Below are positions 1 to 64,000 of a stretch of 64,000 nt of DNA, piece by piece; the first letter of the stretch is position 1, and the number at the start of each line of letters is the position of its first letter. Location: the IMG/VR virus record IMGVR_UViG_3300029796_000300; one strand, 5' to 3'. Position numbers and translations under genes: made by a program. The DNA is from a virus. The notes under the pieces were generated by a model. The model had not been told where the DNA came from, ran no database searches, and was given only the letters and a program-made list of their open reading frames with translations.

Positions 1-187
1 AGTAGCTGCGTGCAAAATCCCGGTAAGCGTTGATACTCATTTCACAGTCATCGACCAGTCGATTGATGACGGAGATTTCGTCCTCGGCAACACCGGAATC
101 CTGAAGCTGCTTGAGCTTCTCGTTCACTTCCTCTACGGTCTCACAGGTAGTGAACCGGTGAGAATGGAAATCCAAAACATAAAACAT
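1..187 (-). CDS. hypothetical protein, 3' end truncated by window edge (starts MFYVLDFHSHRF...)
   Basis: Open frame to window start; ATG at 185-187 preceded by GGAGAAG RBS. Confidence 0.45.
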   Translation of the reverse strand, partial: MFYVLDFHSHRFTTCETVEEVNEKLKQLQDSGVAEDEISVINRLVDDCEMSINAYRDFARSY

Positions 188-209
188 AGAAATCTTCTCC
201 TTTCGGTTT

Positions 210-440
210 TCAAATGGTTGTGTTGTAATCCTTCGTCTTCACTTGGATGATAATTTGCGTACATTTGACAGTCACGAATGTCACTTTTGCTTCCAGGATA
301 CCTGGCATAGCGACTGCCGGAATCTGGTATAGGCTGCGAAAATGCCCAATCTCCTGCAAGCCGACGCGAACTACGACAGGGATTTCATCGCTGGCGGCAC
401 CGATTTGGCTGCAAAAGTCGAAAACAGTCAGTTTCTTCAT
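210..440 (-). CDS. small hypothetical protein (MKKLTVFDF...)
   Basis: ORF track 210..455; internal Met with GGGGGA RBS; abuts upstream gene stop. Confidence 0.3.
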   Translation of the reverse strand: MKKLTVFDFCSQIGAASDEIPVVVRVGLQEIGHFRSLYQIPAVAMPGILEAKVTFVTVKCTQIIIQVKTKDYNTTI

Positions 441-455
441 AGGGTTATCCCCCAC

Positions 456-1001
456 TCAGTTCCAGCAGAGATTCCTGATTTCGCGGTCAGACAGACCAAT
501 CGTTCCATCCAGCATCTCCGTCAAGAACTCATACTGCTCGTCGCCAGTCATGCGGTCGGCATACTCCAAAACATTGTGGATAATGCGACCCGCCGTGCCG
601 TCGATGTCGAAGTTGTTCAGAAGCCACTCGTAAGTGCCTTCGAGGCCGCAGGCTTCAGTCTCCTCGTCATCTGTGTTGGCGTCGCCATTTTCAAGAGCGT
701 CAGCAAGGTCGTTGAGCATCTCTTGGATGGCGTCAGCGTCTTCCACCAACGTCTTGATGTCTGGCACACCACTCACGCTGCCCTGCGCATCGACCAACAT
801 CTTGACGTGTTCCTCGGTATCGAAGCTGTCCGCGTAAGAACGGACTTCGGCTGCAAGACTCTCGGCGTCAGATGCGTCTTTCGTCAGAACCGTGAAGGAG
901 AAATCTTCCCCCGCCGGACTGCACTGGTTAAATTCGATGCTATCGCTGTCCATATCGACTGCCCATCCGTAGCTTTCTGCAATTTGAATCATTTTTTCCA
1001 T
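456..1001 (-). CDS. highly acidic hypothetical protein (Asp/Glu-rich; possible DNA-mimic / anti-restriction-like, inference only)
   Basis: 181-aa ORF; many D/E runs; preceded by conserved leader copy 1 and AAAGGAG RBS. Confidence 0.6.
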   Translation of the reverse strand: MEKMIQIAESYGWAVDMDSDSIEFNQCSPAGEDFSFTVLTKDASDAESLAAEVRSYADSFDTEEHVKMLVDAQGSVSGVPDIKTLVEDADAIQEMLNDLADALENGDANTDDEETEACGLEGTYEWLLNNFDIDGTAGRIIHNVLEYADRMTGDEQYEFLTEMLDGTIGLSDREIRNLCWN

Positions 1002-1034
1002 TTTTTAATTCTCCTTTTTTGAAATTTTTTTGAT

Positions 1035-1171
1035 ATATAAAAGCCAGCATCCGTATGGACGCTGACTGAATTTTCTTTGTGTTTGTGATACTTCTTTTGT
1101 ATGGTCTCAGCATACCGGCAGGCACGGAAAACTCCGCATTTTGCAAATTGGAACCTAAGAACCGAGGAACC
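1035..1171 (-). promoter_or_regulatory. conserved intergenic leader element (type B) copy 1: GAACC x3 at 8-bp period, conserved core, covarying hairpin + T-tract
   Basis: Shared sequence with 5 other copies (5037, 8218, 10258, 54764, 59167); hairpin GCCAGCATCC-GTAT-GGACGCTGAC. Confidence 0.6.
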
Positions 1172-1194
1172 TCAAATCTGGAGTGTGAAAAGAC

Positions 1195-1229
1195 AAAAAG
1201 AAAAAGCGCCGCCCACAAAGGGGCGGCGC
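1195..1229 (-). terminator. rho-independent terminator (GC hairpin GCGCCGCCCC..GGGCGGCGC + T-tract on minus strand)
   Basis: Inverted GC-rich repeat followed by T-run in gene sense. Confidence 0.6.
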
Positions 1230-1235
1230 TCAGGT

Positions 1236-1448
1236 TTAAGACTTGGGAATGGCCTCCAGAAAGGGTTCGACCTTCCGGAACACCTTCTCAGAGCAGAGAA
1301 CATTATTTCCGTTGCCAAGGTGCAGTTCCACGCGGTCGCCGATTCTGTTCCAGACCTTCTCCCCGTGCAGTGTATAGACGGGTAGGCTGCCGTATCTGCC
1401 GGCTTCCACGGTATGCAGCAGAGACGTCAGGTTCTTGATTTTATACAA
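1236..1448 (-). CDS. small hypothetical protein (TTG start)
   Basis: 70-aa ORF between upstream gene stop and terminator; GAGGTGA RBS. Confidence 0.35.
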   Translation of the reverse strand: MYKIKNLTSLLHTVEAGRYGSLPVYTLHGEKVWNRIGDRVELHLGNGNNVLCSEKVFRKVEPFLEAIPKS

Positions 1449-2202
1449 GGGCCGTCACCTCTGTCATTTCCCCGTCGCAGCGGAGAATCTTGAAGACTGC
1501 CATATCCACATTGGGATATGCCTCGGCAATCTTCTGGGCGACCTCGGCCTTGGAGGCTGCGTATACGTCCATGATGAGCATGGGACCACCGCAGTCCGCC
1601 CAGTTGCCCTCCTGGGATTCATCCATCGGGTCAGCATCCTCGGACAGCTGCTGGGGGAAGTAGCCCTGCGCGTCGCGCACATACGAGCTATTAAGGAACA
1701 CAAGATAGCGGCATTCCGCAACCTTGTCCCTGACTCGCTCAAAGAAGGCGCTGGCATCGAAGAGCTTTACCGCTTCCTCAAAGTGACTCGCACACTCCTG
1801 CGCAGGGACAAACAGGGCAATTTCGTCACCCTCCGGGTCGGTATCCTCGCCGAACAGAACGGTCCCCCACGGCTTGCACTGTCTGGTCAGTTCCGTTGCA
1901 ATGCTGCGGAGCGCTTTCCTCGCCTTCTGTTTGGCGTCCTTGACAGCAGGGACATCCATCCAGTTACTGTTGAACATCGTCGTGAGGAGCATCCCATCCT
2001 CGCCGCTGTAAGTGACCGTATAGAGATTTGCGTCGCAGCCGGGGCTGAACTGATAGTGTTCGTACAGTTCCTTCACCGCAGCGGGAAGCCGCTCAGAGTC
2101 ACCTGTCGAAAACCCAGAACCGGGATAGTTTACCTCGCCCTCGGCGTTACACCAGTAATACATGGAATCGGTCTGATATGCTTTGTTCAAACTTTTAATC
2201 AT
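1441..2202 (-). CDS. hypothetical acidic protein
   Basis: 253-aa ORF, good RBS context, operon with neighbours. Confidence 0.6.
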   Translation of the reverse strand: MIKSLNKAYQTDSMYYWCNAEGEVNYPGSGFSTGDSERLPAAVKELYEHYQFSPGCDANLYTVTYSGEDGMLLTTMFNSNWMDVPAVKDAKQKARKALRSIATELTRQCKPWGTVLFGEDTDPEGDEIALFVPAQECASHFEEAVKLFDASAFFERVRDKVAECRYLVFLNSSYVRDAQGYFPQQLSEDADPMDESQEGNWADCGGPMLIMDVYAASKAEVAQKIAEAYPNVDMAVFKILRCDGEMTEVTALV

Positions 2203-2232
2203 TTTTCATTTCTCCTTTGTTCCGTATTTTTC

Positions 2233-2778
2233 TTATTCATTGCCCGCCCGGATAACCGCAGCGACGGCCTCTGGCGTCGCGCCGATGGCATCCGTATAGT
2301 TGATGAACTCGTCCTCGGCATAGTCGCGTCCGCCCACGATGTAGGCAGAAACTACCATAGTCCAGAGGTGTTTGAAATCCTCAACGGACATATCGGCTGG
2401 CCGCTTAGCCAGCAGCCTTGGATGGGTCTTGGCAACAATGTCCAGCAGGGCATCTTCGTCGATGGTCTTGCTGTACGCATAGGTCTCCTTGTCGTTCAGG
2501 AGTCGTTCGACCTGTGCGGCCAGGATTTCGACGCGCTCATAAGCGGTCAGCTCCCCGGCACCGTCGTCAGGACCGCAGCCGTTGTCCAGCTGGGCCTGGA
2601 ATGCGGCCAAGTCCTCGTCCCAACAGGCGGTGTGTGCCAAGTAATAATAGGCGTTCTCGGCAGCCACATTGACGTCGAACCTGGAGTCATACTCCAGCTC
2701 GTCCAGTGCCCTGTCGATGACCTCCCGAACCCGTTTAAGGGTGAGAGAGGAGGATTCGTAGTCTTTCAGCAATTTCAT
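2233..2778 (-). CDS. hypothetical acidic protein
   Basis: 181-aa ORF. Confidence 0.6.
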   Translation of the reverse strand: MKLLKDYESSSLTLKRVREVIDRALDELEYDSRFDVNVAAENAYYYLAHTACWDEDLAAFQAQLDNGCGPDDGAGELTAYERVEILAAQVERLLNDKETYAYSKTIDEDALLDIVAKTHPRLLAKRPADMSVEDFKHLWTMVVSAYIVGGRDYAEDEFINYTDAIGATPEAVAAVIRAGNE

Positions 2779-2806
2779 GCTTCTGTCTCCTTTCGAGTCA
2801 AGAAAA

Positions 2807-4237
2807 TCAGTTGTTGGGCTTCAGAATATCGGGTATCCAGTTTTCAGCAGATGGCCTGCGGAGACTCTCCGGCACGCAATCATAGAACGCTGAATTTTCC
2901 GCCACAGCCATGTCGATAATCCAGAAATCGTCACCATTCTGCATCACGTCGATGCTCCACTGGCCTTGCAGGTCAAGCGCCGGCAGGAATTCCCGAATGT
3001 GTTCCACCACGGAATCGACATTCTCATGGTAGCGCCGCATCAAGGTCGCTTCGTGACTTTTGAAAATCACATAATCGTGCATCTGATGCGGACTGTTTGC
3101 GTCCGAGCATGAACCAAAGCGATTGAGCATAGTCTTCGGCTCCCAATAGGGAGAGACACCGATGACAGCATCGCTGTCACAGTCAACAAATACGCGATAT
3201 TCCGTATGAAGCGGCAAACCATGATAGATACAGGGATTTCCCTCTTTATCTGGAATGAATTCCCGCACGACCCACTCATTTGTCGTTGAGACCCCATAAA
3301 TGCAGGGAAAGCTAAGGGGACCGGCCATCTGTAACGCCTGATGGTGGATGTAGAGCAAATACTCGCCAAGCTCTCGAACCTCTTTTTCTCCGTGTACCAG
3401 ACAATTCCGGAAGTCGAACTTCGATGAATAGGTGCCGGTTTTCACGAAGTAATCCCGCTCGTCATTCAGGCGAAATACAGCGTGCGCCCAGTTATCGACG
3501 ATTTGGATGGTCGAAGGCGTTAGGCTGTGATAGTCCAGACGAGTCAGCTGTAAGAGCGTCAGGGGGACCTTGGCTATCGTCGTTGCCGGAATCCGGAAGA
3601 ATCCAGAATCCCGGTAGGCACTCACAAGCTCCGGGAACCAATGTCCGATGGAGTTGCGATTCTGCCCGATGATGCGGTAGGCCAGCGCATCAAGGTCAAG
3701 GATGTCCAGTCCCTGCCGAAAGCGGTTATACGCATCCCGACGGTCCTTCGGCGTCTTCCCGTTCTGCATCTTGTCGTAGTAGAACAGGAACACAGCTGAG
3801 GCGGTGATGTCAAGGTCTCGCTTCATCAGTTCCCCACTCAGCTGCGGTCGCAGCGAAGCGGGAATTCGCAGCAGGTCCTGATTGGTGACAGGAGCATTTT
3901 TCTCCGGTGCGTTGGAAAGCGATTTTTCAATTTTGCCTGTTTTCCCATCATAAGTGTAGGTCAGCGTCTGCCAGATAAGCTCCTTCACGATGCGTTCCGT
4001 AAGAGCTTTCAGCTCTTCCGGGCTGTCGTCGCCGAGCCGCTCGTTTTTCGCCGCTGCCTGCCTGGAATTGACCTCGAAAATGCTTTCTGGCTCAGTCTGC
4101 AACGCAGCTTTGGAATAAGCCTTCTCGAAGGCATCCAGTGCATCAGGACTGACGCGCAGGATTTCCGCGATTCGGTCTCTGCTAATGTAGAATTTCTGTG
4201 CGGATGTCTGAGCAAACAGATTGTCTAAACCAAACAT
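2807..4237 (-). CDS. putative ATP-grasp-like enzyme (C-terminal ...YRVFVDCD...WIIDMAVAENSAFY resembles ATP-grasp fold)
   Basis: 476-aa ORF; motif resemblance only, no database check possible. Confidence 0.55.
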   Translation of the reverse strand: MFGLDNLFAQTSAQKFYISRDRIAEILRVSPDALDAFEKAYSKAALQTEPESIFEVNSRQAAAKNERLGDDSPEELKALTERIVKELIWQTLTYTYDGKTGKIEKSLSNAPEKNAPVTNQDLLRIPASLRPQLSGELMKRDLDITASAVFLFYYDKMQNGKTPKDRRDAYNRFRQGLDILDLDALAYRIIGQNRNSIGHWFPELVSAYRDSGFFRIPATTIAKVPLTLLQLTRLDYHSLTPSTIQIVDNWAHAVFRLNDERDYFVKTGTYSSKFDFRNCLVHGEKEVRELGEYLLYIHHQALQMAGPLSFPCIYGVSTTNEWVVREFIPDKEGNPCIYHGLPLHTEYRVFVDCDSDAVIGVSPYWEPKTMLNRFGSCSDANSPHQMHDYVIFKSHEATLMRRYHENVDSVVEHIREFLPALDLQGQWSIDVMQNGDDFWIIDMAVAENSAFYDCVPESLRRPSAENWIPDILKPNN

Positions 4238-4249
4238 CTTCAGCCCTCC

Positions 4250-4998
4250 TTATGAGATTTGAGAATCGGCGTTCTTCACATAGTCTTTCACTTTCTTCTG
4301 AAGCTGGTTGACCTTGCAAATCACGTTCTCCTCGTCGTCGATATCCTCGTAACTGCTGTCACAGCCGTCTACCACATTACCGTTTGCGGCAATGTAGAGC
4401 GTATCGAAGGCAATGCTGTTGTACTCTGTGGAGTAATCCGTTACCAGCTCGTCCATGTCGGTCCTGAGCACCTCCGGTGCTCTTACGCCGATGCCGTTCT
4501 TGTTGGCACGTCCGGTATTTAACAGCCAATTCAAATCGTCATCCTTGACCGAATGCTGTTTACCCTGGCCGAAGAAGGACAAGCCGCTCAGAATTTTCGC
4601 GTTGTCATTGTCGCGGAACGCCTCGTGGAACATATCCACAGAGACATCGACCTCGCACATATCCTGCTCTTCCATCTTAGCATACGATTCCAGCAGCGTC
4701 AGCGCGAGGTCGCGCATCTGCTCCTTCGACGTCGCTCCGTTGGTGGCGACATAGAAAGCAGCCGGCATCGTGTCATAACGCTCCGCAAGCTCAAAGTACC
4801 GCTTGATGGCCGGAACATTCAAAGACGGCTCGCCGCCCGTGAAAATGACGGAAGCAGGGTGGATATGCTTAGCGATGCCCGACAGAACTGCTGTTGAGAT
4901 GTCAAGATTTTGCGCATCTCCGCGCAGGCAGTGGTTGCATTTCATGTTGCAGCGACGAGTGACCTCAATGGCGAGGTAATTTACATAAATCTCCATTT
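4250..4998 (-). CDS. radical SAM domain protein (CNMKCNHC = CxxxCxxC; TGGEP motif), small single-cluster type
   Basis: Cys triad 13 aa from N-terminus; ATG at 4996-4998 downstream of leader copy 2 with AAAGGAGAAATG RBS. Confidence 0.8.
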
Positions 4999-5036
4999 TC
5001 ATTTCTCCTTTTTTGTGATGGTTATGTGATATATAA

Positions 5037-5176
5037 AAGCCAGCACCCACGCGGGCGCTGACTGAACTTTCTCTTTTGTTTGTGATACTTCTTTGGTATG
5101 GTCTCAGCATACCGGCGGAAGTGGAAATTGCCGCATTCACCTTCCAAGAACCTGAGAACTGGAGAACCGGAGAACT
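5037..5176 (-). promoter_or_regulatory. conserved leader element (type B) copy 2; hairpin GCCAGCACCC-ACGC-GGGCGCTGAC (compensatory changes); GAACC/GAACT x4 at 8-bp period
   Basis: Alignment with other copies. Confidence 0.6.
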
Positions 5177-5182
5177 GCAAAG

Positions 5183-5216
5183 AAAAAGCGCCGTCCATTA
5201 CGGGCGGCGCTTTTTC
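5183..5216 (-). terminator. bidirectional-looking intrinsic terminator (GCGCCGTCC...GGGCGGCGC flanked by A/T runs)
   Basis: GC-rich palindrome with flanking T/A tracts. Confidence 0.55.
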
Positions 5217-5217
5217 A

Positions 5218-6135
5218 TCAAATTTTGTGGGTGCAGTACGGGCAGCGCTCGTCTGTCGCGTAGCAGATGCACTCGGTATCATCCTGCCAGGGGTGGCAGG
5301 TATTGATGCGGAACCGTGCGGAAAGCGCGGTTTCCAGATAGTCGGCCACAGGACCAATGGCGGCCATATCCCAGCGAAGCGGAAGCCCGTCGTCGGCATC
5401 CTCCTGTAAGGAGTGTTCGCCGGCGGCTTCCTTCGCCTCGTCCGTAGCGTCAGACAGGAGGCCCTCCGGAAGCGCGTTGACGTGTTCCACGGAAAGCTCA
5501 TTCACAGCTGCGAGAAGAGCCTCTTTCGGCGCTTCCCCGTTTACGCTGTGGCCTGTGACAACCGCGCAGATGAAGTCGAACACTGCGTTGTCGATGCGGT
5601 CGCCGGCCTCGGCGAGGAGGTCGTTGTCCTTGACAGGCTCCCTGCGGATGGTGCCATGCGTCCACGGCCCCGTGTAGGTGCCGATGCTTGGCAGGCGCTC
5701 CAGCAGGGCTGCTTTCATGCCGTCAAGGTACGCCTTGTAGTGCTTCCTCTGGAAACCCTCCGAACAGGGGTTATCCTTCTGAAGCAGTTCCACGGCATAG
5801 GCCCAGTCGCTGTCCTCAATGCCGATGTAAAACAGGCTGCTTTCGAGGATGACGCGCACATTGCGGCCAAGCCACTTGTCCTGCTTGACACGCGCAAAGC
5901 TGGGATACCTGTGCGTGAAGTTCTCCACAAAGCACTCCAGCACATCCTCCAGCTCGTTCGCACTGCCTTCGTCATCGAAGAGCCAGCCGTTGCCGGACAA
6001 ATCCTTGGCGCTGAGGTCTTTCTGGAGGATGGTATCCTCACAGTCATCCTCGCGGCGAAGCACTGTGGTATAGTCGCTGTCGATATAGAACAGGCCCTCA
6101 TACGGACCGCTCACACAAACATTACCTTTTCCCAT
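5218..6135 (-). CDS. hypothetical acidic protein with C-terminal Cys cluster (CHPWQDDTECICYATDERCPYCTH)
   Basis: 305-aa ORF. Confidence 0.6.
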   Translation of the reverse strand: MGKGNVCVSGPYEGLFYIDSDYTTVLRREDDCEDTILQKDLSAKDLSGNGWLFDDEGSANELEDVLECFVENFTHRYPSFARVKQDKWLGRNVRVILESSLFYIGIEDSDWAYAVELLQKDNPCSEGFQRKHYKAYLDGMKAALLERLPSIGTYTGPWTHGTIRREPVKDNDLLAEAGDRIDNAVFDFICAVVTGHSVNGEAPKEALLAAVNELSVEHVNALPEGLLSDATDEAKEAAGEHSLQEDADDGLPLRWDMAAIGPVADYLETALSARFRINTCHPWQDDTECICYATDERCPYCTHKI

Positions 6136-6173
6136 TTTTTCATTTCTCCTTATTGTTAAAAAATCGTAGATTC

Positions 6174-6377
6174 TCAGATGTCGTCATCACCGACATCGAA
6201 CCCCAAATGACAGAATCCAAACTCGTCGGACAGCCAGTTGGAAATCGTGTCGAGCCATTCTTCCCTACTTGCAAAATGGGATTGGTCGAATCTGCTTGGC
6301 AGCTCAACTTCCTTCGGCAGGGAGGCTCTTGCCTCCCTGTCGCCGTCGGTGTCCCAAAGGATATTGCGGATTTTCAT
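6174..6377 (-). CDS. small hypothetical protein (MKIRNILWDTDGD...)
   Basis: Internal Met of ORF 6174..6410 with AAAGGAGAAATAATG RBS. Confidence 0.5.
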   Translation of the reverse strand: MKIRNILWDTDGDREARASLPKEVELPSRFDQSHFASREEWLDTISNWLSDEFGFCHLGFDVGDDDI

Positions 6378-6388
6378 TATTTCTCCTT

Positions 6389-6793
6389 TCAGTCGGCGGA
6401 CACATACCACCAGCCGGTGTATCTGTCTTCTTCGTGATTTCTTTCGTCCTCCTTGTGGTCGTAGTAGCCGGTGTGGAGGTCAAAGGCCTCCCCTCGTTCG
6501 TTGTAAAGCTGCCACAGGAGGTCGCACAGCGCGTTCGCGGCAGATTCTGTCTTGCACAGAATCTGGTCCCCATCGCTCCAGACTTCGCCATCGGAATAGT
6601 CGCGAACCCGCGCACAGATGAACGAAAAGAAATCCTTTTCTGCATAGCTGTCGCAGTTCACGGAGATATCGAGCGTTTTGCTGACATTCTCAATCTCGTC
6701 GTAGTGTCCTTTGACGAGATAGTTGTTCACGATGAACTGCATCCGCTTGGAGCACACGCCCACATGAGTGCAGTTGAGACAAGTCTTCTGCAT
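6389..6793 (-). CDS. hypothetical Cys-containing protein
   Basis: 134-aa ORF in operon. Confidence 0.55.
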   Translation of the reverse strand: MQKTCLNCTHVGVCSKRMQFIVNNYLVKGHYDEIENVSKTLDISVNCDSYAEKDFFSFICARVRDYSDGEVWSDGDQILCKTESAANALCDLLWQLYNERGEAFDLHTGYYDHKEDERNHEEDRYTGWWYVSAD

Positions 6794-6794
6794 A

Positions 6795-7460
6795 TCAGCA
6801 ATCCTCCTTCATCATGAAATCCTTCATAGCGTAGTCCTGGCAGCCGTCATCGCCCAGTCTCGGAGCCTTTCCGGTGACGAAGGGCAGCTTGCAGATGCCG
6901 TGCGGATTGAAGACACAGAACTCCGTGTCGCATTCCGTACACAGCTTCTCCAGTTCGGCGTAGTTATCCCGTTCCTGGTCGGAACTGCACTCAATCTTCG
7001 TCAGATATTTCAGGCTGGCATTCATGGTATTCCCGGTTTTGAGCAGGTAGTTGAACATACCGTTTCCGGTATCGTCCCTCTCCACGCTCAGGAACCTCAC
7101 GGTTGCAGCCTCAGAACGAGGCAGCAGCTCGACGATTTTGACCGTGGCACGGGAAGCATTCTCCGTTCCAAAGCCATAGGTACAGACATCGCCGGCCTTC
7201 AGCTCCTGTGCAGGCTGATTGTGACGGCAGGTATCGGCCTCGGAGTTGTAATCGCAGTTCTCCACGCACTTGTCCTCCGGATGCTGGCAGGCGTCACAGA
7301 GCATCAGCCGCTTGCCGCAATGAGGGCAGAACGCCTTGTAGCCGTCTGCGGCCACATTCCATCGCATCTCAACCTCTGCTTCGCAATGCGGGCAGACCTC
7401 TGTCACGATATACTCGCGGTCTTTGCAGGAACCGGTGGTTTTCTCACTAATATTAGTCAT
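6795..7460 (-). CDS. Cys-rich (multiple CxxC) putative zinc-binding protein
   Basis: CPHCEAE...CPHCGKR...CTECDTEFC motifs; second ATG has better RBS spacing. Confidence 0.6.
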   Translation of the reverse strand: MTNISEKTTGSCKDREYIVTEVCPHCEAEVEMRWNVAADGYKAFCPHCGKRLMLCDACQHPEDKCVENCDYNSEADTCRHNQPAQELKAGDVCTYGFGTENASRATVKIVELLPRSEAATVRFLSVERDDTGNGMFNYLLKTGNTMNASLKYLTKIECSSDQERDNYAELEKLCTECDTEFCVFNPHGICKLPFVTGKAPRLGDDGCQDYAMKDFMMKEDC

Positions 7461-7484
7461 AATTCTCATTCTCCTTCTTTTTTG

Positions 7485-8183
7485 TCAGTCACGCCAGTAT
7501 GCGCCGTCTTTCGCTTCGCCCTTCGGGAAAACGGTATACTCTGTTCCGTGCAGCACGATGTACTCATGGTTCAGAACATTGACAGAATCTCCAACGTCAA
7601 TGGTCTGAATGTTGAATACCTGCTTTGTGTCCAGACAGACGTCTGCCTTTGTCGCCGCAATGCAATTTCCGCCGTCCCAAACGGAGACATAAGGGATGTT
7701 GCGAACGATGGAAGGCTCTTCCTCAGTGCTCTGCTCAGCTTTCTCCAGAGCTGCCCGTACCTCGCCAATCTGCCAAGAAGGCATCAACGGGAATCCGGCT
7801 CTCGTATAGAGACCGCCGCCCGCCTCCGCCTTCTCCAAGGCGGCCTTTGCGGCGTCCTCGGATGCGAAGATGGTGTACTGGCTGACCTCGATACCGGGCA
7901 AGTAGGAAAACGTCTTCGTTTTACCATCAGAGCATTCGACTTCGGTCATTCCCGAATAGGCAACGCCCGTCCAGCCAAACCAACCGGGTTCCACAAATTC
8001 GGAGAAGGTCACAGTAGACACCGTTACTTTTACGACCGCCAACTCTCTCGTGGACGGACGATACAGCCGACCGTATTTGTTGACTTTCTGCTTAAAGGTG
8101 ATTGCGTACACCTCGGAGCCAATGCCGATGGGAACGCCGTCAGCAGTCTTGCACGCTGGTAAGAGATATGCCTTGTTCTTCAT
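7485..8183 (-). CDS. hypothetical protein
   Basis: 232-aa ORF, first gene after leader copy 3. Confidence 0.6.
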   Translation of the reverse strand: MKNKAYLLPACKTADGVPIGIGSEVYAITFKQKVNKYGRLYRPSTRELAVVKVTVSTVTFSEFVEPGWFGWTGVAYSGMTEVECSDGKTKTFSYLPGIEVSQYTIFASEDAAKAALEKAEAGGGLYTRAGFPLMPSWQIGEVRAALEKAEQSTEEEPSIVRNIPYVSVWDGGNCIAATKADVCLDTKQVFNIQTIDVGDSVNVLNHEYIVLHGTEYTVFPKGEAKDGAYWRD

Positions 8184-8217
8184 TTTTTTCGTTTCTCCTT
8201 TTTGTTTATGAAATTTT

Positions 8218-8359
8218 TATATATAAAAGCCAGCATCCGCAACGGACGCTGACTGAACTTTCTTTGTGTTTGAGATACTTCTTTTGTATGATTTCAGCAT
8301 ACCGGCAGAAGAGAAAAAATCACCTATTTCCTGATGGAGAACCTAAGAATATGAGAACT
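8218..8359 (-). promoter_or_regulatory. conserved leader element (type B) copy 3; hairpin GCCAGCATCC-GCAAC-GGACGCTGAC
   Basis: Alignment with other copies; GAACC/GAATA/GAACT at 8-bp period. Confidence 0.6.
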
Positions 8360-8378
8360 CGATTGTGGCAAAACATGG

Positions 8379-8413
8379 AAAAAGCGCCGGCGGATATTTT
8401 CATCCACCGACGC
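8379..8413 (-). terminator. intrinsic terminator downstream of 8422..9417 gene
   Basis: Hairpin GCGCCGGCGGAT..ATCCACCGACGC followed by T-tract in gene sense. Confidence 0.55.
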
Positions 8414-8421
8414 TTCAGTTG

Positions 8422-9417
8422 TTAAGTCGCGTGGAGCTTCCACTCGCTCTTCTCGCGGTCCACCGTATAGATGAATGGCAGCGTGCCAGCCATCTCCCAG
8501 TTGATATACTTGCTGGGTTCCTGCGTTGTGACGACGCGATTGATGACGATGTGGCCTTCCCTGTCGGACTCGACATACTTGCCGTCACCGTCCTCGATAA
8601 AGGAGTTGACGCTGAAATCCTGACCGGAACGGTACTGCTTCAGCTCAATCGCCATCCAGATGACCTCATGGAAGCCAGCCTTAGCGGCCTCAATGGTATC
8701 GGCAGCGAATTTGTACCCGTAGCAGCCATCGCCGTCTTCCAGCATGATGCTGTTCACATATTTCTGCTCTTCCGCATCCCACTCCTTCAGGAGCTTCTTG
8801 TAGTCCATCTTCTCGTAGGTAGGACGGATGATGCGAAGCACTGCTTCCTGCTCGTCCTTTGATAAGGGGCGCACTGCCTCTACACAGACATCACCGAGCC
8901 ACAGAGATACCGTGAGGTATGGCTTTGCGAGCTTGGTGCAGTATTCGTCTACATCCGCATAGATGTTACAGTAGGAATCGTTCTGCTCCGTTTCAAAAAA
9001 GGTTCCGAATAGTCGGTCCACATCGGAAATGCCTTCCAGCATGACGTTCCACGTCTGCGTTTCATCGTCAAATAGGAAAGCCTCGTTATTATAACGGTCA
9101 ACGCAGAAATCAGAGTCGGTGATTTCTGCTCCCATGAGCTTCAGGGAGTCGATTTTTGCCAGTGACTTTCCCTTCTCTTCCTCTGAGCTTTCAACGAGAC
9201 GAAGAGATGACGTAAGGAAATTTGACCGCTTCTCGTCCTGAAACAGCACCTCTACCATCTGGAGGTAAGGCTTGGTCTTCAGAAGGGCCATGATTCTGCC
9301 CGTCTGGTTATGGCGCTTGTTGCCGGAGGTGATGACCTGTACGGCGTCGAACAGGTGAAGGTTGATGCCATTGACATCCTTTACTTCGCTCCACTTCGGC
9401 ATGATTCTATTATTCAT
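8422..9417 (-). CDS. hypothetical protein
   Basis: 331-aa ORF. Confidence 0.6.
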   Translation of the reverse strand: MNNRIMPKWSEVKDVNGINLHLFDAVQVITSGNKRHNQTGRIMALLKTKPYLQMVEVLFQDEKRSNFLTSSLRLVESSEEEKGKSLAKIDSLKLMGAEITDSDFCVDRYNNEAFLFDDETQTWNVMLEGISDVDRLFGTFFETEQNDSYCNIYADVDEYCTKLAKPYLTVSLWLGDVCVEAVRPLSKDEQEAVLRIIRPTYEKMDYKKLLKEWDAEEQKYVNSIMLEDGDGCYGYKFAADTIEAAKAGFHEVIWMAIELKQYRSGQDFSVNSFIEDGDGKYVESDREGHIVINRVVTTQEPSKYINWEMAGTLPFIYTVDREKSEWKLHAT

Positions 9418-9434
9418 GTTTCATTTCTCCTTTT

Positions 9435-9848
9435 TTAAGTCCACATCAAATTTATGCCGCCAACCTGCTCCACACGCTCTGTGATTTTCTGCGCGTCCTT
9501 CATACCGGGAATCGCGAATCTTGCGTTCCAAGCACGAATCAAATCCGACAAGGTTTTATCCTTGACGGGCACGGCAAAATCACAGCAGAAGTTGTATAGG
9601 GGCTGGTCCAGCATTTCCTCGTACACATCTTCGGTTCCTTCCACAATACGAATCCGCTTGGCTGTATCGTGGATGTTGATGCGTCCGAGGTAGAGATGTC
9701 CGTGCAGTTCCTTCAGAGCCTTCAGCTTTTCTCGGTTCAGGTCGTTCAGAACACTGTCGGCCTCCGGCAGATTCAAAATGCCGCCGACGGAACGGATATG
9801 CTCCATCTCGGCTTGCATAAGCTGGTCGATTTTTTCCTGTGCGTTCAT
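9435..9848 (-). CDS. hypothetical protein (MNAQEKIDQLMQ...)
   Basis: Internal Met with GGAGAAAAC RBS. Confidence 0.5.
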   Translation of the reverse strand: MNAQEKIDQLMQAEMEHIRSVGGILNLPEADSVLNDLNREKLKALKELHGHLYLGRINIHDTAKRIRIVEGTEDVYEEMLDQPLYNFCCDFAVPVKDKTLSDLIRAWNARFAIPGMKDAQKITERVEQVGGINLMWT

Positions 9849-9861
9849 GTTTTCTCCTTTC

Positions 9862-10227
9862 TCAAGCTGCCATCTGGTACAGCCATGCTTCAAAGTCTTC
9901 ATAGTCCATCAGCCGTCCATCCACCTCGACGAATCCAGGCTGCGTTGTGCCGCGAACAACGGAAAAGGAATCTCCGCCGCCACAGAAAACGCGAATGTTC
10001 GTTCTGGAGATGCTCTCGCAGCGCAAGAAATACGAGCCGAGGCGTTCCCAAATTCGGGACATCTCCTCGTCGGTCGCTTCCCAACTGCGGTTTTGGCTGG
10101 TACGGACCTTTGTTGCGGATACGGACAACTCAACCTGCTCCGTATCTTCCGGCAGCCCAAGCTCCGCGCAGACCTCTTTCCACTTTGTTTCGTCGCTGAA
10201 ATCCCACTTAAACAGCATTGCTTCCAT
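9862..10227 (-). CDS. hypothetical protein (MEAMLFKWDF...)
   Basis: Internal Met with AAAAAGGAGAAATAAAC RBS; first gene after leader copy 4. Confidence 0.55.
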   Translation of the reverse strand: MEAMLFKWDFSDETKWKEVCAELGLPEDTEQVELSVSATKVRTSQNRSWEATDEEMSRIWERLGSYFLRCESISRTNIRVFCGGGDSFSVVRGTTQPGFVEVDGRLMDYEDFEAWLYQMAA

Positions 10228-10257
10228 GTTTATTTCTCCTTTTTCGTGTTTTTTTGA

Positions 10258-10398
10258 TATATAAAAAGCCAGCGGCATGATAAAACCGCTGACTGAACTT
10301 TCTTTGTGTATGTGATACTTCCTTTGTATGCTCTGAGCATACCGGCAAATATGGAAACACGCCTATTTTAATGTTGGGAACCTGAGAACCGAAGAATA
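10258..10398 (-). promoter_or_regulatory. conserved leader element (type B) copy 4; hairpin stem CAGCGG / CCGCTG with 10-nt loop
   Basis: Alignment; GAACC GAACC GAATA at 8-bp period. Confidence 0.6.
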
Positions 10399-10465
10399 CA
10401 TATCGTCACGCGCAATGTCCGCTTCACGCTGGCGGAACTGCTCGATTGGATTTAAGAAACGGAGA

Positions 10466-10500
10466 ATAGCAAAAAACGCCGCCCATCTGGGCGGCGTTTC
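10466..10500 (-). terminator. intrinsic terminator after sigma factor gene (GCCGCCCAGATGGGCGGC + TTTTTT)
   Basis: Perfect GC hairpin followed by T6. Confidence 0.7.
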
Positions 10501-11622
10501 TCATTCAAGAAAGTCCTGAAGCATCTTCCCTGCCTTTCCGTTGCGTAGCTTATCGAGTGTTTTATCTGTAACCTGACGGACACGCTCTCGCGTTAAGTCC
10601 ATTTCGTCCCCGATTTCTTTGAGGGTATAAGCACAACCATCCTCCAATCCGAATCGTAAGCGAAGCACACAGGCGTCTCGTGCGGGCATATCGTGCAGGA
10701 TTTTGTCCATCGTTTCCCATAGTGCCTTCCCTGACGTTGAAATTTCCGGGTTATCCCACTCGTTATGGCTTGGGATGAATTCCGAAAGCGGTGTGTTGGA
10801 ATCGCTTGCGGCGTCCGAATTGACGGGCGCATCCAACGAGTCCGGCTTCCGGTACTGGAGCGAGTGTTGGATGATGCGCAGTTTTTTCTGCTGCTCCCTT
10901 TTTGAAAGGGAATCCCACGCATCCCCCTCCATGTATTTTGCGATTTCTAAAGGGTCATCACAAGGTAAGCCTTTTTGTTGCATTTGTTCTTTTGCATTAT
11001 TGACGCTCCGCCTGCCCTCCGCAACATAGATGGGCTTGCGAATGGCTGGGTCCGTCGTGGCAAGCGCTCTTGTGATGTTTTGCCTTATCCAGAAGGTTGC
11101 GTAGGTGGAAAACTTCACATTCCTCGAAATGTCAAAAGAGTCGATGGAACGCATGAGGCCAATGTTGCCCTCCTGAATGAGGTCCATGAACACCATAGAA
11201 TCGGCTGAGTTTATATATTTCTTTGCGATGGACACAACAAGCCGAAGATTGCCCTCAACAACCTTATCTTTCGCCCGTCTTCCTGCTTCTATGGCCTTCA
11301 TCAGGTCTTTCTTGATTTCGGGGTCAACTGCATTCCCGCTCTCCTCGGCAATTACCCGCAGCGTTTCGAGCTGTTCGGCAGCGGCATTCCCCTTCTGCAC
11401 TTTTTCAATGCAGCGATTCGCTTCCACCTGCGGCATAATGGGAATGCTGCCAATTTGGCTGAGATACATCGCCACATGGTCGCCGATATTTCCCGGCTGC
11501 TTCGCTTCGGTCTCCTGTTCATTCGAAGCTGTGATTTCTTCTGTTTCAGGCTGCCTTTCAATGGCTTCATAGGCAAGCGCACGGTCAGCGGCTAAATTAC
11601 TGGTATTCGTGATGTCAACCAC
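10501..11622 (-). CDS. RNA polymerase sigma-70 family sigma factor (regions 1.2-4; housekeeping-like paralog carried on element); start codon uncertain (GTG at 11622 or ATG at 11472)
   Basis: Region 2 motif LIQEGNIGLMRSIDSFD...FSTYATFWIRQ; region 4 HTH LKEIGDEMDLTRERVRQV. Confidence 0.8.
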   Translation of the reverse strand: MVDITNTSNLAADRALAYEAIERQPETEEITASNEQETEAKQPGNIGDHVAMYLSQIGSIPIMPQVEANRCIEKVQKGNAAAEQLETLRVIAEESGNAVDPEIKKDLMKAIEAGRRAKDKVVEGNLRLVVSIAKKYINSADSMVFMDLIQEGNIGLMRSIDSFDISRNVKFSTYATFWIRQNITRALATTDPAIRKPIYVAEGRRSVNNAKEQMQQKGLPCDDPLEIAKYMEGDAWDSLSKREQQKKLRIIQHSLQYRKPDSLDAPVNSDAASDSNTPLSEFIPSHNEWDNPEISTSGKALWETMDKILHDMPARDACVLRLRFGLEDGCAYTLKEIGDEMDLTRERVRQVTDKTLDKLRNGKAGKMLQDFLE

Positions 11623-11641
11623 CCCCCTTCACTGAATGCAG

Positions 11642-11670
11642 CAATTATACCACACAATAGCTTACTTGTC
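11642..11670 (-). promoter_or_regulatory. consensus sigma-A type promoter TTGACA-N17-TATAAT with TGTGG extended -10 (type A family)
   Basis: rc reads TTGACAAGTAAGCTATTGTGTGGTATAAT. Confidence 0.6.
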
Positions 11671-11720
11671 AATCAAAAGGCCGCCAGCGATGTGCTGACA
11701 GCCTTCCAGGATGGGAGAGA

Positions 11721-12224
11721 CTATTTTTGCTGTTGTGCGCGGAGTTGCTCCACCTCCGCCCTCCAGCGCGGTGTGGCCGTACTGATTGCCTCAACGGTAC
11801 TTGGCGTGGTGGAGAGAGCCAGAATATCGGCTTTCGTCTTCACTCCTTCCAGACGGCGACACATCTCCTCGTAGGTCGTGCTGTTGTCTGCCGTAATCCA
11901 ACAACCGCAGATGTCGTTTGAGCCGTCATCGTTGTGCCGGCTGGCGGTAGTGGGAATCTCAATGCACCAGAGGGCGAACTCGGAATATTCGGTGCTGCGG
12001 AATACATCCTGCACAAAGGGGTTTGTTTTCTTGAGCTGCTCCACAAGAGGACGCGCGCAGTTTTTTTCCTGTTCATCCCTCCTTTGCGCAAGCCATATAT
12101 TTTGCAATTCGAGAAAATGCGTTTCCTCGCCGCTTAATCTTTTTCCGTCAATTGCCTTCTGAATGAGGTGTTCTCCCCGTTCCAAAAGCTCTTCAATCGT
12201 TGGGAACTTACCGTTTTCAAACAT
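11721..12224 (-). CDS. hypothetical protein
   Basis: 167-aa ORF. Confidence 0.55.
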   Translation of the reverse strand: MFENGKFPTIEELLERGEHLIQKAIDGKRLSGEETHFLELQNIWLAQRRDEQEKNCARPLVEQLKKTNPFVQDVFRSTEYSEFALWCIEIPTTASRHNDDGSNDICGCWITADNSTTYEEMCRRLEGVKTKADILALSTTPSTVEAISTATPRWRAEVEQLRAQQQK

Positions 12225-12229
12225 TGATA

Positions 12230-12757
12230 TTACACCTCCGAAATTTCGATTCCGTACTTTTCCAACATGAGTTTGCGTTTCATAAGATACTTTTCGGTTC
12301 GTTTTCCCTTCGCGTCTTCCACGATGCGTTTACCGTTGCGAAGGTATACGAAATCTGCCTTATAGACCATTGGGCGAACCCGCTTGCCATTTGGCCGTGT
12401 ATAGCCCTCGACCAGCGTGAAGTCCTGCTGGAGCCGCAGGTCCTGGATTGCACCGCCCTTGTACTGCAAATACAGTTCATCGAAGCGCCGTGCCTCCCGC
12501 TTGCTGGGGAATTTCACGGTTTCTCCATCCACCACGCGAATGACCTTTACATTGCGATATTTGGATGGCTCAGCAGCGTCCGCTTCTTTCGGCTGTTTTT
12601 GCCTTTTCTGTGCTTCCGGCTGTTTTTTTGCTTGCTGCTGTTTCTGTTCGCGCTTCTGCTCGTCGAGCTTTGCACGCACCTGAATCTGTGCGGAAAGCGG
12701 CAGGCTATTGATGTCAATACCCACCTTCAGTTCCTCCGCCTGTTTGTGGCGCGGCAT
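12230..12757 (-). CDS. DUF1064-like phage protein (KYRNVKV...YKADFVY...IVEDAKG motifs), basic/Q-rich N-terminus
   Basis: Motif resemblance to DUF1064 family. Confidence 0.6.
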   Translation of the reverse strand: MPRHKQAEELKVGIDINSLPLSAQIQVRAKLDEQKREQKQQQAKKQPEAQKRQKQPKEADAAEPSKYRNVKVIRVVDGETVKFPSKREARRFDELYLQYKGGAIQDLRLQQDFTLVEGYTRPNGKRVRPMVYKADFVYLRNGKRIVEDAKGKRTEKYLMKRKLMLEKYGIEISEV

Positions 12758-13116
12758 TTTGGCTGCTTCCTTCTCGCAGCAGAATCAAATTCATGACCTT
12801 CCATACCGTCCAGATACACAGATGGCGAACTATGCTTCTGCTGGTGCCGTGCAGGTCGGCGATTTGCGAAAACGTCATTCTGTCACGAAAATACTTTTGG
12901 ACGATATCGCGGTTTCGCTCAGGAAGTGTGTCCAGCGCTTCATCGAACATCTCGTTAAAGCCCGGTGTAAATGAAATTTGATTCTTACCCCAGGCTGAAA
13001 TTTGATTCTTACACCAGGCAAAGGATGTATCGTACATAATGGCCGCCTTCCGCCACTCCTCCGGGGCAAACTCAGGCTGGTTAATCTTGTCTGTCGTTTG
13101 TTTCTTTGTCATTTTT
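12714..13116 (-). CDS. small sigma region-4-like HTH DNA-binding protein; contains in-frame tandem repeat (AWCKNQIS AWGKNQIS)
   Basis: RNRDIVQKYFRDRMTFSQIADLHGTSRSIV resembles sigma-70 region 4. Confidence 0.5.
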
Positions 13117-13357
13117 GTTTTTCCTTTCTCCGTCGCTGCAAAAACTATTTGGAAATGTCCGATGCTGCGGCATGAGAGATGTACCACCGCAAACCCAACC
13201 GTCTGATTGCGAAAATACACAGCCCTCACATCGCACCACCGGCACGGCATCCACAGTGGGGGCTTTTTCGAGCAAGCCAAGTAAGCCGTTCCAACCAGCA
13301 CAATACGCCGCAGGGAGAACATCTTTGCTGCACCGCCCCACGCCCAATTTATCAATA

Positions 13358-14614
13358 TCAACCAGATTCATGGTCAGCACCTCCGTCCATCTTGGCCCCG
13401 CAATCCTCGCAGTATTTTTTGGTAGGCTTGTCCCAACTGCCCTCAGTGGTAATGACAAAGCCGCACGCAGGGCAACACCACTCGTCCCCGCCAAGATGCG
13501 CCCAGCTGGTGTGCATTACCGGGGCCACGTCAGTGGTGAGAAAATCTCTTCGTGAGCTGCGCCACAGCATGAGCAGCATCTCGCTGACCGGTCTGGTTCG
13601 GTCCTTCCTCACGGCTTTCCTCACGCATCGCAGATGCCCGCCGTCCGGGCAAAGCACACCGACGCCGTATGGCACAGTATCCTTCACCGCTTCGAAGACG
13701 TCTGCGGGCATAACGTAGTAGTTGTAGTCCGCGATGAAGTTGTGCCCGTTAGGAGATTTGAAATCCTCCACAGAGGACTTGACCTCGTAGGCGTAGAAGT
13801 CCCCCTTCTCAATGCCGGAGGTCGAATTGTTGAGCGGCTGAAAGCGCATATAGTCCACGCGGATTTTGTGGTTCGTAGAGTAGTCGAATGTGACCTCTCT
13901 CGCCCAGTAGATGCGTGGGTCGTTGCGCGGGTCGATGTATCGCTCCAGCATGGCAGAGAGCTGGCGAGTGTGTTCCTTCCGGGTGAAGGCATCACTCGTT
14001 TCCGGACAGAATTGAGCTGGCTTTCCAAGGATGAAATGGAACGGCAGAGCCTTTTCCAGTACGTCGATAATATTCTGAAGGGTCCCCTGCCCGCATTGGC
14101 GCAGATTCTTCAGTTTGCCGCTCTCTATCAGTCGAACAACATCGCCGATACTTTGGGCACCACTGAACATAAGGCAGTTCTTGGTGCGAGTCGAGAAATT
14201 GAGGCACTGAAACGGAACAGAATCGCACAACTCCTCGATTTTTTTCCAGTTGCCATTCTCAATGGCCTCCTTCAAAGTAGAGGCGAGAGGGCTGCCTGCA
14301 AACCGGCGCATTTCTTTCAGGATACCCCCCGCATATTTGGGGTGACGCAGCCTCCTTATGGCGAGGTCGAAGCAAGAGTAGAACTTGCCGATGTCAATTT
14401 CCAGTGCGTTTGCGCATTGTGTTGGTGTAAGACCGTCGCGGTAGCGTTTTAAGATAGCTTCCCGCTCCAACTCAGGGAATGTGGCGATGGCAGCGTCTAC
14501 AGCTGCGTCGAAAGAGTCAGAGAACTCAGCACACGGCATACACAAGCAATCCTGCATCAAATTCTTTCGCCATTCTACTGACGAGCGAAGCAGGAAACGC
14601 TCCTCAGTGTTCAT
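13358..14614 (-). CDS. multidomain protein: N-terminal sigma region-4-like HTH, RpoA alpha-CTD-like HhH segment, C-terminal PD-(D/E)xK-like nuclease motif, C-terminal Cys4 ribbon
   Basis: EREAILKRYRDGLTPTQCANALEI; LNFSTRTKNCLMFSGAQSIGDVVRL; GDFYAYEVKSS; CPACG...CEDCG. Confidence 0.6.
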   Translation of the reverse strand: MNTEERFLLRSSVEWRKNLMQDCLCMPCAEFSDSFDAAVDAAIATFPELEREAILKRYRDGLTPTQCANALEIDIGKFYSCFDLAIRRLRHPKYAGGILKEMRRFAGSPLASTLKEAIENGNWKKIEELCDSVPFQCLNFSTRTKNCLMFSGAQSIGDVVRLIESGKLKNLRQCGQGTLQNIIDVLEKALPFHFILGKPAQFCPETSDAFTRKEHTRQLSAMLERYIDPRNDPRIYWAREVTFDYSTNHKIRVDYMRFQPLNNSTSGIEKGDFYAYEVKSSVEDFKSPNGHNFIADYNYYVMPADVFEAVKDTVPYGVGVLCPDGGHLRCVRKAVRKDRTRPVSEMLLMLWRSSRRDFLTTDVAPVMHTSWAHLGGDEWCCPACGFVITTEGSWDKPTKKYCEDCGAKMDGGADHESG

Positions 14615-14826
14615 TCCGCTCCAACCTCCTCGTCATACTCTTCCGGGGTGATGATTTCTATGTATTCCGCACTGTAGCCCAGTGCGTCAAGACGCAGAAG
14701 TTCCGCGACCTTCTCTTTGTTGATGGATGCAGCAATTTCCTCGTATGAGATATCCCTCTCTGCCGCCTCAAAGCTCAGCTGTACCACAAATGTGGGCAGC
14801 CGAAAACAAACTCTGTAATTTGCCAT
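14611..14826 (-). CDS. small hypothetical protein
   Basis: 71-aa ORF with AAGGAGGGA RBS. Confidence 0.45.
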   Translation of the reverse strand: MANYRVCFRLPTFVVQLSFEAAERDISYEEIAASINKEKVAELLRLDALGYSAEYIEIITPEEYDEEVGAE

Positions 14827-14841
14827 TTTTTGAATCCCTCC

Positions 14842-15339
14842 TTAAAAATCGTGGACGTACTGCCAACTCTGCGGTGCTCTCGCAAGTGCGAAGCAGTCGA
14901 GGCTCTTGGGCCGGTCATAGGTCTGCACATCAGAGATGTGCCATCCGTATCCCACGCGGCCACAGAGGTAGTCCTCTGCTTGCTTCACGGTGAGGCAGGC
15001 GTCCTCATACAGTTTCCCCGCTGGGGTGTAGTTTCCAGGTTGTGCGTTGACACAGTATTGAAGCGGCGCGTTGCTGCCCATATAGCCCACGCGCACCACA
15101 CGGTCAATTTCGGTACAGGTAAACTCCCCTACCACAAGACCGTTTGCCTTGTAGATTTTGCCGCCGCTATGGATTTCAAGAATTTCACCGGGCTTCTTTG
15201 TACCCTTGCAGGAGCAGTAGAGAAATACCATGAAGGGCGGCGTAAGGTTCGGTCTGGACAGGCGCAGCTCCACGGTCTTCTGGCCCGACAGGATTTTCTG
15301 GAGCCACTCAGGTCGGATGCTGAGCATGATGTTTTTCAT
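14842..15339 (-). CDS. ASCH (PUA-like) domain protein
   Basis: N-terminal MLSIRPEWLQKILSGQKTVELR typical of ASCH; GAAAGGAG RBS. Confidence 0.6.
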   Translation of the reverse strand: MKNIMLSIRPEWLQKILSGQKTVELRLSRPNLTPPFMVFLYCSCKGTKKPGEILEIHSGGKIYKANGLVVGEFTCTEIDRVVRVGYMGSNAPLQYCVNAQPGNYTPAGKLYEDACLTVKQAEDYLCGRVGYGWHISDVQTYDRPKSLDCFALARAPQSWQYVHDF

Positions 15340-15380
15340 AGGAAAACTCCTTTCCGACGGCAAAAGCCGCCTTGTCTTGC

Positions 15381-15408
15381 TTGACAAAGCGGCTTGCTGG
15401 TGTATAAT
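15381..15408 (+). promoter_or_regulatory. plus-strand sigma-A-like promoter TTGACA-N16-TATAAT driving a short antisense RNA
   Basis: cTTGACAaagcggcttgctggtgTATAAT. Confidence 0.45.
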
Positions 15409-15415
15409 AAAAGCA

Positions 15416-15505
15416 GAAAGGCGATACCGATAAGCGGTCAGCCTAAGAGAATAGAGTCAAACGAAATGACCGTCTTCCTTTGGCGAGGGGCGGTCATTTT
15501 CGTTT
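15416..15505 (+). ncRNA. candidate ~90-nt antisense sRNA ending at a palindromic terminator shared with the convergent peptide gene
   Basis: Promoter at 15381-15408; hairpin ATGACCG..CGGTCAT + TTTCGTTTG at 15466-15505. Confidence 0.35.
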
Positions 15506-15586
15506 GCAAATCTGAACTATCAGACCCACAAGGCCGATGATAACAAGAGAATACGCAAAAAGCGATTCGTAAGTAACCATTGGCAT
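15494..15586 (-). CDS. 30-aa hydrophobic peptide MPMVTYESLFAYSLVIIGLVGLIVQICKRK (Fst/Ldr-like type I toxin candidate)
   Basis: Strong GGAGGGAGG RBS; minus-strand TTGACA-N17-TAAGAT promoter at ~15664-15698; single TM helix + KRK tail. Confidence 0.5.
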   Translation of the reverse strand: MPMVTYESLFAYSLVIIGLVGLIVQICKRK

Positions 15587-15722
15587 CACCTCCCTCCACA
15601 GGGAAGTGCCGACCGCCTACCGTATATGGTAACGCCTTTCTGGCTCCTTTTGGAGCATTGTTATCTTACCAAAAAGGCCCCGCTTTGTCAATTTCCACCG
15701 CCCACGGTTTATCCGCAGGTGG

Positions 15723-17117
15723 TTATTTTTTTGCCTCGGCTGCTGCATGGGGAAGCCGCACCCAGCCGCCCTTATGACGAACAAGCTGGATTTTCTTCAT
15801 GCTGACCATAAGCGGCTTTCCATCCGTGAGTAGGCTTAATGCCCTGCCATAGCTGGAGCAGCCCTTGGAAACGTATTTGCGATTGCCGTAGACCACGATA
15901 TCTCCCGGCTGCATGGCATATCTCTGCTTTCTGGTCGAGGTTCGGCCCTTTGACTTCTTACAGCCACGGAACCGGCGCAGATTTTCGCCGTCAAGGTTAT
16001 GATTGCGGTTCGTCCTGCCGGAGGACAGCTCGTTGCCAGAACGGATAACTCCCTTTTCCCGTGTGTCGTAATATTTGGCGTCATAGAATTTGGATAGGAC
16101 TCTGTTGTTTCGCCTGTATTTCTGGAAGACCTCTGTTTCGCATCTGGCTTCCGGACGCAGCTCGCCCATGCAGTAGGCATCCGTAGCGCAGGAATACGGG
16201 AGGCCGAGGTTGGTGCGGACGCGCTTGGAGATGACGCCATAGGTCATGTGTACTTCCGCAACACCCTGGAAGCGAGCCATCGCACGCTGATAGAGAATCC
16301 AGCGCACGCTATTCATAAACGCTTCGCCGGTATATTTCCGCAGAGGCTTATCGAAGCCCCACAGCTTCCCGCCCTCCTTGTGATTGGCAGGTGTGTTGCA
16401 CTTCTCGCAGCAGGTCGCAAGCTCCCTCATGCTGTTCCCATGCAGACCTTTCCAGTAGTAGGCGTGATGGACATGAAGGATAGCGCCGTCTTTCAGGCCT
16501 CTCTTGCAATACACACAGGTATAGTGGTCCCGTTCAAAGACCGCTTCCCGCAGCGTATCGTAGCCGTACTGCGGTCCATGCTGATAGTCCTTGCCCTGCG
16601 GGACAGGTTCCCCTGCCTCCAGCGCCGCAAGGAGCTGTGTATCGTATGTCGCGGCCTTGATAAAGACATCCGTGACAGGCATGACAGACAGATAACGGGA
16701 GATAATATCCAGGTGCCGCTCCACCTTGTTGTCCAGAGACGGAGCAATCCAACCGGGCTTTTTGCCTGATACACGGTTATTGAACCGTGCAGCCCGATAC
16801 CGCAGGCGGTTTCTGCGCGTCCGGCGGTACGCTCGGCAGTCGTCATGGCGAGAGCGCTCGTTCGTGAGCATATCATATTGCTGCGATACGACCTCTTTTG
16901 CCTTTGTCTTAATGCTGACGCCGATATGCTCATATCCGGTGCCGACGCACATTTCGATGGGCTGGGTATAGGTACTGGTATCGTAGGTCAGCTGGATGGT
17001 GAACGGGTTCCGCTTCGCAATCACAGCGCGGCCATCCTTCAACAGATGGCGCACTTTGCCGTAATTTTCGGTCGGCATCAGCCGTTCACCGTTTGCACTT
17101 AAAACACATACTGGCAT
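15723..17117 (-). CDS. IscB-family protein (PLMP, bridge helix, HNH zinc finger present) with RuvC catalytic residues substituted (RuvC-I D->T, RuvC-II E->K, RuvC-III H->C) relative to the canonical copy at 29896..31188
   Basis: Pairwise alignment by eye: ILGVDAGSKTIG vs EMCVGTGYEHIG; VVVETAEFD vs VFIKAATYD; HTNDALAIA vs SCATDAYCM; HNH HVHH kept, N->E. Confidence 0.8.
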   Translation of the reverse strand: MPVCVLSANGERLMPTENYGKVRHLLKDGRAVIAKRNPFTIQLTYDTSTYTQPIEMCVGTGYEHIGVSIKTKAKEVVSQQYDMLTNERSRHDDCRAYRRTRRNRLRYRAARFNNRVSGKKPGWIAPSLDNKVERHLDIISRYLSVMPVTDVFIKAATYDTQLLAALEAGEPVPQGKDYQHGPQYGYDTLREAVFERDHYTCVYCKRGLKDGAILHVHHAYYWKGLHGNSMRELATCCEKCNTPANHKEGGKLWGFDKPLRKYTGEAFMNSVRWILYQRAMARFQGVAEVHMTYGVISKRVRTNLGLPYSCATDAYCMGELRPEARCETEVFQKYRRNNRVLSKFYDAKYYDTREKGVIRSGNELSSGRTNRNHNLDGENLRRFRGCKKSKGRTSTRKQRYAMQPGDIVVYGNRKYVSKGCSSYGRALSLLTDGKPLMVSMKKIQLVRHKGGWVRLPHAAAEAKK

Positions 17118-17640
17118 CTTATTTTTTCCTTTCACGCTGCGGGTGCAGTTTCCTGTCATTCGATGGGGGACGTCAACTGCGTGATGCTCCGTTTGCGGGG
17201 GGCTGCGGTATAGCTACCTGTCATTTGGTGGGGGACGTCAACCTGTCAATCCGGATTGCAATTTAATCGTACGGTATAGCTCCCTGTCATTTGGTGGGGG
17301 ACGTCAACTGAAGTTGAGTTTGCCGAGTATATTCCAAACGACAAACCAAAAAGGTAAATCAGCACTTACCGCTCACGCGGCGTTACTGTGGTCCACATCG
17401 CCAAGGATATACCGGGTTTGATGGTACGCACACTTCTCCTTCCCCTCAGAGATGTTTAATACGCACCCGCAGAGCGGCGGACTTGTGGAGTATCCGCCGG
17501 TGCCTATGTATTCCGGCATATCGTAGTCTTGCGGCTGAGGCTTATTGACGAGGCTTACTCTCCTTGCGGGTCATAAGCCACACCAAATGACAGGAGGCTG
17601 AGCCGGAGTTTCCGGCGCACCCGCCCGCCATTCGGCGGGG
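17118..17640 (-). ncRNA. putative IscB omega-RNA region upstream of iscB-like gene (shares conserved core with region 31189-31470)
   Basis: Structured, non-coding, homologous motif ...ctcagag.tgtttaa...ccgcagag...ccgccggtgcctat... shared with second IscB locus. Confidence 0.45.
17139..17313. repeat. three direct copies of 26-bp unit CCTGTCATTTGGTGGGGGACGTCAAC at ~70-bp period; unit is complementary to CACCAAATGACAGG at 17586-17599
   Basis: Direct reading of sequence. Confidence 0.75.
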
Positions 17641-17645
17641 TAAAG

Positions 17646-17984
17646 CTAAAGAGCAGCGTCCTGATTGACAGGACATTCGAGACTCATGTTTTTTCTCTTC
17701 TCACAGGACTCTGCCTGCGACCACAAGCTGTTTGGCAGATTGAGCACCGTTACGAGGACATCCCCGGCAAACAGATAGACGTGCCGGTGATATACTCGAA
17801 TATTGTTGATGGTTTTGTTTTTGAAGCGGATGGATGTAAGGTATCCATTCAGGTGGCCTCTGGTCTCCGAGTGCTTCACGCCAAAGTCAAAGGCTTTCTG
17901 TGCATTGCGCACGGCTGCTCTTTTGCCGAGACCAGCACGCTGTTTTGTACGCTTCCTCGCGTGTTTACTTACCTGCGCTGACAT
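17646..17984 (-). CDS. basic hypothetical protein (MSAQVSKHARKRTKQ...)
   Basis: Internal Met of ORF 17646..18128; weak RBS. Confidence 0.3.
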   Translation of the reverse strand: MSAQVSKHARKRTKQRAGLGKRAAVRNAQKAFDFGVKHSETRGHLNGYLTSIRFKNKTINNIRVYHRHVYLFAGDVLVTVLNLPNSLWSQAESCEKRKNMSLECPVNQDAAL

Positions 17985-18567
17985 GGTTCGTATCATTCTG
18001 ATGGACAGACACCGCGTTGCGATTGGCCTGCCGAATGAGCGACAGGATATCGTCCAGCCTGTTTCCGCCAAAGTACACAAGTAATGGCTGATACAGCGCC
18101 AATACCGCCACAACAAAGCAGACGGCATCAGCAGTACCCGCAGGGAAATCCGCCCGTGCCATAACTACAGAATACAGGCTTGCCAGCAGTACAATCGCCG
18201 CTGTGAGGGAAAGAACGGTATGGAAGAATAAAGCGAGCGCCTTACTCACAGCACCGCAGTTGGCGAACTTCTTCTCCACGAAATACTTCGCAGCCGGCAA
18301 GCCCACCAGGACTGCCAGCAGCACAAGCTGGATACCAAGAGAGACTTTGGGAATCTGGAACTCCCGGCTCTGGAAGAACAGCGTCACGCGGCTGCCGACG
18401 TTCAGGGTTTCAATGAGTAGGAATAGCCACAGAACCGCAAGCACCAGCGGTCTCGGCGCATTGAGCTTGCCCACGGCGAAATCGCACAACACCCATAGCA
18501 CAATGAGTACCGCAAGCTGCGGCATCATGAGCCGCCCTAATTCCAGAGCAAAACTAACAAAAGTCAT
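17965..18567 (-). CDS. polytopic membrane protein (several hydrophobic helices)
   Basis: 200-aa ORF, strongly hydrophobic. Confidence 0.55.
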   Translation of the reverse strand: MTFVSFALELGRLMMPQLAVLIVLWVLCDFAVGKLNAPRPLVLAVLWLFLLIETLNVGSRVTLFFQSREFQIPKVSLGIQLVLLAVLVGLPAAKYFVEKKFANCGAVSKALALFFHTVLSLTAAIVLLASLYSVVMARADFPAGTADAVCFVVAVLALYQPLLVYFGGNRLDDILSLIRQANRNAVSVHQNDTNHVSAGK

Positions 18568-18598
18568 TGTTCATTCCTCCTGAAAAATTTACCGATTC

Positions 18599-18674
18599 CT
18601 GTCATTTGGTGGGGGACGTCAATCCTGCGGGCCAGATGATACTCCCTGTCATTTGCTGTGGCACATCAACGATT
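18599..18674. repeat. two further copies (one degenerate) of the 26-bp CCTGTCATTTGGTGGGGGACGTCAA unit
   Basis: Direct reading. Confidence 0.65.
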
Positions 18675-18699
18675 AAAAAGACGAGAATTCCCCTACTTG

Positions 18700-19010
18700 A
18701 GAAAACCAAAGATTTGGTAAATCAGCACTTACCGCTCACGCGGCGTTACTGTGGTCCACATCGCCAAGGATATACCGGGTTTGATGGTACGCACACTTCT
18801 CCTTCCCCTCAGAGATGTTTAATACGCACCCGCAGAGCAGCGGACTTGTGGAGCATCCACCGGTGCCTATGGATTCCGGCATATCGTAGCCTTGCGGCTG
18901 AGGCTTATTGACGAGGCTTACTCCCCTTGCGGGTCATAAGCCACACCAAATGACAGGAGGCTGGGTCGGAGTTTCCGGCGCACCCGCCCGCCATTCGGCG
19001 GGAGTGCAGA
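18700..19010 (-). ncRNA. orphan near-identical duplicate (~300 bp, a few SNPs) of the omega-RNA-like segment 17341-17640, not adjacent to any iscB
   Basis: Near-identity over ~300 bp incl. CACCAAATGACAGGAGGCTG at 18946. Confidence 0.45.
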
Positions 19011-19382
19011 CTAATTGTTGTAGGAATTGAAGGGGCAAAGCATACACTTTTGCAGGTCCTCGCCGCAGAACTGGCAGAAATCCACCTCGCTTTCCCGCAT
19101 CTTCTCAAAGATGGCGGCGAAGTTCGGCCAGTGGAAGCCCAGCGCCTTTCCGAGACTGTCGAGAAGCACATCCTGTGATAGGGCGGAAAACAATTCCGCG
19201 TCGCACAGCGGTTCGTCTGTCTCCGAATTGATGGGACAGACGATAACAGAGCCGCCGGTGATGTCTTCCCGCCATTGCGGCGGTGTTTCCCGGATGGTGT
19301 TGCCCTCCGTGTCCACAGTTTTTCTGGCCACCGTGTAGACGCCGCGCTGCACTACGACCGTGCTGCTCTTTGCATCCGGCAT
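19011..19382 (-). CDS. hypothetical Cys-containing protein
   Basis: 123-aa ORF directly downstream of helicase. Confidence 0.5.
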   Translation of the reverse strand: MPDAKSSTVVVQRGVYTVARKTVDTEGNTIRETPPQWREDITGGSVIVCPINSETDEPLCDAELFSALSQDVLLDSLGKALGFHWPNFAAIFEKMRESEVDFCQFCGEDLQKCMLCPFNSYNN

Positions 19383-19384
19383 TT

Positions 19385-21385
19385 TCAGTCTCCTTTCCCC
19401 GCCGCCAGCAGGCGCGGCACAAACTCAGATACTTCCAGTTTTTCTTGGTACATCTTCCGGCAGGTGATGATTTCCAGCTCATGCCGTGCCCGCGTCGCTC
19501 CGACGTAGAACGCTCGCGCATCCTCTTCGTCATCCTCCGCGTCGCGGTCATCGCTGTCACCGGGAATGATGCCAGATACCATGTCGATTAAGATGACCTT
19601 ATCGAACTCCAGACCTTTACTGGAATGGATGGTGGTAACGGTCACATTGGAATCCTCGCAGCCCTTATATTCCGTGATGTTTTTGAGTGCGGCAAGAAAG
19701 TCCGGAATGGTCGAATACTTCTCCGCTACCATCTTCAAAATGCTGATACGCAGGCGGATAAACTGCTCGGAAGCACCGGCGTCAATTTTCTTCGTCAGCC
19801 AGTTGCTCCAATAGTCGAGCATGAACAGAATGTAGTCGATAGCCTCAGCAGGCTTCTTCTTCGCAAGGTCGGAAAAGTCCCTCGGCAGGCATTCTATTTT
19901 CCATGCGTATCCCTTGCCGCCTGCAAATTTCATCGCGGCGCTGAATACGTTCCGGCACTCCCCTTCTTCAACCGCCTCGATAATGCGCTTGGCGGTGACG
20001 CCCTTCATGTAAAGGCCCATTTTGTAGTACAGATGCCCAAAAGCGGTGGTGTCAGCAGGGTTCAGGGCCAGAAGCATAAAGTCGAGCAGGTCCCGAATGA
20101 CGTAGTTCGTCATGAAGGTCCCCGTCGCATCTCTGGTTTGAACCTGAATGCCGTTCATCTGGAGCAGATTGATAAGAGGGATGGCAGAGTCGTTATTCCG
20201 ATACAGAATTGCCAGGGATTCATCCGGCTTCTGATTCCGGATGCGCTCCAGCAGAAGCTCCGCCTGCTGTTCCATGCGGTCGATGCAGGTCACGACGATG
20301 GCTCCGTCCTTTTGGGACTGGGCACGCATATTCTTGTCGAGTCGTCTCGTATTCAGTTTGATGAACTGATTGGCCGCTGAGACGATGTTCCTGTCGCTGC
20401 GGTAATTGGTCTCCATACGCAGGATACAGGGTTCGTTATAGTTGCTCTGGAAGTCCAGCAGTGCGGCAGGATACGCGCCTCGGAAGCCGTAGATGCTCTG
20501 GTCTTCGTCTCCGACCATGAAGATATTGCCATTCCGCCCAACCAGCTTCTGGACGATAAGGTGCTGGACATACGAGGTGTCCTGCGCCTCGTCCACACTC
20601 ACATAGCGGAACTTCTCATGCGCCCGCTGTAAGATGTCCTGGTATTCATCCAGCAAATCATTTGCCATGAGAAGCTGGTCATCAAAATCCATTAAATCAT
20701 GCTCGCTCATGTAGAGCTTGTACGCCTGGTAAAAAGCAGAAAAATCAAGGCTGTTTTCTTCGATGGCCTCAATTTCCTGAAAGGTCATGAGCTTGTTTTT
20801 TACTTTGCACACCTTCTGCGCGAGAGACCGCACCTGTGAATCACTGGGATACTCCGGAAGCATCTTAGCCGCAATAGCACGGACGATGCTCTCGTTGTTC
20901 GGCACCAGCTTTGGTACATGAATGTACTTCTCTTTCGCACAGGTATTGATGACGGACAGGCAGAAGCTGTTGATAGTGGAGAATACCGGTATCCGTTCCG
21001 GGGCAAACTTCTTTATGAAACGCTCCTTCATTTCCTTTGCCGCAGCGCGGGTATAAGTGATGGTCAGGATATTCTCCGGCTTTACGCCTGCGACATACAT
21101 GAGATAGCCGGTTCTCGCTACGATGACCGTAGTTTTTCCGCTTCCCGGCACAGCAAGGAGCAGCGTTGCTCCATTCACGCGCCGGACAGCGGCTTCCTGC
21201 TGTTCGTTGAGTCCGCAAATATTGAATTTTTGGCAAAAAGTGTGGTAATCCAATGCAGCGCACCCCCGAACTTTTATATTTACATTATACCACACATTAG
21301 CTTGATTGTCAATTCGTTTCAGAAAAGCTAAGCGCCCCAAGACAAGGAGCGCTTGGCTTGCTGGCTGACGTCTACTGCTTCTCAA
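19385..21385 (-). CDS. UvrD/PcrA/Rep-family SF1 DNA helicase (N-terminal extent uncertain)
   Basis: Motif I AVPGSGKTTV, motif II FRYVSVDEAQDTSY, motif III MVGDEDQSIYGFRGA, motif V/VI TVTTIHSSKGLEFD. Confidence 0.8.
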   Translation of the reverse strand: MRSSRRQPASQALLVLGRLAFLKRIDNQANVWYNVNIKVRGCAALDYHTFCQKFNICGLNEQQEAAVRRVNGATLLLAVPGSGKTTVIVARTGYLMYVAGVKPENILTITYTRAAAKEMKERFIKKFAPERIPVFSTINSFCLSVINTCAKEKYIHVPKLVPNNESIVRAIAAKMLPEYPSDSQVRSLAQKVCKVKNKLMTFQEIEAIEENSLDFSAFYQAYKLYMSEHDLMDFDDQLLMANDLLDEYQDILQRAHEKFRYVSVDEAQDTSYVQHLIVQKLVGRNGNIFMVGDEDQSIYGFRGAYPAALLDFQSNYNEPCILRMETNYRSDRNIVSAANQFIKLNTRRLDKNMRAQSQKDGAIVVTCIDRMEQQAELLLERIRNQKPDESLAILYRNNDSAIPLINLLQMNGIQVQTRDATGTFMTNYVIRDLLDFMLLALNPADTTAFGHLYYKMGLYMKGVTAKRIIEAVEEGECRNVFSAAMKFAGGKGYAWKIECLPRDFSDLAKKKPAEAIDYILFMLDYWSNWLTKKIDAGASEQFIRLRISILKMVAEKYSTIPDFLAALKNITEYKGCEDSNVTVTTIHSSKGLEFDKVILIDMVSGIIPGDSDDRDAEDDEEDARAFYVGATRARHELEIITCRKMYQEKLEVSEFVPRLLAAGKGD
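21283..21311 (-). promoter_or_regulatory. consensus promoter TTGACA-N17-TATAAT with TGTGG extended -10 (type A)
   Basis: rc: TTGACAATCAAGCTAATGTGTGGTATAAT. Confidence 0.6.
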
Positions 21386-21488
21386 TATAGCCGCTGACAG
21401 GCTCTGCGTACATATTGTCGTCTGTGACAGGCTGGTAGCTTTGGGTTTTCAAACACAGTATATCACATAGAATTTTGTGTGCAAATAG

Positions 21489-21686
21489 TTACCGCTGCGA
21501 ATGATGATGCCGCTTGCGTCGTGCAATTTGGTATTCGTCGAATGCTTTAAGCGGTTTCTGAGCCTCGTCAATCATATTCTTTTCCGCCGTCAGCGCCTTC
21601 TGAAACTCCGCCCATGCAGAACAAGCCTCCGGCTTATGGCATCCGGGAGTGCGGTCTGGGCAGTCGAGACAAGGAGAATTAACCAT
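21489..21686 (-). CDS. small Cys-rich protein (MVNSPCLDCPDRTPGCHKPEACSAW...)
   Basis: Internal Met; overlaps stop of upstream gene. Confidence 0.4.
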   Translation of the reverse strand: MVNSPCLDCPDRTPGCHKPEACSAWAEFQKALTAEKNMIDEAQKPLKAFDEYQIARRKRHHHSQR

Positions 21687-23898
21687 GGGCCTGCGCCTCC
21701 TTTCCAAGCGCCGTCGCGAAGCGTTTGGCCTGGTATTCCGTAATGGTTCGGACACCGGCGCGTAACTTCCACTCGGACAGCTTTACCGGCCATTCCGCGT
21801 CCTGGCAGATACTGGTGTCCACGGCGTCCAGAAGCATTTTTTCCTTCGCCTCCCTTTTTCGGATGAAATCCAATGCTGTCTTGAGATAGCGGATGGCGTA
21901 GGCATAGTCCACGGCAATGCCGCCGATGCGCCAGTTACCGAGAGATTTGTTTGTGACCACATATTCCAGCCAGACCGAATTGAGGTAAGTCAGGTTGATG
22001 TACTCGCCATCGTATAGCTCGAAATTCGCACGGGCATTTGCGGCGCTTGTACGGTTCCAATTCCATTCGCCGCTCTTTTCAGCGGACACGAACACATGGC
22101 GCTCCGGCTCTGTCTGATAGTGCCGGAGAATGATTTCGCCCTCTTGCGGCTTGAAGTATTTCGCTTTTGCCGTACCTTTGAACATCGCATTTGGGCGTTC
22201 AAATTCCACCATCTCAACCGGCGGGTCATATTCGACCAGATTCGCTTTATATAGCGCACAATCATCCACAGCACAGTCATGTGTGCGATTACGCTCGCCG
22301 CGTCCACGCACATTCTCCCATGCTCGCGGATAGATAGTGGGGCTGTCCGTTTCAGGAACAAGATGCTGTGTCGTAAGCAGCATATCTCCCTGTTGGACTT
22401 TCTGATTGCATCGAGCGATGATATCCGTAAAGGAGCCGTACTTATTGTCTGAAATCCACTTATCCGCAACGGAGAAGATGACATACTCCGACTGTTTGGC
22501 AAGCGTAACGCCCTTCGGCAGCGGGAGCAGTGCGGAGTGGTCCACGACGCCTTGCAGGATGTTGTAGACGAAGGTGCGGGATACAAGGCCGTCCAGAATT
22601 CGCTTGCGCTGTTCTCTCTGCTCTTTCACATACCGTTTACGCTCTGACTCAAAGATGAATTCCTTCGGCTCCTCCGGCACGGTCTCTGTAACGACCTGCG
22701 CTCTGGTGAGAATCAGGTCGTCACTGATATGGACGCGGTTTTCATCCGTCCAGCCAAGGTAGAGATTTTCACCGTTTCGGATGATGATGCCAACGGTCTT
22801 GCCGTGGTAGTAGTCGTAGCGGTCGAGCATATTGTGGTACGGTCTGCCCTCATTGTCCATCGCGCGTCCGATGGATTTTCCGGTGCGGCTGAGGCGCACG
22901 AGCATGATGCAGCGTTCGTTCGGTGCGAAGGTGTCCAGCGCGTATGGAGAGTGCTTGAGGAAGCTCTCAAACATATCCAGCTCATTCCACTGAATTTCAT
23001 ACAGGGACGCAAGACGGCCAAGGTCTTCGTCCAGGAAACGGAGCTTCTGATGTACGACGATAGGCTCTGTATCCGGTGCGTTTTTCCCTGAGCGGATGCG
23101 GGTGAAATTCACGACTTCTCCGGCATAACAGCGGATGGCATAGATTTGGGAGTCCAGGAGGTAGATTTGTCCCTCCAACTGTTCCTTCTTCTCTTCCAGC
23201 TCCTCCATTTTGCGGCTCAGCTCCGCCATGCGCTTGTTCTTCTTCTGCCAAAGTTCCTGCTTGAGGGTCTCAATTTGCGCTGTCAGTTCCGCAAGTTCGC
23301 CGGTCTTTGCGCCTTCGACATCTTTCATCTCGCTTTTCAGCTTCTCAATTTCGGTCTGGTGAGCACTTAGCTGTTCCTTGACTGTTTTCTGAGACATTGC
23401 GGTTCCTGCTCCAGCCGGAATGATGCTCATATCGCAGACGGCCGCCGAGCCAAGCTCCGCCATCGCCTGTGCAGGCGTCAGGTCGGAGTAGTCCCTGTCC
23501 GGCGTATAGGTCATGTACTTCTCAGGCTCCATGACAATGATGCCCTTCTGCGGATTGCCGATGTATAAAAACGCTGCTTCCTTCGACCAGAGAGCTGCGC
23601 GGATAGGCTGTTCAAACTCCTCCGCGAAGTGGAAGAACTGAAGCATTTTTTCGGAAACCGATGCTCTCTGCTTCTCCCAATTCTCTTCCGTCTGATGGCC
23701 GAAAAAGCTGAAGGTGTTGCGGCCAATATCGTAGAGGTCAACGCCCGCGTTCTTTGCCGCCTCTTTTGTCAGTCTTGAACAGACGTCGGAAATCTCTTTT
23801 GCGTCAGCCATGGAGAGAGTGCGATACCACGCCAAATAGGCGCTCACGCCCTCCTTCGCCACCTTTACGGTGCCGTTGTTGTAAATAGGTTCCTGCAT
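21679..23898 (-). CDS. large hypothetical protein with central coiled-coil segment (739 aa)
   Basis: Long ORF; heptad-like KLKSEMKDVEG...LEEKKEQLEG region; no recognisable catalytic motif. Confidence 0.6.
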   Translation of the reverse strand: MQEPIYNNGTVKVAKEGVSAYLAWYRTLSMADAKEISDVCSRLTKEAAKNAGVDLYDIGRNTFSFFGHQTEENWEKQRASVSEKMLQFFHFAEEFEQPIRAALWSKEAAFLYIGNPQKGIIVMEPEKYMTYTPDRDYSDLTPAQAMAELGSAAVCDMSIIPAGAGTAMSQKTVKEQLSAHQTEIEKLKSEMKDVEGAKTGELAELTAQIETLKQELWQKKNKRMAELSRKMEELEEKKEQLEGQIYLLDSQIYAIRCYAGEVVNFTRIRSGKNAPDTEPIVVHQKLRFLDEDLGRLASLYEIQWNELDMFESFLKHSPYALDTFAPNERCIMLVRLSRTGKSIGRAMDNEGRPYHNMLDRYDYYHGKTVGIIIRNGENLYLGWTDENRVHISDDLILTRAQVVTETVPEEPKEFIFESERKRYVKEQREQRKRILDGLVSRTFVYNILQGVVDHSALLPLPKGVTLAKQSEYVIFSVADKWISDNKYGSFTDIIARCNQKVQQGDMLLTTQHLVPETDSPTIYPRAWENVRGRGERNRTHDCAVDDCALYKANLVEYDPPVEMVEFERPNAMFKGTAKAKYFKPQEGEIILRHYQTEPERHVFVSAEKSGEWNWNRTSAANARANFELYDGEYINLTYLNSVWLEYVVTNKSLGNWRIGGIAVDYAYAIRYLKTALDFIRKREAKEKMLLDAVDTSICQDAEWPVKLSEWKLRAGVRTITEYQAKRFATALGKEAQAHG

Positions 23899-23918
23899 GG
23901 TCGGTCCCTCCCTGTGCT

Positions 23919-24131
23919 TCAGAAAATCAGACTACCCAAGGCGTCGTAGTCTGTGCTGCTTTTGAGTTTGGCGTAGCCGCCGTCCTCGCTAACGCTCCAG
24001 AGCGTGAAGGTTGGTGTATGGCCATCGTCACGCCTCTGTGTGATGGCATAGTGTGCTCCGTCCCGTGCGGTGATGGACACACCAGGGTATCGTGTCTCCT
24101 CCGGAGGAAGACTATTCTGCGCTTTTGCCAT
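23919..24131 (-). CDS. small hypothetical protein
   Basis: Internal Met of ORF 23919..24524. Confidence 0.3.
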   Translation of the reverse strand: MAKAQNSLPPEETRYPGVSITARDGAHYAITQRRDDGHTPTFTLWSVSEDGGYAKLKSSTDYDALGSLIF

Positions 24132-24555
24132 CAGGCTTTCCCTCCTCCGTACTGGTTTTGATAGCACCGCACTCAACCAGAATGCGGTATATCTCATGGA
24201 CAGCCGCATCCGAGACAGTGTATGTTCGCCAGCAACTGAATGGGTCGTATCCGTAAAAATCAGCATCAACGATTTTCTTGATGGCAGAGCGCTCGTCTGC
24301 GGTGCGAACCGCTTCCTCATAGGCTGCCATATCCGGATAGAGCACATAGCCGCCATTGCATTCATTCCGGTCGATGTATTCACCAGTCTTGCGGCTGAAG
24401 GCGTCGTTGCCGATGTAGAAATACTTCTTGCCGACTTTTGTAACGGTTCTTGTGATTGGCGTTCTGCCGCCAGCGGTCCTTGCAAAATTGCCATACGGTA
24501 TGAGCACGAGTTCGCGCCCGACACTAATGGTAGAGAGCCAGAGCTTGTCCTGCAT
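24112..24555 (-). CDS. hypothetical protein
   Basis: 147-aa ORF with protein-like composition. Confidence 0.5.
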   Translation of the reverse strand: MQDKLWLSTISVGRELVLIPYGNFARTAGGRTPITRTVTKVGKKYFYIGNDAFSRKTGEYIDRNECNGGYVLYPDMAAYEEAVRTADERSAIKKIVDADFYGYDPFSCWRTYTVSDAAVHEIYRILVECGAIKTSTEEGKPDGKSAE

Positions 24556-24599
24556 AGTATCGTCCTCCTCTTCGTGGAAAGTTAATCAGCCACTTTTCT

Positions 24600-24795
24600 T
24601 ATGATGATTTCTCCGTCTGAGCACTCAATGACGGAATAGGCTCCCTCACTCGAAATATTGACACTCCCCACGGCTAAAGCCGGGGGATTCCTGGTTCAAC
24701 GACCGCAGCCTGCACGAGCGAGGTCTTACATGGTCTCCCCAGGCGTATCGGTTCGGGCGTGTCCCGCCCTACCATGAGCAAAAAGTCTATCAGGC
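24600..24795 (-). ncRNA. putative TnpB omega-RNA (reRNA) at 3' end of tnpB / right end of IS
   Basis: Structured GC-rich hairpins immediately 3' of tnpB (CCCACGGCTAAAGCCGGGGG etc.). Confidence 0.4.
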
Positions 24796-25911
24796 TGCGG
24801 ACGACCGCTTGCGAAGCCCCTCTTCCAGGATGTTCTGCGCCGCGTTGATGTCGCGGTCATGGAACGCGCCGCACTGCGGACAGGTCCAAAACCGGATACC
24901 GAGGTCTTTGACCTCTTTGTTTTGATATCCGCAACAGCCGCAAGTCTGGCTGGATGGGAAGAACCTGCCGATGATGACGAGTTCCTTGCCATACCAGTCA
25001 GCCTTGTAGGCAAGCTGCCTGCGGATTTCGCCCCATGCGGCGTCCGCAACATGGAGCGCGAGCTTGTGGTTCTTCATCATGTTTTTGGAGGACAAGTCCT
25101 CTATGCAGATGATGTCATTGCTCCGCACAAGCTGCGTCGTCATCTTATGGATGGCGTCATTCCGTTGGTTAGCAATATGCTCATGTAACCGCGCAATTTT
25201 AACGCGAGCTTTCTCACGGTTGCAGCTCCCCTTTGATTTTCGGGAGAGCTGCCGTTGGAGGCGGGCCAGCTTCTTGAGATTGCGGCGGTAGCTATGGAGG
25301 TTGTCGTACTTCACGCCATCCGATGTGATAGCCAAGTCCTTGATGCCGAGGTCTATGCCGACAGCGGCTCCGGTCTTTGGCAGCGACTTGATGTCCACGT
25401 CGGTACAGCAAAGGGAAACATAGTATTTGCCGCTGGCTTCCTGTGACACAGTAGCAGAGAGCACTCGGCCCTCCACCTTGCGGCTGACGCGGCACTTGAC
25501 ATTGCCGAGCTTCGGGAGCTGCATCGCACCGTCCAGCACCTTGATATTGGTGCCGACGCATTTGCTTTTATAGCTGCGGCGGTGCTGGCGCTTGCTCTTG
25601 AAGCATGGAAATCCCGGCTTCTCACCGTGCTTCACACGGCGGAAGAAGTTCTGGTAGGCGGTATCCAAGTCACGCAGGGACGATTGCAGCGCAGTAGAAT
25701 CCACCTCGCCGAGCCACGGACGTTGTTTCTTCAAGGCGGTCATATCGGCGGAGCAGGCCTTATAGCCAAGTGTCGTCTTGTCTGTCTTGTAAGCGTCAAT
25801 ACGCTTGGCGAGATAGTAGTTATAGACGAAGCGGCAGCATCCAAAGGTTCGTTGTATCTGAATCGTTTGCTCTTTCGTAGGGTAGATACGAAATCTGTAA
25901 CTATGCTCCAT
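24790..25911 (-). CDS. tnpB: TnpB (IS200/IS605 family OrfB; RuvC-like nuclease, intact catalytic motifs)
   Basis: [10 protein letters not shown]; [10 protein letters not shown] (D); ICIEDL (E); CGCCG...[18 protein letters not shown]. Confidence 0.85.
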
Positions 25912-25957
25912 GAAATCACCGCCTTTCATACTTGATTATACCATATTTTCGTGGTTT

Positions 25958-26266
25958 TCAACAAAAATTGCACTTTCGGTGCAATTTGGAGTGCCTTATA
26001 TCCCCATGCCTAAAGGCAGGGGTTTTACGGCGAACCCCGATAATATACGCCGCAAGAAGTGCCATAGAATCATTCAGAAAAAAGTGAAAGTCTGAAAGTA
26101 AATCCCACGCGAAGGCCGATGCAACGCACAAAATCGTGGCCGCGACAATACAGCAAAGCGCAAATGCAGCTGATTCGAGTGCGCTGGCGTTTGTCATGTC
26201 CGTATCTGTATCGTCATCAAGCCCCTGCCGCATAAGCCAAAGGGACATGATAATCGGAAAGTTCAA
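25958..26266 (-). pseudogene. small membrane protein gene whose 3' end runs into the IS left end (likely disrupted/fused by insertion)
   Basis: Hydrophobic ORF reading through IS terminal hairpins. Confidence 0.3.
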
Positions 26267-26286
26267 AATGATATCCTCCTGTCCGG

Positions 26287-26967
26287 CTATGGAAGCTCCC
26301 AGTGAATTGGTGTGCTTCCCATCTGTTCCAACAATCTGTTAGTTTGAGAAAAAGGTCTGCTGCCGATGAATGCTTTTACTACATCGTTTCCTTTTCGTGC
26401 TCCAAGGGGGCTTGGATGACTTGAAAATACCACACCCTTATTAGGCAGTTGTGAAATTGGAATTCCGGCAAGAAAAGCTCTCGCCTGTCCGCCCCATGTG
26501 ATGAACACAATCGGCTGCGGCAGCTTCGCACACGCCGCGAATACCGCCTGCGTGAAGTTCTGCCACCCCCAGTTTTTATGGCTGTTTGCGGTCCCATCCT
26601 GTACTGTAAGTACGGTATTGAGCATGAGCACGCCTTGTTCCGCCCAGTGAGTCAGGTCTCCACTTTTCGGATACGGACAACCAATGTCACTGACCAGTTC
26701 CTTGAAGACGTTTTTGAGCGACGGTGGAAAAAGCACACCACGGTTTACTGAAAAGCACAGCCCGTTCGCCTGCCCCGCCTCGTGATATGGGTCTTGCCCG
26801 ACAAGGCATACCTTCACCTTCTCCGGCGTGGTAAGCTCCAACGCACGGAATATCTGCTCCTGCGGCGGGTATATTGTGCGACCCGCTTCGCGCTCACAGG
26901 CAGCCCGCTTGGCAAGCTCAGCTCCAAGCGCCTGTACATCCTGTGGGATTACATCGCTCCACATCAC
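26287..26967 (-). CDS. ung: uracil-DNA glycosylase (family 1 UNG)
   Basis: GQDPYHEAGQANGLCFSV and HPSPLGARKG motifs. Confidence 0.85.
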   Translation of the reverse strand: MMWSDVIPQDVQALGAELAKRAACEREAGRTIYPPQEQIFRALELTTPEKVKVCLVGQDPYHEAGQANGLCFSVNRGVLFPPSLKNVFKELVSDIGCPYPKSGDLTHWAEQGVLMLNTVLTVQDGTANSHKNWGWQNFTQAVFAACAKLPQPIVFITWGGQARAFLAGIPISQLPNKGVVFSSHPSPLGARKGNDVVKAFIGSRPFSQTNRLLEQMGSTPIHWELP

Positions 26968-27002
26968 TGGAAAATCACATCCTCCGTTTACTTTATGCTT
27001 AT

Positions 27003-27031
27003 ATTATACCACACATTAGCTTAAAAGTCAA
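27003..27031 (-). promoter_or_regulatory. type A promoter TTGACT-N17-TATAAT with TGTGG extended -10
   Basis: rc: TTGACTTTTAAGCTAATGTGTGGTATAAT. Confidence 0.6.
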
Positions 27032-27064
27032 TTTAATGCGTAGGGAAAACGGCCTTCGCGTGAT

Positions 27065-27604
27065 TCACGCGAAGTACCACTCCCCATTGCTGAATTCAAC
27101 GAACTCTTCCTCGGCGGCGAAATGCACCTCCAAAAAAAGCTCTCCTTCGCCATTATCTACGACCACCACATCGTAGTCGTCGTCTCCATAGTAGGAGATG
27201 ATATCGTGATGCTTATTCGCTTTCTCGTCGATGATGCACATATCGCGCGGCACCTTGTAGAGCAACGCTCCATCCTTCCGCCGCGTACAGCACGCGGCAT
27301 CGTAGAAAAGGAAAGTCTCTCTGTTGTCTTCGTCGGCGTTTTTGAATTCCCTAATACCGTTCTTTTCTTTCTCCGCAAGTTCGTTAAGCAAAGCTACGAC
27401 CTTCAGCGTTTTTACATTCAACATAGAGTTCCTCCTCAGTAATTCGTACAGCATCCCATAGAGATACTCCGGCGGGCTGCATTTCTCCTGCTCCCAGTTT
27501 CGGACTGTTCCCAGAGGAATTCCGGTGGTAAGGGCAAATTCACGCTGGGACAGCTTAAAATCCTGACGCTGCTTTCGGATGCGGTTCTGCTCGTGTTCAA
27601 TCAT
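27065..27604 (-). CDS. XRE-family HTH transcriptional regulator with C-terminal domain of unknown function
   Basis: LSQREFALTTGIPLGTVRNWEQEK HTH; AAGGGTGG RBS before second Met. Confidence 0.6.
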   Translation of the reverse strand: MIEHEQNRIRKQRQDFKLSQREFALTTGIPLGTVRNWEQEKCSPPEYLYGMLYELLRRNSMLNVKTLKVVALLNELAEKEKNGIREFKNADEDNRETFLFYDAACCTRRKDGALLYKVPRDMCIIDEKANKHHDIISYYGDDDYDVVVVDNGEGELFLEVHFAAEEEFVEFSNGEWYFA

Positions 27605-27777
27605 ACTTATTTCAACCACCCTTAATAATTCGTAGTGCGCAATCTAAGTATTTTTCAATATAGCACCGGCATTCTGGCTTGTCAAGCGCAATATCCAAAA
27701 TGTGTAAAAAATCACTCCCCCGTTGTCGAGGGAGTGATGTGTTCTGTTTGGAAGGGTCTGCCGCAGTCAGCTATGTA

Positions 27778-29271
27778 TTATTCAGCCTTGCCGTCCGCGT
27801 CATTCTTGGCAGGCGGTTCCTGCGGCTGTGTGGGAGCTGCCGTATTGTCCGGCTTGTCCATGACGATGACAGGAGAGGTCTGCTGGGCCGTGAGCTTGCC
27901 GCCGATGGCTCCGGCAATAAGAGACTTAATATCCAACCCCATTCCGGAAGAAAGGCCCTCTGTGACCTGTGTGGTGCCGTTGATGATGTCACCCAGCAGC
28001 TTCGCGCTGTTGCCTTCGCCGTACATCGTGATTTTATCCACCTTGCTGAGAGGTTCAGCGACATTCTTGGCGATTTCCGGCAAAGCGTTCATAATCATCT
28101 CAACGATGGCCGCGTCGCCGTATTTCTTCATAGCTTCTGCCTTCTTGTCGATACCTTCTGCTTCAGCAACGGCCTTGGCACGAATGACATTGGCTTCCGC
28201 CTCACCGACGGCAGCAATACCAGCAGCTTCCTGCTCGCGGGCGTACTTTACGGCGTCGGCTTCCGCTCTCTTTGCATCCGCCTCACGTTGGCGCTCGAAA
28301 AGCTGCGCCTCCGCGTCCTTCTGACGTCGGTAGAGGTCGGCATCCGCCTGTGCGCGGACCTCCGCATCCAGAGACTGCTTCTTAACTTCGACCTCTTTGT
28401 TTTTCAGCTCCGCTTCGCGTTCCGCCTTGGCGATTTGCGCATTGACGGTAGCCGTCTCAATGGAGCGCTGCTGTTCCTGCTGCTGGATGGTATACGCGGC
28501 ATCGGCCTCGGCCTTCTTCGTATCCTCCTGAACCTTGAGTTCAGCTTTGCGGATGGAGAGGTCATTCAGCTTCTGAGCGATTTGCATTTCGGACTCGACT
28601 TTGGCATCGTTAGACGCCTTGGCCGCCTGCGCCTGAGCGATAGCCACGTCACGCTCCGCCTCAGCTTTGGCGATGGCAGCATCCTTCTGGATTTTGCTCA
28701 TATTGTCCTGACCGAGGGAGTTGATTAAGCTGTTTTCGTCCGTGACACGCTGGATATTGCAGGAGATGATTTCGATACCGAGCGCACTCATATCTGTCTG
28801 TGCTTTTGACTGTACCTCGTCACCGAATTTCTTTCGGTCATTGCAGATTTCCTTGAGAGAGATGGTGCCGATGATTTCGCGCATATTGCCCTGGAGAGAA
28901 TCCGCGATGGCGCAGCTGAAATCCGCTTCTCGCATATTCAGAAAGTTCTTCATGGCGAGCTGGATGCCTTCCGGGTCCGTCTTGACTCTGACCTTGGCAA
29001 CCGCGTCCACATCGACGCCGATGAAGTCGTTGGTCGGGATATAGCCTTCCGACTTGATGTCGATGGAGATTTGCCGGACAATGAGCTTATCTACACGCTC
29101 CAGAAACGGAATTCGGATACCCGCTCGCCCAATCAGAACGCGGGGCCTTTTTCGTATACCGGAAATGATGTAGGCCACATCGGGCGGAGCCTTTACATAG
29201 CCAAGAAGAAAGATAATCACCACAAGGGCCACTACTGCAATTACAGGCAGCAGCTTCACGAGATTTTCCAT
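27778..29271 (-). CDS. flotillin / SPFH (band 7) family membrane protein (FloT/YqiK-like) with Ala/Glu/Lys-rich coiled region
   Basis: N-terminal TM, SPFH core, long AEAERDVAIAQAQA... repeats. Confidence 0.8.
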   Translation of the reverse strand: MENLVKLLPVIAVVALVVIIFLLGYVKAPPDVAYIISGIRKRPRVLIGRAGIRIPFLERVDKLIVRQISIDIKSEGYIPTNDFIGVDVDAVAKVRVKTDPEGIQLAMKNFLNMREADFSCAIADSLQGNMREIIGTISLKEICNDRKKFGDEVQSKAQTDMSALGIEIISCNIQRVTDENSLINSLGQDNMSKIQKDAAIAKAEAERDVAIAQAQAAKASNDAKVESEMQIAQKLNDLSIRKAELKVQEDTKKAEADAAYTIQQQEQQRSIETATVNAQIAKAEREAELKNKEVEVKKQSLDAEVRAQADADLYRRQKDAEAQLFERQREADAKRAEADAVKYAREQEAAGIAAVGEAEANVIRAKAVAEAEGIDKKAEAMKKYGDAAIVEMIMNALPEIAKNVAEPLSKVDKITMYGEGNSAKLLGDIINGTTQVTEGLSSGMGLDIKSLIAGAIGGKLTAQQTSPVIVMDKPDNTAAPTQPQEPPAKNDADGKAE

Positions 29272-29304
29272 TATTTATTACCTCCAGTTTTATTTTGTAA
29301 ATAT

Positions 29305-29333
29305 ATTATACCACATAACACCTCACGAGTCAA
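29305..29333 (-). promoter_or_regulatory. type A promoter TTGACT-N17-TATAAT with TGTGG
   Basis: rc: TTGACTCGTGAGGTGTTATGTGGTATAAT. Confidence 0.55.
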
Positions 29334-29426
29334 TTTAGCGTAGAGGCAGACAGGTGAGACGCTGAACACGTCCCACCTGTCTGCCCAAACTATATAACTT
29401 CAATCATGTGCGGCCTTTTGCACGTC

Positions 29427-29831
29427 TCACTCAATAGAGTCTTCCGGCTCTAAGGCTGCTCCGCAATGCACACAACGGTTCGACATGGTAGCGCAGTATC
29501 CACAGAGGACATCAGCCGGAGTATCAGCGCAGGTGATATGCCTGCCGCAGACCTGACAAAAGCCGTCTGAGAAAGCGTGGAGAACGATGCGGTTTTTACA
29601 CTTGCGGCATTCCTGCGGACCGGCAAAGCGCTGGACCCGTCCGACTTGCCCATCCTCCAGCATGACCTTAATACCGCGTGGATGTGTTGGACTGTTGGTG
29701 AGAATCCGCTTCACGACGCCGCGTGTGAGTTTACCTGTCGGCTGGTCTGCTTTGAGTACGATATCTACTGGCATACCTGGGTGAATGGACGCCCGTTTGG
29801 TACAGGTTGGTTCAGGGATTTTATTTGTCAT
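29427..29831 (-). CDS. YwbE-like (DUF2196) domain fused to C-terminal Cys-rich zinc-ribbon
   Basis: PGMPVDIVLKADQPTGKLTRGVVKRILTNSPTHPRGIKVMLEDGQVGRVQ matches B. subtilis YwbE pattern; then CRKC...CQVCG...CGYC...CVHCG. Confidence 0.5.
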   Translation of the reverse strand: MTNKIPEPTCTKRASIHPGMPVDIVLKADQPTGKLTRGVVKRILTNSPTHPRGIKVMLEDGQVGRVQRFAGPQECRKCKNRIVLHAFSDGFCQVCGRHITCADTPADVLCGYCATMSNRCVHCGAALEPEDSIE

Positions 29832-29895
29832 CGAATTGTCGCTGCGGATACCCCTTGCTTTAGCTATGGGGAGGAGCAGCGTCCCTCCTCTCGTA

Positions 29896-31188
29896 CTATG
29901 CAACCAAATAACTTTGGCTGCGTTCCAATAGTTTTAAGTGTTTGTAGCTCACGCCGTCTTTGACCTTTTCTCCGTTGAGCTGCCGCAGCAGGAAGGAGCC
30001 GCTGGTGCGTCTCCCCCAGACAAAGCACTCGATACCGTTGTAGAGCACCTTGTCGTAGAGGCGGAAGCCGCAGATGTACTTCTCTGCCTGATTGGCCTTC
30101 CGCACACCGCCCTTCAGGATGGTCGCCTTGTGCAGCTGACGGTTGTGATGTCTCACAGGGCAGATGGTGTAAAGTTGGTCCGCCTGACGGATATTTGGCA
30201 GGTATTCTGCGCGAAAGCCCTGCGGGCCGTGCGCGATTGCCAGCGCGTCGTTGGTATGGCTCTTCGGCAGCACCAGCAGATTCTCCCGCGTAGCCTTGGT
30301 GATGTAGCCCCTGGTCTCCACAACGGGGACAGGAAGCTGCTCCCGCAGCCTCCGCAGCAGCGTCATGCGCATGATGCCCATGAAGGTTGCGTCGCGGGTG
30401 GAGCGGCGCTTGCGCTTCTTGATGTCCGCTGCCATGATAATGCCCTTGTGGAGCTTATCGTGACAGGCGGTACAGAGCGTTACCAGATTGTCCGGAGCGT
30501 CACCGCCTACCCTGCGGCTCTCAAGATGATGCACATGGAGCGGGACGCCCTTCCTGACGGAGCCATGCACCCCGCAGATGCGGCAGGTATAGCTGTCGCG
30601 CCACAGGACGTACTGGCGCACGTTGTAGTGGCCGTACATCTCGCCCTTCTGGTAGTCCTCGCCCTGCGGAACAGGCTTCCCTTCCGCAACGGCCTTGAGG
30701 AGCTGCAAGTCGAACTCGGCGGTCTCTACAACCACCTTGCTGACAGGCAGGATGGCGCAGGCACGCCGGATGGCGGTCATGTGCTCCTGAATCTTGACCT
30801 CCACGGAGGGCGCAAGCCAGCCTTTGTGCTTGCTCCGCACGCGATTGTCGAAGCGTGGCTTGCGATACCGGGTGGTACGATTGCGCCGCGCACGGCGGAA
30901 TTGCCTGCGTGCGGACATCAGCTCGACTACATCGTTGCGCGGCTTGACCTCTGCGGAGAACAGTTCCTCCGTTTCGGTGGCAGCTGAAAGACCAATGGTT
31001 TTGCTGCCGGCGTCCACACCGAGGATGACCTCCTGCGTATAGCCGGTACTGCCGTAGAGCAGCTGAATGGTAAATGGTGTTCTGTGTCTCACTTTTGCCT
31101 TGCCCGCATCCAGAAGATGACGGGCCTTCGCCGGTGTGCAGGGCATCAGCGGACGCCCGTGCCGATTGAGAACATAGACCTTTGGCAT
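29896..31188 (-). CDS. iscB: IscB (OMEGA RNA-guided nuclease; PLMP, RuvC-I/II/III, bridge helix, HNH all intact)
   Basis: RPLMPCTP; ILGVDAGSKTIG; RRARRNRTTRYRKPRFDNR; VVVETAEFD; CRICG...HVHH...DNLVTLCTACHDKLH; HTNDALAIA. Confidence 0.85.
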   Translation of the reverse strand: MPKVYVLNRHGRPLMPCTPAKARHLLDAGKAKVRHRTPFTIQLLYGSTGYTQEVILGVDAGSKTIGLSAATETEELFSAEVKPRNDVVELMSARRQFRRARRNRTTRYRKPRFDNRVRSKHKGWLAPSVEVKIQEHMTAIRRACAILPVSKVVVETAEFDLQLLKAVAEGKPVPQGEDYQKGEMYGHYNVRQYVLWRDSYTCRICGVHGSVRKGVPLHVHHLESRRVGGDAPDNLVTLCTACHDKLHKGIIMAADIKKRKRRSTRDATFMGIMRMTLLRRLREQLPVPVVETRGYITKATRENLLVLPKSHTNDALAIAHGPQGFRAEYLPNIRQADQLYTICPVRHHNRQLHKATILKGGVRKANQAEKYICGFRLYDKVLYNGIECFVWGRRTSGSFLLRQLNGEKVKDGVSYKHLKLLERSQSYLVA

Positions 31189-31470
31189 ACGTTGATGCCT
31201 CCTTTCTTTGGGTGCGGCTAAAAATTAAGCCGCTCAGCCTTTCGGCTGTCAGGTATCCGTACCCAATGTTATCCCAGGGTTTTGTGTATGCAGCACTGCT
31301 CCTTACCCTCAGAGCTGTTTAACCACACACCGCAGAGTGGCAGATTCGGATTCACGTCCGCCGGTGCCTATCTATTCCTGGGTAACGTAGTGTTCGAAAC
31401 ACTTAGGGTAGTCAATCAGGCTCGTGGTTCGCACCACAAGCCCCCGGCTTTAGCCGTGGGGTTACATTGA
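31189..31470 (-). ncRNA. putative IscB omega-RNA immediately upstream of iscB
   Basis: Non-coding structured region homologous to 17400-17560 core; terminal hairpin CCCCCGGCTTTAGCCGTGGGG. Confidence 0.5.
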
Positions 31471-33200
31471 CTTTGAGGGACCCCTCTCACTTTGGCCTTT
31501 TCGATTTTTCCAATCACTTCTGTTACCTTCTGTGCAGTCAGAGGGCTGGCGGTGGATTTATCCAGTGCGTCCAGCAGTTCCGGCAGCTCGCCGAGTTTTA
31601 CGACCGGGATTTCGCTGTTGTCCGCATCCTGCAATTTTACATTTGGGTTGGCAAGGCAGATGATGCCGCATACCGGAACATCCTCACCAACGATTTTCGA
31701 CAGTAAGGCAGCGTGACGCTTAACTTGGAAAGCTGGGCTTTCCGTTGTGGTGAAATGCCCTGCATTTCGCATATCCCGGTCCCAATAGTTCGTGTCATCG
31801 ACGCGGATGGTTCCAACGTAGTTTTTTGTCTCAATATGAATGACGCCGGCAGGTCCTACGAGGAGGTGGTCGATTTCCTGTGGCTCTTTCATATAGTCCC
31901 ACGCGGCGATACGGATACATCCTCCGCTGTACTTGCTCACGCAGTCTGCCGCGATGCTGCGGTATGCGCTGTGCTCTGCAAGCCACCACTTGAGTTTGTA
32001 ATTCACTTCCCTCTCACCGGCTTCGCCCAGTTCTCGTGCTTTGCGCTCCCGCTCCTCCTGCTCTTGCTCCACACGAGCGGCTTCCGCCGCCGCGCTGGCG
32101 ATTTGATTGCGGTAGTTCGAGCACACGCTTTCCGCGAGACCAGTCACGCCTTCCAGTATCAGATTAAGCTGACTATTGAGTTGAAAATGTTTGGCCGCTA
32201 TTTCGCTGCGCAAGTGCAAGATGTTTTTCGATTTTTCGAGAAGCACACACTCACCGAGCGTAAGGTCGGAGTAAGCGTCGCAGAAGGCATCTGGGATATT
32301 GAGCCTGCACTTCTCCATTATCCAGCTTTTTACTTCCGCTCTCTTCTGTGCTCTGACACAGCAATACTCCGGATGCGTCCGCTCCAACGTGTCGATGTAC
32401 TGTCGCGCATGGGCGATGATGCCGCTTCGCTCCGCAGCAATCGCTGCTTCCTCGGCCTGCTTCGCCTCCGCTTCCCGGCATCTGGCCTCTTCCTGCCTGC
32501 GTTGCCGCTCCTCACGGATATGCTGCGCGGTCTTCCCGCTTACGCCAGGTTTGAACTCGTACATCTTTCCGGTCGCAAACAGGGCTTTCAGCAGGACGGA
32601 GACATAATAGGCGCTGTACGGAATCAGCAGGACAATGCCAAGGTAGCAGAACACATAGGATACGACGCCGAGAGCCTTCCACAACGAGACGACCAGGACG
32701 AAGGCCGCAACGTAGGCGGCCAGATAGATAAGGCATTTTGTCCTCTGATTTTTGTCGCGAGTCATGGTCAAGAATTTGCTCTGCTCCACATAATCCGCAT
32801 ACTGTTCATCCGATACGACTTTCTGCCACTCGTCCGCCATGCTGCGGTTTGCAAAGAAGAAGGTTCGGAGCATTAACAACAAACCGATAACCGCCAGCAA
32901 AATGAAGGCCACAATGCAGACACAAAGGAGTGCGAGCACAGCGCTAATCACCTTGAGGATACCGTGACCGAGCAGTTCGGCGAGCCATCCGCACAGCTGG
33001 GTCGCCAGAATTCCGCCCATGCCGATGCAGAAGGTCTTAGTGAGCAGTGCAGCTTCCTTTTTCAGTGTTGCCTTGACTGTACTGTAGTATGTTTCCGCAG
33101 ACCTTATCCCCTCGTTGTTCTCCACAATTTCCCGTGCGGCATCCATGTACTTATGAAGCCGGTCAACAAACCAATCTTTGATGGAATCCAACATAAGCAA
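31416..33200 (-). CDS. membrane-anchored NERD (nuclease-related) domain protein
   Basis: N-terminal TM helices; C-terminal ...NYKLKWWL...DHLLVGPAGVIHIETKNYVG NERD pattern; 3' end overlaps omega-RNA region. Confidence 0.65.
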   Translation of the reverse strand: MLMLDSIKDWFVDRLHKYMDAAREIVENNEGIRSAETYYSTVKATLKKEAALLTKTFCIGMGGILATQLCGWLAELLGHGILKVISAVLALLCVCIVAFILLAVIGLLLMLRTFFFANRSMADEWQKVVSDEQYADYVEQSKFLTMTRDKNQRTKCLIYLAAYVAAFVLVVSLWKALGVVSYVFCYLGIVLLIPYSAYYVSVLLKALFATGKMYEFKPGVSGKTAQHIREERQRRQEEARCREAEAKQAEEAAIAAERSGIIAHARQYIDTLERTHPEYCCVRAQKRAEVKSWIMEKCRLNIPDAFCDAYSDLTLGECVLLEKSKNILHLRSEIAAKHFQLNSQLNLILEGVTGLAESVCSNYRNQIASAAAEAARVEQEQEERERKARELGEAGEREVNYKLKWWLAEHSAYRSIAADCVSKYSGGCIRIAAWDYMKEPQEIDHLLVGPAGVIHIETKNYVGTIRVDDTNYWDRDMRNAGHFTTTESPAFQVKRHAALLSKIVGEDVPVCGIICLANPNVKLQDADNSEIPVVKLGELPELLDALDKSTASPLTAQKVTEVIGKIEKAKVRGVPQSQCNPTAKAGGLWCEPRA

Positions 33201-33204
33201 TCAC

Positions 33205-33240
33205 CCCCCAAAAAGCTATGTCTTCATTCTACCGTATATC
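33205..33240 (-). promoter_or_regulatory. sigma-A-like promoter TTGTCA-N17-TAGAAT upstream of NERD gene
   Basis: rc: TTGTCAGAAACCGAGATATACGGTAGAAT. Confidence 0.4.
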
Positions 33241-33287
33241 TCGGTTTCTGACAAGCTGACTTTTTGGCTTCGCAGCTTCGCATTCGC

Positions 33288-33773
33288 TCAGCAGAATTCG
33301 GGAACGAGGACACGGACATCTTCCAGATTTTTATTGAACATTTTTGCGACCATTTCACCTTGGCCGCTGAACAGCACCTTGGAAATTGCGTACTTTGCGT
33401 ATTTGCCACCCCATGCGTGGGAGAACGGATAGGTATAGCAGATTTCAGATTTTCCTTCGTCTTCCTCAAAACCGTCCCACACCACATTCGTTTCCAGCAT
33501 AACAACGGGCAGGTTCGTTTCGACTTCTTTGATGACCTCCGGGATACTACCCCACAGAACAATCCACTTATAGAGCATATTGGAGTTCATAGGGCTGTCA
33601 TCGTTCTCATAGATGTGTGCATCCATTACTTCCCCATGTCCACTATTCGGGTTTGCCTTCAGGTAGCGGAGTGATTTCAGTCTTACGCTCGTACACACTC
33701 CGTTCTCGCCGGTCACATCGAACTCGGCTTCCCTGACATCGCTTTTGATTCGTACTAAATATTTCTGTTCCAT
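33288..33773 (-). CDS. hypothetical protein
   Basis: 161-aa ORF. Confidence 0.55.
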   Translation of the reverse strand: MEQKYLVRIKSDVREAEFDVTGENGVCTSVRLKSLRYLKANPNSGHGEVMDAHIYENDDSPMNSNMLYKWIVLWGSIPEVIKEVETNLPVVMLETNVVWDGFEEDEGKSEICYTYPFSHAWGGKYAKYAISKVLFSGQGEMVAKMFNKNLEDVRVLVPEFC

Positions 33774-33793
33774 GCTGTATCCTCCTCATGCAG

Positions 33794-35182
33794 TTAAGAG
33801 ACTGTCATGTATTTGACATCCTGCTCCATTGCTTCATAGTACGGTATCTGCCATTCTTCGCACAGAATTCCATACTCTACCTGCGTCTTTTCCGAGACTG
33901 CTTTCAATGTATCGACTCGCCGGATATCCATAATGGTTCCCACGGATATCAACAAGCCGTCTTTGGTCTTGAGCGGAAATAGCTTCGCACTCACATCGGT
34001 GTTCTTCGTATAGATGCCGCTCTCGACCGCCGCCTCTATAATGTCCATTTCCTCCGCATCGACGTCAGTCTCTGCCAGCGTCCGCATCTGTGCAACGCCC
34101 TTTCTATCCAGCGTCAGCACATAAAGGTGGTCTAAGCCCTTTCCGAGATACTCTTTCCGCTTTCGCCTTTTCAACTTATCGCTGTAAATGTCGGCCAGGT
34201 CTTTTGCGTTCTTTACAATGAGTATTCCGTTGTTTTGCTGAGAGATGGTTCCGGCTCTGTTCGCGTTTCTGGAAAAGCCGTTTTTCAGTGTGATTTCCTT
34301 GGATACAATGTGCTCGTGCCAATCCATGCCGTTCGCGTTTGCGAGATAGACAATGTAGCTATGAAAACAGCCGATTAAAAGACCGCTGAGCCTGCACATC
34401 ATAAGCCCGCGTGCTGCCTGCTTCTTCCGCTCCTCGGACAGCGTTGACAGCTCGACCCGTTTAACTTCATCGGACGAATAGAATATGGGGCCATCTTTCT
34501 TTTCCCCTCTGTTCCGAATCGTTATATTTCCGTTAGTTGCTTCCATTATCATCTTCATCAATGGCGTTCCGTCATCTGCTGCGCAGGTCACGACTTCGTA
34601 CTCGGCTTCGCATTCATCCTCCTCGTAATCGTCCTCGTCGTTGTCCGCACCATCTTCCCCAAGAATGCTCTCAATGTCGTCGAGCCACCAGCGGTCGGAT
34701 TGCTCGTCGGTGTTCATCTTCTGTTTGGAGGCTAAAACACTCTTCTCCATTTCCTCCTCGCTCCTGACTATAAACATCATCTTTCCGCTGATGCCAGCTT
34801 CCACCGCCATCTGCATTGATACTGTTGACCGAAGGAACCGTTCCGCGTAATTCGTTGAAAAGCGCGTGCCTTTGATTTGCACTCTTTCGGAGTCCTCGAC
34901 GCTGAGATTGGAAAGCCATTGGATTTTATGTGAGCATTTCTGCTTGAGGTATTCAATGCCGATTGATGTTATAGTGAGATACGTCAGTTGATGTTTGCGA
35001 GATACGCCTTTGATGTTGTATGTCATTCGCCCATCACTGATGGTTCGTTCTTCCAACCCGCGTTCAACAGCACGATAGATGGCATCTTTTGAAAAGTTGA
35101 GCAAGAGAAGGGATTTCTTGGTCGCATAATTGAACACAAGCAGTTGGTATAGGATGCTTTCATAGCAGGTCAATCGCTCCAT
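33794..35182 (-). CDS. hypothetical protein (462 aa) at upstream edge of conjugation block
   Basis: Long ORF; acidic central stretch; no recognised motif. Confidence 0.6.
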   Translation of the reverse strand: MERLTCYESILYQLLVFNYATKKSLLLLNFSKDAIYRAVERGLEERTISDGRMTYNIKGVSRKHQLTYLTITSIGIEYLKQKCSHKIQWLSNLSVEDSERVQIKGTRFSTNYAERFLRSTVSMQMAVEAGISGKMMFIVRSEEEMEKSVLASKQKMNTDEQSDRWWLDDIESILGEDGADNDEDDYEEDECEAEYEVVTCAADDGTPLMKMIMEATNGNITIRNRGEKKDGPIFYSSDEVKRVELSTLSEERKKQAARGLMMCRLSGLLIGCFHSYIVYLANANGMDWHEHIVSKEITLKNGFSRNANRAGTISQQNNGILIVKNAKDLADIYSDKLKRRKRKEYLGKGLDHLYVLTLDRKGVAQMRTLAETDVDAEEMDIIEAAVESGIYTKNTDVSAKLFPLKTKDGLLISVGTIMDIRRVDTLKAVSEKTQVEYGILCEEWQIPYYEAMEQDVKYMTVS

Positions 35183-35473
35183 CTTTGAGACCTCCTCTCT
35201 TTCATTCTTTTACAGGCTCTTTTACCGAGCCGCTCAGCGGCTGTTATCGACCTCTGCCTATGCGGAAATAAGCGCCTGATTTCTCTGACAGTTACCAAGA
35301 TGGCAGCAGATGGCTTAAAAGTCCAAAAAATGATTGCTTTCTCCGCTGACTCCTGAGCATGACGGAAAATTCCGCTGACCGTGCTTTGGAGCCTTTGCAA
35401 AATCACGGTTTTTACGGCTTTTTTGTATACAAATAAACCGTTTTTGCGAATGTCGATTTTTTTGTATGCTTTT

Positions 35474-36292
35474 TCAGCCTTTTTTCGCCGGTGAATCAGC
35501 AAAATTCTGATGGAAAATTTGAATGATTTCGTGCGGATTTGCGGACGAAAATTTGTCCGGACAGACGCAAATGTAGGTTCCTCGTGGAACATCATCGGAG
35601 CGAAAACCCGTCATGTGAAAGCTGGTTTTTTCTGCGGAGTCATCGCAAAAAGTATGCAGGCAAATGGTGTCTGTGATTGCTTTTGTGTCGAAATTATCGC
35701 AGTCAACAACGATATTTTCCGAGCAAGGAAACACAAAAATATAGTTGATGCTTTGACTTGGGAACGGGGGAATTTCGTTGTCAAGAAGCATCAGGCTCTC
35801 GTGCAAAGACTGCGTAAAAAAGGAGAAGAACCGCTTCAAAGCAGAGGCCTTTTCGATATGTGTAAGTGCGTAACTTCGGCTCCAAATGACAGGCAACATC
35901 GGCAACTTTATTAGCAGCTTTCCCTCCGAGAGGAAAGTGCGGATTCCCTCGATTTCAGCGCCAAATGCAAGATAGTTTTCCCTCTGAACAGCTGCTTGCG
36001 AAAGAAGTCCGCCTGCGGTATTCGGTGCGATGATTGCTTGATACAGCGAGTGTGTGTGGACGAGTCCTGAAACGTAGAAGGACTTCACAATTTTCTGTGC
36101 GTCGATTTGATTTGCTTCGCGTTCAAGAAAGCCGTGGTCGTGCTCCACTTTTTCAGACAGCTTCAACACACTTCCTGCAAGGTTATTCAGCGCATTTGCT
36201 TCCCCTGCAACTTCCTCTGCCACGGACTTTGCCTCGTCGATTTGCATGAGCGTCAACACGAATTCTTCATCCGGCAAAGTTGAATTCACCAT
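35474..36292 (-). CDS. hypothetical protein
   Basis: 272-aa ORF. Confidence 0.55.
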   Translation of the reverse strand: MVNSTLPDEEFVLTLMQIDEAKSVAEEVAGEANALNNLAGSVLKLSEKVEHDHGFLEREANQIDAQKIVKSFYVSGLVHTHSLYQAIIAPNTAGGLLSQAAVQRENYLAFGAEIEGIRTFLSEGKLLIKLPMLPVIWSRSYALTHIEKASALKRFFSFFTQSLHESLMLLDNEIPPFPSQSINYIFVFPCSENIVVDCDNFDTKAITDTICLHTFCDDSAEKTSFHMTGFRSDDVPRGTYICVCPDKFSSANPHEIIQIFHQNFADSPAKKG

Positions 36293-36906
36293 GAGACATA
36301 CCTCGGAATATTGTTATTATCCAGCGTACAGAAACAGTCAAACCCACGGTAAAGGCGGCTATTTTCGTCCAGGCATTCTTTCATAATTGCCTCGCCGGTT
36401 TCCTTATTATTTACCAGTGCGATGTGCGTAGCTTCCTCCTCAATGGCGCTCCGTTCGCATTTGCTTCGCTTGTAAACAACAGCCTTTGCGATGTCAACGG
36501 TGTTGCAGACGGCAATATCATACGGAATATACCGCTCCTCACCGTTCTCGTCCAACGTGTTCGCGATGAAGGAGAACTGCATCGGATGGTCCAGCGAGGT
36601 TACATCCAGAATAGCGTCGCATCCGACACGAGCAATCACCCAAAACGCACGGATTTTCGCCTTCACATATTCAGGTCTCAGCCTCGATGTTTTCAGGCCC
36701 ATCCGGTGAAACCAAATCAGCTCGTAGTCCTGTTCGTCGATGTCAAGGACTCGTTGGCTTGCCAGCGCATTGATAAGAAAATCAACCTGCGCTTGCGTAA
36801 GCTGCGAAGAGAAAAAGCGATACAACCCGCTTCGACTCAGCACAGTACATGACCTCATGAGACATTTCAAATTGTCAACAGGAGCTTCATATAACATAGT
36901 CAGCAC
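36286..36906 (-). CDS. hypothetical protein
   Basis: 206-aa ORF immediately upstream of VirB4-like gene. Confidence 0.55.
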   Translation of the reverse strand: MLTMLYEAPVDNLKCLMRSCTVLSRSGLYRFFSSQLTQAQVDFLINALASQRVLDIDEQDYELIWFHRMGLKTSRLRPEYVKAKIRAFWVIARVGCDAILDVTSLDHPMQFSFIANTLDENGEERYIPYDIAVCNTVDIAKAVVYKRSKCERSAIEEEATHIALVNNKETGEAIMKECLDENSRLYRGFDCFCTLDNNNIPRYVSW

Positions 36907-36936
36907 CTCTCTTGTAAATAGTTTTTTCCATTGAAA

Positions 36937-39429
36937 TCAGCGCCTGAAGGCAGCGCAAGTACGCTTCTGCTCAATTCGGCGCTTCGCAGCGGCTCTTGCT
37001 TTTGGGTCAGTCGTTATCAGGTATTCTTCCGTATCCGTCGCCTTAACATTGATGAAAATGTGGTTCTCATTTGCGGTCAGGAGACAGGTTCCACGGTCCA
37101 TGGTTTTTACACGCTTGAGTTCCTCGTCGGTCAGACCAATCGCATCCGCAATCGCGTTTGCTTCCTCTTTTTCACTGCGCAAAATCATTTTGATTTTGGC
37201 GTTTCCGATGATGGCGGTGCCAATTCCCGCAGAGAAGAAGTCTGCGATATTCTGCGTGGCAGCGACGGCGCTTCCACCGAAGCCTCGGATAGTACGGAAG
37301 ATTTCGACCACGAAATTGGCGGCTTCGATAGGTGCATCGGAGCAGACCAAGCGCCAAGTCTCGTCAATGAAAACACACTTGTTGACGTTCCGATTTTCTT
37401 TGCATTTATCCCAAACATAATCCAATGCAAGGAACATAGCAACAGGAAGAAAGTCTTTCTGCGCATCGGAAACATCCAGCACTACGAACTTGTTGTTAAG
37501 GTTCACATTGGTTTGCGCGTTGAACGAAGATGCAGAACCTGTGGTGTATCGCGTCAGCAAACGGCACAAACGATTTGCTGGTGCGCCCATCTTTTCCAGT
37601 TCAGAATATACATCCGAAAGGATAGGCATTTTACGGTATTTCTTCTTGTCGTTGGGGTCCAACAGGCTCTTGTTCTTATGGGTAATTCCGAAATTGCCGT
37701 AAGTTTTCAGCAGCGCGTCATCCACATACTGCACCTCTTCTGGCGTCATGTCCGGGATAATCAGCTTAAAGAAAATGAGAAGCTGCTGGATTTTCTGTGC
37801 CAAAATCGAGCCGGAAGTGACCAACGCACCATCGTCATCGTAGACGTTGCCCTCTTCCTTCTTGCGTATCTCCATGATATTGATATTCTGTCCGGAGCCA
37901 GGTTTGATTTCAATGAAACTGCCCCCGACCTTCTCACAAAGCGGCAGGAACTCCTTGCCTTTCAGCGGCGCGATAATGAAGGTTTGAACCCCCTTCTCCC
38001 GCATTCTCAATGCCAGAACCTGTGTGGTGAAGGTCTTACCGGAGCCAGAGGAGCCGACAATATTGATGTTGGCATTGATGTATTGCTGGCGGTCGAAGAA
38101 GTTGACCAGAACCGGTGATTTGAACACATCATCCACGCCCAGCATCACGCCGTCCTTATCGCACAGCTCCGAAGATGTGAACATATAGGTGGACGCAAAA
38201 TCGGAACACAGAATATTTCTGCGGCTCTTACGGAATAGGTTTTTGTCATACTCACATACGGGAATGGTGGAGCGAAACGCTTCTGCTTGCTGGAAAGTAC
38301 AAGGCTTGAGAGTCAATTCTCTCTCAATGAAAATGCGCCGGATTTCCTTGAATTTGTAGTCAATTTCTCGCTCGCTTTCGCCTGTAATAGTGAGCATTGT
38401 AGACATATAGGCAAATTCGTCGCCGGCCGAGAGAGAGCTTTTCAGATAGTATCCTGCGTCCACCGCAGCCTTCACATCATCGTAGTCACTACTGGTGGTT
38501 TCTGTGTTGCGGAAGCGCATTGCATTGAACCGCAGGCCATGATGCAGTGCCGTTTGAATTTTCTCCGGTGAAATCTTCTGAAGCCAAACATCCACATCAA
38601 TCCCCTCTCCCAGCCCTGCCAGCAGCTGCATCCAGCCGCCAAGAACGCGCACAGGATAGGCATTGCTCGGAAGATAGCAGCACATATAGTAGATGCCATC
38701 CACGATGATATATCGGGGACTTGACTCCGTATCAATACAGTACGGAGCAAGCACATCATTGACAGGAAGATGCGCCGCGCTATCTCGCGTGAAGTCGATG
38801 TTTGCCGCCGTATATCGGGCAACAACATCCGCCATTCTCTCGTCAAACGGGTGGTTCGCGCTCTGTGCTCTGGACATGATATCGTAAAGCGTGGAAAGCA
38901 CATAGACGTCATCGTGAGGCCTTGAAATCATAATGTTGCCGCAGGCCCGAAGGTTGCTTCTGATGGCGTCCTCCTGTCTCGTAATGGTGCTTCTGATTTC
39001 ATTCCATGATGGTGAACGATGTGCGAATCCCTCTTCTTCCTCATACTGGAATGCGAGAAAGAAGCGACGGGATACGCCTTGCGACGCGCCAAATTCTGAC
39101 ATCATGTTGATTTGCTCCCGCATCAGTTCACGGGTTCCTTCATTCTTTTCATGGCGCACGCTTTCCACCATGCCGGAAATATAGTGTTCGACATTTGCGC
39201 GATTGGACAGAACTTTGATTTGGACAACGCTTGGAAACGAGCGGATTGCAGCCGCATATTGTGCCGTAATCATGTTCTTATCCTCGTTTGACCGTAAGCC
39301 GTAGTTGATAGGAGAGAACTCCATCAACTTCACAAATTTCCCGTCTTTCGTGACGATGATGCCGTCACGGACATCACTTATGGGCGAGAAAGATTGGCAG
39401 CTTATTACTTGTTTCAGTTTTCTGGACAT
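36937..39429 (-). CDS. VirB4/TraE/TcpF-like type IV secretion ATPase
   Basis: Walker A GSSGSGKTF, Walker B VFIDETWRL, size ~830 aa. Confidence 0.85.
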   Translation of the reverse strand: MSRKLKQVISCQSFSPISDVRDGIIVTKDGKFVKLMEFSPINYGLRSNEDKNMITAQYAAAIRSFPSVVQIKVLSNRANVEHYISGMVESVRHEKNEGTRELMREQINMMSEFGASQGVSRRFFLAFQYEEEEGFAHRSPSWNEIRSTITRQEDAIRSNLRACGNIMISRPHDDVYVLSTLYDIMSRAQSANHPFDERMADVVARYTAANIDFTRDSAAHLPVNDVLAPYCIDTESSPRYIIVDGIYYMCCYLPSNAYPVRVLGGWMQLLAGLGEGIDVDVWLQKISPEKIQTALHHGLRFNAMRFRNTETTSSDYDDVKAAVDAGYYLKSSLSAGDEFAYMSTMLTITGESEREIDYKFKEIRRIFIERELTLKPCTFQQAEAFRSTIPVCEYDKNLFRKSRRNILCSDFASTYMFTSSELCDKDGVMLGVDDVFKSPVLVNFFDRQQYINANINIVGSSGSGKTFTTQVLALRMREKGVQTFIIAPLKGKEFLPLCEKVGGSFIEIKPGSGQNINIMEIRKKEEGNVYDDDGALVTSGSILAQKIQQLLIFFKLIIPDMTPEEVQYVDDALLKTYGNFGITHKNKSLLDPNDKKKYRKMPILSDVYSELEKMGAPANRLCRLLTRYTTGSASSFNAQTNVNLNNKFVVLDVSDAQKDFLPVAMFLALDYVWDKCKENRNVNKCVFIDETWRLVCSDAPIEAANFVVEIFRTIRGFGGSAVAATQNIADFFSAGIGTAIIGNAKIKMILRSEKEEANAIADAIGLTDEELKRVKTMDRGTCLLTANENHIFINVKATDTEEYLITTDPKARAAAKRRIEQKRTCAAFRR

Positions 39430-40301
39430 TAAAACAAATCCTCCTCGTCAAGTTCTTCATCTTCCCCATCCGCGTCGCCTTCGGCGTCAGAATTATCCTC
39501 TGCCGCAGGCTCCAGTTGCGTTTCACACGCGGGGGGATTATCGTCAGATTCCTCGGCGTCAGGCATCTCGTTAGCGTCATCGTTGCTCAATTCCACATCG
39601 TCGGCCCCGCCCAAATCCGGCAACGGCAGGCCAGATTCCTCAACGGTGCTGCTGTCGATATCCTCCGTAAATCCGTCCAGTTCCAACGAGGTATCGTCAT
39701 CCTCTTCCAGGACTTCCACTTCAACGAAGGATTGGTTGTGCTTTGATTTATGGCGATTGCCGGCGGTGCCGCTCGGCGTTCCATCGCCATCGTCATCTTC
39801 ATCAATGTAGTTGCCCTCAAGTGAACTGTCAGGTGCAAACTCGAATGTTTTGCCTTCAACCATCTCCTGACTCGCCCGTTCGGCGGCCTTCTTTTCCTTT
39901 CTGGTATCCAGAAAATCCCTGAGTTTGTCGCCCATGCCATCTTCCGACATCATGAGCTTAATGGGGGCTTCCTTCAACGCTCGTGCTTCGTTGTTGAACA
40001 GCATCAGCCCCCGTTTTCTTCGCCATGAAAAGAAAATCTTGATAAAGGTGGACAGCGGGTCGCCGTTCACTCCAAACAAGCCAAGCAGGCCAAGTGGTGC
40101 GGAAAGGAATATGACCAGGGATATTTTTGTAGTGATAGGAACTGAAATGACATTCCAAAAGAAAATTGCCAATACCCCCGAAATCAATCCTCCTTCCACT
40201 ACATTGCGTGTCTTTAACTGCCCTTGAAATAGTCTGGATTCTCCCATAAAATTTTCTGGAATAATGAACTGTTTCAAGTCCTCGTTACGCTTATCGCTCA
40301 C
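39429..40301 (-). CDS. VirB3/TcpE-like small membrane protein with long acidic C-terminal tail
   Basis: Two TM segments N-terminal; position directly upstream of VirB4. Confidence 0.45.
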   Translation of the reverse strand: MSDKRNEDLKQFIIPENFMGESRLFQGQLKTRNVVEGGLISGVLAIFFWNVISVPITTKISLVIFLSAPLGLLGLFGVNGDPLSTFIKIFFSWRRKRGLMLFNNEARALKEAPIKLMMSEDGMGDKLRDFLDTRKEKKAAERASQEMVEGKTFEFAPDSSLEGNYIDEDDDGDGTPSGTAGNRHKSKHNQSFVEVEVLEEDDDTSLELDGFTEDIDSSTVEESGLPLPDLGGADDVELSNDDANEMPDAEESDDNPPACETQLEPAAEDNSDAEGDADGEDEELDEEDLF

Positions 40302-40389
40302 GAGAATGCAAGCCTCCTTTCAAAAAAGCCGTTTCAAAGAAAAGCGCGGCTCCGACTCCGGGTGGAGGGGAGCCGCACCGAAACGGTCG

Positions 40390-41643
40390 TCAGGCGTTGG
40401 GGAAATTCATGGGGCCTTGGGTGCCGATGCACCGGCACAGAATCATCCCGTTGTCCAAATAATTAAGAACCTTCAGCCGGACGGTCGAACCACGCGGAGG
40501 CTCGCTCCCAAGGAATTTCGCAGGCATATTGTTCACGAGTACGGGTAAATCGTACATCTTGATATACGCCAACACATTGATATTCCCAGGCTGCTTCTTA
40601 CTCGCTGCCACGGAAGATACGATGCCAAACACGATGGAGCCGATTGGAAGAGCACTGCGCATTTGCTTCGCACGCTCCAACTCAGGCTGCTTACAGTTCA
40701 CCTCGACGATGTGGTGGCCATCTTTCTCTTTGATGATTTGCTCTACCTGAACCATAATTTCCTGCCCCACCTTGTATTTGGTTCTCGCGTCAACAAGGTA
40801 CTCGAAAGTCAGGGCGTGGAGCGACACCCGCGTATCGACTCCGCCAACCACAACGGCAATGCTGTCGCGTGCCACAGAGGTAATCTGAGCACGAACAAAA
40901 TCGCCTTCCTGAATGCGCGGGCCATCACCGTTAGGTCGGTCTCCGTAATTTGCCTCCTCAATAATGTCGAGCGCAGCCTTACGGGACGCGACAATGACAT
41001 AAGCCGGAACTCCGGCTTCAGCATCGGTGCTTTCATCGACCTGGATAGTCGTAATCACCATCGGCACATTCAGGGAATACAACTTTGCCGCCATCGTAGC
41101 GCAGCGGTTGACGTACTCTTCACGACCGGCCTTAGTTTCCATATTTACCGTCGCCATATCAATGGGATTCTTCTGATAGAACTCGTCAAAGGGAATGGAA
41201 ACCTTGTAGCGGCCCTCTACGAGCGCGATAATCATGACACAGGGAACTTCCGAATCCACATCGTTTCGCTGCTCAATATGAGAGACGAGACCGTTTACGA
41301 TGCTGTGGTTTTTGGCTGCGACCGTCAACGAAGAAAGCCCGATAAGAAACTCCTGATAAGCACGGACAGACTCACTTCTTTCCGCTCTCCGCCGTCTTGC
41401 CTCCCTCAGTACATCAGCACGGGTAGGCTTCCCTTTGGGAGCGGTTTCCTCCGCGCCGGACTGCTCAGGTTCGTTTCCATCAAGCCCTTCAAAGAGTGCC
41501 TGCATCTCTGCGTCCTCCTCATTGGGGGCCTGCGTTTCAACGCTCTCTGCGGTGGAGGATTGGACGTTGCTCTGTTCCTCAGCGGGAGCCTGCACTTCAG
41601 CGTTTTCCTCGATTGAAGCAGCTGCTCCATCTTTTTTGACCAT
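40390..41643 (-). CDS. hypothetical protein with acidic N-terminus and S1/OB-like segment
   Basis: GDFVRAQITSVARDSIAVVVGGVDTRVSL resembles S1 domain; inference. Confidence 0.5.
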   Translation of the reverse strand: MVKKDGAAASIEENAEVQAPAEEQSNVQSSTAESVETQAPNEEDAEMQALFEGLDGNEPEQSGAEETAPKGKPTRADVLREARRRRAERSESVRAYQEFLIGLSSLTVAAKNHSIVNGLVSHIEQRNDVDSEVPCVMIIALVEGRYKVSIPFDEFYQKNPIDMATVNMETKAGREEYVNRCATMAAKLYSLNVPMVITTIQVDESTDAEAGVPAYVIVASRKAALDIIEEANYGDRPNGDGPRIQEGDFVRAQITSVARDSIAVVVGGVDTRVSLHALTFEYLVDARTKYKVGQEIMVQVEQIIKEKDGHHIVEVNCKQPELERAKQMRSALPIGSIVFGIVSSVAASKKQPGNINVLAYIKMYDLPVLVNNMPAKFLGSEPPRGSTVRLKVLNYLDNGMILCRCIGTQGPMNFPNA

Positions 41644-41719
41644 TGCTATTGCCTCCTTTGCGTTATTTTGGGCATCTTAATGCCCTACGCTTTTATTATT
41701 ACAACCTTTCATTCAAAAG

Positions 41720-42331
41720 TCAATTTTTTCGCGGATTTTCAAAAGTAAAAGACCTATGAACGGAATCCCGCTCATAGGCCTTCTTCTTGTTTTTCAATGA
41801 TAACCCGATGATAGTGAGTACATAGGACGACTCGATGTCCGTTCTCGGAATCAATCCGACAATGGAGCTGCGGCTGTCAAGGCTGTTGTTTCGATTATCC
41901 CCCAGCACAAAGTAATAGTCCTCCTCCACGGTGAGAGGAAACGATATGCCATCGTCATATTCGATGTTGGTCGGGGTATTCGTGTACGGTTCACTCAGCG
42001 CGATTCCGTTGCGATAGACCACCCCCTGTTCGAAATCAATGTCGATGGTATCACCGGGGCAACCAATAATACGCTTAACGATATTTTCATCCAGACCGCT
42101 CGAATTGCAAACAACAATGCTCTCAAACTCCAGATTCGGCTTAATGTGATTTGTCAGAATCACACTATTGTCCGCAAGCGTCGGCACCATAGAAGGGCCG
42201 GACACCACAACAACATTGAACAGGATTCGGAACAAAAGAAGAGCGATAATAAGCCCCTCCATGGAACCCTTGAGCACTTCACGGCTCCATACAGTGCGGT
42301 TGGTGAGATTTTGTTCTTTCATTGGAATCAC
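41720..42331 (-). CDS. lepB: signal peptidase I (S26 family)
   Basis: SGPSMVPTL (Ser box) and GDNRNNSLDSR motifs. Confidence 0.8.
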   Translation of the reverse strand: MIPMKEQNLTNRTVWSREVLKGSMEGLIIALLLFRILFNVVVVSGPSMVPTLADNSVILTNHIKPNLEFESIVVCNSSGLDENIVKRIIGCPGDTIDIDFEQGVVYRNGIALSEPYTNTPTNIEYDDGISFPLTVEEDYYFVLGDNRNNSLDSRSSIVGLIPRTDIESSYVLTIIGLSLKNKKKAYERDSVHRSFTFENPRKN

Positions 42332-42348
42332 CTCTTCTTTACGCTTAT

Positions 42349-42377
42349 ATTATACCACACTTTATCTTATTTGTAAA
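42349..42377 (-). promoter_or_regulatory. type A promoter TTTACA-N17-TATAAT with TGTGG
   Basis: rc: TTTACAAATAAGATAAAGTGTGGTATAAT. Confidence 0.55.
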
Positions 42378-42464
42378 GTATCGAATGAAGTGACCTTACA
42401 TACAACGGCGCAAGCAAAAAGGCACGTCAACGAAATGTTGGCGTGCCTGTGGCCTGTGCTGATA

Positions 42465-44741
42465 TTACCGCATCCCCGGCAGCTTCCCCGACATTCTCGG
42501 TTTCCCTGTAGTCGGCGTAGAACTGAAGCTGCGCTTCGGCGGTGCTGGGCGCTTCCCACCCTGCGCTACATCTTTTGCTTCGGCAGGCGTGGGGGCTTCC
42601 TTCGGTTTGCTTATGTCTTCCTGCTGCGGTTCTGTTTCGTCCTCGGCGCTTTCCAAGTCGATATCTGCGTTCGGCTTTGCGTCAACGGACAGTACCGGCT
42701 CCTGCTGTGCAGGTGGTGCTGAAGGTTCGACCGCCTGCTCCTCGTCTGTCTCGTCTACCTCGATGTATTCATCACCGCAGTCCTCGACCTCTATCACATC
42801 GTCATCGGAGCCTTTCTTATTTATCTCCTTGACGTATGCAATAACGGCATCCTTGCTCTCTTCCCAAATGCTTTGTACTGGTATCGAGTTGCACATCCCC
42901 GTGTACGAACGGTCTACCTCGTTGATGTGCGGATGCGTGATATTGAAAGTGTCCAGAATATTTTGCTGACGCTGATAAAACAGCTCTCGCCCCTCTTTGT
43001 CGGTGATGGGTGGGATTTCACGGAAGTCAAAATTGCTGAGTTTCTTGGCGTCCGTATGAAGCGTGTGGGGGTATTTTTTCGCAAGTATAGGGTTATGCCC
43101 CTGAAAGATAATGATGCTGTCGTTCTTCCCCATCTTAAATGCTTCATCCAGCCCCACCAGCGCACGCTTACCTTCGCCAGATGACCAGTTGTGAAGGAAC
43201 TCGTTGTTTTTCAGCAGCGTTTCCATCGCCTTATGCTGGTTGGTCCGGACGTTTACGGTCGTATCACCGATACGAGAGGACACCATTTTCGCGGTAAATT
43301 CGTCGTTGATACCAAGGCTCACTAATGTCGAGCAGTTACTCAGGAGGGTTGCCCAGGTTGTCTGGTAGTTGTTCTGAAGCTGGGTGATGTCCTGAAATAT
43401 CATGCAGACATTCATGGCACGCTTTCGAATCGTCGCCATTTTTCGGTCAAAATCCGGAATCGTGCCGATGGACGGAAACTCGTCCAGCAGGAAATCAACA
43501 GGGACATCGAGCTTACGGTCCTTGCCGTTATTATCCGCGTCGTTGATAAGGGTAATGAACAGCATGGAGAAGAACAGGGATACGATGAATTTGTAGGTGT
43601 CATGGCTATCAGGGAAAATGCAGAAATAAGCGCAAGGCTGCTTTCCGGGCAGAGACATATCAATGCAGGGGGTGGAGAGCAGCGTCCGCACTTTTGCGTC
43701 ATCCATAACCCCGATATCTGCCGCAAGGTTCACAATGAGGTTGCCGCGAAGATTCGGTGAGGACTGCTTGAAGGTCATGTACGGTCCGACGCAGGGTTGT
43801 TCCTCCGGCGTAAGACTGTCCGGGTCAAACATCATATCCAGATATGTCTCTCCCCCTGGGTTCTTGAGCATCTGATGGACAGAGTTGATATTTTTCTTCT
43901 CAGGCGGGTAGTCATGTCCAAGCGCAACGCGCAGAAGGAGCGCCTTCAGAAGAGATTTCGGCCCGCTCTCGTAAATGCCAGCACTCCCTCCGGCGTTGGA
44001 AATAATAACATTTGCAAAAATCTCTGCATTTTCGCCAATACGTTCCGGGTCTGCCAAAAGTGAGTCCATACAGTTCCAGCCGTCGCTCTTGCTGATATTG
44101 TGCAGGTCGAAGCGTCGCACGACATATCCGTTGTCCATGAAGTACCTTGCCATATCTGCGTAAAGACCGCCGTCCGGGTCTGTGAATATCAGGGATTCCC
44201 GGCGTTTTACCGCCTGGAAAGCGTAGTTCTTTGTAAAGGTATAGGTCTTGCCGCAGCCTGACGCGCCGATGACGGCGATGTGCCGGTTCGCACGGTTCAT
44301 TTTATCCTCTCGGAATACAATGGGGTAGCGGCCTGTCTCGTCCAGCTGTCCGAGGATAGTGCCAACTGCCTGCGGCTCATGCTGGATGATGGCGACATCC
44401 TCGTATTCTTTCGGGTCCTCAAAGTGCGCTTCTCCGTATGTCTTGCGGCCAATCGCCATGGAAAACAAGCGACCCATCTTATCGACGCCCGCTTCCTCGG
44501 AAGCGGAGTATGCCATCAGGATGGAAATGCCAATACCGATGAAAAGAAAACAGCCGAGGAACATCTTCCACGGAAAGCCGTACTCACCGAAGAGGCGAAT
44601 TAAACGGAACGGGTTGAGCGTGGACTTCACTACGGAAATGCTGAGAACAATCCCCGTCATGTAAATAGACAATATGAGGACTACCAGCAATGCGATTTTC
44701 AGTCTGCGAATCAGATTCTGCTGTTGTTGAGTCATGGTCAC
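42465..44741 (-). CDS. VirD4/TraG/TcpA-like type IV coupling protein
   Basis: N-terminal TM helices; Walker A GASGCGKT; Walker B-like FLLDEFPSIG; size 758 aa. Confidence 0.75.
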   Translation of the reverse strand: MTMTQQQQNLIRRLKIALLVVLILSIYMTGIVLSISVVKSTLNPFRLIRLFGEYGFPWKMFLGCFLFIGIGISILMAYSASEEAGVDKMGRLFSMAIGRKTYGEAHFEDPKEYEDVAIIQHEPQAVGTILGQLDETGRYPIVFREDKMNRANRHIAVIGASGCGKTYTFTKNYAFQAVKRRESLIFTDPDGGLYADMARYFMDNGYVVRRFDLHNISKSDGWNCMDSLLADPERIGENAEIFANVIISNAGGSAGIYESGPKSLLKALLLRVALGHDYPPEKKNINSVHQMLKNPGGETYLDMMFDPDSLTPEEQPCVGPYMTFKQSSPNLRGNLIVNLAADIGVMDDAKVRTLLSTPCIDMSLPGKQPCAYFCIFPDSHDTYKFIVSLFFSMLFITLINDADNNGKDRKLDVPVDFLLDEFPSIGTIPDFDRKMATIRKRAMNVCMIFQDITQLQNNYQTTWATLLSNCSTLVSLGINDEFTAKMVSSRIGDTTVNVRTNQHKAMETLLKNNEFLHNWSSGEGKRALVGLDEAFKMGKNDSIIIFQGHNPILAKKYPHTLHTDAKKLSNFDFREIPPITDKEGRELFYQRQQNILDTFNITHPHINEVDRSYTGMCNSIPVQSIWEESKDAVIAYVKEINKKGSDDDVIEVEDCGDEYIEVDETDEEQAVEPSAPPAQQEPVLSVDAKPNADIDLESAEDETEPQQEDISKPKEAPTPAEAKDVAQGGKRPAPPKRSFSSTPTTGKPRMSGKLPGMR

Positions 44742-44749
44742 TTACCTCC

Positions 44750-46075
44750 TCACCGTCCGCCGTAAGCGGGCCAGTATGTATTTTGCGCGAGATTGCCTCG
44801 CTCCACAGAATCTCCGACGCCATCACGCGGACGCTCAAATTTCAGGCACCACAGGAGTCCGGCCTCATACGCGCCATCTGATGTATTAGGCAGGTCCTTG
44901 ATGGCGTTCCACGCTGTACGCTCCGAAGATTCGATTTCGGTCTTGAAAAACCAGAGCTGTCCTTCTATAGAGTCTTCAGCAAAACCGTTTTCCTGCAAAA
45001 AGCTCAGTAGTGCTGTCTTTCTGCTATAGGACCACTGGCATAAACCATAACCTTCTCCCAGTCCATCTCCGTATGCGTTTTTATCCTCATGTCTTGCCGG
45101 GTTAAAACCAGATTCATTTTGGATATTTGCCATAACCCCGCAGGCGGCAGCATTGTTCAGGCCAAGTTCTTCTGTCAGGAAGGAGAACACCTTCTCCTTG
45201 TTGGTGCCGCCCTGGATTTCCGAAAATGCTGTTTCAGGATATTCTACATGAACGATATAGCCGTTTTTCGCGGCTTTGTATGTGGTCGATGCTGTATAGT
45301 GGTTTTTTGCAACACCGCCGCCTGGGATTTGACCGCCGCCAGTTGTGTTGCCCTCGACCGTGTACCATCCAGTTTCATCCACCTCAACAATGATACCGAT
45401 GTGATTAAAAGGCTTAGCCAGCCTTAGATTACCAGTCTCTGAAAAAAACATAAGGTCGCCCGGAACTGGTGTATAAGAACCACCGAACGGGGTTGTGCTT
45501 CGAACGGGATAGTATGCGTAGCCGTATCTTCCCGTGAGTTTCTTGAACATACTTGAGCAACTGGCATCCTTTGGAATTGTATTTTCCAAAAGGTCACATT
45601 CATTTGCGCACCAAGAGACAAACGCCGCGCACCACTGTCCGGAACGGTGGCTGCCATAGTACCAGTCGTTGTATTTGACATAATTCGAGTTCGGCGGGAT
45701 TTCAATGGAATCATCCAAGCCGAGTTGGCTGAGCGCGACTTCAACGATATTGCTGCCATTTCCGCCTTCTCCAGTCGAAACACCAAGGTATTGCTTTGTG
45801 GTCAGAATGTTATTCCGATACCACTCTTCCTGATACCCTGCTTGCCGCTCATATTCGTTTCCGGTGTCGTCATCCGTCCAGTCCTTCTCAAGATACTTAT
45901 TATAGTCCCAGCCGAAGGAGGTTTCATACGATTCCTGGACTTCATCCCAATGCTCACCAAATGCGCCGCTTACGCTCTTGCCGTCAATGGCAAATACGGT
46001 AGCTGTCATGCAGGATACCGAGAGAATACCGCACAGCAGTGAGGAAAGCATCTTTTTCCAGATATGGGTAGTCAT
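44750..46075 (-). CDS. secreted bifunctional peptidoglycan hydrolase: CHAP domain + lysozyme-like domain (CwlT/TcpG-like)
   Basis: Signal peptide; GQWCAAFVSWCANE (CHAP Cys); CGVMANIQNESGFNP...GYGLCQW lysozyme-like. Confidence 0.7.
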   Translation of the reverse strand: MTTHIWKKMLSSLLCGILSVSCMTATVFAIDGKSVSGAFGEHWDEVQESYETSFGWDYNKYLEKDWTDDDTGNEYERQAGYQEEWYRNNILTTKQYLGVSTGEGGNGSNIVEVALSQLGLDDSIEIPPNSNYVKYNDWYYGSHRSGQWCAAFVSWCANECDLLENTIPKDASCSSMFKKLTGRYGYAYYPVRSTTPFGGSYTPVPGDLMFFSETGNLRLAKPFNHIGIIVEVDETGWYTVEGNTTGGGQIPGGGVAKNHYTASTTYKAAKNGYIVHVEYPETAFSEIQGGTNKEKVFSFLTEELGLNNAAACGVMANIQNESGFNPARHEDKNAYGDGLGEGYGLCQWSYSRKTALLSFLQENGFAEDSIEGQLWFFKTEIESSERTAWNAIKDLPNTSDGAYEAGLLWCLKFERPRDGVGDSVERGNLAQNTYWPAYGGR

Positions 46076-46096
46076 GCAGAGCCTCCTTTCCTCGCG

Positions 46097-47422
46097 TTAT
46101 GCTGCGGGTTCTTCTTCAAGTTCATCTTCGGGTTCTTGAGCAGTATCGTCTTCCGACTGCGAAACTCCAATGCCACTCAAATCTCCACTCCAGAAGCCCA
46201 TGATATCTGTTGCCAATTCATCTATGGAACGCATGGAGATAGATACTGAAAAATAAGCAGAATAATGTGTAATACCATCATCATCAACATACGATGTTAA
46301 ATTGATGGCGGAAGAGTCAGAAAAATCAGGGGACGTTACAACAAACAGCAGGTCTGCTGCCGGAGCCATGTGGTTCTCATATTCCTCACGAATATCTCTT
46401 GCATAGTCTTCATTGCTGCTCAGAGTCCCCGCCTGTGCAAGCTCCAGGCTCTTTGCCGTAATATCCTGTTTCATCTGTTCCTCCAGATACTGCGGCATAA
46501 AAGTGCCGCACCACGTCTTTGCGTAGCCATTGACGCCGCTTGCGCCTCCAATATTGAAGGAAACGCCGTTTCCGGCAAAGGTCTTATAGTAGCCAAGCCA
46601 TTTCATGAAATCTGACAACTTCTGATTATCCAGGGAGCCGGCTTTCATGACGGTGTAGGCGGAGAGCAGCTTAATGGCATCGCTCTTGGTGGTCGGCGAT
46701 TTCACTACGCAGACAGTTGCCCCGTCCCAAACACCGCTTCCGGCATACATCTGAGCGAGCTTTGTGTTGATGCTTAGCTCTGCATTGTGTATCGCCGTCT
46801 CAATTTGGTCGGCCCGTTTGTCCAGCTTTTTCTGCGCAGCAGAAACCTTTTCATCAAGAGTTGTTTTTTCGTTTGCTTCGTTCATTGTGACGTACAATTC
46901 ATATCCATCTTCAGTCAGAATGTCTGATTCATCGTCAACGGCATCATCTTTTGTGAACCAAGATTGTAAGCCATTCCAGATACTGCGGAACCAACCGGAA
47001 ACAGCGTCCCCAATACGGGACAGCCCTTCTCCAGACAATCTTACGCCTGCCTTCAGCGTTGCCTCGACTCCGGCCACAAAGGTGCTTTTGTCAGAGCCGT
47101 AGACGTCAGATTCCCACTGCTCTTCGATATCCGCAAAATAAGTCGATACACCCTCGTAAATGGAGATAGGCAACGCATACAGGAACATGGTCGTAATCAG
47201 CACGAAAGATATGACAGGTATCAACAAGATAAGGAGAATTTTTTTGAGCGTTTCCGGGTCCTTTACTACTTCTGCTGCCGCTCCTGCCACATCGCCAGCC
47301 GCAGCGTGTGCAGCGGCTTTACCTAATGTTTTGGCGGTTCTCGCGGCATCCGCACCCATTTTTACCGCTCCTTGTATATCCCGTTCTACGGAATCGGAGA
47401 CTTTTTCGTTTCTGTCATCCAT
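46097..47422 (-). CDS. membrane protein of conjugation block (single TM after Ala-rich N-terminus)
   Basis: 441-aa ORF with hydrophobic segment LILLIPVISFVLITTMFLYALPI. Confidence 0.6.
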   Translation of the reverse strand: MDDRNEKVSDSVERDIQGAVKMGADAARTAKTLGKAAAHAAAGDVAGAAAEVVKDPETLKKILLILLIPVISFVLITTMFLYALPISIYEGVSTYFADIEEQWESDVYGSDKSTFVAGVEATLKAGVRLSGEGLSRIGDAVSGWFRSIWNGLQSWFTKDDAVDDESDILTEDGYELYVTMNEANEKTTLDEKVSAAQKKLDKRADQIETAIHNAELSINTKLAQMYAGSGVWDGATVCVVKSPTTKSDAIKLLSAYTVMKAGSLDNQKLSDFMKWLGYYKTFAGNGVSFNIGGASGVNGYAKTWCGTFMPQYLEEQMKQDITAKSLELAQAGTLSSNEDYARDIREEYENHMAPAADLLFVVTSPDFSDSSAINLTSYVDDDGITHYSAYFSVSISMRSIDELATDIMGFWSGDLSGIGVSQSEDDTAQEPEDELEEEPAA

Positions 47423-47522
47423 AAAATCACTCCTTTCCGTGTTGTAATGAGCCTCATGATTGTGTCCTATACCGCCACCCGCCGCCCGGTGAAAATGCTG
47501 GACGGCGGGTGGGTTTGTGGTG

Positions 47523-50168
47523 TTACTTTCGCTTATCGCGCAAGGGACCTACGCGAGGAGGCTTCTTGCCCTTGCTCTGTTCCTCCGGCTTGGGGCCTCC
47601 TCCGCCATTGCGGGAGCCGTCATCCCGCTGCCTGCCTTCGCTGCGCGGGGCAGATTCCGGAGAAGAAGGTGTCTGCGGCGTACCGGAAGCCGGCGTACCG
47701 GACGACTGGTCGTTGATAACCTCGATACGCTGTGCAGGCGTATAGCTGGGGGGCTGATTGATGATGGTGTTTTGTGTGACCGTCCGAGGTTCACCGCCGC
47801 TTCCGCCCGAAGCAGCACCCGCATCTCTGGCGGAAGGTTCGTAAGAGTGGGCTTCTCCACCGCCGGAGGGAGTCTCGTAAGTATGACGCTCACCGCCTGC
47901 GGCACCACCTGCGTCTTCGGAACGACGCTCATAAGTGCGCGTCTCTCCGCCGCTGGAAGGAGTCTCGTGAGTACGGGAACTTTCTGTTCCTCTGCCGGTA
48001 TTCGGCAGAGAATCGTCCGTACGAGGCTCATACCGCGTACTTGCAGCAATATTCTGTGCGACAGGTCTGCCCTGCTCAAATCTGGGGTTCTCGATATCCT
48101 GAAGTCCGCCGCCTTCCTGAACAGCGCGAGACCAATCTTCGACGCTACCCTGAGTCTGGTCCACATCCATTGCTCTCGCATAGAAAATCTCCCCGTTCTT
48201 CGAGGGAATCTGCTGCATCTGAGCCTGCTGGATAGAGGACATCTGCTTATAGGCAGTCTCGTCCATGATTTCCAGACGCTTGAACTTCGGGACTTCCGTT
48301 CCGTCCTCATAGGTGCGGCCGGAACTGCCGGGAACGGCGCAGAGACCGCTGACCACTCGGCCGCCGCCCCACTGATTCCCTGCTTCATCAGTGTATAGGG
48401 GCTGTGTCTCTGCACGGATATTGCTGAGGCGACTGGCCGCCGCCGTGCCGGACTGGTCGCCTACGCGGAGATTTTCTCCGAAAGTATTGGAGAGTGCTGC
48501 CTGCGCAAGCGTATCGTTGCCAGAAATATTCTTTCTGTCGTTGAAGAGGACTTCCTGCGCGACAACAGGCGAGCCATGCGCGAGCGTATTCGCAAGCGTG
48601 CTCTGATACGCATTGGTCGAGTCTTCCTGCTGCGCCTTCATATTTTCCAGATTTTCCGGAGATAGGCTGGCGGGATTGACGTCATGGAACTCCGTGTCCG
48701 GAGCAAAATCAGTCAATTCGGTCTTATCAAAGTTATCCTGAATATGCGCGGCCACAGCGCTGTCCGGGCCAACCAGCATTCCGTCCTTGTCATCCCCAAA
48801 CGGGAACGAGGTCATCAGGCCGGCATTTTTGGCTTCCGGAGACAGTTCGAAATTGGCTTTGTTGTCGCCGTCGGGTCCAATCAAGGCACAACCTGCACCG
48901 TTTGTCTCCAAATTCATGCGGGCAAACTGCTGTGCAGACATACCCATCTTCTTGGCATTGTCCTGGAAATCCTGTTGACCTGTACGGCCTCCGCCGTTCT
49001 CTCCGACGGGTCCGCTCTGCCGCTGGACCTTCTCCTGCCATGCGGCGGCACTTTCCTGAGAGCGTTTTGCCGTTGCCACAGCGTTTGCATTGCGGGGGGT
49101 GAACTGGTTCATGCCCCAGTCTCCAGCAGGAGTTTTCGCGTAATCCCTGGCCGCCTTTCTCGCGGCACGGCTGTCCGCCGGACTATTCCCCTGAGCGAAT
49201 GCGTCATTGTACGCTCGCTTCCCACGAAAGAGATTGCCGAACGTGCTGTTGTTGCCGGAAAGAGCGTCTCCTTTGGATGCCTTCTGAGCTGCACCGCCAA
49301 ATGCGTGCTTGAGTGCATAGCCGACTGCCATAGCGTTTCCAAGAATGCCTTCTCCGGTCGTCGGAACACCGATGCCGAGTTGCTGCATATAGGAATCCAC
49401 CCGCTGTGCGATTTTGCACATGGTCAGGCACATAATCAGCTTTGCAATAACGGAGTTTCCTCCGCTCGTTGAACTGAGTGCGGAAATAGATAGTTTGGTA
49501 AAGAGTACGGAGAGCGACATCAGGGCGCATTCACCGCAGAACATTCCTACCCATCGTTGAAATACAGTAGCCGTCGCGGCAGAGGACAGGAACGGGTAAA
49601 TGAGAGGCGATGTATAAACAAGAACGCCGACCATCAGGTATCGCTCAACACACTCCAGCAACAGCTTGATAAGGTTCCATGCAATCGCAATGATTAGAAC
49701 GAGTGAGACAAGCAGCCCAGCAGCTCCGACACCTACGGCAGCGGACAAGTCTGTTAAGAGGCTGTCAGGTATGCCAAAATGATGGGTGATAGCGTCAGAC
49801 CCAACAAAGATGTCGTATGGGACTTTCGCGATGCCCACAACTGCGGAAAGAAGATAGCCGCCGAGATAAATGAGAACCGTGGCGAGTGCGGCTCGAACAA
49901 GGATTTGCGTGGGAGTATCCTGCGCTTTGGACAGGCTGCCGAGGAATACTTTGAACAAATTGACAGCCGCAATGGCAAGGACCAATCCCAGACCGCAGGC
50001 TTGTAGAATTGCATAGGCTGTGCCGAAATATGGAAAATTCTGATAAAGGTCTCCCAGGGTAAAGTTCAGGAGACCCCCATCGTTTCCATTGCCGAAGAAG
50101 AAATTGACAAACAACTGCAATCCTTCTCCGACCGCACTGAGCAGCCAGGAAAATATAGTTTCGAGCAT
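47523..50168 (-). CDS. large polytopic membrane protein, TrbL/VirB6-like (TcpH-like) with Gly/Ser/Pro-rich C-terminal tail
   Basis: Multiple TM helices in first ~300 aa; low-complexity C-terminus. Confidence 0.6.
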   Translation of the reverse strand: MLETIFSWLLSAVGEGLQLFVNFFFGNGNDGGLLNFTLGDLYQNFPYFGTAYAILQACGLGLVLAIAAVNLFKVFLGSLSKAQDTPTQILVRAALATVLIYLGGYLLSAVVGIAKVPYDIFVGSDAITHHFGIPDSLLTDLSAAVGVGAAGLLVSLVLIIAIAWNLIKLLLECVERYLMVGVLVYTSPLIYPFLSSAATATVFQRWVGMFCGECALMSLSVLFTKLSISALSSTSGGNSVIAKLIMCLTMCKIAQRVDSYMQQLGIGVPTTGEGILGNAMAVGYALKHAFGGAAQKASKGDALSGNNSTFGNLFRGKRAYNDAFAQGNSPADSRAARKAARDYAKTPAGDWGMNQFTPRNANAVATAKRSQESAAAWQEKVQRQSGPVGENGGGRTGQQDFQDNAKKMGMSAQQFARMNLETNGAGCALIGPDGDNKANFELSPEAKNAGLMTSFPFGDDKDGMLVGPDSAVAAHIQDNFDKTELTDFAPDTEFHDVNPASLSPENLENMKAQQEDSTNAYQSTLANTLAHGSPVVAQEVLFNDRKNISGNDTLAQAALSNTFGENLRVGDQSGTAAASRLSNIRAETQPLYTDEAGNQWGGGRVVSGLCAVPGSSGRTYEDGTEVPKFKRLEIMDETAYKQMSSIQQAQMQQIPSKNGEIFYARAMDVDQTQGSVEDWSRAVQEGGGLQDIENPRFEQGRPVAQNIAASTRYEPRTDDSLPNTGRGTESSRTHETPSSGGETRTYERRSEDAGGAAGGERHTYETPSGGGEAHSYEPSARDAGAASGGSGGEPRTVTQNTIINQPPSYTPAQRIEVINDQSSGTPASGTPQTPSSPESAPRSEGRQRDDGSRNGGGGPKPEEQSKGKKPPRVGPLRDKRK

Positions 50169-50197
50169 GAGCTATTTCACCTCCACTTCCGCTGCCG

Positions 50198-50608
50198 TCA
50201 CCAGGTAAAATCTGGATGTGCGGGGTCCCATTTGACCCCGTTCAACGAGTTGTATGCTGCTGAAATGACCAGCGGCAATAAGTACAACGCCATGAGCGCA
50301 ATCAGGGACATCTTTATCATGGAGAAGCCCCTTTCCGCATCTTTCTCAGACCCCAAAAAAGCAATAAGGCCCCCGACAGTAATCGTGACAAGTGCGAATG
50401 GGGCTGCCATGCTGAGAATAAACTTGTAGGTTGCGCTGATGCGGTCCCGATACTCCCGCATAGACGAGTCGGATACATTCGTACCAAACTCTACATCCGG
50501 GGACCACGGGTCTGCCGCAAACACAGGCGCAGAAAGCGTCAGGCTGACCGACACGATGCAGAGAGCTACTAAAATGGGAATCAAAAATCTATGAATTCGT
50601 TCATCCAT
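50198..50608 (-). CDS. small secreted/membrane protein (signal peptide + hydrophobic segments)
   Basis: 136-aa ORF. Confidence 0.5.
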   Translation of the reverse strand: MDERIHRFLIPILVALCIVSVSLTLSAPVFAADPWSPDVEFGTNVSDSSMREYRDRISATYKFILSMAAPFALVTITVGGLIAFLGSEKDAERGFSMIKMSLIALMALYLLPLVISAAYNSLNGVKWDPAHPDFTW

Positions 50609-50794
50609 AAAAAACAGGGCAAGGATACCCCCGCCCTACAAAGCCGGCGGAAGAACTGCCCGTCCTCCTTTCCGAAAATAGAAAATAAAAGAGGGCTTGC
50701 GGAATCCGGTGTGGGCCGGACTCCTGACAAGCTCTCTGTATATTGACACCCACAAAACAAGAGCGATGGATGACTGGCTCAGAAGCCTGAGCCA

Positions 50795-51205
50795 TCAGCC
50801 AAAGATTTGGTTTGTGGAGTTGTCAGCGATATTGCCAATCGCGCCGGTAACGGTCGTAACGAACAGCGGAGCAAGGAAGATAACACCGACAACAAAAAGA
50901 ATCTTAACGATGTTGTCCTTGCACTTCTCCATGCCTTTCTCCGTACCAATCAGAGCCTTGACGACATTGAAGCCGATACCAACCAGCGCCAGAGGCGCGG
51001 TAATCGCTTGCAGCATATCCCAGAGGCCCTTCAGAATACTCTTACCGGCCGTCGTGATTTGCTGGAAGCCCTGCGCGGTGTCCGTATTCGCCGCAAAAGC
51101 GGTGACGGTAAACATAGCAGCCGTCAGGCACACGACCGTTGCTAAAGAAACGATGCGGGCGCGGACGCGCTGTCTCTCTTGAATTTGTTCGAGATTGCTA
51201 TTCAT
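50795..51205 (-). CDS. small hydrophobic protein with signal peptide, possibly VirB2/pilin-like
   Basis: MNSNLEQIQ start with AGGAG RBS; signal peptide ...VTAFAAN; two hydrophobic helices. Confidence 0.4.
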   Translation of the reverse strand: MNSNLEQIQERQRVRARIVSLATVVCLTAAMFTVTAFAANTDTAQGFQQITTAGKSILKGLWDMLQAITAPLALVGIGFNVVKALIGTEKGMEKCKDNIVKILFVVGVIFLAPLFVTTVTGAIGNIADNSTNQIFG

Positions 51206-51412
51206 TATAGAAAAATCGCTCCTGTCTCGCGCCCAGAATATTTTTCGCTCAAAGTCAAATCCCTCACCCACATGGGGAATCCAGCTCCGGGCCAGAGGTG
51301 CTTGACGCGGCGCTCCTCTTAGTCTAACTTTCCCACCCTTTCTCAAAAAGTCAAAATTCAGGCCCCTCCTTATACCACACATGGGCAACACTTTAAGAAG
51401 GCCGTGAGCGCA

Positions 51413-51441
51413 AAAAAAGAGCCTCTGCGTTAAGCAGAGGC
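51413..51441 (-). terminator. intrinsic terminator after primase gene (GCCTCTGC..GCAGAGGC + T7)
   Basis: Hairpin + TTTTTTT in gene sense. Confidence 0.6.
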
Positions 51442-52914
51442 CCCTTCACCGCCTGTGGCGGTTCTGATAGACAACAGATAGTCGTCAATTCCCTTGGTCT
51501 TATCAGACCAGTAGTGTTTCTCTTCCAGCCCATCTGCGTTCTTGACGCGGCTGTGCCGGATATTTCGCTTTGCAAGCTCCTGAGAAACATTTGCAAGGTC
51601 TGTGAACACGTTGAAGGTGGTCGGAACGAAAATGCCATGCTCACAACAGATTGCATTCAGTTCGCTGAGTTTCTGTTGTGCATATTCCGCATCCCAGCAT
51701 TTCTCTGCGAGTTTGATGCCGCATCCTGCGGCGATAGCTCGAACACGCTTTCCCGCCTTTGCGACATTGACATTTGTGACCTTATCCATGTCAAATACAT
51801 TGAATACCGTTTCAACACCTTTGCCTTTCAGCCATGCGAAAATTGCTGGCAAGGTTTTGGTATTGGACGTTCCGTGCAGCGCAATGAAAAACATCTTTCG
51901 ATTGCCCTTTAATTCAACTGCCGCATCCGCCTTGAGAGGGCCTTCCGTAATGCAGACAGCGGTTTCCGGGTCATCCAGGCTATCGTTCCCAAGTGGGAAA
52001 TGCGCCTGACTGATATCCGTGGTAACGCCGTCTGGCAGGCCCTTCGCGGAGATGGTCATGTACCGAAGAAACTCCTTGTTCTGACCGGTACGTTTGCAGT
52101 AATCGTTCCAGTCGGACGGTTTATCCCGCCGTACTTGCAGGGCAACGATTTGACCTACCGCATTTCGTGTTGGAATCAGCATCCCCGGTTCAAGGTTGAA
52201 GCACCACACGCCGTCTATCCGGAAAAAACCGGGTACGCCTCGCAGCTCGCATCCGCATTTGGCAAGGATGGAGGCCGCAATGAGACCTGCGATAAGCCGT
52301 TCTGGGGTACGGCGCTTGAGGATATTGTCCTTGCGAATAGACGGAATCAGCTTCTGATACTGCTCCTTCGCTTTCCGGTAACGGTTGACCCACGGAAAAT
52401 CGGCCGAAATGCTTCGATACCCGTTTCGCTCAATCGTTTCATCGGAAAAGCCGCGCCTGTGCAGGTTCTCACGGTGCAGGTCAGAAAGCTGAAAGAACTT
52501 GATGTCCAAGAGCTTCCGATACGCCTTATCCACCACCTCGTCGCTGGCGCGGTGGATTTCCACGACCTCCGGGAGTTGTGCTTTCTGTACGCGGCTGCGA
52601 ACTGGGGCTTCGATGTGCAGGTCGTCGCAGAGCTTTCGGTACATTTCCCTGCTGTTCTGTCCCTTGACACAGCGAACGCCATGTGCAACGCGGGCATACA
52701 GGTCCAACGCTCCTTGCCCCTTCTCACCTCCGGAGCACTTCACACACGAATACGCATTCTTGACGGTATTGATATTCATGTGATATTTGGTGTCATTGCA
52801 AAACGGACAACGAACGTTGAAAGACGTCCCATTAAAATCCGATTGCGGAGACACCTTTAAGCCAAGCAGTTTGACAACCTCTCGGATGTCAATGCTGAAT
52901 TTATCGTAGCCCAT
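51430..52914 (-). CDS. DNA primase-like protein (CHC2 zinc finger N-terminal + TOPRIM-like region)
   Basis: CPFCNDTKYHMNINTVKNAYSCVKCSGG zinc finger. Confidence 0.65.
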   Translation of the reverse strand: MGYDKFSIDIREVVKLLGLKVSPQSDFNGTSFNVRCPFCNDTKYHMNINTVKNAYSCVKCSGGEKGQGALDLYARVAHGVRCVKGQNSREMYRKLCDDLHIEAPVRSRVQKAQLPEVVEIHRASDEVVDKAYRKLLDIKFFQLSDLHRENLHRRGFSDETIERNGYRSISADFPWVNRYRKAKEQYQKLIPSIRKDNILKRRTPERLIAGLIAASILAKCGCELRGVPGFFRIDGVWCFNLEPGMLIPTRNAVGQIVALQVRRDKPSDWNDYCKRTGQNKEFLRYMTISAKGLPDGVTTDISQAHFPLGNDSLDDPETAVCITEGPLKADAAVELKGNRKMFFIALHGTSNTKTLPAIFAWLKGKGVETVFNVFDMDKVTNVNVAKAGKRVRAIAAGCGIKLAEKCWDAEYAQQKLSELNAICCEHGIFVPTTFNVFTDLANVSQELAKRNIRHSRVKNADGLEEKHYWSDKTKGIDDYLLSIRTATGGEGASA

Positions 52915-52984
52915 CCGAGCAGGCTCCTTTCTTCATTTTTGCGCGGCGGGGGTAGAAACCCCCGCCGTTGTGTGTTTGATACGC

Positions 52985-53773
52985 TCAACCGGCTTTGCTC
53001 TGCGTAATGACCTGTGCAGCCTCATGCAGCTGCGGGTAAGTATCCCTGCGGGAGAAGCGGTCGCTTGCGTAGAACTCCACCAGACTGCGGTCAATCGTCA
53101 TCAGCTCACCAAGCGTCTTCTTGGCGTAGTTGCCGAACGGAACGATGACCTGTCTCGCTGCGTCAAGAGACATCTGCATATTCGCAGCCGCCTTTGCCGG
53201 AGCCTGTGTGGGCTGGGTGACAGGGGTGCTGGCCGCCGGACTGGTCGCCGGAATCATGGGGTTATTCTTGGAGGACGGAATCAGGGGATTCGTCTCCACG
53301 AAAGCAACGCCTTCATCGGGAGACGGAATGGAATCCGGGTCATTGGCTATGCCGGTGCTGATTTTGTACGTCTTCATCAAAGCGTACTTATCGGCGTAGG
53401 TCATAGCCTTACCGGGAGCCTTATCTCCGGAATCCATACCCGTGCCGAAGCTGACGGTCTCCAGACAGTCTGTCGGCTCGTCAACGTTGACAAAACGGTA
53501 GACCTCAGTTACCGTCGCCATAACCAAGCGGACCAAACGCTGCTCACCGTTCCACATATACGGCTTCTCGACGATTTTCTGGTCGAGGGTGCGGCTGACC
53601 GCGTAAGAAAAGACGCCGTGCTTCTCTTCCAGCGGCTTGACTGCCGCAAGAATCGTAGCCTCGGAGGTTGCGCTGTACGCCTTATCCCCCTCACCAACGG
53701 TCAGGTCCTTGGCAATAGCGCCCAGTTCTGCGGTGATTGCCGCCACACGCTGAAAAATATTCTTATTGCTCAT
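52985..53773 (-). CDS. ERF-family single-strand annealing protein
   Basis: IFQRVAAI...GKAMTYADKYALMKTY pattern; Pro/Ala-rich linker. Confidence 0.6.
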   Translation of the reverse strand: MSNKNIFQRVAAITAELGAIAKDLTVGEGDKAYSATSEATILAAVKPLEEKHGVFSYAVSRTLDQKIVEKPYMWNGEQRLVRLVMATVTEVYRFVNVDEPTDCLETVSFGTGMDSGDKAPGKAMTYADKYALMKTYKISTGIANDPDSIPSPDEGVAFVETNPLIPSSKNNPMIPATSPAASTPVTQPTQAPAKAAANMQMSLDAARQVIVPFGNYAKKTLGELMTIDRSLVEFYASDRFSRRDTYPQLHEAAQVITQSKAG

Positions 53774-53779
53774 ATTCGA

Positions 53780-54727
53780 TTAAACTCCTTCCTTCTGCCG
53801 TGCCAGATACTCCTGACGTTCGGCCTCCTTTTTGTTCTCTCCTTCGATGATGACGGGGATGCACATGGCATTCTCCCACGTTTCGATGAAGCGTGTTACG
53901 CGATACATCATGCGGTACATATCGCGGTCAGAAACCTGGATAAATACCTCCACCTTGTTTCGCATGGATTTTCCGTCGAATGTCGTGGCCCCGGTCGCCT
54001 GCTCAATCACCTTGGCATCGCCGTTGGTGATTTTCAGGACCCAAGGATACATTGCAAGGTCTCCGTCCTGACGAACGCTGTCATGCGTGACTGTCAGCAT
54101 AGACACCGGCGCAAATCCGTCCGTGCCTTTCTTGTAGGTATTGACCTTGGACATGGCATACTGGTAGTCCATTCGGTGCGGAAATTTGAGCGCAGTCCCA
54201 ATGTCCGCATCCGCGATAGCAGTGCGGGCTTCTTTCAGAACTGTGCCGGCTGCCATGAGGATATCCTTCTTTTCTGCTCCCTTAACGGCCTTGGCCACAA
54301 TGCTTACGCTCTTGCTCAGAAGACTGCCATAAGCCTTCGCAACGCTGGCAGTGCGATGAATCGACTTCATCAGACCATTGACAGCATTGGGGGCCAAAAC
54401 AGTCTCCCATGGCTTCTGCGCATCCTTCGCGACACGTCCAATCAGCGGAACAGCCATCGTACCGACATTGCAGCGGCAAACGGTGAGCCATTCGTCGAAC
54501 ATGGTCGGGTCAATATTCACGGAACAGGTGACACTTTTATCGCCCGTTCCCTTCGTGAAATCACAGATGACCATTTCGATGACAGAGGGAAAGGTCTTTC
54601 CTCCATTTTTCTTGCCGCCAGACTGGTGCATCATCGCATACTCGTCAGGCAGCGACCGGCTCAGCTTGTCGCGAAAGTCAACGACTTTATCCTTGCCGTT
54701 ACACTTGGTAATCACATTTGTTACCAT
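53780..54727 (-). CDS. hypothetical protein cotranscribed with ERF
   Basis: 315-aa ORF after leader copy 5. Confidence 0.6.
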   Translation of the reverse strand: MVTNVITKCNGKDKVVDFRDKLSRSLPDEYAMMHQSGGKKNGGKTFPSVIEMVICDFTKGTGDKSVTCSVNIDPTMFDEWLTVCRCNVGTMAVPLIGRVAKDAQKPWETVLAPNAVNGLMKSIHRTASVAKAYGSLLSKSVSIVAKAVKGAEKKDILMAAGTVLKEARTAIADADIGTALKFPHRMDYQYAMSKVNTYKKGTDGFAPVSMLTVTHDSVRQDGDLAMYPWVLKITNGDAKVIEQATGATTFDGKSMRNKVEVFIQVSDRDMYRMMYRVTRFIETWENAMCIPVIIEGENKKEAERQEYLARQKEGV

Positions 54728-54763
54728 TTTTTCTGATTCTCCTTACTTGTTATTTTTTTGATT

Positions 54764-54917
54764 TATATAAAAGCCTGCGCCCGTTGGGTGCAGACTGAAC
54801 TTTCATTATGTTTGTGATACTTCCTTTGTATGGTCTCAGCATACCGACTTTTTTCTCGCTTACAGAATTGCGCTGTGCAGGAATATAGGTTCTTAGGAAT
54901 AGAAGTACCCAAGAACC
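54764..54917 (-). promoter_or_regulatory. conserved leader element (type B) copy 5; hairpin CTGCGCCC-GTT-GGGTGCAG
   Basis: Alignment with other copies. Confidence 0.6.
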
Positions 54918-54922
54918 AAAGA

Positions 54923-54960
54923 AGGGCAAAAAGAAATCCGGGCCAGAAGGCCCGGATTAT
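54923..54960 (-). terminator. intrinsic terminator after zincin-vWA gene (ATCCGGGCC..GGCCCGGAT + T-tract)
   Basis: Perfect 9-bp GC stem + TTCTTTTT. Confidence 0.65.
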
Positions 54961-54961
54961 C

Positions 54962-57103
54962 TCAAATATTGCGCAGAATCCTCTTCTTCACCATCCCTGT
55001 GAGCATCTTCGGAAATTTGCTCAGGTCGGTGATGTCGAGAAAGCCGTCACCGTAAATTGCCTGGATGTGCTCCTTGTCGTTGCCAATAGCTGCCGCAAAA
55101 ACCTCGATACCGTTCCGTCGTGCGGATTTCACGATATTCTGGATATCTGCTCTGGCACTACTGCCGGAATAGTTTCCGTCATTAGGCTGTCCATCGCTGA
55201 TGACAAACATCAGCTTGACCTCCTCCGGCCTCTTTGCAAGAAGGCCAACGGAGGCTGCGATGGCAGCGCCATCACGGTTACAGCCCCCTGTGCTCAGTTT
55301 GGCAAGCCGGAAGGCATCCTGCTTCCCGATGGCATCAAAGCGGGAGAACACATAGTATTCGGCACATCCCCTTGTCTGGGTATTGTGGCCGGCAACCATG
55401 ACTGGAATGCCCAGTCCCGTCGCAAAGTCATAGAGCAGCATGGCCGCCCGCATTGCGGAGTTCATCCGTGCGCCCTGCATGGAGCCGGACATATCAACCA
55501 AAACGCTGACCGCCATAGACGGATAGTCCTGCGGCAGCTTCTTGCTGGCATAGAACTTCTGGTCCGGACGATAGGCATTCTTGATTTCAAGACGGTTGCC
55601 AATGATGCGGTGATGAAGGATAGAACCCTGCTGGATATCAGCCAGAGCTTCCCGAATGAGTTTCTGAAGCCTGCGGGAATATCCCTTCAGGTCAGCCATC
55701 TGCCGCTCATACAGCTTTTTGTCCTGCTCTGTAACGCCTAAGATGCGATGGGGCCTGATATGGCCTCGATGCGTGGGGCCAAGCTCCAACTGGGGGATTT
55801 CTGCCATCAGGTCGGACGTAATGTCCGCCTCCAGCTTTTCCTCCGCCTTCTGGTCGCTGATGCCCCGTGCGATAGCTTCCAAGGCCTCTTTGATTTGCTT
55901 GTCCGTCCCATTCGTATTCGCCGAAGCCTTCGTTTGGGGGGAAGTTTTCTGTCCGCCTTGCGCCTGCTGACCCTTTTGGGCCTGCTTGCGATTTGCGGAA
56001 GCAACTTTGGACGTAGACTGGTTCTGCGGGGCGGCGTTCGCACCGGTATTCGATGCGGTCTGAGCAAGGCCGTTTACAACAGCCTGAATAGCAGCGGCAG
56101 AATGATTCATCGACTGAGTGTTGCCGGAGCTGTTCGGATTCCCGCTTCCAGGATTTCCGTTCGAGCCGGTCTGCCCATCGCTGGAATCGCCGTTGCTGTT
56201 GCTCTGGGGATTTCCCGCTCCCGTCTGATTCTGTTGCTGTTCCGCTTCATCCAGGGCCTCTTTGATGATGGGCCACATGATAAGAAAGATTTCGTTGATT
56301 TGCGTAAAACGATATGCAACGTCATCTGTCCATCTGGCCTGACTCAAGGGCTTTGCCATGTCAATGACCATCTTCATGATGTCGTTGTCACGCACGCACT
56401 GTTCAAGGTCTCTTGCGAAGACATCCTCGAATCGGGCAAACTCAAGCATCAGGGCATAGAGCTTTTGCAGCTTGGTTGCCTTATCATTTGCGAGGATGTT
56501 TTCCGCATAATCGAAACTGCGGAACAGAGCCTCACGCGATGTTGCGATTCCCTTTTCCACTATGCCGCCGAACTCGTCGATGATTTTGCCTTCATCGTGC
56601 GGGTCATCAATGGTGTTGGTCACATCGTTGAAAATCTGCTGAAACAGCGGCCGGTACGCACTGTTCTGAAGCGCGTCCTTCATTTCAGTCAATGCGTCAA
56701 CCTCTGCCTGAGTCTTCGGCACCGGCAGTTCTCCGTAGAACTCTCCGGCCTTGATTTTATCAATGGCCTTCTGCTCCTCCGCAAAATCGCAATAGATGAT
56801 ATGTGCAATTTCGTGGAAATGGATACCCAGCAGAGCCGTAAACTTGGCATAGATGTCATTGTACGCCTCCGTGATGGTATTTTCAGGTACGAGATACTCC
56901 TTCTTTCCGTCCGTCCAACCTGGTGCAATGCCTGTCGGCAGAATTGTCAGGGACAGTCGCTTAGTGATGCCGCAATGCCGCAACAGCGTCTCCCCCATCT
57001 TTTGCAGATAGCTGGAAAACTCAGCGGAGTGGAAGAGTTCTTCGGACCTCAAGTTCTTGCGCTCTTCAGAACTCAGCTTCCTGAGCTGGTGTTCGTATTT
57101 CAT
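54962..57103 (-). CDS. von Willebrand factor A (vWA) domain protein with N-terminal HExxH zincin-like segment and Gly/Ser/Asn-rich linker
   Basis: FHEIAHII; VLVDMSGSM (MIDAS-like DxSxS), ISDGQPND. Confidence 0.75.
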   Translation of the reverse strand: MKYEHQLRKLSSEERKNLRSEELFHSAEFSSYLQKMGETLLRHCGITKRLSLTILPTGIAPGWTDGKKEYLVPENTITEAYNDIYAKFTALLGIHFHEIAHIIYCDFAEEQKAIDKIKAGEFYGELPVPKTQAEVDALTEMKDALQNSAYRPLFQQIFNDVTNTIDDPHDEGKIIDEFGGIVEKGIATSREALFRSFDYAENILANDKATKLQKLYALMLEFARFEDVFARDLEQCVRDNDIMKMVIDMAKPLSQARWTDDVAYRFTQINEIFLIMWPIIKEALDEAEQQQNQTGAGNPQSNSNGDSSDGQTGSNGNPGSGNPNSSGNTQSMNHSAAAIQAVVNGLAQTASNTGANAAPQNQSTSKVASANRKQAQKGQQAQGGQKTSPQTKASANTNGTDKQIKEALEAIARGISDQKAEEKLEADITSDLMAEIPQLELGPTHRGHIRPHRILGVTEQDKKLYERQMADLKGYSRRLQKLIREALADIQQGSILHHRIIGNRLEIKNAYRPDQKFYASKKLPQDYPSMAVSVLVDMSGSMQGARMNSAMRAAMLLYDFATGLGIPVMVAGHNTQTRGCAEYYVFSRFDAIGKQDAFRLAKLSTGGCNRDGAAIAASVGLLAKRPEEVKLMFVISDGQPNDGNYSGSSARADIQNIVKSARRNGIEVFAAAIGNDKEHIQAIYGDGFLDITDLSKFPKMLTGMVKKRILRNI

Positions 57104-57169
57104 ATTCTTTCTCCTTTTTCAGAGAATGGGGACCATGCGGCCCCCATTCTCAGTGTGTTGTGTGGAAAA

Positions 57170-58921
57170 TCAGAGATACAGGTCCACAACGGAACCCATA
57201 ATCTCCTCCTGCTCCTCTACGACAGAAGTTGCCTTCGACACGACGCAGCAGCGGCAGTTCTCACGGACATTACTCATGCCATCGACCTGTACCGTCTGTG
57301 CCCACATCTCAAGCTCCGTCGCAGAGATAGAGCCTTCCGTAATATCGTTCTCCTTGCAGTGCTTGGAAATTGCCAGCCAGACCGTATACATCTTCTCCAG
57401 CAAATCCTTGTCAGGGAAACCGGTGTTATACCGAACACGGGCCAACAGCGTCTCCTTCGTCAGCTCATAAGAGTCAATGACGAAAGCACAGCGACGGATT
57501 ACAGACGGGTCAACCGGACGACAGGAAGCATAGCCGACGTTATCGGTATAAACAACCATCGCATCCGGATGACGGCGCACGAAGCGCCCATCAACCAGCG
57601 GAATCATCGCCCCTGCGCGGTCGTATTCGTTCAGACCGACGAGCACGCCAGCGTCGCGGATACGGGAAATCTCCTGTACCTCAACGATGTAGCCGTGTTC
57701 CAGCGCCTTGACATAGTTCGACTCAACGAACTTGTAGCGCGCCACAGAGCCGTTACTCGCCGCCGCCTTGCCATACGCCTCAAGGGCCATCTGGCAGGTC
57801 GCGTCTTCGTCCTCCACGCCGGTGAGCTTGAAGTAAGCACTGGCGGGGTCCGCCGCGATTTCCGCGAAGTCAGGCAGTTCCGCTGTGTGCGCCCCATCCG
57901 TATCGGGAATGATATCGGAGAGGAAGTTCTGCGTCTCCATCGTGGAATTGCACGGCATACGCAGCAGCGGGATATTCAGGAACCCAGCCATCAGTTCAAC
58001 ACCCGTGGACTTACCATAGGAGGTAATGCCGCGCCACATGAAGTTATTCATGGGACGCTTATCCTTTCTGGTATTCACGAACTTTTTGGCAATGTCGATT
58101 GCCTCCGGCGCGACGGGATAATCGTCTGGGAACTGAGGAATGAGCGCCCGCTCCGCCGCTGACCAGCTGTGACTGGCTGCGAACGCGGAAAACAGCTTCT
58201 TTGCGCTTGCGAATGTGTGCGCCTTTGTTGCTGTTACGCGGATACTGCCGCACAGGACACACGCCTTGCCGCACAGCTCCGTGCCGGACAGAGAACCGCT
58301 TTTGACGCTGGTTCCCGTGAGGATATCAATATTCCCACCGGGAACCTTGACCTCGACCTCGTTGTTGTTCAGCATCACCACCAGCGTGTCGCAGATGCGG
58401 CGGAAACAGCCCTCGTCAAAAGGCGTTCCCGCGTTATACTGCTGCGTGATAGCGTTGAGGTCCGTACCAACACCGTTCCAAATGGAAGTGGCGATAGGCA
58501 ACAGGCACAGATAGATAGGTGCGAGGTTGACCTCGCAGCTTCGGTCAATCGTGGGGAGCGACGTAAAGGTATAGTCCGCAGTTCCCACAACCGGCTTCGC
58601 AATGGCCGCACGAAGGCGGACCGTCTTGCCGTTCGGGTCCGGACGGTTCACCGTCGCAATCAGGACCGTACCATCCGCCTGCGGAAGCTCCGCTGCGTAG
58701 GTAGAGCCGCCGACATCGACCAGCGCCATATCAGCGTGTTCGCCCTTCATCCATGCCACAACCGCCTGTGCGGCGTATGCGTTCAACGCGACATTGCCGC
58801 CACCGTTTCGGAGTGCCGAGAACATAGCTGGCTCCTTTACTGTCGGAGCATAGTTCTGAACCTCTTTCGGGAATCTGGCAACTGACCAACTGGCAGACGG
58901 CGTATTCAAAGTGTGATTCAT
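57170..58921 (-). CDS. MoxR/CbbQ-like AAA+ (AAA_5) ATPase with ~280-aa N-terminal extension
   Basis: Walker A RGITSYGKST; Walker B-like GYIVEVQE; partner of vWA gene. Confidence 0.7.
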   Translation of the reverse strand: MNHTLNTPSASWSVARFPKEVQNYAPTVKEPAMFSALRNGGGNVALNAYAAQAVVAWMKGEHADMALVDVGGSTYAAELPQADGTVLIATVNRPDPNGKTVRLRAAIAKPVVGTADYTFTSLPTIDRSCEVNLAPIYLCLLPIATSIWNGVGTDLNAITQQYNAGTPFDEGCFRRICDTLVVMLNNNEVEVKVPGGNIDILTGTSVKSGSLSGTELCGKACVLCGSIRVTATKAHTFASAKKLFSAFAASHSWSAAERALIPQFPDDYPVAPEAIDIAKKFVNTRKDKRPMNNFMWRGITSYGKSTGVELMAGFLNIPLLRMPCNSTMETQNFLSDIIPDTDGAHTAELPDFAEIAADPASAYFKLTGVEDEDATCQMALEAYGKAAASNGSVARYKFVESNYVKALEHGYIVEVQEISRIRDAGVLVGLNEYDRAGAMIPLVDGRFVRRHPDAMVVYTDNVGYASCRPVDPSVIRRCAFVIDSYELTKETLLARVRYNTGFPDKDLLEKMYTVWLAISKHCKENDITEGSISATELEMWAQTVQVDGMSNVRENCRCCVVSKATSVVEEQEEIMGSVVDLYL

Positions 58922-58943
58922 AGTTTCTTTCTCCTTTCACTCA

Positions 58944-59129
58944 TTAACGGGCGTTTGCAGCAGACAGATTCCGCCACACGCGAAACAGATGCGCGAGATA
59001 ACTCTCCGCTTCCTGTCTCTCCATGAAACCGGAACCCGTCAGGTACTTCATTGCACTTTCCTTGCTGCCACGGGATTCGCCGTCGATGACATAACCCATT
59101 GCTTTCGTAAAGTAGTCGTTTGTAAACAT
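58944..59129 (-). CDS. small hypothetical protein (MFTNDYFTKAMGYVIDG...) first gene after leader copy 6
   Basis: AAAGGAGAA RBS 11 nt upstream. Confidence 0.45.
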   Translation of the reverse strand: MFTNDYFTKAMGYVIDGESRGSKESAMKYLTGSGFMERQEAESYLAHLFRVWRNLSAANAR

Positions 59130-59166
59130 TTTTTCATTTCTCCTTTTTGTTTTGTGTGATTTGGGA

Positions 59167-59310
59167 TATATAAAAAGCCAGTATCCGTAAAGGATGCTGA
59201 CTGAACTTTCTTTATGTTTGCGATACTTCTTTTGTATGGTCACAGCATACCGGCCTTTTTGCCATTTGCAGAATTGTGATAAACAGGAATACAGGTTCCT
59301 GAGTTCCGAG
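59167..59310 (-). promoter_or_regulatory. conserved leader element (type B) copy 6; hairpin GCCAGTATCC-GTAAA-GGATGCTGAC
   Basis: Alignment with other copies. Confidence 0.6.
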
Positions 59311-59379
59311 GTGCCTGAGTGTTTCGGCAAAAAACAGCAGCACCCATCCGGTATGGATAGATGCCGCTGGAAGATGTAC

Positions 59380-59943
59380 TCACATCTGCAAATAGGCATA
59401 TAACAGATGCGGTGTTTTTTCGTTGATGTAGACGAGATATGGGCAATTCGGATAAAACGTCACCTTGCGGGGAAGTGTAAAGGTGAAATAAGACGGAACA
59501 TCATCGTCTGTCCGGAAACACACTTTCGTGGAGCCTTTCAATCCGTTGGAAATTGCGTTTGTCTGTACGCTGTAGCAAATCATCGGCAGTTCCCTAATAG
59601 TGCCGTCCTTAAAATCCAACCGCAGAGAAACCGCACAGTATAGAAGATAGACGGGGAAAAGAAGAAACATGAGCAGCCGCACGGATAGAAGCGTGATGGA
59701 CAACACGATGACTGTCAGCGTCATCAGTACCGCGACCGTACAGAGCATGACTTCCTTGGACTGCAAGGCGGTCGGCAGCTCGATGTCCCGCAGCTCCTGC
59801 CAGATAGATTTCTTCTCCCCCTCCGGTTCCGGTGCCGAGTCCGAAGCCTGTTTCCCTGCGGCATTTTCGGCCCGATTGGCGTCATCCTGCTCCAGCAGGG
59901 CACGGAGATGCGGGAATTCAATAATTTTTGACTTCTTCGGCAT
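59380..59943 (-). CDS. membrane protein (two TM helices)
   Basis: MPKKSKIIEF start; hydrophobic core. Confidence 0.5.
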   Translation of the reverse strand: MPKKSKIIEFPHLRALLEQDDANRAENAAGKQASDSAPEPEGEKKSIWQELRDIELPTALQSKEVMLCTVAVLMTLTVIVLSITLLSVRLLMFLLFPVYLLYCAVSLRLDFKDGTIRELPMICYSVQTNAISNGLKGSTKVCFRTDDDVPSYFTFTLPRKVTFYPNCPYLVYINEKTPHLLYAYLQM

Positions 59944-61024
59944 GACTACCTCCCAAAAGCGGTTCACCGTTTATCGTGAGTGAGTGGAAATATTCGTATG
60001 TTTTGGGCGTGCTTTTTTTCAGAAGCTGCATGGACTTGCTGCCATCCGAATGTGTCAGCAGATAAGCGAAATAATCTGCAAAATATTCGTTGCTGCTTGT
60101 TTTGGCATAGCTGCGGAAGGGTGCATCTTTTGCTTCTGCGTTGAAGAGTTCCTGACTTCTGGCAGGAAAGCTGAGCAGTTCCCCTTCTATAAAATGCCCG
60201 AACTCATGCAGGACTGCCCCCGCTTCCGAAACATAAATGGTTCGCTCCTGATAGCTGGTGACGCCGGTGCAGGACACATTATACAGCTTGCCCATTTTCG
60301 CCGTATACGCATGGTCGATAACGAGCTTCCATCCGTGCTCATTGAACGCATTGAGGACGGTATCCGGAAGATAGCGCAGTTCCATAAGATAATCGTTGAG
60401 ATTCGCGTCAGAGCGATTTTCGCACACGACCGGAGATTTAGGCGCTTCGACCACAAATTGATGTGTCAATGTCTCATATAGATAGACAGCCGCCTCTCCC
60501 CTCGTTACTCTTTCACCTACGGTCGAGGACGCAGAACATAAGCCCAGCTCTTGTCCAACACGCAGGACATTTTCCTCACGGCTAAGTGCCTTCCCTCCAT
60601 AGAGTACATTGTCGTAGACCGGTATCTGTGCGGCATCGAACGCACTTTCCAGAACCGCACTCCGGCAGAGTTGTGTTTCTGGTGAGACGACAGCAGTCTC
60701 ACTCAGCCAACCGTTGCCGTAAGCAGCATCCACGCCGCTCTGACTCTGCTCCATCCATCCATTGCCTTTCATTTGGACACCATAGGCTCGGCAGAGCATG
60801 ACCGCCCATTGCCGAACGGTAATGGGGGCGTCCGGGGAGAACTGGCCGACGCCAGTCCCTGTGACGATTTGCCGTTCTGAGAGATAGACAACGCTATCAT
60901 GATACGGTGCCGTTTCTGGCACATCGGAAAAGCCGGCGTCAGTGGCAGACGCTGTAACGGGAAAAGTCAGTATCAGCGCCAGAGTAAGAATTGCCAGCGC
61001 TGTCCTTCGCAGACCTCGAAACAT
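59918..61024 (-). CDS. secreted zinc metalloprotease, anthrax-lethal-factor-like (ATLF/M34-like) catalytic region with N-terminal SLH-like module
   Basis: Signal peptide; FSDVP...WAV (SLH-like); HEFGHFIEGE + NEYFADYFAYLL...KTYEYF resembles LF HEFGHAV...NEAEFFAEAF...KTFQFI. Confidence 0.6.
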   Translation of the reverse strand: MFRGLRRTALAILTLALILTFPVTASATDAGFSDVPETAPYHDSVVYLSERQIVTGTGVGQFSPDAPITVRQWAVMLCRAYGVQMKGNGWMEQSQSGVDAAYGNGWLSETAVVSPETQLCRSAVLESAFDAAQIPVYDNVLYGGKALSREENVLRVGQELGLCSASSTVGERVTRGEAAVYLYETLTHQFVVEAPKSPVVCENRSDANLNDYLMELRYLPDTVLNAFNEHGWKLVIDHAYTAKMGKLYNVSCTGVTSYQERTIYVSEAGAVLHEFGHFIEGELLSFPARSQELFNAEAKDAPFRSYAKTSSNEYFADYFAYLLTHSDGSKSMQLLKKSTPKTYEYFHSLTINGEPLLGGSHAEEVKNY

Positions 61025-62388
61025 CAGTCACCGCCTCCTTCCGCAGCCGTCTCAGCGTTTGCGTGGATGGCATCCCGAATCGTCTCCGCCAGCGCCCTTG
61101 CCTGCGCTGCGTATTCGCGCTTTGCGTCGGTCGTCGTGTCAATGTCGGAATTGTCGTGGAGCTTATATTTGATGGAAATGGACTTATCGGACAAGTCGCC
61201 GATTGCGTCCGATTGGTCGATGCCGATTTTGATACGAATATAGGCGGGCGTCAAGGTATCTGCCAGCGTTTCATCTTCCAAAAGCGCCGCACGGAGGTAA
61301 TTGAGCTGTTCACCAGCAGGAATCTCCATCAGCTTGGTATATTCGTCGTAGATGCTGACCTGCTCCGCGTTCAGGATATCGCACACAATGACATTCTGCA
61401 TTTCGTAGGTGTCAATGGAAACACTTTGATAGATGGTCGTCTGATGCGTCATTCCGGGAATGTCCGGAGAATCATCCGGGGCTTCCGTCTGCCGGACAGT
61501 CTCCTTTTTAATCGTCATATCAACTTTCGCGCCAAAATTGAGGAGAACGCTGGTCGCGGTTTCATCGTCCAGAGGGGCAGTCACATAGACCTTCCCCTGT
61601 TGCTCATTCACCCACGGATTCTTCGGCGGCGTGTATGCACTCGCCACATTGTTGTATGCGAGATACTGGCCGGTCGGGATATATGCGGTAGCATACTTGC
61701 CGATAAGGCTGGAAGCACGGTTATACTGGTAGATATTCGTTCCGCCCAGAGTAATTTGATTGTAGCTCTCTGCGCTGATGGTGGCGCTCTGAATGACGTC
61801 TTCCGTGATAACATCTCCCGGAATCAGGTCCTGCTTGACCTGAATGACCTGTATCGTGTTCAAGGACGGGTCTGGTTCATCCACGGGTTCCTGATTTTCA
61901 ATCGGCGTAGGGTTGGACGGTGTATCATTGCCGCCGAAAAGCACACTGCTCGCAATGGAGCCGATGATGAACAACACCATCATCCCGCCGATGATGACAA
62001 GCAGCTTCTTCCTGGTCAGCGGAATTTTCTCAAATAGCGGCTGCTCCAAAGATTCCTTCAAGGCGTCCAACCTGCTCCTACCGTCCTCAGATTCATCCTC
62101 AACATCGGATTTGGCCTTCCTGCGCAGCCACCTCCTTTTCCCACTTTCCTCTTCCTCACCGTTCTCTTCTGCCGGAGCCTCCTCTTCCTGGGGCTTTTCC
62201 GGTTCTCTCTTCTTGACCCGCGCACGCTTAACCATCCAGTTTCCTTCCGAATCGAGATAGTAAATTTTCTCGTTGACTTTATCAAAAAAACCGGTCTGCG
62301 GCGTGCCGCCGAGCATGAACTGGCAGGATGGCAGTTTCTTGATTTCCTCTAACTCCTGCGCAGTAATTTTCACAGGTTCATTTGGCAT
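61024..62388 (-). CDS. single-pass membrane protein with large extracytoplasmic domain
   Basis: GAAGGAGGG RBS; TM LLVIIGGMMVLFIIGSIASSVLF. Confidence 0.55.
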   Translation of the reverse strand: MPNEPVKITAQELEEIKKLPSCQFMLGGTPQTGFFDKVNEKIYYLDSEGNWMVKRARVKKREPEKPQEEEAPAEENGEEEESGKRRWLRRKAKSDVEDESEDGRSRLDALKESLEQPLFEKIPLTRKKLLVIIGGMMVLFIIGSIASSVLFGGNDTPSNPTPIENQEPVDEPDPSLNTIQVIQVKQDLIPGDVITEDVIQSATISAESYNQITLGGTNIYQYNRASSLIGKYATAYIPTGQYLAYNNVASAYTPPKNPWVNEQQGKVYVTAPLDDETATSVLLNFGAKVDMTIKKETVRQTEAPDDSPDIPGMTHQTTIYQSVSIDTYEMQNVIVCDILNAEQVSIYDEYTKLMEIPAGEQLNYLRAALLEDETLADTLTPAYIRIKIGIDQSDAIGDLSDKSISIKYKLHDNSDIDTTTDAKREYAAQARALAETIRDAIHANAETAAEGGGD

Positions 62389-62415
62389 CTGAATCCCTCC
62401 TTCTGTGCGCATTTT

Positions 62416-62444
62416 ATTATACCACTCAAATGTTTAATAGTCAA
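62416..62444 (-). promoter_or_regulatory. type A promoter TTGACT-N17-TATAAT
   Basis: rc: TTGACTATTAAACATTTGAGTGGTATAAT. Confidence 0.55.
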
Positions 62445-62525
62445 TTTTTACACAGCAGGTAAATTCATGCTTGTATTGCAAGCAGAAGCCAAATCCGTTA
62501 CTCAAGCAATATTTATTCATAGCAG

Positions 62526-62555
62526 TTGATTTTTCTCGACAATGTGTGGTATAAT
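62526..62555 (+). promoter_or_regulatory. plus-strand promoter TTGATT-N18-TATAAT with CAATGTGTGG extended -10, divergent from 62416 promoter
   Basis: ttgatttttctcgacaatgtgtggtataat. Confidence 0.55.
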
Positions 62556-62581
62556 GTCCCGGCATGAAAGGAGGGAGTTTT

Positions 62582-63457
62582 TTGAACGAAGAAGAGAAGT
62601 TGAAAAACAAAGAGGTCTGCGATAAACTGACTGAGCTTTTTTCGAGAGACGTCCGGTCTATGACCAGACTCGGCGAGGCTTTTTTCAAGAAAGGGCGTAA
62701 ACACAGCGGCCTTGGGAAATACTCCGACCTGTATGGCAAAAGCTATCCCCTTGCCGCAGATACCGAGACGAATTTCCGCTGTTCGCTGGACCGATTCTCA
62801 GAGGATGACAGCAATCGAATTTTTAACTTCCTTGCTGTCAGATACGGATTCAACTCTGACAGCCTGCGTCGAAAGCGCATTGTGTGGGCCAAAGGTGAGA
62901 TTGAAGGATTGCTTCAAATTACCGGTCTGTCTTATCAGGAGTTCTTCCGGGATGTTCTGGGTATCTCCATTCCAATGCCGTCCTCCCAGGAGCATCAGTT
63001 GATAGACCGGATGGACAACATAGGCGATGCGTCCCTTGCAAAGCTGAAAGCTATCGTGGAAGACCTCGACCCGCATCTGGAGCGTGCGGAGGATGGCAGC
63101 GTTTACTCCATCCCCTCCGCCAGAATCAAATCTCTCGTGCGGTATAGGAAGGCTGCAACGGAAACCAACCGAGAGTTCATTCGGAAGCTGCACGGCGACA
63201 CGGAGGGCACGATGCAGACCCTCTCTGTCCGCAGAACCGCCTTTAATATTCAGCAAGTCGTTGAGGCTGCGGAACTTATGGATGCGCCCCTGTTTTGGGT
63301 GCTGTGCTGTGAGAACTTCCCGCTGTATGCGAAGCGCATCGAAACCGACTATGTGTTTGCACTTTACAAATTTCTTTCTCTGAATAACCGTAAGCTGTTT
63401 CAGACAGCAGTGGAGTGTATTTCCGCCGCTGAAAGTGAGGTGACATCCAATGTCTGA
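62582..63457 (+). CDS. hypothetical protein (TTG start after AAAGGAGGGAG RBS)
   Basis: ORF 62564..63457; RBS spacing favours TTG at 62582. Confidence 0.5.
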   Translation: MNEEEKLKNKEVCDKLTELFSRDVRSMTRLGEAFFKKGRKHSGLGKYSDLYGKSYPLAADTETNFRCSLDRFSEDDSNRIFNFLAVRYGFNSDSLRRKRIVWAKGEIEGLLQITGLSYQEFFRDVLGISIPMPSSQEHQLIDRMDNIGDASLAKLKAIVEDLDPHLERAEDGSVYSIPSARIKSLVRYRKAATETNREFIRKLHGDTEGTMQTLSVRRTAFNIQQVVEAAELMDAPLFWVLCCENFPLYAKRIETDYVFALYKFLSLNNRKLFQTAVECISAAESEVTSNV

Positions 63458-64000
63458 AGAAAAGGCCCTTTCGTCAGAAAAAAAAACCGCAGAGCGCCCC
63501 GCTCCCTTCGCTGCCATGAAAAATGAGGTCGAATTCACAAGCGGAATGGAGTCTGCCTCCGAACAGGAGCAGAAAAAAGTCAAATCTATTCTATTGGAAA
63601 TTGAATCCGAGCTAAACGCCTACGACCGGGCAACCGGCTTAAAAAAAATAGCCTTCAGCAGAAACTTTCATATCCGTCCCGACCTTCTCGAAAAAATCCG
63701 CAGCATCAGCGATATCCGCATCCAGCGGGGCATCATCAATTATTACATTGATTCTGCGGTTCATATCAAGACCTCATATATCGCCAATATGATGGACGTC
63801 AAGAAGCGCGAGAACGGTCTGACGGCGAAGGAAATCGCGAGGACGTGCAGCATCACAGCATCCCTGCTGTCACGGGGCATTAAAGACGGAGCGATTCTGC
63901 TGCCGCCCGCTTCGATTGCCGCCTTCTGCGATATCGTAACCGGGCAGTCTGTGGCGGAAACCTTTTTCGGGATGCCGCCGAAAATCATGCTCCCCCTCAA
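63450..64000 (+). CDS. HTH (XRE-like) regulator, 3' end beyond window
   Basis: Open frame from ATG 63450 to window end; LTAKEIARTCSITASLLSRGIKDG HTH-like. Confidence 0.5.
   Translation, partial: MSEEKALSSEKKTAERPAPFAAMKNEVEFTSGMESASEQEQKKVKSILLEIESELNAYDRATGLKKIAFSRNFHIRPDLLEKIRSISDIRIQRGIINYYIDSAVHIKTSYIANMMDVKKRENGLTAKEIARTCSITASLLSRGIKDGAILLPPASIAAFCDIVTGQSVAETFFGMPPKIMLPL

Follow-up and report, generated by a model that had tools for sequence, protein, structure and literature searches.

Among published systems, the element described here comes closest to the EGeRS "establishment regulon" sequences of the pLS20 plasmid family. In Bacillus conjugative plasmids, several operons are preceded by multicopy establishment gene regulatory sequences (PMC8708921). 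EGeRS2, which is present in four copies in p576, combines direct-repeat operators (TTATCCCnnTTATCCC) for one plasmid RHH repressor, itself encoded within the regulon, with an adjoining strong sigma-A promoter, and it lacks a leader hairpin (Val-Calvo et al. 2021, PMC8708921). EGeRS1 of the pLS20 family is 420–750 bp long, GC-rich, and contains many inverted repeats; it has no constitutive sigma-A promoter and blocks read-through in an orientation-dependent manner (PMC8708921). The module reported here resembles EGeRS2 as a conserved repeat before several operons of a Gram-positive conjugative plasmid, with a regulon of variable genes of mostly unknown function and short repeats as putative operators. 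It differs from EGeRS2 in that no sigma-A promoter is detectable in the modules and in the presence of a ~51-nt core and a covarying terminator-like leader hairpin. There is no sequence similarity, and the copies number about 17 rather than 4. With EGeRS1 the module shares the arrangement of multicopy leaders directly upstream of the operon ribosome sites, whereas it is ~190 bp long and has a single covarying hairpin and an A-rich unstructured core.

Other conjugative elements carry related signals. The conAn (pLS20), canT (Tn916), and zipper-type attenuators are single-copy long RNA elements that start one long conjugation operon (PMC8191782, PMC11658703, PMC13401043). The architecture found here is like theirs in pointing to termination/antitermination control in the leaders of Gram-positive conjugative elements, but unlike the conAn2, canT, and put antitermination RNAs, single structured RNAs at the start of an operon that render polymerase resistant to terminators further downstream, the module occurs in many copies and is short, and only one of its hairpins covaries. 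Frpo of F-like plasmids is a long ssDNA hairpin that rebuilds the −35/−10 boxes on the template strand, and Frpo/ssi elements are repeated in the same orientation upstream of leading-region or anti-defence genes (PMC11541004). The modules are likewise repeated upstream of genes and co-oriented; in contrast to Frpo, they have no such ssDNA fold, and their hairpin favours the sense strand.

In the nut/N and qut/Q systems of phage lambda, the order of elements is promoter, recognition site (a small hairpin with a linear box, or a DNA site with a −10-like pause element), intrinsic terminator, and genes. The proposed parts of the module follow the same order. This resemblance is architectural only, and there are 17 sites rather than one or two. 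No N-, Q-, NusG-, or ConAn1-like protein was found in Pfam and NCBIfam scans. The operators of RHH repressors, such as omega of the inc18 plasmids and the 8-bp metboxes of MetJ, consist of two to five contiguous 7–8-bp units, direct or inverted, upstream of promoters. The RGTTCY units of the module are similarly tandem, free of spacers, and found in either orientation, with binding being putative. Unlike the omega and MetJ cases, no RHH protein was identified here, and the first genes of the operons and the small ORFs yielded neither an RHH protein nor any other recognisable regulator.

The DNA analysed, referred to below as the window, is the whole 64,000-nucleotide stretch from the IMG/VR virus record IMGVR_UViG_3300029796_000300. 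The module is a ~190-bp cassette that precedes at least 17 cargo operons. Read in the sense of the gene, it is composed of three to five contiguous 8-nt RGTTCY repeats, an AAT, a spacer, the core, the hairpin P2, CTTTTATATA, and the Shine–Dalgarno (SD) region. The AAT upstream of the core is near-invariant, and the spacer that follows it is fixed in length (19–20 nt) and variable in sequence. The first-pass annotation had described the element as a leader of ~140 bp, and this description only partly covered the upstream 8-nt repeats and the conserved ribosome-binding region. The features in the window are listed below.

1150..1171, minus strand: module 1 repeats, three contiguous 8-nt RGTTCY units, putative operator
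1068..1118, minus strand: module 1 core, near-invariant, CCGGTATGCT-N5-CATAC-N4-GAAGTATC...TTCAG; AAT at 1138–1140
1033..1067, minus strand: module 1 P2 (1042–1067, −17.6 kcal/mol) and TTTATATAT tail; SD at 1010–1015, ATG at 999–1001
5147..5176, minus strand: module 2 repeats, four RGTTCY units
5064..5115, minus strand: module 2 core; AAT at 5135–5137
5029..5063, minus strand: module 2 P2 (5038–5063, −19.6 kcal/mol) and U-tract tail; SD at 5004–5009, ATG at 4994–4996, radical SAM gene
8338..8359, minus strand: module 3 RGTTCY repeats, middle unit degenerate (TATTCT)
8255..8305, minus strand: module 3 core; AAT at 8326–8328
8219..8254, minus strand: module 3 P2 (8228–8254, −18.7 kcal/mol) and tail; SD at 8194–8199, ATG at 8181–8183
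10377..10398, minus strand: module 4 RGTTCY repeats; no upstream terminator, directly after the sigma gene
10295..10345, minus strand: module 4 core, with P1 as a full 7-bp palindrome (GTATGCT-CAG-AGCATAC); AAT at 10365–10367
10258..10294, minus strand: module 4 P2 (10267–10294, 8-nt loop, −16.8 kcal/mol) and tail; SD at 10235–10240, ATG at 10225–10227
54880..54917, minus strand: module 5 repeats, five units, one of them inverted (AGAACC)
54797..54847, minus strand: module 5 core; AAT at 54867–54869
54763..54796, minus strand: module 5 P2 (54772–54796, −13.4 kcal/mol) and tail; SD at 54738–54743, ATG at 54725–54727; heads the ERF-containing operon
59286..59307, minus strand: module 6 repeats, two inverted units (GGAAC) and then one direct degenerate unit (TATTCC)
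59203..59253, minus strand: module 6 core; AAT at 59273–59275
59167..59202, minus strand: module 6 P2 (59176–59202, one C-A mismatch, −11.1 kcal/mol) and tail; SD at 59139–59144, ATG at 59127–59129; heads the vWA-protein operon
10501..11622, minus strand: element-encoded RpoD/SigA-like sigma factor, given as context only
11644–11672: promoter of the sigma gene, perfect TTGACA-17-TATAAT
12714..14614, minus strand: region of the candidate trans factors, proposed by inference
12714–13109, minus strand: candidate trans factor, 131-aa sigma-region-4 HTH protein
13358–14614, minus strand: candidate trans factor, 418-aa protein with region-4-like and alpha-CTD-like domains

The six copies reported in the first-pass annotation lie where it had placed them, all on the minus strand, with bounds that run from the outermost repeat to the end of the U-tract, and the window contains exactly six. 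A 39-nt core pattern with at most 3 mismatches matched five sites in the window, and a degenerate 30-mer of the core matched all six copies; neither pattern matched the shuffled sequences. When a covariance model of the element was built and searched with the filters off, only the six copies were returned, at 97–112 bits, with the next best match at 14.9. Most modules are positioned behind the terminator of the previous unit, as had been claimed for all of them, but copy 4 (10258–10398) directly follows the sigma gene.

A closely related reference contig (~99% identical) carries 17 copies, on one strand throughout, and at least 15 were found on a 136-kb IMG/VR contig. IMG/VR and gut metagenomes yielded 289 fully flanked instances, corresponding to 99 distinct core-plus-P2 sequences. 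The host element encodes a VirD4-like coupling protein, a VirB4-like ATPase, a TrbC-like pilin, and a primase-like protein. There is a fair case that the copies are the heads of independent transcription units on a large plasmid-like element of gut Oscillospiraceae, which is conjugative and carries Rep_3, and that they constitute one regulon. In public gut assemblies, few mobile elements are as widespread as this one; one exact product of a module-led gene was found in 6,656 blocks of the collection. No relatives were found in the PLSDB plasmid or GenBank/INPHARED phage record collections. Protein searches and look-ups for more distant relatives, sought for deeper covariation, gave the same family only, and a genome scan for relatives returned a single species. 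The phylogenetic depth is small, because every copy belongs to a single family of closely related elements. Hybrid modules, with recombination within the core, are also present. A reading of the module as an attC-like or other recombination site was rejected: the R'/R'' core-site pattern is missing, and homologous exchange within the core accounts for the hybrid modules.

The compensatory changes that had been proposed for the hairpin stem are real. Across the alignments, 97–98% of the P2 cells are paired and 6–7 of the 11 pairs show double changes (6 of 11 with 31 distinct copies and 7 of 11 with 50). In the 31-copy set, 98% of the cells are paired, none of 500 shuffles reached any of the five measures, and only 27–40% of the cells were paired in the slid controls; over all sets, the slid controls gave 25–40%. 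The mean folding energy of 41 distinct P2 hairpins was −17.0 kcal/mol for the sense strand versus −12.5 kcal/mol for the antisense strand, and the sense fold was the more stable in 84 of 96 hairpins; about 15% of the P2 cells are G-U. P2 is thus specific to the sense strand and, therefore, a hairpin of the RNA, with the form of an intrinsic terminator. The CTTTTATATA tail after P2 is near-invariant, with TTT(T)ATATA in nearly all copies, and a consensus terminator scan flagged four of the six window copies as terminator-like. The attenuator-like layout recognised earlier is borne out, with the hairpin and then the U-tract placed downstream of any possible promoter and upstream of the ribosome site. 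P2 with its U-tract has the shape of a terminator: a stable G+C-rich stem-loop on the transcribed strand and a U-tract 3' of the stem. P2 is predicted to terminate transcription. A cis antiterminator helix, as in riboswitches, T-boxes, and zipper-type attenuators, was looked for in the modules by a swap test for a helix covarying with P2 and was not found (−7.87 kcal/mol for the native leader/P2-arm pairings versus −7.85 ± 0.20 kcal/mol for the swapped ones).

The earlier argument for a selected structure rather than a protein-binding sequence holds for P2; it does not extend to the core and P1, which show no covariation, or to the operator-like repeats. The core, previously called invariant, is ~51 nt long and is near-invariant. 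It contains a quasi-palindrome, GGTATGCT-N3-ANCATAC. The first small hairpin, P1, has no double changes among either 50 or 99 distinct sequences, and the changes in the set of 50 are one-sided (8 wobble and 5 broken cells). In one natural class of modules, the repeats and the AAT are retained, as is the core as far as GAAGTATCAC, whereas TTCAG, P2, and the U-tract are missing. The core therefore has a function that is independent of P2, as would be the case for a promoter. Another class has AAC in place of AAT. A leader peptide starting from the ATG of GGTATG was rejected on inspection of the sequences: there is no SD, the conservation is not codon-like, and the loop indels shift the frame.

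Within the window, the RGTTCY repeats are present solely at the modules, and inverted units occur in modules 5 and 6. The tight periodicity, the restriction to modules, and the changes in orientation suggest that these repeats behave like DNA operator sites. In 42 non-redundant modules, AA is found at −24/−23 in 98%, T at −22 in 88%, a purine at −16 in 74%, and T at −13 in 95%; the promoter was assigned from a degenerate −10-like hexamer with the second-position A in only 57% of modules. A TTGACA/TATAAT consensus scan found no sigma-A-type promoter in any module and none between P2 and the ATG, and it found two perfect or near-perfect sites elsewhere in the window. Because most modules lie behind a strong terminator and no sigma-A-type promoter is found inside them, the module must carry an unusual promoter of its own. 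On manual inspection of the alignments, neither the core nor the TATATA tail could be read as a sporulation-sigma, sigma-54, extended −10, or T4-late-like promoter in a way that fitted all copies. The element sigma factor retains the canonical −10 and −35 contact residues and so does not explain a non-canonical promoter. A ProQ-like RNA binder was also discarded; it was a weak precomputed match in a related locus and was not reproduced on the window ortholog.

The best explanation, which we hold with moderate confidence, is a regulon-defining leader in which an operator array and a non-canonical promoter are followed by an invariant recognition core and then by a factor-dependent attenuator. 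An element-specific regulon leader was one of the readings offered in the first-pass annotation, and it is the one that fits best: each element has 17 copies in the same orientation, and a terminator precedes most of these. The RGTTCY arrays of three to five contiguous 8-nt units would be the operators of an element-encoded regulator. Transcription would probably start from a non-canonical, factor-dependent promoter ~6–7 nt past the AAT, at a purine followed by a T-run. The ~51-nt core would be a sequence-specific site that is read, as leader RNA or as DNA, by one trans-acting factor. P2 and CUUUUAUAUA would stop most transcripts ahead of the ribosome site, and the trans factor, acting on RNA polymerase or on the leader, would allow read-through and thus the coordinated, conditional expression of at least 17 operons. 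Since there is no cis antiterminator helix, read-through would need such a factor; besides the proteins listed above, the HTH genes near 62.5–64 kb and the gene at 40390–41643 are candidates. Transcripts that extend past P2 would be translated from the strongly conserved AAAGGAGAA ribosome-binding region. The shared cassette probably lets the element switch on all of the module-led operons together. Counting against this explanation are the degeneracy of the −10-like hexamer, the module class with AAC, the canonical contact residues of the element sigma factor, the natural module class without P2, the one-sided changes in P1, and the small phylogenetic depth.

Processive antitermination is compatible with the data. 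We can only tentatively go further and propose a multi-operon antitermination regulon, in which ~17 operons are each closed by P2 and are opened together by one element factor loaded at the core. The core would then be either a nut-like RNA site (P1 and the A-rich box) or a qut-like DNA site, with GGTATGCT as the sigma-dependent pause and RGTTCY as the docking site, and the N/Q-type switch would be multiplied across a conjugative plasmid of gut Clostridia. GGTATGCT resembles TGGTATAAT, the extended −10 of the canonical promoters of the element itself. If true, such a regulon could allow establishment or anti-defence genes to be expressed transiently once transfer has taken place, and with factor-dependent antitermination the N/Q-type logic of single phage operons would apply to an entire plasmid regulon.

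A different possibility, about which we are doubtful, is that the core itself is the promoter for an element-specific form of RNA polymerase, with RGTTCY as far-upstream activator sites and P2, at approximately +15 to +45, attenuating transcription or stabilising the mRNA. The spacing is suggestive: GGTATGCT and GAAGTATC are 22 nt apart, start to start, which is near the 23 nt of −35/−10 geometry. Conservation falls right past GAAGTATCAC, where the start site would sit, and the natural variant without P2 retains exactly the part up to GAAGTATCAC. The modules must hold a promoter, yet no sigma-A-like one is seen, and sigma-region-4 and alpha-CTD-like domains are present in extra proteins of the element. 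However, the blocks are unlike TTGACA/TATAAT, and the sole complete sigma factor found has canonical recognition residues. The supposed second sigma, a 215-aa "ECF-like" protein, proved to be an over-extended ORF; gene callers give ~132 aa, and the ~131-aa product is just a region-4 HTH protein and not a sigma factor. In the window, no alternative RNA polymerase was found. The "spacer", including CATAC, is as conserved as both blocks, which is unusual for a promoter, and the conserved upstream AAT and T-run are left unexplained.

It is also conceivable, though unlikely, that P2 is fixed and unregulated, as an insulator or dampener or as a processing/stability hairpin, and that the core has been kept only by recent duplication and gene conversion. 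The recombination seen inside the core of the hybrid modules, the origin of all data in one young element family, and the failure to find an antiterminator are in its favour. Nevertheless, the core and the CTTTTATATA tail are fixed across 99 distinct sequences, whereas the flanks, loops, and upper stems have diverged freely, which argues for selection rather than homogenisation. A constitutive terminator before 17 operons would also be a costly way to lower expression.

An equally improbable reading is that the module is mainly a small-RNA gene. An RNA of ~100–110 nt with the identical core as its "seed" would be made from 17 loci, have its 3' end at P2, and find its trans targets in the host or the element, and the cargo would be expressed only by leak-through. 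Multicopy sRNA families are known, and sRNA genes have this layout as standard, with a conserved body ahead of a covarying terminator hairpin and its U-tract. Each copy, however, stands at a fixed distance before a conserved ribosome site and an ORF, and read-through is required for cargo expression because there is no sigma-A-type promoter between P2 and the ORF, which counts against this reading. Against a trans antisense RNA, no core 11-mer occurs elsewhere in the window in either orientation, and a GGA-like motif is not conserved, the position being G or A. The modules gave no Rfam match at gathering thresholds, and at E ≤ 10 only the upstream terminator and noise were returned.

Folded as ssDNA, whole modules are like their shuffles on both strands (z of +0.05 to −1.73), with only the short P1 and P2 stems, which does not support the suggestion of a single-strand promoter made in the first-pass annotation. 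Action on ssDNA during conjugative entry, as an Frpo-like promoter or an ssi/sso-like priming signal for the host RNA polymerase or an element primase, is very improbable: the element is conjugative (VirD4-, VirB4-, TrbC-, and primase-like proteins), its copies are all co-oriented, and ssi signals typically have hairpins flanked by conserved sequence, but the −35/−10 boxes are in no stem, the strict place between terminator and ribosome site points to dsDNA gene expression, and a transferred template strand would form P2 poorly, because P2 leans on G-U (G-T) pairs and is weaker on that strand.

Under the preferred reading, a regulon-defining leader, the module marks out a regulon of at least 17 operons by sequence alone. 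Almost all of the module-led operons encode proteins without a family assignment. This is the cargo profile expected for establishment or anti-defence genes, and the module is thus a practical handle for finding them. It also offers a compact case, in Clostridia, of coordinated control by a conserved leader with a built-in terminator, and its covariance model is ready for use on an RNA or cis-regulatory family that Rfam does not contain.

Two further pairings in the leader were considered and rejected. The purine and pyrimidine runs of the variable spacer looked paired, as a hairpin P0, but 24 folded representatives gave a mean z of +0.14 relative to dinucleotide shuffles. For pairing of the 5' end of the leader with the SD or with the GGAAG of the core, minimum-energy folds often pair the SD, and the mean duplex energy was −5.2 kcal/mol versus −2.3 kcal/mol for random 15-mers; relative to composition-preserving shuffles, however, z was −0.24 with the SD and +0.32 with the core, and the pairing is an effect of composition only.

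Six copies of a leader element had been described on the minus strand in the first-pass annotation, and all of them were found where it placed them. A 39-nt core pattern with up to 3 mismatches allowed matched the window 5 times and a degenerate 30-mer matched all 6 copies; dinucleotide shuffles gave 0 matches to either pattern. The covariance-model search proposed in the same annotation was conducted with filters off, using a model built from related copies, and returned exactly 6 matches in the window with scores of 97-112 bits; the runner-up scored 14.9 bits. The copies, here called modules, serve the following genes.

1035-1171, minus strand: module 1, serving an acidic 181-aa protein
5037-5176, minus strand: module 2, serving a radical-SAM protein
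8218-8359, minus strand: module 3, serving a 232-aa protein, then a Cys-rich protein
10258-10398, minus strand: module 4, serving a 121-aa protein
54764-54917, minus strand: module 5, serving a 315-aa protein, then ERF
59167-59310, minus strand: module 6, serving a 61-aa protein, then a 583-aa protein and a vWA protein

No Pfam match was found in 10 further first genes behind other modules, and the covariance-model scan of the window placed no module at the T4SS block or at regulatory genes. Alignment of the copies gives a module of ~190 nt, positioned between a terminator and a ribosome-binding site. In gene sense its parts are as follows.

Part 1: terminator of the preceding unit, usually present
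Part 2: 3-5 contiguous 8-nt units, RGTTCYNN
Part 3: 9 variable bases, then a near-invariant AAT
Part 4: spacer, constant in length (19-20 nt) but not in sequence, that includes a conserved T-run
Part 5: near-invariant core, CCGGTATGCT-N5-CATAC-N4-GAAGTATC-NCA...TTCAG
Part 6: hairpin P2, with a conserved lower stem and a variable upper stem and loop
Part 7: CTTTTATATA, directly after P2
Part 8: ~20 A-rich bases
Part 9: conserved AAAGGAGAA ribosome-binding site, then the start codon

A terminator had been claimed upstream of every copy; a strong one lies directly upstream of most modules, but not of all. The core, previously called invariant, is strongly conserved in the alignment of the copies but only near-invariant.

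Two helices were predicted by RNAalifold: P1 (GGUAUG/CAUAC), which lies inside the core, and P2, which precedes the U-rich tail. The changes in the P2 stem had been proposed to be compensatory, and this was borne out. Among 31 distinct copies, P2 pairs in 98% of the cells and changes on both sides occur in 6 of the 11 pairs. Column shuffles of these copies never reached any of 5 measures (0 of 500), and sliding the 3′ partner by 1-3 columns as a control left pairing at only 27-40%. In a model-fitted alignment of 50 distinct sequences, double changes occur in 7 of the 11 pairs, and 41 different hairpins were found across all sequences recovered. The stem variants include CAGCGUCC/GGAUGCUG, CAGUAUCC/GGAUACUG, CUGCACCC/GGGCGCAG, CCGACGGUU/AACCGUUGG, and CCGGUGCCCCC/GGGAGCGCUGG. 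G-U pairs make up ~15% of the P2 cells in the 31-copy alignment, the mean folding energy is -17.0 kcal/mol for the gene-sense strand vs -12.5 kcal/mol for the complement, and the sense-strand fold is the stabler in 84 of 96 cases. The G-U pairs and the sense-strand stability thus mark P2 as a structure under selection on the sense strand, RNA being the simplest case. P2 and its U-rich tail also fit the formal description of an intrinsic terminator, in agreement with the attenuator-like architecture suggested earlier; a consensus terminator scan reports 4 of the 6 copies in the window, and P2 has one internal mismatch in each of the other 2. A short hairpin at 11673-11700 (minus strand), GTCAGC-ACATC-GCTGGC followed by TTTT, has the same base sequence as P2 and lies just upstream of the sigma-gene promoter; it may be a module remnant or a relative of P2.

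P1 is almost invariant. Only one-sided changes (8 wobble and 5 broken cells) and 0 compensatory pairs were found among 50 distinct sequences, and the larger set of 99 gives the same picture. P1 therefore has no say for or against RNA pairing, and it could equally well be a 17-bp quasi-palindrome on DNA. A competing helix is absent: in a swap test, upstream segments showed no preference for the P2 arms of their own over those of other modules (-7.87 vs -7.85 ± 0.20 kcal/mol), which argues against a riboswitch-like, T-box-like, or zipper-type alternative helix. A hairpin suspected in the variable spacer was no better than shuffles (mean z +0.14). In minimum-energy folds the pyrimidine-rich 5′ part is often paired with the Shine-Dalgarno sequence, and this pairing is a composition effect (z -0.24 vs shuffles).

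Within the window, RGTTCY units are found in the modules only, where they are contiguous with a period of 8 nt. Some units in modules 5 and 6 are inverted and read GGAACC, and the repeats thus behave in an operator-like manner; a protein-binding site would be expected to tolerate either orientation, a -35 element or an RNA motif would not. Ribbon-helix-helix repressors, among them omega and MetJ, typically recognize contiguous units of 7-8 bp in either orientation. The operators of p576 are paired heptamers (PMC8708921).

A consensus scan of the window found no sigma-A-type promoter inside the modules. Since most modules directly follow a strong terminator, each must have a noncanonical promoter of its own. 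The best candidate is a hexamer ending in the conserved AAT. In 42 nonredundant modules its AA is conserved in 98% and its final T in 88%, with A at the second position in only 57%; a purine, 6 nt after the hexamer in 74%, is followed by the T-run. Canonical promoters are present elsewhere: the sigma gene has a perfect TTGACA-17-TATAAT (11644-11672, minus strand), and the promoter of a 462-aa gene, TTGACT-17-TATAAT (62444-62416, minus strand), faces a divergent plus-strand promoter at 62526-62555. Apart from 62564-63457 and an HTH-containing ORF that runs off the window from ~63.47 kb, no genes lie on the plus strand. This divergent-promoter region appears to be the master regulatory region.

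These features make a regulon leader the most likely reading, with the module present in multiple copies on a conjugative element and containing a predicted intrinsic attenuator. Operator array, factor-dependent promoter, invariant recognition core, and built-in terminator would be united in one leader. Transcription from a putative start site within the module would be terminated at P2, and because this terminator has no escape route in cis, a trans-acting factor, presumably with the core as its target, would be needed for read-through into the cargo. The layout recalls lambda nut/tR1 and qut/tR′. One conserved block of the core, GGTATGCT, resembles TGGTATAAT, the extended -10 found in canonical promoters of the element itself; this is a lead and not a test. 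The following genes are relevant to such a factor.

10501-11622, minus strand: full RpoD/SigA-like sigma factor
12714-13109, minus strand: 131-aa protein, essentially a sigma-70 region-4 HTH
13358-14614, minus strand: 418-aa protein with a region-4-like HTH and an alpha-CTD-like segment
40390-41643: protein of 417 aa, encoded within the T4SS gene block, with an S1 RNA-binding (OB-fold) domain

The sigma factor retains the -10/-35-reading residues FSTYATFWIRQNITRA and TRERVRQ, and with these canonical contact residues kept it does not alone explain the odd promoter. It is an unusual cargo for a conjugative element, and hundreds of public contigs carry it at 99% identity. The 131-aa and 418-aa proteins, encoded near the sigma gene, are no more than candidates for the trans factor; the C-terminal part of the latter resembles an MmcB family DNA repair protein, as annotated in a plasmid record. 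The 417-aa protein could be an RNA- or ssDNA-binding component.

A serious alternative is that the core itself is the promoter. Two conserved blocks, GGTATGCT and GAAGTATC, stand roughly as far apart as -35 and -10 boxes, conservation drops immediately beyond the second, and a natural class of modules (4531-4601 of L008, a reference genome tile) keeps everything to that point, with repeats, AAT, and the core up to GAAGTATCACAAACAC, and lacks TTCAG, P2, and the U-tract. However, the "spacer" between the blocks is conserved as much as the blocks themselves, and no polymerase or sigma factor of matching specificity was found. The ORF downstream of the L008 module appears frameshifted in this genome. 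The single-strand promoter offered in the first-pass annotation fares worse. Whole-module ssDNA folds do not stand out on either strand (z +0.05 to -1.73). P1 and P2 are the only stems formed, both of them short; -35/-10 boxes are absent and P2 is weaker on the template strand, so that the module lacks the defining features of Frpo, the single-strand promoter of F-like plasmids (PMC11541004). The earlier interpretation is supported in part, and the observation beneath it is confirmed. A separately encoded antisense RNA is disfavored by the absence of core 11-mers elsewhere in the window on either strand.

For the regulon leader, the nearest published concept is the establishment gene regulatory sequences (EGeRS) of pLS20-family plasmids, conserved regions repeated before several operons of variable, mostly uncharacterized genes (PMC8708921). 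The EGeRS of p576 comprise a strong promoter and direct-repeat operators for an RHH repressor, and those of pLS20 are long structured regions that prevent read-through (PMC8708921). The module follows the same logic, but anatomy and sequence differ: the module is short, is without a sigma-A promoter, and has an invariant unstructured core with one covarying terminator hairpin. The conAn, canT, and zipper attenuators are single-copy leader devices of conjugation operons (PMC8191782, PMC11658703, PMC13401043). The core sequence has no match in the literature searched and Rfam has no family for the module, which occurs in a very abundant gut element.

The window shares ~99% identity with a 570-kb contig of Oscillospiraceae bacterium CM18GR_63 that carries 17 modules, on one strand only. 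For IMG/VR contigs of up to 136 kb the count is at least 15, and a scan of metagenome contigs gave at least 120 loci. Among the matches listed, 289 instances with full flanks reduce to 99 distinct core and P2 sequences. The protein encoded by the gene behind module 1 is found, in exact form, in 6,656 assembly-collection blocks. No record of the element was found in the annotated plasmid (PLSDB) or phage (GenBank/INPHARED) collections. A hybrid module at 2875-2967 of the related locus L014 (compared with window 10256-10350 and 8218-8310) has the 5′ half of module 4, with loop CTCAGAG, and the 3′ half, hairpin, and ribosome-site region of module 3. Hybrids point to homologous exchange inside the core, which would shuffle cargo units between promoters.

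The element is conjugative, with genes for a VirD4-type coupling protein, a VirB4-like ATPase, a TrbC-like pilin, and PrgI-like and primase-like proteins. Just beyond the window end, locus L197 encodes a Rep_3 initiator and a type IA topoisomerase (1-1077 and 2228-4771). On the other flank, by the window start, a YqaJ-type exonuclease and a RecD2-like helicase are encoded (18299-20546 of L071). Together with the ERF of the window, the flank genes give this plasmid-like conjugative element a recombination set of phage-like type. The cargo lying between the sigma cluster and the T4SS block includes genes for a uracil-DNA glycosylase family protein and a flotillin/SPFH protein (26287-26967 and 27778-29271). 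Three matches to HEARO, the IscB omega-RNA, exceed the Rfam gathering score. Two of them immediately precede IscB-like ORFs, and there is a TnpB-like ORF as well.

31248-31471, 18749-18968, and 17386-17549, minus strand: HEARO
29896-31188, 15723-17159, and 24790-25929: IscB-like/TnpB-like ORFs

Together these point to several OMEGA-type insertions inside the conjugative element.

Follow-up and report, generated by a model that had tools for sequence, protein, structure and literature searches.

The window, by which we mean the whole 64-kb stretch of DNA analysed in this work, encodes a VirD4-type coupling protein, a VirB4-like ATPase, a PrgI-like protein, a TrbC/VirB2-like pilin, a peptidoglycan hydrolase and a signal peptidase. 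It also carries genes for ERF, a primase, a helicase, UDG and a σ factor as well as IscB/TnpB insertions. Given the presence of type IV secretion system genes, the window is part of a conjugative element of human-gut Oscillospiraceae, of which it covers less than half. Its relatives, contigs of 150-160 kb from human gut metagenomes, are filed in IMG/VR as viral contigs. A phage origin, suggested by the IMG/VR labels and by PHROG matches, was ruled out by the VirD4, VirB4, PrgI-like, TrbC-like pilin and signal peptidase genes and by an isolate contig. The cultured isolate Oscillospiraceae bacterium CM18GR_63 has at least 14 copies of the leader described below on a single contig of 570 kb. Megablast searches with 12 kb of the element against PLSDB plasmids and INPHARED phages gave no match.

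Exactly six leaders (c1 to c6, in the order of their coordinates) were found in the window by a profile search, the profile having been built from the leaders, and 14-16 copies are present per related contig. The genes that follow them encode a radical-SAM protein, an orphan C5 DNA methylase, a YqaJ-type nuclease, ERF, the primase and a RecD2-like helicase. An HD protein, a vWA/AAA pair and the TrbC-like pilin also stand behind leaders, as do many small, often acidic proteins without family assignment. Many of these family-less genes are likely to serve anti-defence. The gene set resembles the variable 'establishment' regulons of pLS20-family plasmids (PMC8708921).

Read on the coding strand, each leader follows the same order: the terminator of the preceding operon, 5-30 nt, an array of short boxes, a 35-nt spacer, a conserved core, a hairpin, approximately 20 nt, and finally AAGGAGA with the start codon. 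In c1, whose features are all on the minus strand, the preceding operon closes with an intrinsic terminator (1204-1231) that ends about 30 nt before the array, and equivalent terminators precede other arrays (e.g. 54935-54958 for c5 and 59335-59369 for c6). The terminators of c1, c5 and c6 were confirmed by a scan, those of the other copies being hairpins with T-runs read by eye. A T-run after a GC-rich hairpin is located just upstream in roughly 29 of the 34 leader types introduced below, a figure that likewise comes from reading by eye and is not a computed count.

The spacer contains two elements. One is (G/A)AAT(G/A) (1137-1141 in c1, minus strand), whose AAT does not shift between the six window leaders and is kept there in 33 of 34 leader types, with AAA in its place in L001. 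The other is TTTYC (1126-1131 in c1), which is in 8-bp phase with the array. The spacers of c5 and c6, termed class B, are unlike the others (CAATTCTG). Conservation begins sharply about 7 nt past TTTYC with the core, an almost invariant stretch of approximately 55 nt (GCCGGTATGCTGAGACCATACAAAAGAAGTATCACAAACAnAAAGAAAGTTCAGTC) that extends over 1064-1119 on the minus strand in c1 (GCCGGTATGCTGAGACCATACAAAAGAAGTATCACAAACACAAAGAAAATTCAGTC) and over 5060-5116, 8251-8306, 10291-10346, 54793-54848 and 59199-59254 in c2 to c6. It includes an invariant -10-like hexamer, TATGCT, at 1109-1114 (minus strand) in c1, 35 bp downstream of the proximal box, and at 5106-5111, 8296-8301, 10336-10341, 54838-54843 and 59244-59249 in the other copies. 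TATACT and TATTCT occur as variants in relatives, so that position 4 may be G, A or T while T, A, T and the final T are invariant (TATNCT hereafter). The core is followed by a terminator-like hairpin with a U-tract (1034-1067 on the minus strand in c1; 5030-5063, 8220-8254, 10258-10294, 54764-54796 and 59167-59202 in the others), whose covarying stem of 11-12 bp precedes UUUUAUAUA. It lies about 50 nt past TATNCT, and the array about 95 nt before it. In operon c1 the Shine-Dalgarno (SD) sequence AAGGAGA (1010-1016) and the start codon of the first gene (999-1001) complete the leader on the minus strand; the start codons of the other operons are at 4994-4996, 8181-8183, 10225-10227, 54725-54727 and 59127-59129. 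Searches of the leaders against Rfam 15 gave no match at the gathering threshold, and the sub-threshold matches cover the upstream terminator only.

The arrays are composed of 8-bp units which read a-G-G-T-T-C-Y-Y on the minus (coding) strand. Three contiguous boxes form array c1 (1150-1171; GGTTCC TC GGTTCT TA GGTTCC), four form c2 (5147-5176; AGTTCT CC GGTTCT CC AGTTCT CA GGTTCT), and three each form c3 (8338-8359; AGTTCT CA TATTCT TA GGTTCT) and c4 (10377-10398; TATTCT TC GGTTCT CA GGTTCC), all on the minus strand. A distal degenerate pair of putative boxes, 8 bp apart and read from the sequence, is located 57 nt upstream of array c4 on the same strand (10455-10468; TATTCT CC GTTTCT). In the class B arrays, also on the minus strand, some units are inverted but remain in the 8-bp frame. 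Array c5 (54880-54917) has five in-frame boxes, GGTTCT, GGTACT, TATTCC, AGAACC (inverted) and TATTCC, in frames 54912-17, 54904-09, 54896-901, 54888-93 and 54880-85. Array c6 (59286-59315) has four, GGCACC, GGAACT (inverted), GGAACC (inverted) and TATTCC, in frames 59310-15, 59302-07, 59294-99 and 59286-91.

A preceding sequence-only reading of this DNA had described these arrays on the plus strand as GAACC, GAACT and GAATA pentamers in exact 8-bp phase upstream of each leader. The pentamers were recovered at 13 of 13 positions. All runs of at least three of them have a period of exactly 8 bp and are confined to 1151, 5148 (four units), 8339 and 10378; no such run at periods of 5-7 or 9-11 bp was found in the 64-kb window, and none arose in 200 dinucleotide-preserving shuffles of it. 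Dyads of two boxes in either orientation are similarly concentrated, 13 of the 14 in the window being located at the six leaders and the sole other one (46372) being intragenic. The partial inversion of units which the reading had noticed in copies five and six was also borne out, with the same 8-bp frame kept. As all genes are on the minus strand, the arrays lie upstream of the leaders, again in agreement with that reading. One unrelated pentamer run in the window has a period of 12.

A larger leader set was obtained by scanning related contigs with the core alone as anchor, independently of the array. This yielded 123 unique leader sequences which, with four chance matches removed, represent 34 distinct upstream types. 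Within the 87 nt upstream, distances between TTCY motifs in these types were 8 bp in 55 cases, 16 bp in 35, 24 bp in 26, 32 bp in 21 and 40 bp in 16. Distances of 7 and 9 bp occurred twice and not at all, respectively, and in shuffled sequences the mean was 0.8 and the highest value 5. The sequence-only reading had staked its periodicity on comparison with shuffled sequence in such a larger set; this comparison was run, and the 8-bp phase is strongly enriched in the 34 types. Every type has between two and five in-frame boxes (two in 12 types, three in 16, four in five and five in one). The proximal box is 35 bp from TAT(G/A/T)CT in 23 types, 36 bp in nine and 34 bp in two. TTC is invariant across boxes, all 89 direct units have T at position 4, and a pyrimidine stands at position 7 of 86 out of 89 units. 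Near-identical orthologous copies show no substitution in the box cores, while inter-box and flanking positions vary.

All leader data come from one element lineage with 96-99% DNA identity where compared, and the independent evidence is therefore the set of paralogous leaders. A pattern search of IMG/VR (two boxes, spacer, TATNCT and CATRC) returned 49 matches, all of them within this lineage. A search for more diverged elements, guided by homologues of the 418-aa and σ4-only proteins (see below), led to contigs that were 96-99% identical except for one local patch and so added no new divergence. Gene conversion among the paralogous leaders could be a partial source of their similarity. One recombinant leader, L031, joins a c2-type array to a c4-type spacer.

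Promoters of a different kind are present elsewhere in the window. Ten near-perfect TTGACw-17(TG)-TATAAT promoters, all intergenic, were located on the coding strand (-35 elements starting at 62444, 42377, 41723, 33254, 29333, 27685, 27031, 21312, 15691 and 11672), one of which precedes the σ gene of the element. None of the ten has boxes, and no leader has a consensus promoter, which sets the leader promoters apart as a separate class. A proper σA -35/-10 pair was not found inside the leaders or abutting the arrays. The best reading of the sequences is that the leaders represent a non-canonical promoter class without a -35 element, distinct from the ten near-consensus σA promoters. The σ factor of the element is RpoD-like and keeps the motifs WIRQNITR and TRERVRQ, which in σ70 read the -10 and the -35 element. 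The sequence-only reading had listed it among the candidate readers of the arrays; it matches the separate consensus class.

TATNCT is a candidate -10 element or a candidate σ-dependent pause element. As a -10 element it would be the best candidate in the leader, lacking a -35 partner and placing the boxes at -69 to -48. Alternatively, the conserved AAT of the spacer could form the end of the -10 element; the boxes would then span roughly -40 to -19, with TATNCT near +18. Further promoter candidates were tried and rejected. The sequence TTTTATATAT after the leader hairpin lacks a usable hexamer, TTGTGT-17-TATGGT on the plus strand is weak as a σA promoter, a SigD promoter (GCCGATAT-like GCCGGTAT) would have a spacing to any TAAA-like element that is 3 nt too long, and CATACA as a SigE/K element has no -35 partner. 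A single-stranded DNA promoter of the Frpo type was dismissed because no long conserved hairpin is present, only the 11-bp terminator stem and a stem of 5-7 bp being conserved. The start of the core, which resembles the RfaH ops element at eight of ten positions, was considered and likewise dropped: its CGG part is variable, and no paralogue of NusG turned up.

The reading that we prefer, and to which we give about an even chance of being correct, is that protein binds cooperatively to the array as duplex DNA and that the array thereby controls the leader promoters from upstream. The regulator, probably a product of the element itself, would oligomerise and occupy the boxes side by side with one protomer or one dimer per box, as in MetJ, ω, Reg576 or Q21. 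Bound 35±1 bp upstream of a TAT(G/A/T)CT hexamer without a -35 element, it would control transcription initiation. Repetition of this putative non-canonical promoter before at least 14-16 operons per element would create one regulon that is switched together, and the transcripts would then meet a second checkpoint at the conserved leader terminator hairpin. We lean towards recruitment and activation rather than repression, because a core promoter without a -35 element looks intrinsically weak and because the strong consensus promoters have no boxes. As the sequence-only reading had proposed, the array looks like the regulator input of the leader system, and an array-binding protein appears to be the best interpretation. 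Its remark that a period of 8 bp is atypical for classical helix-turn-helix dimers is fair; contiguous 8-bp boxes have precedents in ribbon-helix-helix (RHH) repressors and in Q21. The binding-array model alone leaves the obligatory terminator in every cassette unexplained.

Of the proteins that the sequence-only reading had put forward as readers of the boxes, two are disfavoured. The one for which it gave 12714-13116 is a σ4-only protein of 132 aa encoded at 12714-13112. Alleles of this protein have different recognition helices (TSRSIVRHLCI versus ISGSRVRQLRV) in elements whose arrays are identical, which disfavours it. The 418-aa protein is σ4/αCTD-like and is also disfavoured, as relatives with unchanged arrays have three small genes in its place. 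The Xre protein (27065-27604) and the product of 62798-63517 are still candidates. The Xre protein has no similarity to SinR, and PDB sequence searches with the Xre and σ4-only proteins gave nothing informative. No match to the RHH family was detected among the small ORFs scanned, which come from less than half of the element and among which an RHH protein is easily missed; a crude RHH regular expression applied to 1.37 Mb of related loci retrieved nothing credible. Open reading frames near GGTTCY arrays of unrelated viral contigs were compared by blastp with the window proteins in search of a shared binding protein, and no match was obtained.

The array might instead act in RNA, as the sequence-only reading had also considered. 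Transcripts reading through from the preceding operon, made possible by the co-orientation of the operons, would then carry GGUUC repeats upstream of a terminator-like hairpin, where they could bind a TRAP- or HutP-like protein or act as an anti-SD sequence (UUCUCC:GGAGAA). Minimum-free-energy folds of two leaders indeed pair the array pyrimidines with the SD region (z = -2.7 and -1.8), but this pairing from single sequences is not conserved across the 34 leaders. RNAalifold applied to these leaders detected covariation, i.e. compensatory changes, only in the terminator hairpin, in addition to an invariant short stem in the core, and no conserved pairing or alternative structure that involves the array or the spacer. 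A candidate antiterminator pairing, AUGCUGA/UCAGCGU, was discarded since it is not conserved in c5 and was not recovered by RNAalifold. AGAACC, GGAACT and GGAACC, the inverted units of class B, stand exactly in the hexamer frames of GGTTCY units, so that an RNA reader would meet a different sequence (GGAAC instead of GGUUC). Such in-frame inversion is expected for recognition of duplex DNA and matches the ω heptads and the opposite-orientation heptamers of Reg576 (PMC6294495). Moreover, because a strong terminator adjoins most arrays, these would be transcribed only by read-through, and no room is left for an upstream promoter. UUCUCC is present in only some units, the fixed DNA distance to TATNCT would be unexplained, and one-orientation repeats overlapping an antiterminator/terminator switch, as in TRAP- or HutP-type systems, were not found in the leaders. 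The inverted units, the absence of array pairing, the upstream terminators and the fixed distance to the hexamer together favour duplex DNA over RNA as the probable target. They lend no support to an RNA repeat-binding protein, and we regard a role of the array at the RNA level as very improbable. We judge it just as improbable that the array has no function and is an 8-bp minisatellite made by slippage, carried along with the duplicated leader and homogenised by gene conversion. Tandem 8-bp GGTTCY runs are common in unrelated viral contigs, many of them perfect and microsatellite-like, all leaders stem from one lineage, and recombinant leaders such as L031 exist. Against this, the units are non-identical, with TTC invariant and the other positions varying in a position-specific manner. 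The proximal box is the best conserved and keeps its fixed distance to TATNCT, inverted units remain in frame, and among orthologues the box cores are free of substitutions while neighbouring positions change.

Other alternatives accept DNA as the target and differ in what acts on it. In the main rival scenario, which we consider unlikely, the array loads an antiterminator of the Q21/AlpA type, whose protomers on the 8-bp subsites would engage RNA polymerase paused at TATNCT within the initially transcribed region and thereby cause read-through of the leader terminator. The Q21 report describes a helix-turn-helix protein whose σR4-like motif contacts two directly repeated 8-bp subsites next to each other, and a Q cassette in which the DNA site and promoter, a -10-like pause element, a terminator and the genes follow one another (bioRxiv 10.1101/651190). 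The leaders resemble this arrangement in that every cassette has 8-bp direct repeats, an invariant TATNCT and a covarying hairpin with a U-tract in fixed order, and a Q-like loading site would explain why all three are conserved. The lack of a conserved alternative antiterminator RNA structure would also favour factor-dependent read-through, and the 132-aa σ4-only protein encoded by the element is a weak candidate for the factor. However, 35 bp separate the proximal box from TATNCT (41 bp between their centres), which is about twice the approximately 23 bp that we estimate from holoenzyme geometry for a Q site at the -35 position and its pause element. Two to five boxes are present in the leaders and there are many cassettes per genome instead of one, in a conjugative element of a Firmicute host. 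The direct 8-bp subsites correspond to those of Q in form only; an intrinsic terminator lies between TATNCT and the genes, as in a Q cassette. Further, no good promoter is visible between the array and TATNCT (only about half of the types carry the key A as the second letter of nnnAAT), none of the scanned window proteins was recognised as Q, AlpA or NusG-like, and the σ4-only alleles differ in their recognition helix while the arrays are identical. Its regulon-wide version, DNA-targeted antitermination by a Q21/AlpA-style cassette before about 20 operons of a Firmicute conjugative element, strikes us as slightly less likely still. A different and quite improbable possibility is that the boxes are repeated -35-like hexamers for the host factor SigH (AGGAWWT ... 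RGAAT) or for a factor of the element, with (G/A)AAT or TTTYC as the -10 element. RGAAT is conserved at a fixed position in the spacer, the boxes start with AGG, and the sharp onset of conservation about 7 nt past TTTYC would be in line with this view. SigH promoters of C. difficile have the form AGAGGAnnnT-N12-RGAAT, with one listed example carrying AGGT, and their distance of 21-22 nt compares with 23 nt between the second box and GAAT in the leaders (PMC7438776). The spacing is therefore 1-2 nt too long, and SigH needs A at box position 4, which is T in all 89 direct units. A single -35 element would be enough, yet two to five in-frame boxes are kept, some of them inverted, and the class B spacers differ (CAATTCTG).

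Returning to the binding array, MetJ met-boxes, the ω heptads of inc18 plasmids and the 8-bp repeats of ParG are sites of RHH proteins that bind in arrays. Such sites are contiguous boxes of 7-8 bp, two to about ten in tandem, with degenerate copies tolerated, and the leader arrays fit this form; as with ω, boxes may be direct or inverted within one frame, and as with RHH array binders in general, one regulator would serve several promoters. Tandem repeats in the range of 7-9 bp, as expected of RHH-type operators, are present in 34 of 34 types, and both orientations in one register are seen in c5 and c6. The box sequence is unrelated to those of MetJ, ω and ParG, and no RHH protein was detected among the small ORFs scanned. 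By analogy, the closest characterised system is Reg576 of the Bacillus plasmid p576 (EGeRS2). There, an RHH tetramer binds dual heptamers (TTATCCCnnTTATCCC) with a 9-bp period (PMC6294495, PMC8708921), which directly precede the -35 element of four establishment promoters (PMC6294495). Both systems have short direct repeats with a sub-helical period upstream of several co-oriented operons of a Gram-positive conjugative element, some copies in the opposite orientation, and a regulon of variable 'establishment' genes mostly without functional annotation. Reg576 binds cooperatively with one dimer per repeat; for the leaders a cooperative array is predicted only. The arrays described here differ in their 8-bp period, their two to five contiguous boxes and their sequence, and they stand in about 15-20 cassettes per element as compared to four promoters. 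The Reg576 promoters are strong consensus σA promoters, whereas in the element the box-bearing promoters have no -35 element and the consensus promoters have no boxes. Unlike in p576, no RHH gene was found among the small ORFs scanned, and every cassette adds the 55-nt core and a terminator.

No concept is overturned by these findings, as comparable operator arrays are known in Bacillus and enterococcal plasmids and control by operator arrays is itself established. The arrays described here depart from these in box sequence, period (8 bp) and copy number, in the putative non-canonical promoter and in a leader terminator that no cassette lacks. Little is known about large conjugative elements in gut Clostridia, and in this one at least 14-16 operons stand behind one reusable cassette. 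The boxes provide a handle for capturing the master regulator by DNA affinity and for defining the regulon from sequence alone. They also allow control of establishment and transfer to be tested, be it by an activator cascade, zygotic derepression or Q-like antitermination.

Two further systems share individual features with the leaders. EGeRS1 of pLS20-family plasmids is a conserved non-coding repeat upstream of multiple establishment operons, without a recognisable constitutive σA promoter and with a block to read-through, all of which resembles the leaders; it is 420-750 bp long, GC-rich, full of inverted repeats and devoid of short periodic boxes, and there is no sequence similarity (PMC8708921). 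As in the EGeRS concept, one conserved sequence recurs here before several operons of a conjugative element. SinR favours inverted repeats, without a fixed tandem phase of 8 bp, but its box GTTCTYT is matched by the core GTTCTY at six of seven positions, and several copies and orientations likewise occur at its targets (PMC3163267).

The leader core contains three related pentamers with a 12-bp period, arranged as GTATG-N7-CATAC-N7-GTATC (positions 1089-1117 in c1, one of the six copies of the promoter-leader cassette); every core has them at the corresponding position. The first two, GTATG and CATAC, form an inverted repeat. As a consequence of this arrangement, -10-like hexamers are present on both strands of the core: TATGCT on the minus and TATGGT on the plus strand. 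The leaders also recombine among themselves and thereby probably shuffle operons, as seen from L031, a leader of a database contig (position 875, minus strand), whose terminator and array are of the type of copy c2 while its spacer and core are of the c4 type.

A second class of promoters in the window is devoid of 8-bp boxes. It comprises ten near-perfect extended σA promoters (TTGACw-17-TG-TATAAT), all intergenic and on the minus strand, with -35 elements starting at positions 62444, 42377, 41723, 33254, 29333, 27685, 27031, 21312, 15691 and 11672. These box-free promoters serve the σ factor gene, the Xre gene, the helicase gene and the T4SS blocks. The σ factor of the element is RpoD/SigA-like (10501-11622, minus strand), with canonical 2.4 and 4.2 motifs; the long N-terminal region is absent. 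The promoter upstream of its gene matches the consensus at 12 of 12 positions. Together with the genes for the σ4-only protein, a DUF1064 protein and a 167-aa protein, the σ factor gene forms a conserved block. The real start of the σ4-only gene is separated from the gene for the 418-aa protein by a gap of 245 nt (13113-13357), which is spanned by a mechanically called ORF of 202/215 aa. The approximately 150 C-terminal residues of the 418-aa protein form a domain that is very widespread and occurs joined to many different N-termini (HTH, glycosyltransferase, ParB, PAPS reductase).

IMG/VR was also searched with GGTTCYNNGGTTCYNNGGTTCY. The matches listed (L227-L328, contigs unrelated to the window) lie in viral contigs of 27-75% GC, and many of these matches are perfect 8-bp microsatellites. 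Several families among these listed matches (for example L229, L230, L250 and L310; L240, L246, L261 and L290; L242) display three to five direct boxes followed 50-70 bp further on by an inverted set, an organization that looks like that of iterons or operators. The contigs of the T4SS-bearing element itself (IMGVR_UViG_3300029584_000162 and others, L001-L071) are catalogued in IMG/VR as viral genomes, which is likely a misclassification.

Three copies of HEARO (IscB ω-RNA) in the window score above the Rfam gathering score (17386-17549, 18749-18968 and 31248-31471; all minus strand). Two of them adjoin IscB-like HNH/RRXRR ORFs (15723-17159 and 29896-31188) on the upstream side of the latter; the remaining copy is followed by a 200-aa ORF without family. 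These copies and ORFs, along with a TnpB/IS200-605-type transposase gene (24790-25929), show that the conjugative element carries an active OMEGA-element load.

Finally, a strong terminator-like hairpin (50614-50639, minus strand) is located directly 3' of the TrbC/VirB2-like pilin gene, within the long operon beginning at leader c5. Its placement is similar to that of pilin-gene attenuators in other T4SS operons.

Follow-up and report, generated by a model that had tools for sequence, protein, structure and literature searches.

Leader-headed cargo operons with a radical-SAM enzyme and an R2K-like ATP-grasp protein on a conjugative megaplasmid of gut Oscillospiraceae

Related systems and the element

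Conjugative plasmids of the Gram-positive pLS20 family have paralogous conserved sequences, EGeRS1 and EGeRS2, that immediately precede the RBS in a number of operons, and EGeRS1 blocks read-through (Val-Calvo et al. 2021, PMC8708921). Leading-region anti-defence islands hold the known protective genes ardA, klcA, psiB, ssb, acr, and orphan methyltransferases (Samuel et al. 2024, PMC11541004), and single-strand promoters of the Frpo/ssi type form a long hairpin that re-creates the -35 and -10 boxes (PMC11541004). A recent paper describes conjugative megaplasmids from the human gut that are named Hodor (PMC12934698). Among the enzymes relevant here, the R2K clade of ATP-grasp proteins comprises Cdc123/R2K.1, R2K.2, and R2K.3 (Burroughs, Zhang and Aravind 2015, PMC4431377). 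Its members share a Lys that is absolutely conserved close to where RAGNYA strand 2 ends, and a second conserved Lys or Arg in the next loop. They also have an acidic residue in strand 4, and the last strand of their kinase-like domain bears an ExN/DxN motif (PMC4431377). In the radical-SAM enzyme EpeE, the hydrogen donor is Cys223 (PMC13012085).

We analyzed a 64,000-nt stretch of DNA (IMGVR_UViG_3300029796_000300), here called the window. The element is a ~330-kb conjugative megaplasmid of gut Oscillospiraceae and is very common. An Oscillospiraceae isolate has the locus at 99% identity on a contig of 570 kb, and contigs of 328,932 and 328,075 bp carry it in two independent samples. The proposal that the element is conjugative was borne out by a VirB4-like ATPase, a T4CP, CHAP/lysozyme, and pilins. 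There were no phage structural matches, and neither an oriT nor a relaxase was identified within the window. Of the neighboring genes named by the first-pass annotation, ERF (52985-53773), UDG (26287-26967), and DUF1064 were recovered, while ASCH gave only a sub-threshold match.

The plasmid resembles the Hodor megaplasmids in exceeding 300 kb, in being very prevalent in the human gut and filed in viral databases, and in carrying VirB4, VirD4, Phage_lysozyme2, and TnpB (PMC12934698). The GC content of the window is ~52%, whereas the published groups have 47.1% and 44.6%, so the plasmid is assigned to this class by resemblance only. The enzymes and leaders described below go unmentioned in the Hodor paper (PMC12934698).

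Leaders and operon architecture

All genes called in the 64 kb lie on the minus strand, and gene orientation is therefore no discriminator for a leading region. As had been claimed, three leader-headed units are present on this strand; they are consecutive, terminator-bounded operons, each insulated by an intrinsic terminator upstream. Unit A starts with leader copy 3 (8184-8390), contains the genes at 7485-8183, 6795-7469, 6389-6793, 6174-6377, and 5218-6135, and ends at an intrinsic-terminator hairpin at ~5180-5212 (GCGCCGCCCGTAATGGACGGCGC, then TTTTTC). Unit B follows leader copy 2 (4997-5179) and encodes the radical-SAM enzyme (4250-4996), the ATP-grasp protein (2807-4237), and the products of 2233-2778, 1441-2202, and 1236-1448, with an intrinsic terminator at 1204-1231. 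Unit C consists of leader copy 1 (1002-1200) and the gene at 456-1001, and runs beyond the start of the window.

The paralogous leader is ~180 nt long and occurs in six copies in the window, in all of which 20-35 nt separate the leader end from the RBS and start codon. A terminator-like hairpin of 10-12 bp with a T-run stands at the end of every copy (8228-8254 in copy 3, where the RBS follows; 5038-5063 in copy 2; 1042-1067 in copy 1), and some compensatory changes were seen within these hairpins. Copy 3 has tandem 8-nt RGTTCYYN repeats and a conserved core (GCCGGTATGC...GTTCAGTCAGC).

The leader-controlled operons had been read as a candidate anti-defence or modification island. The same leader also heads the operons with ERF, primase, and T4SS pilins, ERF and primase lying downstream of leader 5. 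It is thus a plasmid-wide control element that marks a plasmid-wide regulon rather than a special island. In a diverged plasmid lineage, the radical-SAM and ATP-grasp genes are likewise preceded by a leader, which is non-homologous but built in the same way (sigma-70-like promoter, ~110 nt, terminator, RBS).

By architecture, the leaders are similar to EGeRS1 and EGeRS2: they are paralogous sequences (six copies) that lie just ahead of the RBS in several operons, the plasmid is conjugative and Gram-positive, the cargo is variable and mainly of unknown function, and the leader hairpin is predicted to block read-through as EGeRS1 does (PMC8708921). However, they measure ~180 nt as opposed to 420-750 bp (PMC8708921), have a single clear intrinsic terminator along with tandem repeats of 8 nt, and also head ERF, primase, and pilin operons. 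The ardC gene, a hallmark of the establishment regulon that plasmids of the pLS20 family express transiently upon transfer, is absent here, and no match to ArdC or another anti-restriction protein was found among the scanned proteins of the leader-headed operons.

The radical-SAM and ATP-grasp proteins

The compact radical-SAM enzyme reported at 4250-4996 was recovered, with the motifs CNMKCNHC and FTGGEP and a match to Pfam PF04055 (35.4 bits, cutoff 29.5), but its length is likely 248 aa, not the 249 aa first given. Translation probably begins with the ATG at 4996, as gene callers also have it in three (L001-L003) of four metagenome loci; in the fourth, L004, a 296-aa product with an upstream start was called. 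The cluster cysteines C16, C20, and C23 and the SAM-binding residues G54-G55-E56 are invariant or nearly so. Across 32 aligned family members the only conserved cysteines are these three and C212, and there is no Cys-rich C-terminal domain of the kind with which SPASM/twitch enzymes bind one or two auxiliary [4Fe-4S] clusters. The gene is a divergence hot spot within its own lineage.

In the predicted model (pLDDT 93), the closest structural neighbors are peptide-modifying SPASM/twitch enzymes such as EpeE/YydG, which share the radical-SAM core, CxxxCxxC, and GGE. The enzyme has a lone conserved Cys outside the cluster (C212), a possible counterpart of Cys223 in EpeE. It differs from the SPASM/twitch enzymes in its length of just 248 aa, in its lack of auxiliary-cluster cysteines, in the absence of a precursor peptide, RRE domain, and transporter nearby, and in NCBIfam matches that all fall far under their cutoffs. 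Neither this enzyme nor the ATP-grasp protein fits a housekeeping pathway, the best NCBIfam matches being far under cutoffs.

The 476-aa protein (2807-4237) had been labeled ATP-grasp-like, and its fold bears this out, though the relationship is invisible to sequence search: the protein has no Pfam or PDB sequence match and nothing at E<=0.1 against Pfam D123, R2K_2 (PF18299), or R2K_3 (PF14243). Its AF2 model (pLDDT 85.5) contains a family-specific helical N-terminal domain of ~200 residues and an R2K/Cdc123-like catalytic module at about residues 210-460. The two-domain module (RAGNYA and protein-kinase-like) is seen in the structural match to solved ATP-grasp enzymes; Cdc123 is the best structural match, and phage and giant-virus ATP-grasp proteins are also among the Foldseek matches. 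The residues K266, K273, R325, E346, D430, and D442 are invariant in the family down to 25% identity.

The protein looks like a member of a fourth, undescribed R2K-clade family. With the clade it shares the fold and the two-lysine signature, with K266 at the end of RAGNYA strand 2 (model strand 263-267) and K273 in the next, flexible loop (268-278), both invariant among 34 close and 15 remote sequences. The Arg typical of amide-forming ligases (R325) and an occurrence in mobile elements and phages are further likenesses, and D430 and D442 are invariant acidic residues. It differs from the described families in its own helical N-terminal domain and in matching none of the three Pfam models; a remote relative, P0458, alone approaches them, with weak matches below the cutoff (R2K_2, E 0.026; R2K_3, E 0.028). 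The loop reads GTYSSKFDFRN, and a clear ssxGbGl motif is absent. The last-strand motif is D442-M443-A444, with Ala where ExN/DxN has Asn, so that the catalytic activity suggested by the conserved residues is predicted rather than certain. The family comprises 933 clusters at 50% identity, spread patchily over phages, plasmids, and chromosomes.

Cargo proteins and possible functions

The first-pass annotation had pointed to small acidic proteins at 456-1001, 1441-2202, 2233-2778, and 5218-6135, and their computed pI values (4.05-4.48) confirm this. The median pI is 4.85 in the region and 6.42 in the remaining window (Mann-Whitney p=0.017). The most acidic is the 181-aa protein at 456-1001 (pI 4.05, net charge -35). 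The others are the 305-aa protein at 5218-6135 (pI 4.48), which has a C-terminal Cys knuckle and no family or PDB match, a second 181-aa protein at 2233-2778 (pI 4.42, no significant family match), and the 253-aa protein at 1441-2202 (pI 4.43, no family or PDB match). Unit A further encodes a 67-aa acidic protein (6174-6377, pI 4.3) and, as its first gene, a 232-aa protein without a family match (7485-8183). Unit B ends with a 70-aa basic ORF (1236-1448), called in three of four related metagenome contigs (L001-L003). Of two proteins described as rich in CxxC motifs, the 224-aa product of 6795-7469 indeed has 18 Cys and four CxxC, as well as a sub-threshold match to a YnfU-type zinc ribbon at its N-terminus, but the 134-aa acidic product of 6389-6793 has 7 Cys, one CxxC, and no family match. 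The cargo ORFs are real genes under purifying selection, beyond chance, since within-lineage pN/pS is 0.13-0.43 in 10 of 11 genes and the assembly collection has 3030 blocks with an identical copy of the ATP-grasp protein.

The first-pass observations were thus confirmed and their interpretation was partly supported. The explanation that fits best, to which we give a probability of about 0.5, is that the segment is part of an accessory, multi-operon regulon of the establishment type on the megaplasmid. Regulated read-through of the leader terminator would govern the expression of the cargo operons and would turn them on alongside the functions for plasmid transfer and establishment. The 476-aa ATP-grasp enzyme may be an ATP-dependent ligase that attaches an amino acid or a peptide to a target protein, which would be recognized via the family's own N-terminal domain, and the radical-SAM enzyme may act on a C-H bond of a peptide or protein. 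These two would be separate effectors that came to share an operon by chance in one plasmid clade. The acidic ORFans would be establishment or host-interaction factors, possibly also serving in counter-defence. Counting against this explanation, units A-C lack known anti-defence, establishment, or substrate genes, and the leaders of the window showed no canonical sigma-70 promoter.

The radical-SAM and ATP-grasp genes are called 12 nt apart in one operon, and this pairing had been taken as a hint of a modification activity. It proved to be a synteny trait confined to three related megaplasmid lineages, and the nearest relatives of either enzyme do not have it. A pathway of two steps on a single substrate (protein, peptide, or nucleotide-derived), in which one enzyme activates or ligates and the other carries out radical chemistry, is conceivable but unlikely. 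Pairs of this kind are known in peptide maturation, in GRASP-with-SPASM systems. The gene order and co-orientation are kept in a lineage at ~40% and ~46% identity (224-nt gap in 60 loci), lineage-2 loci with both genes have no leader between them, and a third lineage has a 29%-identical ATP-grasp relative ~5 kb downstream. However, among 41 ATP-grasp clusters only 3 had the partner within 10 kb (38 lacked it), and so did only 3 among 25 radical-SAM clusters (22 lacked it). The partner was also missing from all 33 ATP-grasp homologues at 50-65% identity and from the radical-SAM homologues at 64%, 52%, 47%, and 47% identity. Some lineage-2 loci have other genes or an IS between the two, the ATP-grasp gene has been lost in L092 and L104 of this lineage, and the radical-SAM gene stands without its partner in L207, L208, L209, and L006. 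Neither a conserved third gene nor a precursor peptide was found, and the two family sizes are ~10-fold apart. An obligate two-enzyme pathway is unlikely because the nearest relatives of each enzyme stand alone. That the genes lie 12 nt apart and have stayed in one operon at 40-46% identity could still mean cooperation, which counts against the regulon of separate effectors.

An anti-defence role of the cargo is plausible, but the proposal of a leading-region island, in which acidic proteins, to judge by their charge, would be DNA mimics and block restriction or CRISPR upon entry, appears rather improbable. The cargo is significantly acidic, the charge range of Ocr and ArdA covers the protein at 456-1001, and one radical-SAM homologue adjoins NADAR and AcrVA2-like genes. 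Establishment regulons of several operons, with sequences that recur upstream of them, are also known from Gram-positive plasmids (PMC8708921). Against this, searches of Pfam, NCBIfam, PHROGs, and PADLOC gave no match to known anti-restriction, anti-CRISPR, or defence families, with none of ardA, klcA, psiB, ssb, acr, or orphan methyltransferases in the 10 cargo proteins. As single-stranded DNA, the leader folds into two short hairpins and the upstream terminator with no paired -35/-10, unlike the long hairpin with which Frpo-type sequences mimic a promoter; the operons for ERF, primase, and pilins stand under the same leader, and oriT was not located. We consider it similarly doubtful that the cargo serves the biology of the plasmid itself, by modifying surface/T4SS or replication proteins, or consists largely of hitch-hiking accessory genes. 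The co-regulation of core functions by the same leader would suit such a role, as would the large surface-protein modules reported for Hodor-type plasmids, and the contexts of the ATP-grasp family are very varied, including nucleotide-metabolism gene sets of large elements. Yet purifying selection and very high prevalence speak against neutrality, and the patchy spread of the ATP-grasp family is more typical of conflict genes (PMC4431377).

Several cargo proteins recur in other settings. In the third plasmid lineage, a 37%-identical homologue of the 232-aa protein (7485-8183) precedes the radical-SAM gene at a distance of 3 kb, and a homologue of the 305-aa protein (5218-6135) was found at 42% identity in lineage-2 loci. 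The protein at 456-1001 contains a ~113-aa module that elsewhere is solitary or fused with other small domains.

Repeated leaders and the operons they head

The first-pass annotation had proposed that the cargo genes lie in three leader-delimited transcription units, and these units were found to be genuine. Within ~456-8390, three consecutive operons on the minus strand are each headed by a leader copy and bounded by an intrinsic terminator. The leader (~180 nt) was found in six minus-strand copies, at ~1002-1200, 4997-5179, 8184-8390, 10228-10420, 54728-54925, and 59125-59330, which we number 1 to 6. Every copy comes after an intrinsic terminator that belongs to the operon before it. The 5' part of the leader consists of three to five tandem 8-nt repeats (RGTTCYYN), located on the minus strand at ~5140-5179, 1150-1180, 8330-8365, 10375-10405, 54880-54925, and 59285-59325. 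The repeats are followed by a core of ~70 nt that is nearly identical across all copies, then by a GC-rich hairpin of 10-12 bp and TTTTATATAT, and finally by the RBS. A scan of 1-12500 detected the hairpin and TTTTATATAT in all four copies located there, and the two features aligned in six out of six, with a few compensatory substitutions in the hairpin between copies. The repeats of copies 5 and 6 were more degenerate (GGAACY/TATTCC).

The leader is not special to the cargo. Copy 5 heads an operon containing an ERF recombinase and a primase, with pilin genes downstream on the same strand, while copy 6 heads an operon containing a VWA/CobT-like protein. The leader-delimited units are real, but they share their leader with other operons. 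Repeated across the plasmid, the terminator-gated leader gives a means of delimiting an entire regulon in an element of uncultured type.

The 8-nt period of the repeats suggests binding by a multimeric RNA- or ssDNA-binding protein rather than a duplex-DNA operator. No canonical sigma-70 promoter was found inside the leader, and the leader folded as ssDNA did not form a promoter hairpin of the Frpo type. Antiterminator pairing between the loop of the first leader hairpin and the terminator arm, checked by eye, had no supporting covariation. Rfam contained no family for the leader, and the sub-threshold matches near 1191-1272 and 5179-5270 were the inter-operon terminators. Among described systems, the nearest analogue is found in plasmids of the pLS20 family, whose establishment gene regulatory sequences are also repeated upstream of several variable operons and include one type that blocks read-through. 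A repeated leader is also present in a second, deeply diverged plasmid lineage (lineage 2; GC 45-49%, with contigs reaching 389 kb), where TTGCCA-n17-TAGAAT is followed after about 110 nt by a terminator and an RBS. The architecture is the same but the sequence is unrelated, and an alignment of the two leader types was not convincing as evidence of homology. The radical-SAM and ATP-grasp genes of lineage 2 lie within one leader-headed unit.

A second, distinct repeated upstream element was observed in seven minus-strand copies (11635-11675, 21275-21315, 26994-27034, 29296-29336, 41686-41726, 42340-42380, and 62407-62447). It is promoter-like and near consensus (TTGAC-n17-TGTGGTATAAT). The best copies also have an extended -10, and one copy precedes a sigma-factor gene. 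Four transcription-related proteins of the plasmid are candidates for acting on the leaders (10501-11622, 12714-13361, 13358-14614, and 40390-41643): a 373-aa sigma-70-family factor, a Sigma70_r4 protein, a 418-aa RNA polymerase alpha C-terminal domain protein, and an S1-domain protein.

A common gut megaplasmid and its accessory cargo

All credible genes of the window are on the minus strand. They include a VirB4-like ATPase (36937-39429), a coupling protein (42465-44741), a CHAP/phage-lysozyme hydrolase (44750-46075), VirB2-type pilins (50198-51391), and a primase (51430-52914), all on that strand, together with IscB and TnpB insertions. Judged by this gene content, the window is part of a conjugative element. 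A phage origin, as the filing in IMG/VR would imply, was rejected on the basis of the type IV secretion system (T4SS) genes and the lack of any structural PHROG match; no phage structural protein was detected among the ten large ORFs without assignment.

The exact 476-aa ATP-grasp protein of the second cargo unit is on record in 3030 assembly blocks. Two of the contigs concerned, each from a different sample, measure 328,932 and 328,075 bp and point to a replicon of ~328 kb. In addition, an Oscillospiraceae isolate carries a 99%-identical locus on a 570-kb contig. The plasmid is extremely common in human gut metagenomes. A megablast search of 1-12000 against phage and plasmid collections returned no match. 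The plasmid resembles the recently described Hodor gut megaplasmids: size, habitat, and gene content agree, and both have been misfiled in viral databases. The GC content of ~52% here differs from both published Hodor groups. The Hodor paper makes no mention of the genes studied here.

Several cargo proteins had been described as acidic, and the acidity of the cargo proteins did indeed significantly exceed that of the remainder of the window. The cargo genes are under purifying selection. No cargo protein matched a family of known function (Pfam, NCBIfam, PHROGs, and PADLOC) or a solved structure, PDB searches of four ORFans gave no match, and no paralogy was detected among the cargo proteins. 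A 224-aa protein contains zinc-ribbon CxxC pairs. The most acidic cargo protein (456-1001) holds a module of ~113 aa that often occurs on its own as a small protein and is also common in fused form. Homologues of several cargo proteins are scattered across related plasmid lineages, a pattern that fits a shared and shuffled accessory pool.

Three HEARO (IscB omega-RNA) matches were observed on the minus strand (17386-17549, 18749-18968, and 31248-31471), adjoining two IscB-like genes, one with RRXRR and HNH (29896-31188) and one with RRXRR only (15723-17159). Two of the omega-RNA copies lie inside a 287-nt direct repeat with 97% identity (17353-17639 and 18716-19002), and the TnpB gene is at 24790-25929. 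Anthrax-lethal-factor-like (ATLF) metalloprotease domains recur in the window (59918-61024, in a protein that also has an SLH domain) and in loci of two other elements, L006 (8520-9599) and L209 (9043-10044), where the domain adjoins a radical-SAM homologue.

Two orphan enzymes

The ATP-grasp protein (476 aa; 2807-4237) had no match in Pfam, NCBIfam, or PADLOC, matched only a family of unknown function in PHROGs (phrog_12834), and gave nothing meaningful in PDB searches by sequence and by profile. Its AlphaFold model, built with 34 homologues, was confident (pLDDT 85.5), and Foldseek matched it to ATP-grasp proteins of jumbo phages and giant viruses. We then mapped the criteria of Burroughs et al. 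for R2K, a clade of ATP-grasp enzymes comprising Cdc123/R2K.1, R2K.2, and R2K.3, onto the model and alignments. In the model, K266 is at the end of RAGNYA strand 2, R325 in the first kinase-like strand, and D430 and D442 in the last two strands. K273 lies in the flexible loop that follows RAGNYA strand 2 and forms with K266 the two-lysine R2K signature. All five residues are invariant down to 25% identity. D-M-A is found where an ExN motif is usual. One remote member of the family had sub-threshold matches to exactly the two R2K models of Pfam. On this residue mapping and these matches, we read the protein as a predicted divergent R2K-type ligase, and its family is possibly a fourth R2K family. 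The N-terminal domain (~200 residues, helical) is common to close relatives only.

The family comprises at least 1954 clusters at 90% identity (933 at 50%). It spans Clostridia and is found in Oscillospiraceae, Lachnospiraceae, some Actinomycetota, and many phage-like contigs. No third gene is a conserved neighbour of the ATP-grasp gene across the family. This is a large ATP-grasp family with neither a Pfam model nor an assigned function. Cdc123-type enzymes remain poorly understood biochemically. A tractable R2K-like enzyme from bacteria whose target could be defined would help here and would also inform how megaplasmids manipulate their hosts.

The radical-SAM protein (248 aa; 4250-4996) has the cluster and SAM motifs, a Pfam score above the cutoff, and a very confident predicted structure (pLDDT 93). 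Since C212 is the only conserved cysteine beyond the cluster, the sequence predicts that an auxiliary cluster cannot be bound. One cysteine of EpeE is a hydrogen donor, and by analogy a counterpart role for C212 would be a lead. Viperin was rejected as an identity, as the PADLOC and NCBIfam matches were confined to the generic N-terminal 90 residues and far below cutoffs. The family is small (224 clusters). Among plasmids of its own lineage the gene stands out as a hot spot of divergence (pS 0.117), yet it is under purifying selection; pS was 0.009-0.04 in seven other tested genes and 0.08-0.11 in the cargo genes at 6174-6377 and 6795-7469. This high pS points to probable allele exchange by recombination. 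The gene was 84-100% identical among otherwise ~99%-identical plasmids (compared with L004, L007, L052, and others).

Whether the two enzymes form a module was assessed from their pairing. The genes are 12 nt apart in the window, and their adjacency recurs in lineage 2, whose two proteins share about 40% and 46% identity with those of the window. In 60 lineage-2 loci the genes are separated by 224 nt, while other loci have an IS or other genes inserted between them. A third lineage has a looser version of the pairing. When clusters at 70% identity were scored for a partner within 10 kb, one was present in only 3 out of 41 ATP-grasp clusters and 3 out of 25 radical-SAM clusters. None of the 33 ATP-grasp homologues closest to that of the window outside its own lineage had the partner, which was also absent beside radical-SAM homologues at 64%, 52%, 47%, and 47% identity, and the ATP-grasp gene has been lost in some lineage-2 plasmids. 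On this evidence, pairing is a feature of a single plasmid clade. Cooperation of the two enzymes is possible, but the data do not require it.

The observation made in the first-pass annotation was sound, while its interpretation was partly supported. The units are accessory operons of a conjugative megaplasmid and are regulated together, and the two orphan enzymes are predicted most likely to modify proteins or peptides. The proposed anti-defence island is purely hypothetical, and the proposed two-enzyme modification pathway is a hypothesis for which the evidence is mixed. A more ambitious scenario, to which we assign a probability of only about 0.15, is that the R2K-like ligase and the auxiliary-cluster-free radical-SAM enzyme constitute an undescribed protein-modification toolkit of gut megaplasmids. 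The terminator-gated leader regulon would switch this toolkit on at transfer, and the enzymes would secure establishment by covalently modifying a protein of the recipient, for example one involved in defence or translation. In this scenario the 476-aa family would represent a fourth R2K family, and its bacterial target would be a defined one.

Some database proteins of ~400 aa (P0005, P0125, and P0132) match the radical-SAM enzyme in their N-terminal part and the ATP-grasp protein in their C-terminal part. They are either gene-fusing deletion variants or artefacts of assembly or gene calling. At locus L208 (1552-7696), a radical-SAM homologue with 52% identity is flanked on one side by an AcrVA2-like gene and a NADAR gene and on the other by a UvrD helicase; the contig also has gyrase and NrdD. 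This was the sole locus seen in which a radical-SAM homologue has a recognisable counter-defence neighbour.
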